64,000 bases of DNA from Pavona decussata (Eukaryota), in assembly GCA_977016875.1 (NCBI GenBank), contig CDRNST010000233.1, positions 2,108,001-2,172,000 on the forward strand, written 5' to 3'. The notes below the pieces were generated by a model, which was not told the origin of the DNA, did no database searches, and saw nothing but the letters and a program-made list of their open reading frames with translations. Shown piece by piece: positions 1 to 64,000 of this stretch. Made by a program: the position numbers and the translations under genes. How positions within the stretch are numbered: the first letter of the stretch is position 1; each line of letters starts with the position of its first letter.

Positions 1-13338: not shown

Positions 13339-16055
13339 CCTAAAGGAGACCAATCTGGGCGTGGTCCAAGCTTTTCTTGACCCCCTAAAAGAGACCATTT
13401 TAAAACACAGACAGATATGTATTTTTATATTTCTTCGCATGCAACCCTTAACGAGATCTTCACGGATAAATATAATGGCGTTTTGCTCAGAAGACACTAA
13501 GTGAGACCAAAATCCGAAATTTACAACCCTAACTAAGAGAGACGACAAGCATCGAAGAAAACAAGTAAACTTTTCGTTGTTTTGCTTCCCCCAGGCGCTC
13601 GGTTTACTGGATCCCAAGACGATTAACATGTTCTATTTCACTGGTCCGAAACAAACCACCCCTAACTGCCCGATAGAGATGGCTCCCGACTTTAACCCTT
13701 CTGGGTCGGCAAGCTACATTCCTGGAGGCAAATACTGTAAACAAAACGGGCGCTATAATAGACCTTTCTTTACGACGAGACCTGGGCCCAAGTATGAGGA
13801 GTGGACTACTTGTGCACACGAGGGAAGGCCTGGGCACCACACGCAAGTAAGTGATGGGAAGAGGTGATTTATTTTTTTTGTCATAAACAAAGTAGAAGGT
13901 GATAATCGAGTTAGCAAGAGATAACATTTATTTATTTTTGTAAATTTGTGTGCTTCGACTACAGTTTTGAGAGCTCGGGTAGCTGCAGTTTCTGTCGTTA
14001 ACTCGCGTTTTCCTCAAATGTATACACTACGATGGTGTTCCCATTACAGAGGTAGAGTTAACATGAGTTTTGTTCTTTCAAAAACCAAGCGATTGTTCGT
14101 GATTTAACAAATCGACGGCAGTTTTCTATGGTCTATACTCTTATAGACCATACTGATGACGTCAAAAATGTTCAAAACTCAAGTGGAACCACGAGCTGCA
14201 GGCAAGCGGTTTCACTGCCATGTTTTGGACATTATATGGCGTCATTTTATGGTCTATAAGAGTATAGACCGTAGAAAACTGCCGTCAATAACATGGAGAA
14301 AGTACGCGTGGAATTGGCTTTATTTTCCGTTAAGAAAGCGCGCGCGTTGCATCTGACGTTATAATTTTATTGTCTGTATTCTTATAGACAATAGCTATGA
14401 GCCAATCAGCGTGCGGGGATTTTGACAGTCATTGTAAAAAAATGAACTCTCATATAATGTGGACGTCCGCATGCAAGTAAGGAGAGGTTCGACTGTTTTA
14501 GCAGTGGGTAATCATTACATGAAATCCTCATTCAGTGAACATTCACAAATTAAGTGTCTTCTTATAATTCATGCTGCTTGGAATGTTCATAGTTAACAAA
14601 AGGCAATGATTATGAAGACTGACAAACTACTTTGTTATGTGTTTTTGATGTCATTTTGGCCATGACCGTGTACAGACCATAATATATCAGATTTTGAAAT
14701 GTATTGGACCAACTGACTAATAGAAACGTTCCTGTTAAGATATGTTACTGTAGTGTGATTATTAAAACAAAGGATTGTGCACAATTCCGGCGGCCCTTCC
14801 AACATAAATTACAGCACCATTGTTGTCATGGCAAGGTTTCATGACCAGTCCCTCAATAAACTATAATATGTTAGAGAAAATTAGTCACGTAGTCACCTTG
14901 TCTTACCACAGGCACAAGGTTTGGAGGAGCACTTCAGGGACAGCTGTGGTGGAGTAATTAAGTGGCTGGATCAAGGAACTAATTACATTGCGTTCAGTGA
15001 AGGCTGGGCTATGTATGCTGAGAATCCTTTGATAGGAGAAGATACTGACACATACAAGGATGAACCCTGGCAGAAATATGGAATGCTTAAAATGCAGGTC
15101 AGTTCAACCAGCTTCCACTGCCACCTCTCCTAACGAAAACGTTATTACGACTAGGAAAGTCTTCTAGAAAGCTTCCATACAAATACAACAGCCTTTAAAG
15201 TTCAGAACGCCAATTTGTTCTTAACAAATAGATTCCATTTTTGGAATCACATTTGTGCGTGCCAAATTTGTACATAAAAATGTGACAATAAAACAATACA
15301 CAAGAGCCATAGTTCACTCGCATGCGTCACACGGCGAAATGACGTCATCTATATGTCTGCTCTCTAAAAGATCATGGCCAAGAGGCAATAGCAACGCGCG
15401 GAGAATATTTATGATAAAGCATAACAATAAGCACCACAATTTTCAAAACAGTGTAATTTGTATTCTAAATTGGAATCCTTCATCCCCGTAAAGTCCAGTC
15501 GAGCTGCATGCGAAGCGATAGGGACATTACTCTAATTGATATTTGATGTTAAATTTTCACACTTAATCTGACTGCAATATTTCAACATGTTGCCATACTG
15601 CTTTGCAGGTTTGGCGCGCTCTGCGTTTAATTGTGGACTCTGGTTTGCACTTCAAAGGATATTCCAGACAAAAGGCACTCCAGTTCTTCGCTGACTTCGC
15701 TTGGGATGAGAGTGAAAAAGAAGTCACTCGTTACCAGAGCGCTTTCGGCCAAGCAACTGCTTACATGATTGGTCAACAGCATTTTAAGAAACTAAGAAAC
15801 TATGCACAGAAGACACTAGGCGATAAATTTGACCTTCGAGACTTCCACTATCACGTGCTATCCCAGGGTTCGTCGCCGCTGAGCCATTTGGAGCAGAGTA
15901 TACAGGCTTACGTCAACTGTGTGAAGAACGAAAAGGCTCCTGGGTGCGATTTGATACTTAATCCCGTTGTGAAAGACAAGAACGGCGGAGGCGACGACGT
16001 CATTGACGACAGCATTGATCGACCAGTCAAAAGGCCGAGACGTCATTACTTTTGA
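7874..16055 (+). CDS. DUF885-family zinc-metallopeptidase-like protein with N-terminal membrane anchor, paralog A (761 aa, 7 coding exons)
   Basis: Exons 7874-8612, 9677-9851, 10598-10856, 11135-11362, 13595-13846, 14912-15097, 15609-16055. All GT-AG, phases 1,2,0,0,0,0, total 2286 nt with an open frame. DUF885 motifs HEGRPGHH, FSEGWAMYAE, RALRLIVDSGLH, EVTRY...GQATAYMIG, FDLRDFH. N-terminal hydrophobic helix. Confidence 0.9.
8735..9005. mobile_element. Non-autonomous Penelope/retrozyme-like foldback insertion in intron 1 of DUF885-A
   Basis: ~80-bp inverted arms (8824-8905 vs 8926-9007) plus a tail. 12-bp TSD tctactttcttg (8723-8734, 9006-9017). Homologous to the hammerhead-bearing element at 24350-24670. 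Confidence 0.7.
12291..13023. mobile_element. Tc1/pogo-like non-autonomous DNA element in intron 4 of DUF885-A
   Basis: Imperfect TIRs (...ggaacccg.. tacggacac / gtgtccgta...cgggttccgctata), repeated subterminal gtgtccgt motifs, absent from paralog B. Confidence 0.55.
14102..14437. repeat. Palindromic interspersed repeat
   Basis: Inverted arms gacggcagttttctatggtctatactcttatagaccat / atggtctataagagtatagaccgtagaaaactgccgtc. Confidence 0.6.
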
Positions 16056-16145
16056 TTTTCAAAGTTTTATGTAAAGTTTACCTGATAATTTAAGCTTACC
16101 AGGAAGTCATGATTTTTTTTAAATCACCTACGTTTTTTTAGGAGT

Positions 16146-16263
16146 TAGTCTGAAATGTCAGCCGTCTCCTCCCCCTAACCCACAGGGGGCGCGGGAGAGA
16201 GAGACTCTCTCTCCCGCGCCCCCTGTGGGTCAGGGGGGAGGAGACGGCTGACATTTCAGACTA
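16146..16263. repeat. Near-perfect 118-bp palindrome (hairpin MITE) ~90 nt after the DUF885-A stop
   Basis: tagtctgaaatgtcagccgtctcctcccc...gagagag|ctctctc...ggaggagacggctgacatttcagacta with one mismatch and one extra G. Absent in paralog B. Confidence 0.85.
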
Positions 16264-16674
16264 TTAAAGAGTCACTTTGCTGGCAGTGCTTCAAATACTA
16301 ACGGAATTCAACATGAATTCAGCATTAACTTTTATATAGCAGATCCAGAGAACTATTCTATCGTGCAAGACCAGCTCCAACGTATCAACTCCACACATTT
16401 CGGGGGGCAAACGTTAGCTATATTTCAGTCTGACTTGATATGTGGATGATTAAAAAAGTATTCAAAAATCGGTTTGATTCGGGCTTGCTGGCGCCCTCAT
16501 CAACAATCACGCGATAGAAATTTCGAGGTAATAATCTAATTGTTAAATAAAAAATTAACCTCATCTCCTCATGAAAGAAGTATTCACTCCCCCCGCAGTA
16601 CTATTCAAATACTCTGAATACCGGCTGGGATCGGCGTTTTCCCATTCCCTTCTCTTGGCTCCTTTATGATTCCT

Positions 16675-17330
16675 TTTTTTTTCAATTTTTTTATTATTAT
16701 TCACAACATATTACTTACACTACTTAACAACTGAATATAATGCTTACGTAACTCACAATATAATACTTTACACTTAAACACAGACATGCACAAAACGAAA
16801 CTTGCTAATCAATAAATTGTGGCACATACAATATGTATTTAACAGAAATATCATACAACCTAAAAGACGCTACATCTACTTACATTATAAAAGGTTACAT
16901 GGCAGCTAAATAAAATAATAACAATAGAATTGATAACAAAAGTAACTAAATGGGAAAAATAAAGACGTGGCAGCCGCTGGTGATATACTTGTTCCATTTG
17001 CGGTTAAAACTGGATTCAGTCATGTTTGGTGAATTTGTTGATCTTAAATTCTATTTGATAAATATAATAAACTTTAGAGATAAATAATCTCAGCGACGGG
17101 TGAGTAAGTTTGCTTCTGCAGTCGTAAATATTTTGCCTGGCAAGGATTAGTAGATGGTTAAGTAAGAGAAAATCCTCCTTTCTGTCCCAAATTGCAAAAC
17201 GCTTATCCATCTCAGATAGTTTTTCAAGTTCAATGTGTATATTATTGCACCACTGAATAAATTCCAGACAAAACCTCTCTGTTATGAGGCATGAAATGAA
17301 TAAATGCTCAAGGGAAACAGAAATTAATGT
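16675..17330 (-). mobile_element. L1/Tx1-type LINE 3' fragment
   Basis: Translation SLEHLFISC...LLNHLLILARQNIYDCR resembles the ORF2 C-terminus of L1/Tx1 LINEs. A-rich tail toward 16675. Absent from unit A. Confidence 0.65.
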
Positions 17331-17789
17331 ATCAAAAACCAAACTGATAGATGAACTTAAACAGCTGTGCTGGCTTACAGTGGTATCATTGTTCAGTTTG
17401 AGCCTGAAACCAATGCCGGTTACAGCAATCATAATGAATCGCTGAACTCTGCATATCACTGCGAAACAATTTTTTTCAAACCAGCTGTTATTTAAAGATT
17501 ATCTGTTACAAAACGTTACAGAGATAAACGGTAAAGTTTGATAAACAGTCTTGCGTGGCCGGTAAGTGTCCGATTACTGCCGGAAACCTGTTAGAAAACT
17601 ATTAACTTTTTACAGCGATGCTATGAACGAAAGTCGTACTGAGACGAAACCAGACGGCGAAATCAAGCGATGATTTTTTGGAAACGACTGGTGAATATTG
17701 ATTGATTATCAATTGCCTTCTACCAATCGATGACAATTTATTACTGCCCTCCATCGACCGCCGCTGTTCCTGAATATTTATCATCTAAA

Positions 17790-18100
17790 TTTGTTAAACG
17801 AAATGAAACGCGTTACTCCCTGGGGGGATTCTGTTAACAAACTATTTCCGCCGTTTCCGCGTTTTAATTTCATGAAAAACAGCTTTAGTTATAGCGGAGC
17901 AGTTCTCTGGAACAGCCTGCCCTGTGATGCGAGAGAAACTAAATCTTTAAGTCAATTTAAAAGATTAGTTAATCTTCATTTCTAATGTTAGAGTATACAC
18001 GGCATTCATGAAAAACAGGCTTTAGTTAGATTAGTTGTAGATAGTTTTTGCATTTTGTTTAGGACAGTTAGGTTATTTCTAATTTTTATACTCCTGAATA
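17790..18100 (+). mobile_element. CR1/L2-type LINE 3' fragment
   Basis: KNSFSYSGAVLWNSLP...SLSQFKR, the typical RT C-terminal motif of CR1/L2 LINEs. Confidence 0.7.
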
Positions 18101-18101
18101 G

Positions 18102-19714
18102 TTTACTGAAACGTCATTTCATGATCCATTACTGTTATCACTTTTGATCATTTTTAATCGAATGTATACCAACTTCGGCCACCGAATCTAATCGAACTCA
18201 ATTAAAGTTCCATTGGGTTCGGTTGATCCATTTTTTTTTGTGAGAGTTCGACTGTGTTCGATTGTCGAACTCAATCGAACCCAATCATTTGATTAAGTTC
18301 GATAAATGAAACGTTCGATTTGGTTTGAGTAGTTTTGTCGGGATTAAATCACTTGTAAATTGATATATTCGAAGCATGTTTTTGATCAGTGCGAACTCTG
18401 ACCCCTTACTTCCTCGAAGGACTCGAGTTGTGAACGCGACACTCGTCACTAAACTTTAGCACTAAATCGTTCAAACGTGAGAGGACAGTGATCATATCGA
18501 CTCTAAACGTTTTGCTTTCTCTTAAGGTAGTTCTACTACAGTCGAACCTCGATTATCCAGACTCGTCGGGACCTCGGTGAATAGTCCGGCTAATCGAGAG
18601 TTCGGATAATCGAGGTTTGACTGTAGCTTGCAAATTTGAAGCATTCACCGACATGGTCAGTCGAGTCTGAGGCCGCACGTGAAGATCGACGTCACACGCA
18701 AGAGATTAGGATGCTTGACTGACGAAGTAAGGTATGCGTGACTGATTGGCATTTTGCCACAGCGGTATTGATTTCTTTCTGATAGTCAAAGTTTGGATCG
18801 TTGCAGAGATATCGCAGAAGTTACCTTCAATTTTCCTCCAGCAAACTTCATTACAAAAGGTAATATTACAATCCATAATGACTTAATTTAAACCTCGACA
18901 CATTCAGCGTAGTATATTTAATAAATGTTATATCAGTCTTGCCAGTCTGACTTGCAAACTTGATATACACGTCAAGCAAACCGCTCTACAGATACTGAAT
19001 ACTTCACCTATTAGACTGCAGTGGATCAGAAGTTGTATAATAAGTGCATTTTGAGAGTTATTATTTGCTCTAGCATAGAAACGAAGTTGTTTCGTTTCAT
19101 TTCAGTGTATGAACCGAGGAGGAAAATTCTCGATTGGAAATGTATTCTGACCGACAGTTACTGTTTGTAGTGGTTTTCAGCTGCAAATTTGCAAGCTAGT
19201 AGAAATACCTTGAGAGAACGCAAAACGTTTAGAGTCGATATGATCACTGTCCTCTCACGTTTGAATGATTTAGTGCTAAAGTTTAGTGACGAGTGTCGCG
19301 TTCACAACTCGAGTCCTTCGAGGAAGTATCGGGTTAGAGTTCGCACTGATCAACCACATGCTTCGAATATATGAATTTACAAGTGATTTATAATCCCGAC
19401 AAAACTACTCGAACCAAATCGAGCGTTTCATTTATCGAACTTAATCAAGCGATTGGGTTCGATTGAGTTCGACAATCGAACACAGTCGAACTCTCACAAA
19501 AAACAAAAAAACAAAATGGATCAACCAAACCCAATGGAACTTTAATTGAGTTCGATTAGGTTCGGTGGCCAAAGTTATAATAATAATAATTTATTATTTA
19601 TATAGCGCGCGAATCATAAACAGATGCTCTCGCGCGCTTAGTTGTTGGCATACATTCGATTAAAAATGATCAAAAATGACAACAGTAATGGATCATAAAA
19701 TGACGTTTCAGTAA
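18102..19714. repeat. Inverted duplication: arms 18102-18642 and 19180-19714 around a ~540-bp spacer
   Basis: Direct reverse-complement match over ~450 bp; each arm has its own later insertion. Confidence 0.85.
18539..18623. mobile_element. Tc1/mariner-pogo-type MITE with TA TSD
   Basis: TIR cagtcgaacctcgattatcc / ggataatcgaggtttgactg flanked by TA. The empty site is visible in the other inverted arm (gcaagctagtagaa, ~19191-19204). Confidence 0.8.
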
Positions 19715-19737
19715 AGCTACATCAACCTATTGTATTG

Positions 19738-20106
19738 TACTCCAATATATGAGCTATATAGGTATATAGGTATGCTATATAGGTATGTGCTTCTGTGAAG
19801 GGTATTGTTTTCAGCGAGTTTACTCTCGAATAGGGTATAGAAATCAGAGAGTTTTGGCCTAGAATAGGGTATCATTTTCTGCGAAACTAATCAGTTGCTT
19901 GAAGAATTTAGTCTGAGAAAGTTTCCCGGTAAATGACATTTAAAAATCGGAAATAGGTCTAGGATAGGGTAGGGATTTTCGGTGTTTACTCTAGAATAGG
20001 GTTGCAAAATAAGGTTATAACATGGTCTAGTATAGGTAAAGGTTCTCAGAGTCCCAGCGGTACACCTCCAGCTAAAAATGTGGGAGTACCCCCCCCCCCC
20101 CCCCCG
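19738..20106. mobile_element. GGGGTACTCC-family MITE (5'-truncated)
   Basis: gctatataggtatgtgc...aagggta, repeated agaataggg motif, ends ggagtac(C)n-g, like the element at 41374-41684. Confidence 0.6.
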
Positions 20107-21089
20107 AGATTGATTCGTATTACTAAGAAATAGTTATAATCGACCGAAATATTACAATAAAGCAAATAATAAAATCTGAACTTACGTTACAATTTTAAGG
20201 CAAATTTATGTAACGCAATACGTGACAGTACGTGACAACGAGTGCGATTCGATTCTCACGGCCGTCTAGTTTAGCCTGTGAGCAGGCTCCCAAGTGGCGT
20301 AAAATCGGCGAGCCGGGCGAGCGGAGTGCGATTTTTTTCTTCGCCCTATACCCCACTTGGGAGCCTGTTCACAGGCCTTTATAGTTAGGTTCGATTTCCA
20401 CCGCTCCCTCGGGTCGCTCGGGTTTCTCGGGTCTTTCCGACTAGACAGTGGTGTCTTTTTTCAAACAGCCGCTGTGCGATTGCATTCCGGGATTCAATTG
20501 AATCTTTTCTTTTTTTGACATCGTGTATAAATAAAGGCAACCTACCTACCTACCTACCTACAATTCAAATAAATTCATTCCTGCTATAGAGAGTAAACAG
20601 GATCAAACAGCACTCATGGATCAACTGCAACGTTTCCCGAATCAAAAAAGCAATTAAGGCGGAGGGTTTTGCTGACGGGTTTAAGATGCTTAAATGCATT
20701 CAGTACATGATAATCGTCGTGTTTTGAGTCGCAGTGAGGCAATCCCTTCTTTCCACGGTTACCTCTTGCCAAGAGAGGATGATCCTCTCTTGCTCTTGCC
20801 TAATCTCTCCACCACGCTCTACCCTGTGTCTGTACCACCATCTTTCTTCCACATAAGTAACTACCCCAACTCTTGTATGCCACTCAGCTCTCATAAGGTC
20901 TCTCGTAATTGACTTGCAACCCTTCTATTTAACGATTATGAGCTCGAGATTTCTATCGCGTGATAGCTGATGAGGGCGCAGCCCAAATCAATCGAGTGCG
21001 AATAATCTAACTGTTTTAGTTTAAATCTTCTAGTCGTGCAGAACTAAACAAGTAAATTATCGATATCCTCATCGCAGACACTTCGAAAA

Positions 21090-21254
21090 CGAGATTTCAG
21101 TCACTTTTATATACAGAGGCATTTACCTCGCAGTTGCGCAACGGCGAGATTTCAGTCACTTTTACATACAGAGGGGTTTACCTCGCCGTTGTACAACGGC
21201 GAGATTTCAGTCTCTTTTATATACAGAGGCATTCACTTCGCCGTTGTACAACGG
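21090..21254. repeat. 55-bp minisatellite, 3 copies, with palindromic junction
   Basis: Units start at 21090, 21145 and 21200 (cgagatttcagtcacttttatatacagaggc...). The junction forms the 22-bp palindrome ctcgccgttgtacaacggcgag. Confidence 0.85.
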
Positions 21255-21934
21255 CGGCGTTTCGATCTGTAATATATAATTCTTTTACTGTAATTTACAT
21301 ATTGTAAAGTTAGCGAATTTTTACTCGTTCTGTATATTGAAACAATCACATAATATGTGAAAGTTTTTAGCGATTTCTCCAAAATTCACAGGAAGAACTT
21401 GAAAAAGTTGGCCAATTTTTTCAAGTTGCAATCCATCTCTCTCCTAGAGATCTGCAAACACAAATGATTGATGCTAGTTTCTGCATCCAAGTAAGGTCAT
21501 TTTTGACAAAATTGAACCGTTATTTTAACGTTATCATGAATACAAATATGTTTTCTCTTTATTCAAAGTGGAATTTAAAATAGGTGATACTACTCCTTTA
21601 AGTGTTCAAAATTTAAAATTCGGAAATATACTAAATTCTTCTCATTACTTATAAAGCAGTTCACGGCATGCGGACACCAGACTACATCTGAAATAAATAT
21701 CAGTCATAAAACATTCACCAGACTGATATGATAAGCACTGAGGTCTAATGAAAAAAAAAAGAGGTTCTTTATAGCAAGATGCTCACAACACGTGGAGCAA
21801 GGGCATTCTCTTCTGCTGTTCCAAATCTGTGGAACAACCTACCAAGAGACATTAGCGGTCTCTATTCTCTATCTAGGTTTTAGCACAATCGTAGCCTCTT
21901 AGACTCGCTTTTAATTTGCAATCTCATTATCTTA

Positions 21935-22177
21935 CGCCCCATTCACACAAAGGCTTAAACACGTTTAAAAGCTGTTTAGTTAAACACAGTTTAAAATTGT
22001 TTCCTTCATTAAAGCTGCTTTCGGATTTTTGTTGACTACAAACTTAGCACAAATGACAGCTTAAGTTAAAGTTAACTTGAATTCTATGTCAAAGCCAATG
22101 GTTGAGCTTTCTGTTACCAATTTCCATTTTGTTAAACCTGGTTTAATTAAACATGTTTTGTTGGTGTGGATGGGGCT
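21935..22177. mobile_element. PIF/Harbinger-like MITE
   Basis: TIR gccccattcacac / gtgtggatggggc with TTA on both flanks. Confidence 0.5.
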
Positions 22178-22350
22178 TTAGTTAATTTTTACTATGCTTG
22201 TAAATTTTGTGTATATTAAGTACCATTTTTCTTTATGATTCCTGATACAGAATGAAAACCATGAGTAATGCACATCATTTACCTTCCTGTTTAGGTTACG
22301 TCATCTACAGCAAGTGAGGCTCGCTGCTGATTGGTTCATTGTCTTCAGCT

Positions 22351-25300
22351 ATGCGCGTTCCCATTATCTTCCCAGTGTTAGCAGTATCCCTGTCTGTCGT
22401 TGGCTTGGTGTGTCTAATCACTGGCGTTGTTTTGCTGACACGTGCTAAACAATGTGACGAAGCAGATACGGCTACTGATCAATGTTCTTACTCTGATGAA
22501 GCCAGGCGAAGTGGTTTGGACGCGTTCTTCCAAAAAGTTCAAGACAGCTATTATCGACTGCACCCGAATAAGATCGCATACAAGCCGGGAGTTTCATCGT
22601 ATGAGATACGGCAAAAATACCGGTCTTATAACCCTTCGCCGAGTAATATCAAACTTGTGACGGATGAGGCTTGGCGCCTACTGGATGAGGTAAACAAAAC
22701 GGATTTGGAGTTACATAAACTTAAGTCCCGCGAAAAGAAAGCACTGGCCCAAATAAAACATTATTTACAGCACGTGTTTGGGGCACCCTATGATGTCAAT
22801 TACTACGCTGGTGATTTTTTGTTGGGCCCTAATCTTTGGTGTTGGCAGCCGTTGTGTGACGTACCGTATGAAATCAAAAGCAGTCTGCCTCATTTCAAGC
22901 CAAACAACACAAAAGACTTGGACAACTTGAAAAATAAGCTTACTGAGGTTAAAGAGACGTTCATTCAGTACCAGAAAAACATGGAGTATGGTGTGAAAGT
23001 TGGAATGGTTCGCTCCACAGAACAGTGTACAGCAGGGATAAACGGACTGACTTCTTTTTTCCGAATGATATCGAGTAAAGGGGCTCACGGTAAGGACTAG
23101 TGTTGAGGTTGTCACACGTACCTTTCAAGGGTGTTTTGGTGTCAGTTGGAGGTCAGTTTGAAAGTGTCTACAAAAGGTCAGGTTTGGTTTTTCGCTTGAA
23201 TAACCTTTAGTGGTCGGATTTACATGGAATTGGAGCTTTGCCCTCAAAATAAATAAAAACTTTTAGTATAATCTCGTATCGTATAACCGGGCTTGAGTTT
23301 ACTGACTAATCCGAAAGACTGTGTACTTGGTCGAATTGGAATTTGGAAATGTTGGTTTTTGTGGACCAAAGACGAGAACCATCAACAAACTCACGTTCGT
23401 AAGAGGCGGTTGCTCTCTTCTCTGTTCCACCCCCTACTGACCGAAAACGGGTGTACTCTTGCGGATTGGCCTCCAGGCATTACACGGTATTAAACGAGCA
23501 ACTAATTTAAAAAAATCTTTGAAAAAGTTTTGTCAAATATTTTTGCCATCACCTTCCTAGTAGCTTTTCAGTTATAGTACAAACACATTTTGTTAAGGAA
23601 GACGAGACATATATAAGAAGTAGGGTGAGTTCTAGAAATGTTGTTTTACCACACTTTTCTGGAAAATTAAAACAGCTTAAAAGATTATAACATAGGCCAT
23701 TTCCGAGTTGCTTTAAGCCTCATTATGAAAGTGCGGCTTCGTGCATAGTTTTAATGATAAAAATTACTTTTCATTTTTATGTAAACATCACGAATTTTCG
23801 CATATAAAGCCGGCTTTCGTAATTGGATTCAGAGCAAGTCTGAAAAAAGCAACACCATCTTTGATCACATCATAGGCCCTCAGCAGCGCTTTAAAGGTCT
23901 TAAGAACCCACAATATTACCCGAATGTACTCTATTTACTCTAATTTCACTTTACCATTGTTTTCCTCAAGGAATCTTCGAGGAGAGTTTTGTCCAACGCC
24001 TTCTCCAGCCAGAATTTATTGAGACACTTACGAACAATACAGAAGAAAACAATTCGTGGGAAAGCAAACATCGAAAGTCTGTGAATGAATCTTTGAGAGA
24101 GTTTATTGTCGACAATATAGGGAAACCTATAGACGACCTCTTTACGTAAGTAAATTCTGGCGCTGACGGTTATCAGCGTTGGGAACAAAAACTAGCTTTA
24201 AGGGCAAGTAATACGGGCAACATTTTCTTGCAACTTGCCCTCTCAACAAATGTTGCGTTGCAAGTTGCGATTGTTTGCTACCCCGATTACCCCCCTCGTG
24301 CGCAAGAAATGTTCAGGTGACCGAAAATTTGTTGCGCGCGGAGGGCCCGCAAACGAAAATGCTGCAAGTATACGCAGGATCTGTAAAAGATCTAATCAAC
24401 CAAAAATATAAGCAAAAAGTAGAACAACCAACGCGAGTGCCTGGATTTGAGCCCATCCGAAATCACTACCACGTGCATTTGGTAGACCACTCGACTTGCG
24501 TTGGTTGTTCTACTTTTTTCTGTGCTTCACCGTGCTGACGAGAGCCAACAAGCTCGAAACAGCTGTCTGCGGTTGCCGCATTCTCTCGATTCTCGATTTG
24601 GTCTCTATCATTTCGCTGTCGTGTTAAGGTTTCAACGCAGACCGATGAGCCTTGCACAAATTTGAGTCAGTAATATAAAGGACGGTGCCTCCTTTTCGCT
24701 ACTGTGCATACGTTCTGCACCTCTCGGGGGAAGGACGGAAGGGCAGCAGAACAAGCTAAGATAATTTTGCGCGGTAAACGTCTATGCGGATCTTACTAAG
24801 TTCTTAGATCTTTTTAATGGTTATTGAAATCCAAAAAGAAAATTAGGGGTAGTACCACGCATTTTTAGATAATTAAGATTCAATTGGAACGAAATGCCAT
24901 ACACTGTTGTGTATTTTTAGAACCTGAGTGGCTACTCCCAATAGATTTGCTTTCCCGCATAGCCATTACATGCGGAAAAATACCTTTGCATTAGAAGGGA
25001 AGCTGCTATAGAATGTAGAGGAATGCAAGTGACGCATGTGTAGGCCAAGGAGGACCAAGAATGGTAGTCAGTGGTCAAGCGTCCAATCGTCGAGTCCATA
25101 GAAATCAGTTTGGATCATTGTCTGAATGTTGGTCCAGTATGCTCAGGAATCACCTCTTCTTATGCATTTCTGTGATTTTCCGTGGAAACACTATTTTCAT
25201 TGTCTTTTACTTTGTGCTGTGCAGACCAATATTCAAAACGATAGAAAAGAGTTGTAAAACTACTGCTTTGGGAACTTGACTCAACGGATAGTTCCCCAGT

Positions 25301-39084: not shown

Positions 39085-39292
39085 GGAGGAGCACAGTTGG
39101 CGCAGTGAGAGAACGCTTTGATTCCAGGACTCGGCGTCATATATGGGTTTAATTTGTTGTTGGTTCTCGTTCTTGCTCCGAGGGTTTTTTTCCGGGTACT
39201 TCGGTTTCCACTTCTCCCTTCTCAAAAACCATTTCTTCCAAATTTCAATTCGATCTGGAGAGTGTCTCCTAGTAGAGCTCTGTGCTAAATGC
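39085..39292 (+). mobile_element. tRNA-derived SINE-like fragment
   Basis: Degenerate A/B boxes (tggcgcagtg, gattcc) followed by gttggttctcg...tttttccgggtacttcggtttcc...ccaaatttcaattcgatctgga body. An inverted fragment lies at ~23325-23395. Confidence 0.5.
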
Positions 39293-39481
39293 AATCAATA
39301 ATAAAGCGAATGTTAACTGAATTCAGTGTATCGGTCAATGATTTCTTGCGAAAGGTTAGCATCCTTAACAAATTCAAAGAAAATTAAAATAATTATAATT
39401 TATTTAAAAATAAATCAATTGTTAAAGTGCAAGATGTGTAAAGAGCAGCAAGGCGGTGTATATTTCTTTGAGAGAATAGCA

Positions 39482-39971
39482 GTGCCGGGAAACGGCACTG
39501 AAGAATTGTAACTCCAACCTGTTGCTAACATTCATTTCAAGTTCTTTCTCTGAAAATTAAACTAACAGGAACGAATTTTCTATTAAAAAACGAGAGCGTA
39601 CTGAAAGCGCTGTTTATTGTGATATTATTATTACATCAGGAGCATTTAGGAAGGAAGAAGATAGTTTGGTTCAACTCACTGGCCTCAAACAAAAAAGCTG
39701 AATAACAAAGTACTTCACTTTTTGTTCCGTTTCAGTGCCAAAACAAGTACATACGCCTCACACAGTCTAAAATAAACTCAACATTAAATTAATATAGATG
39801 TAACTTTTAGCAAGTGAGTAAAGATCTAGGCTAACAATAATGGACTAATTCTGTATATTCTGCAATATTTTTCAAGCATTTTCCGACGGTTTTGGGTGTT
39901 TGTGTTATAGACGTCATTGCGGTTTACCTCTGTGATATTTTTTCCGCGTTGTAAAAACTCTTTGTCACGAC
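39482..39971 (+). repeat. Direct repeat of the PLC upstream region (second copy 43010-43631)
   Basis: Collinear blocks caacctgttgctaacattcattt, gtgccaaaacaagtacatacgcctcaca, agacgtcattgcggtt...gttgtaaaaactct. Confidence 0.8.
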
Positions 39972-40419
39972 CTCTAAATCTGTAGTCTGCCGGGGGCTAT
40001 GTAATTCTACGTAGCAAGAAAGAGATCAGTCTTTTGACAGCTTATTAACGTAAGCAAAGCATCAGGAATGCTTTGCTAGGTTTCCGCGATTATTTTATAT
40101 AGTGACAACTAAAATAAGCTCATTTTCAAACTCATCTAGTAGTAAGTTATGCAATAGTTTGGTTCTCACAGCATAATTTTTATGTTTGGTTTAGTTGTAA
40201 TTTTTGCCTTAATTTTTCATATGTAAAGTGTCAGTTTTTGAGCTTGTCTGGTGTTCATCGTGAAGCATCCCTAGCCTGGTACTGCGCTGTTTCTAGCTGA
40301 TAAAAACTGACAAAGGAAATTGTTGTTGATCTGAACCTGGTAATGCACACTAATATAGCTAATAGTGCTCTGAAATTGGTTTATTTTAAGGCGATTTTTT
40401 ATACCGAACGATTTTTTAA

Positions 40420-41131
40420 GTTTTTCGAAATTGATTTAACTATAAAAGTTAACGTTAAAAGAGAACGACGTTTCGACCGTCCGACGGTCATTTTCAAGTT
40501 CAAAATGAGAAGTAAAATATGTGCTTATATACAATTGTGAAAAAACTAATGAGATACTGACTTAAAAAGTTCTAAGATATTCACATCTAAACAATATAAA
40601 AAATAATAGCGTGAATGATAAATACAAAGGCACGCTAAAAAACGATGTTGGCTTCACGAGTCGACACTTACATCAACGTGTGGAGGAACACAAACGATCA
40701 GCAATTGGCAATCATGTAAAGGACGAGCATGGACAGGATCCAGAGACCATTAAAAGCAACTTCAAAATCCTGAGAAAGTGTCAAAGCAAACTCGACTGCT
40801 TGATCTTCGACATATTGTTTATTCGCGACCTAAAGCCGAAACTGAACAAACAATGCGACTCGATCCGCGCGAAGTTATTTGTTTAATTATTTCACTTTTA
40901 AATACCTTTTAAATACCTTTTATCGTTTTTTAGCGTTCCTTTGTATTTATCATTCACGCTATTATTTTTTATATTGTTTAGATGTGAATATCTTAGAGCT
41001 TTTTAAGTCACTATCTCATTAGTTTTTTCACAACTGTATATAAGCACATATTTTACTTCTCATTTTGAACTTGAAAATGACCGTCGGACGGTGGAAACGT
41101 CGTTCTCTTTTAACGTCAACTTTTATAGTTA
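40420..41131 (+). mobile_element. 5'-truncated Penelope-like retroelement (GIY-YIG endonuclease C-terminus between inverted pseudo-LTRs)
   Basis: ORF remnant 40647-40886 VGFTSRHLHQRVEEH...IGNH...FKIL..LIFDILFIRDLKPKLNKQ. Inverted repeats 40437-40646 / 40922-41131, a 17-nt tail, and a 14-bp TSD gaacgattttttaa (40406-40419, 41132-41145). Confidence 0.9.
40463..40501 (-). ncRNA. Minimal hammerhead ribozyme motif with U3-A8 core variant (second copy + strand 41067-41105)
   Basis: gaac-UUGAAAA-u-gaccgu(cgg)acgguc-GAAA-cg-UC/guuc. The + copy has C->G at 41093, breaking the stem II closing pair. Confidence 0.65.
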
Positions 41132-41336
41132 GAACGATTTTTTAAACGTATAATTAAGTCAGTATTATCCGTGTTGCGGTAAAACATTCCAAGTATTTTT
41201 GTCTTCAAAAAACATGCAACGCGTTGCCGCAACAAAAGATTGCGCTAAAGGTTGTCTTCGTGCTATGTAACATTAAAAGTCGCTGTCAACTTGTAAAAGT
41301 GTTCTTTCTGCTGTCATAAATGCCAAGCACACATGT

Positions 41337-42634
41337 TTATGAAGAGTGTTCTACGTTTTCTCTGACCTCAGCTCCCGGAGGGGGGGGGGGGGGGTACTCC
41401 CTTTTATGGGCTATATAGGTATGTGCGGCGCCAAAGGGTATGGTTTTTCGGCTGTTTTGGTCATAAATAGGGTATCGCTTTTAGCCATTTTGCCGCCATT
41501 TTGGTAATAAATAGGGTATAAATTTTTGCACTCTAGTCCTGGGTTCGATTTTTTTTTAGAAGAAGCTACTTCAGGTCATAAATAGGGTAGTGAAAATCGC
41601 AGATTTTGGTCATAAATAGGGTAAGGGTTTTGGGAAGCGGGCCGCACACCCCTACCCAATATTTTTTGGAGTACCCCCCCCAGGCCTCAGCTAAGGCATC
41701 ACCTAGTTCCTTATGAGTAGCTTGCAACTGAAGATTTCGGATAATGGTAGAAAATGACACCGCTTTGCCGCGAAGCTTTCCATCAACTTCCTCTCCATAA
41801 AAGTGAAGAAAGTGTACAGCCTCATCTACGTCCACCTCACCAGTGTCATGATTAAAGATGTAGAAGAAGATTGGAGCACCAAAGGAACCTTTACAAGTAG
41901 CAATGGAGTGTTCAGCAAAGGGCTCTTTCACCACCAAGCATCCCAGTGTCATTTTGACCATACACCATATTCAGAAAGTAAACATGGGTGAGATTTGACT
42001 CCATTCCTCCAAACGACACTTGTTTACTTGCTCGATGTGGATGAGAGATAGCGAAAAGCCTCAGGGAACGCGAAAAAAGTGGAACTCCTTGGATCAGGAA
42101 ATCCGAAAGAGGAAACATTACGAAAGTTTTCTAATATGATGAAGGCTTTCATCTCCAAGGGCTCTACTTTTGCAAACTGAGTTTTCTGTTCGTCGTTTTC
42201 CAGCGGCTTCAAGTACAATAACGCATAATCCAAGAAGGCGTCTCTACGATCAAAGTACGAAGAAAGCAATCCCAGGGCGACATTACATTTGTCGATATCC
42301 GGTGTATCTTTTGTACCGTCTCCGAATAAATTTCCTTTCAGAGAACCCAGTAAGACATTTTTGCCTTTGTTCTTGTCTGGCGGTGAAGCACTTTCGATTT
42401 TAGCCACCTCGCGAGCTACTTGCACTAGTTGCACTACTTGGGTACTAGTATGGTTGCTCTTTTTATTCTTGCTTCTGGCTGTGAGGTTTATTCATCACTG
42501 TTTTCATGTTGTTGTTTAAGCTTATATCTCGGCGGTAACAAGTTTTCAATAAAATTCGCTGGTAAAATGTTCAAACCTACTAGCTCGTCTATTTCATCAA
42601 TGGTAGGTGCTTTATGGACTGTAAATTTTTGCAT
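41337..42634 (-). pseudogene. Intronless trypsin-like (Trypsin_2/FAM111-like) serine peptidase pseudogene
   Basis: Across ~3 frameshifts: AREVAKIE, LDYALLYL, ISHPHRASKQVSFG, HSIATCKGSFGAPIF, FLH. The catalytic GxSG is altered to GSFG, no His motif was found, and the 3' end is interrupted by the MITE at 41374-41684. Confidence 0.6.
41374..41684. mobile_element. CCCGG(G)n-GTACTCC MITE with 8-bp TSD
   Basis: TSD cctcagct (41366-41373, 41685-41692); termini ggggtactcc / ggagtacccc; internal repeat ttttggtcataaatagggta. Confidence 0.85.
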
Positions 42635-42811
42635 TTTCTTTGTTTTGACGTAAAAATTAAAGCCAAAAATTCAAATAACCCTCCCCGAGAAAAAATTTCG
42701 CGCACGGATTTTACCATGGCTACACTGAAGTAAGAATTTCTCTTTCAATCAGCGTACGATTTGTACTTTATCCGTTTACTCTCTCCAACAAAATGTCAGT
42801 ATCGCGATAAA

Positions 42812-42990
42812 AAACTAAATTCGATTTTGAGACGGCAATACGACTTTATATTGACGGCGTTGGGAGAAAATATATTCCGTATTGGGCTTCGTCGCTTCGC
42901 GACTCCGCCAAATACGGAATCTGTATATATTTTCTCCCAACTAGCCGTCAATATAAAGTCGTTTTGTCGTCTCAAAATCGAATTTAGTTT
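42812..42990. repeat. Foldback/palindromic element (~75-bp arms)
   Basis: aaactaaattcgattttgagacg...ccgtatt / aatacgg...cgtctcaaaatcgaatttagttt. Confidence 0.8.
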
Positions 42991-43063
42991 ATAATCTGAT
43001 GATGTGCAAGTGCCAGGAAACGGCATCGAAATGTTGCCGATCAACCTGTTGCTAACATTCATT

Positions 43064-43129
43064 TAGCCTGAGTATCAGGTTGGGAGAAAATATATTCCGT
43101 ATTGGGCGGAAGGCCTGATACTCAGGCTA
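43064..43129. mobile_element. 66-bp TIR mini-element with a locally copied interior
   Basis: 16-bp perfect TIR tagcctgagtatcagg / cctgatactcaggcta with duplicated flank taacattcattt. The empty site is present in the paralogous repeat at ~39520-39545. Confidence 0.75.
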
Positions 43130-43983
43130 ACATTCATTTCACGTTCTTTCTCTGCTAACTACAGAAACGAAAAAAAAAAAAAAATAAAAAACCAAAAACA
43201 ACAACAACAACAAAAAAAAGAACAAAAAACAAAACAAAACAAACAAGCAAACAAACAAAAATAAAACAACAAACAAGCAAGAGCGTATTGAAAGTGCTGT
43301 TTATTGTGCTGTAAACCGGCGACTAGCATATTGACTTTAAAATTATTAAACGGAGAGCATTTAGGAACTGGGAAAAACAAAGTTTGATTCAGCTCACTGA
43401 GCTCAAACAAAAAGGAAAAAAACAAAGTGCTTCACTTCAAGCTGTTCCGTGTCGGTGCCAAAACAAGTACATACGCCTCACAAAGCCTAAAATATAGATG
43501 TAACTTGAGTAAAGATCAAGGTCAACAATAATGGACAAATTCTGCGTATTCTGCAACATTAGACATGCTAGACGTCATTGCGGTTACCCCCGTGATATTT
43601 TTTCCTCGTTGTAAAAACTCTTGGTCACGACGGGAAATGGCAAAAAATTACCATGTTATGTGTAAGCGTTTTATGAATTATAGGCTTCATTTTACATAAT
43701 GAATGCAAAGAAACAAATGAGTGTTACCAGTGGTCTTTAAAAAGAAAAAAACTTGACAGGAAGGAAGAACATAGCTGAAATTGCTGAATGTTGTGGAATA
43801 TTTAAACTATCGGAGTGTGGCAAACGGGATTAATTGATGGCACGTAGGTAAATAAACAGTTGATTGATTAATTGGCTTTTTGCCTAGAAGGAAGAACAAA
43901 GCTGAAATTGCGGAATTTTAGCGAATATTCTCAGTATCGGGGTGTTGCAATCATTGATCGCTTCTAATCTATTCCTTTGCAAC

Positions 43984-46717
43984 ATGGCGGCACTACCGAC
44001 AAACTTTGGCCATATTCAAATGAAATTTGCCTCATTTGAACACAAACACATTGGGAAGTTTATCCGCCTGGAGATAAAAGAACTTACGCTTCCAAATGGT
44101 GTGTTGATTGAGTTTGAGGACATTATAGCTCTTGCTGGAGATTATTACGGTTTACCAAAACAACCAATTATTAATCCTTTGATCGTCGAAGAGGAGGATC
44201 CTGGCCGCGACCAGCGCTTCGCAGAAGCATTCGACACTCTGGCACGCGCCCCAAAGGATGAGCTACAGAGTGAGTTGGACAAGCTGTTAGAGACTCTAAA
44301 GAAAGAAACTGAACAACGTAAAAGTTTTGCCTCCAAAACATGGGACAAAATCACAGGTGGTATATGGGCTGGTCCTTTACCTTTGAAACATGGGAGGATG
44401 TTACAGCTAGCTGAGAATAATCACGATCATTTCCAACCTTATGCAAAGTATTCGTACCTTACTGGTCACCAGCTGGCGATAGACAAGGCACGAGAAGCTG
44501 GAAACTGTGGCGGGGACGAAGAGGAGAGGCTCCTTCATGAAGCACTTGCGATGGATGCGTTTGCCTGCCACTTTCTTACTGACGGTTTCGCGAGTGGACA
44601 CATCAGGTAATTACAAATCGAATGTGGTTTAGCGTTGTGTGCACATCTACAACGATATTCGTCATCACAGTGGTCGAACAAAGTCGTCCATGTTTGAGGG
44701 CGGAAAAAGGCATTGCGTGACAAGTTGACGCGAGCAGCATTGTCTAGACTCTTATCGACAACGGAAAATTAGCCAATTAGATTGCGAGATTAGAAACAGT
44801 TGTGGTAAAAATTATGTTAGCATAGTCATTCACTGTGTTTTTTTTATTTGTGTTTCTCGTTCCTTGACGATTTCATTTAAATAACTATGATAATTTAAAG
44901 ATACCGTAATTGAATGATTAGATGCTTTTTAGTGGTGGATGAGTCCACCACGGCCCGAAGAGCATTGTCTTTCACAAGCGTTTTCGGGACGAATAATTGG
45001 GTGGTCTTATTTACAGTTTTACCGACCGTGTCAGCCGGCTTTTTTCCAGCTAAAATGATTTAACAAGCGGTGAGGTATGTAGGTGCCCAGTGATTTTTCT
45101 CTATTTTTCCTTGATTGTTGTCGTCTTCTTCGCAAGCCTGTTCAATATGGTGGCTTTCCTTCACGTGCAACGATCAATGCCAGTACGCGTTTGCTTTTTG
45201 ACCTATAGCGGCCAATATCGTCTGGGTTCAAAGTGAAGAAATGACACCATCTTTTTTATGCAGTTACTCTTGGATTTTAAGGCATCGCACTCCATCGCAC
45301 CTCTCATCGTTTTTCTGCTATGTGTGATTTAAGTTTGGCGATTGTGAGAAACCAACTTGAGCGAGTCACGATTAATTATGACCTTTTTCCTTTTCCTTGT
45401 TTTGTCTCTAAGTTTACGGTTGCAGCTAAAACGGTGGCTACAACCAGCTGTTCTAAATGGCTTCCTATTTCACGTCAGGAAAAAAAATGTTGGGGATTCA
45501 ATGCCATGAGCCGTCGTTAGATATAACCTAAACTATCAGTCAGTCGACAAACAAACGGTAACTGGAGAAAAGTAATTGAACAAAGGGCCGAATATACCGA
45601 TTTTATGCCTTTTTGAAGTTAAAATTTTTCATTCCTTGAGATCCACACAGCGCGAAGGTTTGTTACAACTGAGCTGGAAACGACAACTCGCCCCAGCATG
45701 CGTTGTGGACCGTGTCCAACCAACCATTCCAAATTTGACATTTCTTTTGAAATTTAAAATGAAGTGGTTTAGTTTCAAAAGTTGAGATTCAAATAAACAT
45801 CCTAATCCTCTCGTTTGGAACGATTATGTAGCAATGTACTAATAACGTTTAAGTCAGTTTGCGCAACAATAAAGGGTGCCTTGTAATTCCATATAATTGT
45901 GGGGCTCGCACTATGGTAAAGGCAATGCTCGATTTGATTGACTGAGAATGAAAAGTAGGCAAGGAAATAGCCTGAATTGGACGCTGAACTGGGTAATAGG
46001 AGTGTACGGCTCTTTTAGTAGAAATTAGCTCCATACATTATTGGATAAAAAACAGACAAATAAACAATCAATTGTCCCATTAGAATGATTTGAGTTCAAA
46101 TCTTCAACATATACCCTTATGACATGTGATCGCATGTTTCATTTCGTATATCCATCGAAGTGCACTCTGTTGAGCTATTAGCTCTGATTAACATTAATAC
46201 TTATTTAACTGGCATTTATATGTCAGGTCATGTTATGAAATAAAATATATTTCCTTGCAGGACGCCACGAGTGCAGTTGGGAAGAGGAACTACCTTTGGC
46301 AAAGATGGCCATTTACTATGTTTGTGCATGCACGACGAAGACAACAAGTATGGCCTGCGTGTTACAAACAAACGGGGAGACAAGTGGATTGCATATGGCG
46401 ATGGAACGCTCCTAAATGAAGAGAGCAAAGATAACCTAAACATTGCAGTAGAGGCTGTTCAGACATCAGTTGATCAAGTGTATGAGGCTTACAGACAACC
46501 CGAGAAAACTATTTACCCTACTGCAGTGACCGATTTGATGCCATTTGTTGACCCAGATGAGAGAAACAACTCCCCCTTGTTCCAAGTGAAAGATGACAAA
46601 ATGCACAGGAGGTCAGACATCAGTGATCTTCAGGATGCAGAAACGGTTACCAATTGGTGGGGACCAACAACGCTCTCCATGCTACAGGTTTACAAACCAA
46701 AAAATTCGGCTATATAG
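43984..46717 (+). CDS. Zinc metallo-phospholipase C-like protein (Legionella PlcA/B/C - Pseudomonas/fungal PC-PLC type), 359 aa, 2 exons
   Basis: Exons 43984-44606 and 46261-46717 (phase 2, 1080 nt). Motifs FASFEHKHIG, IIALAGDYYG, LAENNHDHF, FACHFLTDGFASGHIRTPR, MHDEDNKYGLRVTNKRGDKWIAYGDG. No signal peptide. Confidence 0.85.
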
Positions 46718-49141
46718 ACTTGACTTGTGCTGAGCAGAAACTGTGTGATCCGTTTGATTTGTGTGATCTGTAAGTTTTAGGAACAAGTTGCTGGAATGTT
46801 TGTTACTTGTTCAGGCTATATCTGTTTATTATTTTCTCCTCTGTAATTTATATTAAAGAATAATGCAGTTGTGAAACAAAACATCGAGCAAAACAAAACA
46901 AAAACATCGCTGAAATGTTGTCAATGCCGATACCAGTAGGACAGATGACTTGGTTATCTGTTCAAAGTTTTTTTTCACTAGTACTTGTTCTCGTGGAGTA
47001 GTAACGTGTTATTTGTGTGATCTGCGAGTTTGGCAGCTAGCTACTGGAATGTTTGTCCCAATTTCTATATCTTCTAATAATTTTTGCCTCATTAACACAG
47101 ACACAGGTCTTACTTATAGCAAGGATCTGACAAACATAAAACAGAAATCGATAAACTCGTCAAGGGCCCGCTGGCACTATCAGGACAGAGAACTGATTGC
47201 ACTTCAGAGCCGGTCAATCTTGTGTATGCGATCAACTAAGTCATAGTATTAATTTAACAGACCGCTGGAGAAATGCAATCAAACCTTTACTGAACTTTTT
47301 CCATTCAGGGAATTTATTCGAGACAAATAAGACTTTAAAGAAAGTGTGTGCTCGGTATGCGCATAGCTGGTGCAATTACCAATGTTTTGCGCGCTGGTCA
47401 GGCTACTCATGCATTCGTCGTGGTCAAGTCGATCTTTATATGTCTCTATTTTCTTAGTATTAGATTTTCTTTTTCTTTTTTGGTGAAGTTTTATACAAGG
47501 CCGGTACATAGATAGTCTCATTTTATTGCTTACTGGAAAAGTGTGTTTGGTTTTTTATAATCATTAAAGTTTTAGGAGTGCTAAGTACGTGTCTTATTTG
47601 TTTTGGTTGCTGGACCTGACTGTATGTACATAGCATTCTTTTCTTTTCATGGAATAAGATCAGAGAACATCGCACCTGCCAAAAATAGGATAGCGCAGTT
47701 AAAGAAAAATAATTTCACAACTGTTAAAGCAAACTTAAAATAAATCTGACTTGCCTATTGTCACAAATGCAGGTGACGGAAAAGCTTGGAAGTCACAGAC
47801 GGGAACGTTTTCAAACAAGGTAACCAAAGCCAGCGAAAAAAAACTAAATATCGTCGGCTTACGCATTTTTTACCAAAGAAAACATTTCACATCCCGCTTA
47901 AAATGTCACATTTCAAACATTTCGTGATGCAGACGTTGTTTTCGAATGTTATATCCAATATAAAGTCAATTAAACGTCGATAACATTTTGCTTGATGGCC
48001 AACGTGAACAGTCTCCATGAGCCAATAGCTGGCCTATGAAAACTACTCTCCAAAGGCCACATGCTGTCATCAATAAAGTTATCATCACTTCATTGAAAAT
48101 TTCTCTACAGGAAGTCAATTTGTTATGCCTGTCTTTTTCTTGTCATGGAAATTTATAGTCTCGATAACACTGAAAATTTTAATAATTTTGTTCCAATTGT
48201 AGGAGATGTCGAAACAAAACATATAAACAAGAAAAGCTAATTATAATGATCAAACTTTTGCACATGAATGTACACCGTTTATGAAACTTCAAGCGCGGCC
48301 ACCGTTGTCATATATGAAAACTTCAAACATGTTTTCTTATTAATTTTAAAAAAAAAACGCAACGTGAGAAAAAACGGCAAATAGAATCTATTTTTGATGC
48401 TTTTGATTTTATTATACCTTTTTGTAAAAATTAAGGGAAATTGCGAATACATAGACATGATTCTTTAGCGTCACCCTAAGAGTCGACTAAGTGGTAGCAT
48501 GTTGATCAAACATTCATTCTAGATCATTCATGCGCAGCTGCCAATGAATTTTAGCGGAATCACATTTATCGGTCTCACACCGTTACATCATTTCGGTTAT
48601 CTATTATTTTCAGCCCAGTACTACCCTTGGAGGCAGTGATCGTGCCCAGGCATAACTTACTATTGAGTTCAAATTCTCAGGAATGACATTTCTTTTCATT
48701 CCCTTCCATTCCGTGTGATTTTGGTTTTAGCCGATTTATAGGTTTCTGTTGGGAAAGTGACGTCACAATCTCGCCGACACAATTTTAACGTCATTCCCAG
48801 GGTCCTCTCTCTTCCTCCCTCCCACATTTTAGACCCCTGGAAATGGGATCAAGTCAATGTTACTAAAAAGTGACCTTCTGGTAGTGCAAGCCACAATTGT
48901 ACATGTTTGGGATAAAGCAATCTCGTACCCCTTTTTGGTCAGCGGGTGGTCGCCACTAAAGACTCTGGAGAACTCGAAAAAATTTAAATGTTTTGATTGG
49001 CTGCCCCGTTACAGTTTGCATTGTTTTACCGCAGAAATCCTGCAGTAATAAAATTGCAGTTCCCCAGAGTCTCTCCTGGCAACAAACCGCTAGCCAAAGA
49101 GCCTGAGGACTCTGGGAACGAGATTGGGGATAAAGCCGTCC

Positions 49142-51900
49142 AGATGGTTGGTGCATAATATCCAGAGGATCGGTCTTTTGAAGCAAAACATGTCAGACCA
49201 AAAGCAGGAGAAATACAAGTTTACTTGAAACGATATTTGTAAATCCATCTGGGAACAAAAAATGACCATCAATAGGAATCAGCAAATTTTTTAAAATTAC
49301 CAGTGAAGTACAATAGCATGCAAGCGCTTGGTACTAAGAAACGCTGAACTCACGTAGTACGTACTTAGAAACTGTTTTACGATGCGTTTTGATTGGGTCT
49401 TTTGGAACCGGTGTTATCCAAATTAAAAACTTTGTTGATAACGTAATGTTGCATGAACTAGCATATGATTATTAAAGAATTAGGTTTGGACACTCTGTTC
49501 CCTTGATCTTTTACATGAATTATTAAGGTACGGAAAGGAGGGGAAGTAAGATTATTGCCCAAGCAAATCCTCCGACTGTCTTTCTTCACACCATTATATG
49601 ATTTTTAACAATAACCTAAAATTAATGAATGCACTTGTACCCAAATGGTGTTAAACATCTAGTGGTTTCAAACCTAACGTGTTGTAGCCACGAGAGGTCG
49701 TCCATGATTTTACATTTTATGGGGTTCGAGCGCTCTATCTGGGGAATTGCATTCGTCGGCGATCGATGTGGCGTTGGAAGGGGGAAGTGAATGATCTAGC
49801 TATAATACAGGAACGTTATAGTCCTGTTTGGTCCATTCCCGTTCGCGAGCGGCCAAGAACCAGACATATTATGTGTTAAAATAACAGAGAGACCCTCACA
49901 GTTCTTTGGAAAACTTAAGCAGTTGCGAAAGGATACTGGAAAAAGTCAGGCTTGAACGGGATTTGACCCTTTCATGCCCTTATTTTCGCAAATAACTGCG
50001 AAGAACTACCTTTCCTTTTATATAAAATTGGATCCTCAGTTCCAATACATTATTCATATTCATTTGCTCTTCTTTCACGGGTATATCACGAACTCAGAAT
50101 GGGACCAGCTCCCAGTTGGTTTGCAATCGATAGCTCAGTTGGTAGTAATGGGAGACATCCATATCTCCATTCGCAGATTTGGTACTCAATTTTCCTTTTT
50201 CTTAATGCCTTAAGATTACTCTTACTTAATATCAGCTGAGAAATCAAATTCAGTTACAAAGGAACAACCAAAGCGAATAGCCCTGTAGTACCGTTCCCGC
50301 ACGAGATGCATGGAGCGACTTTTTTCTTGCTTCTTTTTATTAAATATTGATCGTTTGTATTGTGTACATTCCTCTAAGACTCACAATTTACTACTACAAT
50401 TCCGCCTGAGAAAAAAAGTGTAAATATTAATAATAAAAACAAAATAAAAATAACAAAACGACCATTGTACGTTTATGTAGCAATTTACATATTATATTCT
50501 GATCTAAACTAATCTAAATAGTACGCAGCCATTGTCCTAAACTAGAAGCACTCTTCAAAGAGCTGTTTAATGTGTTATAAATTTTAAGATGTGCTATCTA
50601 AAGGTAGAACCTCTATGTATAACAGCAGGGAGTTTCGTTTCCGTTGTTGCTGTTCAGTGTTGTTTGCCTGTTTGTTTGCTTTTAATACATTGGTGGACAC
50701 AATGAATTGATTTTTTATGATTCCCTCGACATAATTATTAAAAACTAATAGCACCAATAAACACTTTATTTAATTGGCTAGGTCAATTTACCCATCTTCC
50801 CGGGACCTAAACGAACATTGCCCCCTTCTCTAACACCAGAACAGATTAGGAAGATCCAGGATCCTGGAACGGTTATAGTCCCTGCACTCAGTGCTGCAGT
50901 TAAAAAAAAGCCGACAAAAAGCAACCAATAAATAGACACAATCGCAGTTCCGACAAGAACCGGAGAGTGTTTTTGTGGTTAAATTAAACCTCGCTGGACC
51001 GTGCGCTAAAAAATAATCGCTTTCAAAATCATTTGCTTTAGACTTCAAAAAGTCAAGTCAAACGCAGTCTCCAAATGTTGATGACTTTGTTACTTGACGA
51101 ACAACATGCCATCAAGGTTGCGATATATCCCAAGGCTGTCATCTGCCGGTTTCTGAGGACAAGGATAACCATATAAGGCACGTCTGCCGGTCCCTGTTTC
51201 GGAATCAACAAAGAGAACCGTATAATCAACATTTATCTTTTTTTTTTACTTCAATGATTAATGAACTATATAGGCATGTATGATGGTGTTAGATAACTTT
51301 GTATCGTGCTGAGTGACTAGGAATAAAAGTAATCATCTATTGGAACACGCCGTTTTTCAGGAGGCTAATGTATTTAGCTGAGGGAATTGGCCCTAAGTAA
51401 ATTGTTTTCTCAACTTGTGTGCTTTTCAGATTGTTCGTTAAATATATAATTTTGATTTATTAATTTAAAACGAATTCTCTGACTCACAGTCAGAAAAGGA
51501 AATCATATCTTTTCATTATTACTGATTTAGTGAACCGGCCACACTTTTATTTGGCTTACTCAAGCTTGATGAAAACCACATAGATCCACACTGACCATCA
51601 TCGTGTCCATCAAAAACTAAAATCAAGAAGGAGAAAAGAACGATATCAAAGAACAGTGGTTGAACGGGCACTAAACATAACTTAGTGTTAGTAAATAGTA
51701 AAACAGTCTTGGAGCGGGTAACAATGTAGTTAAAAACCCTCAATGTTTAAATCAACATTTTGTTATCTATGAAGCTTCGCCTATCAGCGAAGGCATAACA
51801 TGAAAACGAAAACAGAAGCGCCAAGGACGCTTTCCCTAAATAAAAAACTTTTAATTCTTGGTCACGTTCTCTTGCGTTCGGCTGCTTAGTGTTGGTGGAG
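49142..51900. repeat. Segmental duplication, matched by 58411-64000 (continues past the window end)
   Basis: Collinear high-identity match from agatggttggtgca to gcttagtgtt..gtggag. The second copy has extra insertions (58503-58984, ~60825-61605, 61979-63328). Confidence 0.9.
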
Positions 51901-54219
51901 CAGTGAACAGTTGGCGTGATGGTCCAGTCCAGTTTTCAAACAATTCTGATTAATTCTTACTAAAATGTGGTGGTAGGAGGTGAGAGAAAATTTTAATTGA
52001 GGAAAGAAAGTGAGTCGTTCGAGAAAATGACAGACATCAATTAACGATTAAGGTCCGTTATTTATTACCTCTGTAGCAATCCGTGGTGCCAATACTGTAT
52101 CCCTCATGAATGCTTGTACAGTTGCTAGTTTCCCAGTGATACGGATAGGAGCTGGAAATGATGATCCGCGGACAACTGAATACAAGAATGGAAACGATTA
52201 AATAAAATGAAACAAGTGAATGAATGAGTGAATGAAATGAGTGAATGCAGGTACTCACTTTGCACTACTGCACGAGGAGTCGAAATTTTGTGGACCACTT
52301 GGAATCTGGAATTGAAAGCCTGATTAGCCTTTTTAACAGCTTTTAACCGTCCGAAACAAAATATATTTTATGCCATAGAGAATACAGCCAATCAAAAAGC
52401 GAGAAACCGTTGCATATTCTGTGGTATGTAACGGGCAGTATTCCACTAAACATCCCGGCGTTCCTCGCGGCCTACAAACTTTTTCCCGCCGAAAGATCGA
52501 TTGAAGGGTCTGCGACAGGTCAAAATTTTCATTCAGATAAAATTACTGTCAACAACTAAAACATTTTTCACGATGTACCACTCGAAAAAGTTGCATAACT
52601 AGTATTTCTTACAACAAAAAAGTTTCATTTGACATACCTGGTAGAACATAGAGTAGTTCATTTTCACCACATCGACTCGGAAAGTTCCTAGTAAGATATT
52701 AAACGGTGGTTTTTCTATTAAACAAGGGATCCTAAATAAAAGCTGGGTCTGAAATATTATTGCGTGCATTAAACAAGAATTATTTCAACAACCTCGTCTT
52801 GAAATAAGCTTTAATACAGCAGCGTATCTAAATTGTTTGATTAATTTTCCAGGTGTATCGGAGATGAACATGACACAAGTAATAGAGCAAAATTCTCGCA
52901 GACAAATGTTGCAGTAAATGAGGCATAGTAATATGCTTTATTTTATAAGACGAAACGTTGAATTACTGAAATTATATTTTTAGCATTGAATCCATGAATT
53001 AGGCTTTGCTTAATTAATCTGATTGTCCTACCTTCAGCCAGTGCCAGTTTATGTATGTCCTCGTCACTTAACTTCCGAGCTTTGATGACTGACTCATGAG
53101 CAGGAACACAGAGCACTGAGTTGAGGCAGTTGTTTGAATTTCTTTGAAGATGATTGTTGTTTTTTGAGCTTATGCTCACCACCAAGGTCCATCCCCCACC
53201 TGAATATTTCAATAAAATTAAATCACTTTAGTTGGTTTTACATCGCTATGAACACCAATTCCCATCGGACACTGAACAACTACAATGGTAAAGCTCTACT
53301 TATAGCAACAAAAACGAAGATGATGATAATGATGATGAAGATGGCGATCGCAATGGTGATGACCTTGGTGGAGGTGGTGATCGATGACAACGACGACAAC
53401 AATAACAGTGATGATGATGATGATGATTGTAGTGTTGATGCTGACAAATTAATTTTAATATAACGCATGGAGTGAATTTCTTCTTTTAACTCTCTGAATT
53501 TTCTTGTATCTGTATACCTACCATGATTGTCCATATCGCAATAAACTTGTGCATCCCTGTTCCCAATCTTTAACCAGTAATAGCCACTATGAGCTTGTGG
53601 GAATGCCTGGCTTATTTCCGCGCATGATTTAAATCCATGTTTCTATGTGATAAATACAAATGTCATTAAATATAATATAATTATCGATGTAATGTTCGTT
53701 ACATTGCAGAAGGCTCAATAATTGAAATTTTTTGGGTCCTATTGGGTCGGTTCCTTTTTGTTTGGTATTAAATTTAATTCCCTTCTCAAATCAGACCTAC
53801 TAATCACATCTAACTTTCATTGTCCCGACTGCGGTGCAAACTGATTTTAGGGAGATGATTTTGTTGCTGTTTGCAAAGTCAAAGCAGGTGGCACGACTGA
53901 CCTTTCTGTGCTTTACAGACGTGTCCATGTAAACAAATCCATGCTTCGGCCCATAATCCTGAGGGTGGGTAAATCTGTCAGCATCGTTTAAGTCACATGA
54001 ATTGTCATTCAGCCTGAAGTTCAAACTCTTACATCGCGACTCGTCTGCACACATCATTACGCAGTCTGCAAGACGGGAGCAGACCCTCGTGTAAATCACA
54101 TGGTTAGCCAAGCGATGGCCGTACACTGAGAGTGATTGCACTTGACACTGTTCGAAGGCGTGAAGCAGCTTTGCAGAGTTAATGATGATGAGAATACCAA
54201 CAAAATACTGCAGCAGCAT
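51090..54219 (-). CDS. Secreted PAN/apple-domain + fibrinogen-related (intelectin-like) protein, 323 aa, 8 exons
   Basis: Exons 54219-53902, 53642-53522, 53199-53032, 52687-52638, 52305-52259, 52175-52069, 51616-51560, 51193-51090 (phases 0,1,1,0,2,1,1; 972 nt). Signal peptide, PAN motif CVMMCADESRCKSLNF..CDLN, fibrinogen N-motifs SCAEI..SGYYW..VYCDM..GGGWTLV, C-terminal GMLFVK. Confidence 0.85.
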
Positions 54220-54508
54220 GGTATCAATTTTCCTGGAAGAAACGTTCATTTGCAATTTGTTCTGTGCTTTTATGTGTGATTTTAAAAGTTAAACAGGAGG
54301 TAGTTAATACAACAACAGGCAAAAACTGAAAACGCTTTTGGAAACGACTGGAAACTGAACACATAAAAACAAAGCACAGTAACGATTCGATTACGCATCC
54401 TCCTTCCAACACGCTCGATCACACTTGTCTGTCCGTCTAATAGTCTCCTTCCACGTGAGCACCCCTATTGGGTAAAAGTCCCAGTTTCGATAATTGACCC
54501 CTATTGGA

Positions 54509-57500
54509 ATAGTGACGCGTTCAGACCAAGGCAGAAGAAGGTTACATGGGCCAAAGTAAAGTAAACTACTACTTGAGATTTCTTCCTTAAGCTGTTACTG
54601 AGGTTTTATCAAGCAGCTATTAGGAAATCCCTTTATGTAGTACCCATTCCGATGATTAGGGAAACCATGAATTTAATTAAGGCGAGGACTGTTGTTTACT
54701 TTCACCTAAATTGGTGCATCCATCGATCCAATTCTTGCGGTAAATATTTGTTTCGAAAAGGCTAAATCGTTTAAAAAACAAAACTTTTCGTTTTCTTTGG
54801 CTTTTTTGTCACTTAAAAAAATATTAGAAAAAGTTTTTACTTTAGTGATATTGGGAAATACTTCTTTTTTCTTTTTTTTTTTTTTTTTAGAAGAGAAATG
54901 TTATTTAGTCAACAGCAGCTGGTAATTCTGGATCAGATGCAGATCTGCCTCCCACAGTTTTTCGTCGACTTACCAATTCAATTCAAAAAGAAAAAAGACC
55001 ATACAGATCACACTGTCTCAGCGTACGCAAATATTCCTTTGAAAGGCTCGAAAACGGACTTGGAAAAAAGAAAGCCTCTTTTTTACAGTATAGTACATTA
55101 CTGAAATATTCCCGTTTAGGGACGTGCCCCCGAAAACGTAGTTTTTGACAAGTTATCAAAAGCCACATCAAAGTTTCGCAATTTTAAAACATCCACTCTG
55201 TTGCGGTTGTTTTTGTTTTTGTCCTATGTAAAAATTTAACAGGAAAAATAAGTTACCATATGATCAGAACAGAAGACTGTCTTGCGGCCTAATAAGATTA
55301 TTTAAATCCAGTGTACGTGCACGATCACATGTGAGAATTATGATGGGTCTTATTACGCCTCGTTAAACAAGTTTTGCATCTTCAGTTACATTAGTCGTGA
55401 TATGAAGACAGTTTTCCACGTATCTTAACTTAGTATTTTGTCAAACGTGCAAATTACTTGAATTTTGAAGGTTAACTTTAAAAAACATTAGAATTAGAAA
55501 TAGCTTCATCATTTACCGTCACCTGTCACATTCCATATACGGCACCGAAATATATTTATTATTTTGTAAAAGAAACTCCTTGAACTTTAAGTTGATATTT
55601 AACTCGAAGTTTTGCCAACACGTAAATGACAGCCTAAGAGCTAAAACTTTTACGTATGCAACTACATGACTGTTAAGTTTTCATTTCACACAATTCAGTT
55701 GTAAACACCAAATGTATTTGTATTTAGTTTGGTGTAAACATATCTACCCGCCTCGACTAGGTTCAGCTATTTGCAGGTAGGTATATAAACACCTTGTAAC
55801 TGTCTATTTTAATAAAGTGTTGTTGTTGTTGTTGTTAGTTCTCGTTAAAATTCATTTTCAAATTCAATATTGATTAACACACAATGAACGTTTCACTTGA
55901 GATATAAGCACGCATGCAACATTGAGGATTCATTCATTGAGGATGAGGATTAGAGTCAACACTGAGTCTATTACTGTAACATTAAAAGAGATTTGGATGC
56001 CGCTCATAACAAATGTTTTAAAAAACTTATTTTAAGCAAATAATAAAAGAAAATTCAAAAGCCTGAGGCAAACGTCGAATCTTAGTCGAACTTAATTCGT
56101 CGAACCTATTAATTTTGAAATAGGCGCATGAATGGTGCGACATTTGCCGCAAGCAAGTTCGACTCAAATGAATTGGTTCGACTAAAGCGTAAGTCGGATA
56201 ACGCGACAGTGGTTCGGCGTTTCAGAAAACGCCGTTCTAAACACTCGCTGAACTCAATTCATAAATCATGCAAATTACAAAATAATTGATTCAAATGTGA
56301 TGGACTGCTCAAACATCACAAAAATACCGACTCCCCCATCAATGGTGTTTTTTGCAGATTCATTTTCAATCAAACTACTGGGTTATTTTCTTCATGGTGC
56401 CTTACTTGTGATACATATTCTCTATGGAAACGAACAAAATTTTTATTTATGAACCATGAGACTAGAATACTGTACGGTAACGGAGGCTTAAGGGTTTGAT
56501 GAAAAGTATTAATTAGGGAAACCGCAAAAATAAATTGACACTTGCATTGTTGTTTCATTTGTCAATACTTGGATAGTGACGCGTTCAGACCAAGGCAAAA
56601 GAAGGTTACATGGGCCAAATTAAAATAAACTACTACTTGAGATTTCTTCCTTAAGCTGTTTATATTGAGGTTTTATCAAGCAGTTATTAGGAAATACATT
56701 CATGTAGTACCCATTCCGATGTTTAGGGAAACCATGAATTTAATTAAGGCGAGGACTGTTGTTTACTTTCACCTGCACTGGTGCATCCATCGGTCCAATT
56801 CTTGCAGTAAATATTTGTTTCGGAAAGGCTAAATCGTTTAAAAAAACAAACTTTTCGTTTTCTTTGGCTTTCTTGTCACTTAAAAAAATATTAGTAAAAG
56901 TTTTTACTCAAGTGATGTTGGGAAATACTTCTTTTTGTTTTTTGAGAAGAGAAATGTTATTTAGTCAACAGCAGCTGGTAATTCTGGATAAGATGCAGAT
57001 CTGCTTCCCACAATTTTTCGTCGACTTACCAATTCAATTCAAAAAGAAAAAAGACCGTACATATCAAACTGTCTCAGCGTACGCAAATATTCCTTTGAAA
57101 GGCTCGAAAACGGACTTGGAAAAAAGAAAGCCTCTTTTTTACAGTATAGTACATTACTGAAATATTCCCGTTTAGTGACGTGCCCCCGAAAACGTAGTTT
57201 TTGACAAGTTATCAAAAGCCACATCAAAGTTTCGCAATTTTAAAACATCCACTCTGTTGTGGTTGTTTTTGTTTTTGTCCTATGTAAAAATTTAACAGGA
57301 AAAATAAGTTACCATATGATCAGAACAGAAGACCGTCTTGCGGCCTAATAAGATTATTTAAATCCAGTGTACGTGCACGATCACATGTGAGAATTATGAT
57401 GGGTCTTATTACGCCTCGTTAAACAAGTTTTGCATCTTCAGTTACATTAGTCGTGATATGAAGACAGTTTTCCACGTATCTTAACTTGGTATTTTGTCAA

Positions 57501-57960
57501 ACGTGCAAATTACTTGAATTTTGAAGGTTAACTTTAAAAAACATTAGAATTAGAAATAGCTTCATCATTTACCGTCACCTGTCACATTCCATATACGGCA
57601 CCGAAATATATTTATTGTTTTGTAAAAGAAACTCCTTGAAGTTCAGTTGTTAACCCCAAATGTATTTGTATTTAGTTTAGTATAAACATATCTACCCGCC
57701 TCGACTAGCTTCAGCTATTTGCGGGTAGGTATATAAACACCTTGTAACTGTCTTTTTTTTTTTTTAATAAAGTCAGTGTTGTTGTTGTTGTTAGTTCTTT
57801 TTTCATTAAAATTCATTTTCAAATTCAATATTAATTAACACACAATTAACGTTTAACTTGAGATATAAGCACGCATGCAACATTCAGTACAGGATAGATT
57901 TTTAGCAGAATTGAACGCGATGAGGATTAGAGTCAACAATGAGTCTATTACTGTAACATT
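54509..57960. repeat. ~1.4-kb direct repeat pair (54509-55983 and 56573-57960) upstream of the PAN gene
   Basis: Near-identical collinear sequence from atagtgacgcgttcagacc to gagtctattactgtaacatt, with a ~590-bp spacer. Confidence 0.9.
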
Positions 57961-58502
57961 CGAATCCAACTACTTATTTGTAACTTCTGGCTTATCGAAA
58001 ACCGTGTGAGGTCAGTAGTGTTTTTACTTGTAAAATGAGTAACTTGTTTTGTAAATTAGCGAGAAAATGCGACACAATTTTTATCATAAAGTCGAAACTA
58101 GGTCAAAAACCTTCAAAAAAAACAAAACAAAAAAACAACAACAACAAAAAGTATAACAAACCTGTGCACACCAATGCGTCCTCACAAGCAATCTTTTTGG
58201 TTACGAGAAGCCGCAGAAGATCCGCACAGCACAAAGGCCAGTAACAAATTACATATTCTTCTTCGAGAGTGAAACGATACTGATGCAATTGAGGCGATTC
58301 GATTCTTATTCACTTGCGGTCTCGGTACTTGCGTCATGGCTGCTATGGTAACTGACCTTATTTTTTGTTTTGTACCTAGTCGCCAGTGCTCATTAAAGAC
58401 AGAATTAAAGAGATGGTTGGTGCATTATCTAGAGGATCGGTCTTTTGAAGCAAAACATGTCAGACCAAGAGCAGGAGAAAAACAAGTTTACTAAAAACGA
58501 TA

Positions 58503-58984
58503 CACTCTGTTTTTTTCATCAAAACCATTTTTATAAGAACATCGAGGCTGAGATTAACCAAAATTTTAAGAACGTATTAAGAACATTCTTCAGGCTGAGA
58601 GTCGATTACTACTACTGCTGCTGCTGCTGCAGCAGCAGTATAAAATCAAGGTAACAAATGTAAATTAACCAAAAGACTTAAGGGCGTGTTTTGTATAACA
58701 TTAACAATGGTGACACACATCCCGGTTTGTCATAATCAGCAATTCTCAGCAGGCAATGCACTTTGAGAGCTTTCCTGATCGCGTTTGCATTGCCGTTTAC
58801 TGCAATACATGTAGTGTATACCATGTAATTTAAGAACATCTTAAGAACGTTTTCAGCCTCAAATTGCAAAAAAATATAAGAAAGTTCAGCCTCAGCTCCA
58901 AAATTAGACGTTCTTATGAAAAAAACAAAAAACAAAAAACAAACAACAACAACAACAACAACAAAAAAAAAAAAACCCAGGGTG
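58503..58984. mobile_element. TA-targeting MITE (Tc1/mariner-type)
   Basis: Termini cactctg / cagggtg flanked by TA. The empty site gaaacgatatttgtaaatcc is present in the paralogous copy at ~49227. Confidence 0.75.
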
Positions 58985-61781
58985 TATTTGTAAATCCATC
59001 TGGGGACAAAAATGACCATCATTAGGAATCATCAATATTTAAATTACCACTGAAGTACAATAGCATGCAAGCGGTTTGTACTAAGAAACGATGAACTCAC
59101 GTAGTACGTACTTAGAGACTGTTTTACGATGCGTTTTGATTGGGTCTTTTGCAACCAGGTGTTATCCAAATTAGAAACTTTGTTCATAACATATATGTTA
59201 CACGAACTAGCATATGACTATTAAAGAATTAGATTTGGACACTCTGTTCCCCTTTATCTTTTACATGCATTATTAAGGGTACGGAAAGAAGGAGAAGTTA
59301 GAGCATTGCCCAAGCAAATCCTCGGACTGTCTTTCTTCACAGCATTATATAATTTTTAACAATTACCTTAATGAATGCGCTTGAACCCAAATGGTGTTAA
59401 ACATCTAGTGGCTTCAAACCTAAGGTGTTGTAGCCACGAGAGGTCATCTATGATTTGTATTTCATGGGGTTCGAGCGCTTTATCTGGGGAATTGCGTTCA
59501 TCGGCGATCGATATGGCAGTGGAAGGGGGAAATAAATGATATAGCTATAATATAGGAACGTTATATTCTTGTTTGGTCCATTCCCGTTCGCGAGCGGCCA
59601 AGAGCCAGACATATTATGTGTTAAAATAACATAGAGACCCTCAAAGTTCTTTGGAAAACTTAAGCAGTTGCGAAAAGATACTGGAAAAATTCAGGCTTGA
59701 ACAGGATTTGACGCTTTCATGCCCTTATTTTCGCAAACAACTCGGAACTTACTTTCCTTTTATATAAAATTGGATCCTCAGTTCCAATACATTATTCATA
59801 TTCATTTGCTCTTTATTCGACGGGTCATGATATCACGAACTCAGAATGGGACCAGCTCCCAGTTGGTTTGCAATTGATAGCTCAGTTGGTAGTAATAGGA
59901 GACATCCATATCTCTATTCGCAGATTTGGTATTCAATTTTCCTTTTTCTTAATGCCTTAAGATTACTCTTATTTAATATCAGCTGAGAAATCAAATTCAG
60001 TTACAAAGGAACAACCAAAGCGAATCGCCCAAATTGCGCAATTGTGTTAAACCTTCGAAAAATGTATTGTCCTGTAGTACCGTTCCCGCACGAGATGCAT
60101 GAGCGACTTTGTTTCTTGCTTTTTTTATTGAATATTGATCGTTTGTATTGTGTACATTCCTTTAAGACTCACAATCTACTACTACAATTCCGCCTGAGAA
60201 AAAAGAGTATAATAATAAAAACAAAATAAAAATAACATAACGACTATTTTAAGTTTATGCAGCAAATCCGTTGGGGAAAATTTGTATTGTGTACATTCCT
60301 CTTAGACTCACAATCTACTACTACAATCCCGCCTGAGAAAAGAAATTATAATAATAAAAACAAAATAAAAATAACGTAACGACTATTTTACGTTTATGTA
60401 GCAATTTACATATTATATTCTAATCTAAACTAATCTAAATAACACGCAGCGATTGTCCTAAACTAGAAGCACTCTTCAAAAAGCTGTTTAATGTGTTATA
60501 AATTTTCAGATGTGCTATCTAAAGCTAGACCCTCTATGTATAACACCTTATTAAGTTATATTAGTTTCATATTTACAGGTAGGAAGTTTCGTTTCCGTTG
60601 TTGCTGTTCGAGTGTTGTTTGCCTGTTTGTTTGCTTTTAATACATTGGTGGACACAATGAATTGATTTTTTTTATGATTCCCTCGACAAAATTATTAAAA
60701 ATAATAATACCAATAAACACTTTATTTAATTGGCTAGGTCAATTTTCCCATCATCCCGGGACCTAAACGAATATTGCCCCCTCCTCTAATACAAGAACAG
60801 ATTAGGAAGACCCAGGATCCTGGATANNNNNNNNNNNNNNNNNNNNNNNNNNNNNNNNNNNNNNNNNNNNNNNNNNNNNNNNNNNNNNNNNNNNNNNNNN
60901 NNNNNNNNNNNNNNNNNNNNNNNNNNNNNNNNNNNNNNNNNNNNNNNNNNNNNNNNNNNNNNNNNNNNNNNNNNNNNNNNNNNNNNNNNNNNNNNNNNNN
61001 NNNNNNNNNACAGCAGTAGCAGTAGTAGTAGGAGTAGTAGCAGTAGTAGTAGTAGTAGTAGTAGCAGTACGTAGCAGTATAGTAGAGCAACAACAGCAGC
61101 AGCAGCGGTAGCAGCAGTAGTGGTAGTTACTATAGTATAATAAACCGCCCTTTGTATAAACCGGCCCATGAATTGTCAGGAGCTTAGAGTTTCGTAAGCT
61201 GTTGTCAAAGTAATCAATTTTGAAACAAAAAATCTTCCCAATAATATGCAGTGTCCTAAAACAAACCTTTTCCAAAAATAGGCGCCTCATGGAGTCACCT
61301 TAGGCCCCTCATCGAGTCCTTTCAACAAATATAAACCAAACTCAAGGGATTTAACGGACAATGGAGGTCTTGGAAGTTAAGTTAAAAGGATATCTTTGAG
61401 CTCTCAATAAATGGTCCATGCAATTCAATTTGATCTACAGGTGACGCAATTTTGACCAAACTTTGCACATTTGAAAATACAAGGACCTCTCTACACTTGA
61501 AGATTTGATTAGACCCTTGCCGTTTTCGTATCTTTGGTGCGATACACATCCCGAAAACGCCGGGAAATTACCATGAGCTCAACGTTCCCAGGTCGTACCT
61601 TTCAGTAACGGTTGTAGTGCCTGCACTCAGTGCTGCGGTTAATAAAAAGCCGAAAAAAAGCAATCAATAAATAGAAACCATCCTCGCTGGACCGTGCGCT
61701 AAAAATAATCTCGTTCAAAATCATTTGCTCTATACTTCAAAAAGTCAAGTCAAACGCAGTGTCCAAATGTTGATGACTTTG

Positions 61782-63691
61782 TTACTTGACATACAACAAG
61801 CCATCAAGGTTGTGATATATCCCAAGGCTGTCATATGCCGGATTTTGAGGACAAGGATAACCATATAAGGCACGTCTGCCGGCCCCTGTTTGGAATCAAC
61901 AAAGAGAACCGTATAATCAACATTTATCTTTTTTTTAACGATTTAGTTGATAACAGTTGTAATATTCCCCTCATACTTGTAGTAGAGAAATGAGCGTTCT
62001 TGCTCAGGGACACAGGAACACAGTGCCAACACAATAGCCAGGGGATTAACGTAATCAAAATTGATGACATCATCATCTAAAAATAGAATAAATGTTCTGG
62101 CACAGGGACACAGGGACACAGTGCCATCACAATAGACCATTTTCGAGTTGCTTTGAACCTCATTATGAAAGCGAGGCTAAGTGCAAACAAAACTAATTTT
62201 AATATGAAAAGTTATGCACTTAGCCTCGCTTTCATAGTGAAGTTCACAGCAACTCGGAAATGGCCTATAGCCCCGGGATTAACGTCATTAAAAACTGATG
62301 ACATCATCATCTAAAAATAGAATGATCGTTTTGAGGAGGGGACACAGGGACATAGTGACGTGACAATAGCTCGGGGTTAACCCCACGATAACATCATAGT
62401 TTAAAATAGATTAAAATTAAGCTTCCCCGCCACGACAAGGCACACCACCGGGGGGAATCACTGAAAATGTATGATTACTACTGAAACTCACAATTCGTGA
62501 ATAATGTGCTCGGCAGTAATCGCTTTTTCATACGCTTACGGACAATGAAAATAGACTACTGTATACAAATGAATGAACAACCTTACTCCCGGTTATCTTC
62601 GAGAATGATTTCAACACCGTTCAAAAATTCACCAAAGGAACACCAGGCAAAATAATGACCTCACACTGCCCAAGTGTAGGCTTGCGAAAGGCCAAAGGGC
62701 TTTCACCTTCGGTGGAGGAAAAAAATCGACAATCATTTATCGAAGCATATCAGAAACACGGGAAAACCTAGCGTTTTTAAAAAAGAGACCTTTTAAGAAT
62801 CTTTTCAATTCATCGTTTTTTTATTATCGTATTTTTTTCTTTCTCTCTAAATAGTTTTCATTATTGTTATTATTATCTTTATTTTCATGTATGACGGAAG
62901 AGCCCCCCAAGGGAAGCTATACAATAAAGTATGTATGTTATATACTATATGACATCATGCATCCAAAAATAACTTCAAAAACCTGTCAAACCGGTAATTT
63001 CGCCCACATGTTAAGTCGAACAATGATAAACACTAACTGACTCCAAATTCAAGAAACTGTTTTATCCTTAAAATGTTCTCTTTATAATAAAAAAATCTGT
63101 AGACCGCTGTGGTTAAAAATAAGTCTATGGCATAATTTTAATCTATTTTAAACTATGATGTTATCGTGGGGTTAATCCCCGAGCTATTGTCACGTCACTA
63201 TGTCCCTGTGTCCCCTCCTCAAAACGATCATTCTATTTTTAGATGATGATGTCATCAATTTTGATTACGTTAATCCCCTGGCTATTGTGTTGGCACTGTG
63301 TCCCTGTGAACGCTCATTTCTCTACTACTCATACTTCAGTGATTAATGAACTATATAGGCATGTATGATGGTGTTAGATAACTTTGTATCGTGCTCAGTG
63401 ACTAGGAATAAAAGTAATCATCTATTGAAACACGCCGTTTTTCAGGAGGCTGATGTATTTAGCGGAGGGAATTGGCCCTAAGTAAATTGTTTTCTCCACT
63501 TGCGTGCTTTTCAGATTGTTCGTTAAATTTTGGTTTATTAAATTAAAACAAATACTCCGACTAACAGTCTGAGAAAGCAAATCAAATCCTTTCATTATTA
63601 CTGATTTAGTGAACAATACTTTTATTTGGCTTACTCAAGCTTGTTGACCACCATATAGATCCACACTGACCATCATCGTGTCCATCAAAAA
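61782..63691 (-). CDS. Last two exons of a second PAN/fibrinogen-related paralog (remainder beyond window end)
   Basis: Exons 63691-63635 (VFDGHDDGQCGSIWWSTSL) and 61885-61782 (RAGRRALYGYPCPQNPAYDSLGIYHNLDGLLYVK*), with the same lengths and splice sites as the 51090-54219 gene. Confidence 0.8.
61979..63328. mobile_element. Foldback-like non-autonomous DNA transposon with modular long TIRs and 8-bp TSD; nested MITE at ~62133-62268
   Basis: TIR gtagtagagaaatgagcgttc / gaacgctcatttctctactac; TSD tcatactt (61971-61978, 63329-63336); ~90-bp subrepeats in the arms. Absent in the first paralog's intron. Confidence 0.8.
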
Positions 63692-64000
63692 CTAATATCA
63701 AGAAGCAGAAAAGAACGATATCAAAGAAGAGACGGTCACTAAACATAACCTGTTAGTAAATAACAAAACAAGCTTGGAGCGGGTAACAATATAGTTAAAA
63801 ACCTTCAATGTTTAAATCAACATTTTGTTATCTATGAAGACGATTTTCAGGCAGATTAAAATATCCAACTTCCTTCGCCTATCAGCAAAGACATAACATG
63901 AAAACAAAAACAGAAGCGCCAAGGACGCTTTCCCTGAATGAAACACTCTTAATTCTTGGTCACCTTCTCTTGCGTTCGGCTGCTTAGTGTTCAGGTGGAG

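Follow-up and report, generated by a model that had tools for sequence, protein, structure and literature searches.

Our analysis makes it probable that the stony coral Pavona decussata carries, in its nuclear genome, a functional member of the zinc metallophospholipase C family, and that this gene belongs to an old animal clade and is not a recent import. It lies on the forward strand of a 64,000-nucleotide stretch of DNA (hereafter the window; positions 2,108,001 to 2,172,000 of contig CDRNST010000233.1). The original prediction, made from the letters of the window, had described a 359-aa open reading frame (ORF) with a single GT-AG intron within the motif GHIR|TPR. The sequence and its translation confirmed this observation: the gene is real, intact and composed of two exons.

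Exon 1 (43984 to 44606) starts with an ATG at 43984, holds 207 full codons plus the AG of a split Arg codon, and ends as ...CAT ATC AG at 44606. It is followed by a phase-2 GT-AG intron of 1654 nt (44607 to 46260), with the donor GT at 44607-08 and a pyrimidine-rich tract ahead of the acceptor AG at 46259-60. Exon 2 (46261 to 46717) supplies the final base of the Arg codon, 151 further codons and a TAG stop (46715-17), for a coding length of 623 + 457 = 1080 nt, that is, 359 codons and the stop. The Arg of GHIR|TPR comes from the split codon, AG|G. An ATTAAA at 46852 to 46857, 135 nt 3' of the stop, is a candidate polyadenylation signal by its pattern only. The four signature motifs quoted in the prediction are all found in the coral protein, as ALAGDYYG, NHDHF, FACHFLTDGFASGH and HDEDN. 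A signal peptide had been predicted to be missing and, indeed, the protein contains no stretch with the hydrophobicity of a signal peptide or transmembrane segment (Kyte-Doolittle maximum over 19 residues of 1.17). An Rfam scan of window positions 38000 to 52000 returned no matches.

The junction between the exons is not a chance pairing of ORFs, because the two exons have collinear matches in bacterial proteins and an orthologous transcript spans them gaplessly. The exons align to adjoining residues of the bacterial homologues, 244|246 in a Legionella pneumophila protein and 228|230 in a Pseudomonas fluorescens protein, and transcript contig L097 aligns to window positions 44036-44607 and 46259-46716 with no gap between. 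Pocillopora contigs derived from RNA in two runs lack exactly the intron. Splicing at this position is evident in transcripts of the orthologues.

The zinc metallophospholipase C family of PlcA, PlcB and PlcC is said to have been described by Aurass and colleagues in 2013. In L. pneumophila, PlcA and PlcB are type II secreted proteins and PlcC/CegC1 is a Dot/Icm effector. The assignment of the coral gene to this family and its Pseudomonas members, as first proposed from the motifs, was borne out by homology searches in which each exon was queried separately. Exon 1 brought up 748 relatives. A 423-aa phospholipase C-type protein of L. pneumophila was matched with E values of 2e-25 (exon 1) and 4e-25 (exon 2) at 31-32% identity, and a 383-aa P. 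fluorescens homologue with 1e-32 and 1e-30, respectively, at 33-37% identity. A profile of the family recovered at least 460 loci in bacterial genomes, including Legionella, Coxiellaceae, Pseudomonas and Myxococcota. As described in a review (PMC7025538, citing Aurass 2013), family members are Zn2+ metallophospholipases C that hydrolyse PC, PG and PI, and the same review attributes zinc-dependent phospholipase C activity to PlcC.

Every invariant column of a 102-sequence family alignment is kept in the window protein. The conserved positions encoded by exon 1 are E19-H20, D53, D148-H149, H162 and H196-x3-D200-x5-H206, and those of exon 2, in exon-2 numbering, are H24-D-E26-D (HDED), W42, D47 and R117. 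Among them, D53, D148, H149, H196, D200 and H206 of exon 1 and H24, E26 and D47 of exon 2 are invariant in 102 of 102 sequences, and the columns of H20 and H162 are conserved in 98. The codons of the H-x3-D-x5-H element (CHFLTDGFASGH), whose three named residues are all invariant, lie at 44569 to 44601, and those of HDED, with its invariant His and Glu, at 46331 to 46342. The conserved His, Asp and Glu residues are presumably the metal ligands, and the His and Glu of HDED would be the counterparts of the last two zinc ligands.

In the domain databases Pfam and NCBIfam, neither exon and none of nine full-length relatives gave a match above threshold; the gathering threshold of PF00882 (Zn_dep_PLPC) was not reached, and sub-threshold matches appeared in 4 of the 102 family members (best E 0.022). 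Judged by these scans, the gene is not to be filed under PF00882, despite the 'Phospholipase C/D domain-containing' label that UniProt gives to its orthologues. A sequence search of the PDB yielded nothing relevant with exon 1 and no match at all with the 102-sequence profile.

The coral protein resembles L. pneumophila PlcA, PlcB and PlcC over its whole length and in the family-invariant His, Asp and Glu residues, and its neighbours in the Atlas bear the names 'Dot/Icm T4SS effector family protein' and 'phospholipase'. It differs in several respects: a signal peptide is present in the 423-aa Legionella protein (PlcA or PlcB) but not in the coral protein, the coral gene is interrupted by a spliceosomal intron and falls in a separate animal clade, identity is 31-32%, and the activity of the coral protein is predicted. 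The P. fluorescens PC-PLC is the best-scoring named bacterial relative. At 383 aa it is similar in size to the coral protein, it also lacks an N-terminal signal peptide, and its C-terminal end aligns too; however, its gene is bacterial and intron-less, and it sits in the other half of the trees, beside the fungal clade.

We then turn to the distribution of the gene. Named animals that carry it are scleractinians, octocorals and one ctenophore only, in line with the patchy distribution that had been predicted; elsewhere it occurs in many bacteria and some fungi. Among named database hits, none came from sponges, placozoans, medusozoans, sea anemones or bilaterians. The nearest relatives of the window gene are coral sequences at 57-68% identity, compared with ~31-37% for bacteria. 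Anthozoan orthologues were found in Pocillopora damicornis (XP_027056029.1), P. meandrina, Porites lobata, Montipora foliosa and Oculina patagonica among the stony corals, and in the octocorals Dendronephthya gigantea (XP_028403488.1, with paralogues) and Paramuricea clavata; the ctenophore orthologue is LOC134814301 of Bolinopsis microptera. These proteins have the family, architecture, intron site and phase, and clade in common with the window gene. In exon 1, identity is 49% to Dendronephthya and 57% to Pocillopora, and highest (68%) to the JGI transcript contig P0180. The window species differs in having its gene in two nearly identical copies, 54 kb from each other, and in an intron that is far longer and contains a repeat; octocorals have at least six paralogues plus four additional introns, and Bolinopsis has an N-terminal extension of ~75 aa and two other introns.

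The site and phase of the window intron are identical in Pocillopora, Dendronephthya, coral contig L003 and the ctenophore Bolinopsis, and many genomic ORF fragments of both groups end at GH[IVM]R. In the trees, the window gene falls beside Montipora within Scleractinia, which is sister to Octocorallia (98). The animal sequences, together with two Tara Oceans sequences, form one clade (96/84; FastTree 0.93) that has a clade with bacterial gene contexts as its sister (100/97), with the fungi elsewhere. These trees are unrooted and the direction of transfer cannot be read from them. AU tests gave p = 0.073 for Anthozoa and fungi as one clade (43 rows, LG+F+G4) and p = 0.010 for animals and fungi as one clade (36 rows, LG+G4), in both cases with groups chosen once a first tree had been seen. 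The homology search and ML phylogeny that had been suggested as a check placed the best matches in the zinc PLC family and recovered an animal clade.

The original prediction had offered horizontal acquisition and patchy retention side by side. Within the animals, patchy retention fits better, because the intron site and phase are common to Hexacorallia, Octocorallia and Ctenophora and the sequences form one clade; recent transfer did not hold. Our comparisons support an ancient, patchily retained animal gene. Going by intron position, the gene already bore its intron before the two subclasses of Anthozoa separated, and probably also before the cnidarian-ctenophore split. From the lack of named hits only, we infer that it was later lost from most animal lineages.

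The strongest competitor to this history is that the gene reached anthozoans and ctenophores independently, either from bacteria or by passing between the two, that the intron was gained twice at the same proto-splice site, and that the gene was never present in a common animal ancestor. We regard this as possible, if rather unlikely. It would account for the lack of named matches in the other animal groups, for the bacterial identity of the closest outgroup, for the long Bolinopsis branch (0.93) and for the two intron-less Tara Oceans sequences inside the animal clade; one intron only is common to the lineages, since the other two of Bolinopsis and the other four of Dendronephthya differ, and AG|G is a favoured proto-splice site. 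On the other hand, we estimate that a coincidence of site and phase would occur in ~3 of 1080 cases if insertion were uniform, perhaps 10 times more often at proto-splice sites, the single animal clade described above speaks against it, and the anthozoan and Bolinopsis proteins share a ...Y-x-P-x-N-S... C-terminus.

For the fold we modelled the Pocillopora orthologue P0158, which is 57% identical in exon 1, in place of the window protein. The AlphaFold2 model reached a pLDDT of 88.7 and a pTM of 0.88. When it was searched against 48,161 representative chains, the top six matches were all zinc PLCs or P1/S1 nucleases (Z 8.8-6.4). Thirteen zinc-PLC entries scored Z 8.1-9.4 with an rmsd of ~3.0 A over ~150 residues, the next unrelated fold scoring 5.4, and a Z of ~9 is in the range where helical proteins can match by chance. 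Foldseek against the PDB returned nothing significant, its top row being the Bacillus cereus PLC (E 0.2). The fold match is credible mainly because all top matches belong to one superfamily and the spacing of the metal ligands agrees: H118, D122 and H128, which we take to be zinc ligands of the B. cereus PC-PLC, have a spacing equal to that of the coral H-x3-D-x5-H. Going by the model, the family belongs, as a distant offshoot, to the trinuclear-zinc phospholipase C / P1-S1 nuclease fold, as do the B. cereus PC-PLC and the clostridial alpha-toxin.

The predicted fold is common to the B. cereus PC-PLC, Listeria PlcB, the N-domain of Clostridium alpha-toxin (PF00882) and the P1/S1 nucleases, the ~150 aligned residues spanning their whole catalytic domain. 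Nevertheless, the coral protein has no significant sequence similarity to B. cereus-type enzymes; it exceeds them by ~110 residues, the orthologue model showing additional helices and small beta hairpins, and it lacks both the processed N-terminal Trp and the C-terminal PLAT-like domain.

Zinc dependence, phospholipase C activity, substrate and cellular location are all read here from the sequence and its relatives. Zinc ions would be held by H20, D53, D148/H149, H162, H196, D200 and H206 of exon 1 and by H24, E26 and D47 of exon 2. The bound zinc would activate a water molecule for cleavage of the glycerol-phosphate ester of a glycerophospholipid, and the products would be diacylglycerol and the phosphorylated head group. 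The reaction is probably intracellular, because the coral protein has no signal peptide. The role at phagosome or symbiosome membranes or in defence that had been suggested is hypothetical, and a symbiosome-specific one is unlikely, because the gene also occurs in Dendronephthya, Paramuricea and one ctenophore, which to our knowledge are without algal symbionts.

A protein with the same fold and metal site could, however, carry out another reaction, as a P1/S1-like nuclease or nucleotidase, a sphingomyelinase or a phosphatase. The superfamily does include P1/S1 nucleases, which were among the structural matches at Z 6.4-7.3, one Atlas row is named 'Nuclease family protein', and identity between the animal sequences and those bacterial enzymes that have been assayed is only 31-37%. 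We nonetheless consider such a change of reaction improbable, given that each exon shows homology (E 1e-25 to 1e-32) to the assayed PLC family with all family-invariant residues kept, that no nuclease was found among the sequence matches, and that structural scores were higher for PLCs (8.1-9.4) than for nucleases.

Next, we consider the genomic setting. The window is part of a 7.1-Mb contig, and the gene has multi-exon DUF885 genes and a PAN-domain ORF as neighbours. Its intron holds an interspersed repeat of the host genome of ~570 bp (44968 to 45539), intron positions 362/384-933 matching, at 73-76% identity, 40 scored places (out of 439 first-look candidates) on many other contigs. The Pocillopora intron is 187 nt long, and the repeat makes up much of the extra length of the window intron. 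A block around the gene (39982 to 54212) is duplicated ~54 kb downstream on the same contig, with an identity of 97.7% across the 7.2 kb that surround the gene and of 90-94% at greater distance, and it carries a second gene copy (G000:C233:2206126-2208852). No third paralogue was found in the genome with exon 1 and a divergent Oculina paralogue as queries, which leaves only the two linked copies.

The reading frame of the second copy is intact and both copies keep every invariant residue. The copies differ at 6 of 1080 exon sites and at 61 of 1656 intron sites (Fisher p = 3e-8), so that exon divergence is 6.6 times below that of the intron. The gene is under purifying selection. These data bear on whether the locus might be a decaying or silent relic whose ORF looks intact but is unused. 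Such a relic would fit a recently duplicated, transposon-rich block, and in coral contig L003 one copy does have a retrotransposon in exon 2; but the full frames, the constrained exons, the transcription and splicing of the orthologues, and the retention of the family across anthozoans since the Hexacorallia-Octocorallia split make it very unlikely.

The idea that the gene is a contaminant from bacteria, or a bacterial insertion of very recent date taken for a coral gene, would suit a family that is overwhelmingly bacterial by number of genomes and has no Pfam annotation, but it has practically no probability and is already refuted by the spliceosomal GT-AG intron with its host repeat, by the 7.1-Mb contig with multi-exon neighbours and a second copy, by an exon GC of 45-46% that is ordinary for coding DNA in this 38% GC genome, by the spliced, same-intron orthologues in several anthozoans and a ctenophore, and by the closer identity to corals than to bacteria. 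The gene's place among animal genes and repeats, the improbability of contamination and its standing as a genuine intron-containing animal gene had all been anticipated, and they stand.

Part of this family's reach was already on record. The statement that its descriptions come from bacteria and fungi has been overtaken, given that a 2019 review on Legionella extends the PlcA/PlcB group to the corals Acropora, Orbicella and Stylophora (White & Cianciotto, 2019; PMC6617341). Apart from that review, we found no literature linking the PlcA/PlcB-type family to cnidarians or ctenophores, and Bhattacharya et al. (2016), in their survey of HGT in corals, mention no phospholipase. NCBI annotates the orthologues as 'uncharacterised protein', and UniProt as 'Phospholipase C/D domain-containing protein', the name borne by the P. 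meandrina and Porites lobata proteins. What seems to be new is the ctenophore link and the common intron.

We tentatively propose a fuller scenario, the whole of which we think doubtful: a PC-PLC-type gene, already with its intron, may have been present in the ctenophore-cnidarian ancestor, close to the root of the animals, and may survive only in ctenophores and part of the anthozoans, where its product would be a zinc-dependent enzyme of the cytosol that converts phosphatidylcholine-type lipids to diacylglycerol. If true, this would be the first gene-defined animal PC-PLC, and the 'eukaryote-like' PlcA and PlcB of Legionella would be relatives of an old animal enzyme lineage. A suggested connection to the mammalian PC-PLC activity that lacks a gene found no support, and that activity is left unexplained by this gene, because no vertebrate or other bilaterian relative appeared among the named hits of any search.

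The family has been studied as bacterial virulence factors. Its animal branch is strongly constrained in sequence, which suggests that early-branching animals, whose lipid signalling has been little explored, put the same chemistry to housekeeping or signalling ends. The common intron offers a clean marker that dates the gene before the anthozoan subclass split, and probably before the divergence of cnidarians and ctenophores, and makes it a useful case in the debate on gene transfer versus differential loss in animals. For coral biology, the enzyme would be a candidate source of diacylglycerol that bypasses PI-PLC.

The coding sequence of the window's zinc phospholipase C (PLC) gene is interrupted by a single intron. 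Exon 1 (43984-44606, plus strand) begins with an ATG at 43984 and keeps an open frame up to a GT donor at 44607-08; an AG acceptor preceded by a pyrimidine-rich tract lies at 46259-60, and exon 2, on the same strand, resumes the frame at 46261 and ends with a TAG stop at 46715-17. The coding length of 623 + 457 nt corresponds to 359 codons. The intron, of phase 2, falls within an AGG codon, the product of which is an invariant arginine of the family, and the protein reads GHI-R-TPR over the junction. Congruently with the original prediction, the window sequence and its translation place the intron of this two-exon gene in GHIR/TPR, all four anticipated motifs (ALAGDYYG, NHDHF, FACHFLTDGFASGH and HDEDN) are found in the protein, and no hydrophobic N-terminal or transmembrane-like segment is seen, as expected from the proposed lack of a signal peptide.

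We ran searches with exon 1 (window:43984-44604) and exon 2 (window:46262-46714), each singly. By BLASTP, both exons matched a 423-aa protein of Legionella pneumophila (E 2e-25 and 4e-25 for exons 1 and 2, respectively) and a 383-aa protein of Pseudomonas fluorescens (E 1e-32 and 1e-30), which upholds the assignment to the Legionella/Pseudomonas zinc metallo-PLC family. Aurass et al. (2013) reportedly gave this family, which spans bacteria and fungi, the name zinc metallophospholipase C. Where exon 1 ends and exon 2 begins, their matches lie on neighbouring residues in both bacterial proteins, which fixes the splice junction independently. Neither the exons nor full-length relatives had a match in Pfam or NCBIfam. 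An exhaustive phmmer search yielded 748 relatives of exon 1, and when 185,579 species genomes of bacteria and archaea were scanned with a profile, at least 460 encoding loci were detected, including L. pneumophila, L. shakespearei, Coxiellaceae, Myxococcota and many Pseudomonas species, P. fluorescens among them. In an alignment of 102 sequences (Pocillopora numbering) the columns D63, D156, H157, H205, D209, H215, R217, H241, E243, D264 and R334 are invariant and H24 and H170 almost so; the window protein matches the family at each of these positions.

The fold was modelled on P0158, the Pocillopora orthologue sharing 57% identity with window exon 1, and the AlphaFold2 model is confident (pLDDT 88.7, pTM 0.88). 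Foldseek gave no significant match with this model. In an exhaustive structural alignment, the best six of 48,161 representative chains belonged to one superfamily: the C. absonum alpha-toxin (Z 8.8), the Listeria and B. cereus PC-PLCs (both Z 8.2) and three P1/S1-type nucleases (Z 7.3-6.4). A second pass gave 13 zinc-PLC entries at Z 8.1-9.4 and the next fold at 5.4; the zinc-PLC superpositions (rmsd about 3.0 Å, ~150 residues aligned) cover the whole catalytic domain. The H-x3-D-x5-H motif is spaced as three of the zinc ligands in B. cereus PC-PLC are, and 4 of the 102 family members show sub-threshold matches to PF00882. From the structural scores, the motif spacing and these weak matches, we interpret the family as a distant offshoot of the trinuclear-zinc PLC fold, outside Pfam PF00882. 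Among ESM Atlas neighbours of P0158, predicted structures show that in Basidiomycota the domain is fused to a fungal fucose-specific lectin, and in Actinomycetota to eCIS_core (PF13699); these fusions suggest that other lineages may use it as a delivered lipid-degrading module.

Considering family membership, conserved ligands and fold, the likeliest chemistry would be zinc-activated hydrolysis of the phospholipid glycerol-phosphate ester, and the substrate range and metal dependence of the coral enzyme are inferred. PlcC is a Zn2+ metallophospholipase C acting on PC, PG and PI (review PMC7025538). The scleractinian and octocoral orthologues inspected carry no obvious signal peptide, which makes an intracellular site of action likely. 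The gene is expanded in octocorals. The idea of a role at the symbiosome is not supported by the distribution, since the PLC is kept in Dendronephthya, Paramuricea and ctenophores, which to our knowledge have no algal symbionts.

The window belongs to a 7.1-Mb contig within a 602-Mb assembly, the PLC intron holds a repeat of ~570 bp that recurs many times on other contigs (73-76% identity), and nearby are DUF885 genes with several exons and an ORF with a PAN domain, a setting among animal genes and repeats as had been proposed. A second PLC copy lies 54,142 bp downstream within a duplicated block, with an identical exon 1 protein and three residues different in exon 2; beyond these two linked copies no third paralogue was found in the genome. 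The copies differ at 6/1080 exon sites and 61/1656 intron sites (Fisher p = 3e-8), and exons so much less diverged than the intron indicate coding sequence under constraint since the duplication. Window 40419-41132 is missing from the second copy, the alignment jumping from 40419 to 41132, which reflects a post-duplication insertion here or a loss from the other copy, and the second copy has ~690 additional bases at the point matching 48330. Stretches 49140-50626 and 59043-60608 both match one part of the downstream copy of the block, L008, at 90-93% identity, indicating more internal duplication. The PAN/apple-domain ORF (53803-54255, minus strand, E 3.6e-7) is inside the block. In the stretches 7862-8623, 15603-16055, 22339-23100 and 31589-32089, a gene of several exons occurs twice in tandem, each copy ending in an exon that corresponds to the C-terminal portion of DUF885 (E 8e-35 and 1e-37), and upstream of them lie two equal-length 253-aa ORFs 14.5 kb apart. 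Pfam titles DUF885 'bacterial protein of unknown function', and these genes are another bacterial-looking, intron-containing family in the coral, adjoining the PLC gene.

Support for expression and splicing comes solely from orthologues. The Pocillopora PLC is encoded by two contigs derived from RNA in independent public runs; aligned to the P. damicornis genome, they skip precisely the intron. The orthologous JGI transcript contig L097 (68% identity in exon 1) aligns uninterrupted to window 44036-44607 and 46259-46716. In the Pocillopora transcript contig L096, nucleotides 1-147 match 899-753 of the genomic contig L005, reversed and ~3 kb upstream within a neighbouring gene; they stem from a chimeric assembly or represent an unusual 5' exon.

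In every genome examined the intron has the identical codon and phase: P. damicornis (CG/GT...AG/G, slashes marking exon limits), the octocoral Dendronephthya gigantea (AG/GT...AG/A), the coral contig L003 (site and phase as in the window gene) and the ctenophore Bolinopsis microptera (ATC AG/GT...AG/G). The Bolinopsis gene was retrieved by a profile search built on anthozoan sequences (E 3.8e-97) and lies on a chromosome of 16.3 Mb, in antisense orientation within a HECT/RCC1 gene. On contig L101 (CM047406.1, 2868-17948) it sits within the span of this large HECT/RCC1/SPRY (HERC-like) gene and adjoins a Kringle-domain gene. Many ORF fragments on large eukaryotic contigs end exactly at GH[IVM]R, some coral-like and others 52-88% identical to Bolinopsis. 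In L003 (ENA ERZ25071797, a 4.1-Mb contig; 6001-12224) exon 2 is split by a 4-kb Ty3/gypsy-type retrotransposon ORF carrying RVT, RNase H and integrase, and a second PLC copy lies upstream at 3-1454 on the opposite strand, head-to-head.

In the trees, the window exons group with Montipora and Porites in Scleractinia, with Octocorallia as sister (support 98). A single clade (ultrafast bootstrap 96, SH-aLRT 84) takes in every anthozoan sequence together with Bolinopsis and two Tara Oceans sequences that have no intron; its next sister is a lone sequence, followed by a clade from bacterial gene neighbourhoods (100/97). In one member of this closest bacterial clade, contig L089 (ERZ25039592, 5001-7295), the PLC gene immediately precedes a patatin-like phospholipase gene, and the two may be a lipid-attacking gene pair. 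Fungal sequences lie in the other half of the tree, beside Pseudomonas. Constraining animals and fungi to be a single clade lowers the log-likelihood by 23-30 units (p-AU 0.073 and 0.010 in two different data sets); separate origins of the animal and fungal genes are favoured by these sequence trees, though not securely. As the trees are unrooted, they do not give the direction of any transfer.

Among named database proteins, the animal members are only scleractinians, octocorals and Bolinopsis, with no match in sea anemones, medusozoans, sponges or bilaterians, which is suggestive, but not proof, of the gene missing from these groups. The PlcA and PlcB group has been extended to the corals Acropora, Orbicella and Stylophora (White and Cianciotto, 2019; PMC6617341), and orthologues appear, labelled uncharacterised, in public protein sets; the family was thus already known in corals, and the window gene adds a member rather than being the first of its kind. 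Neither ctenophore members, nor an intron common to Scleractinia, Octocorallia and Ctenophora, was found in the literature searched, and the same holds for the reading to which the shared intron and the ctenophore members lead, that of an old animal gene, patchily retained.
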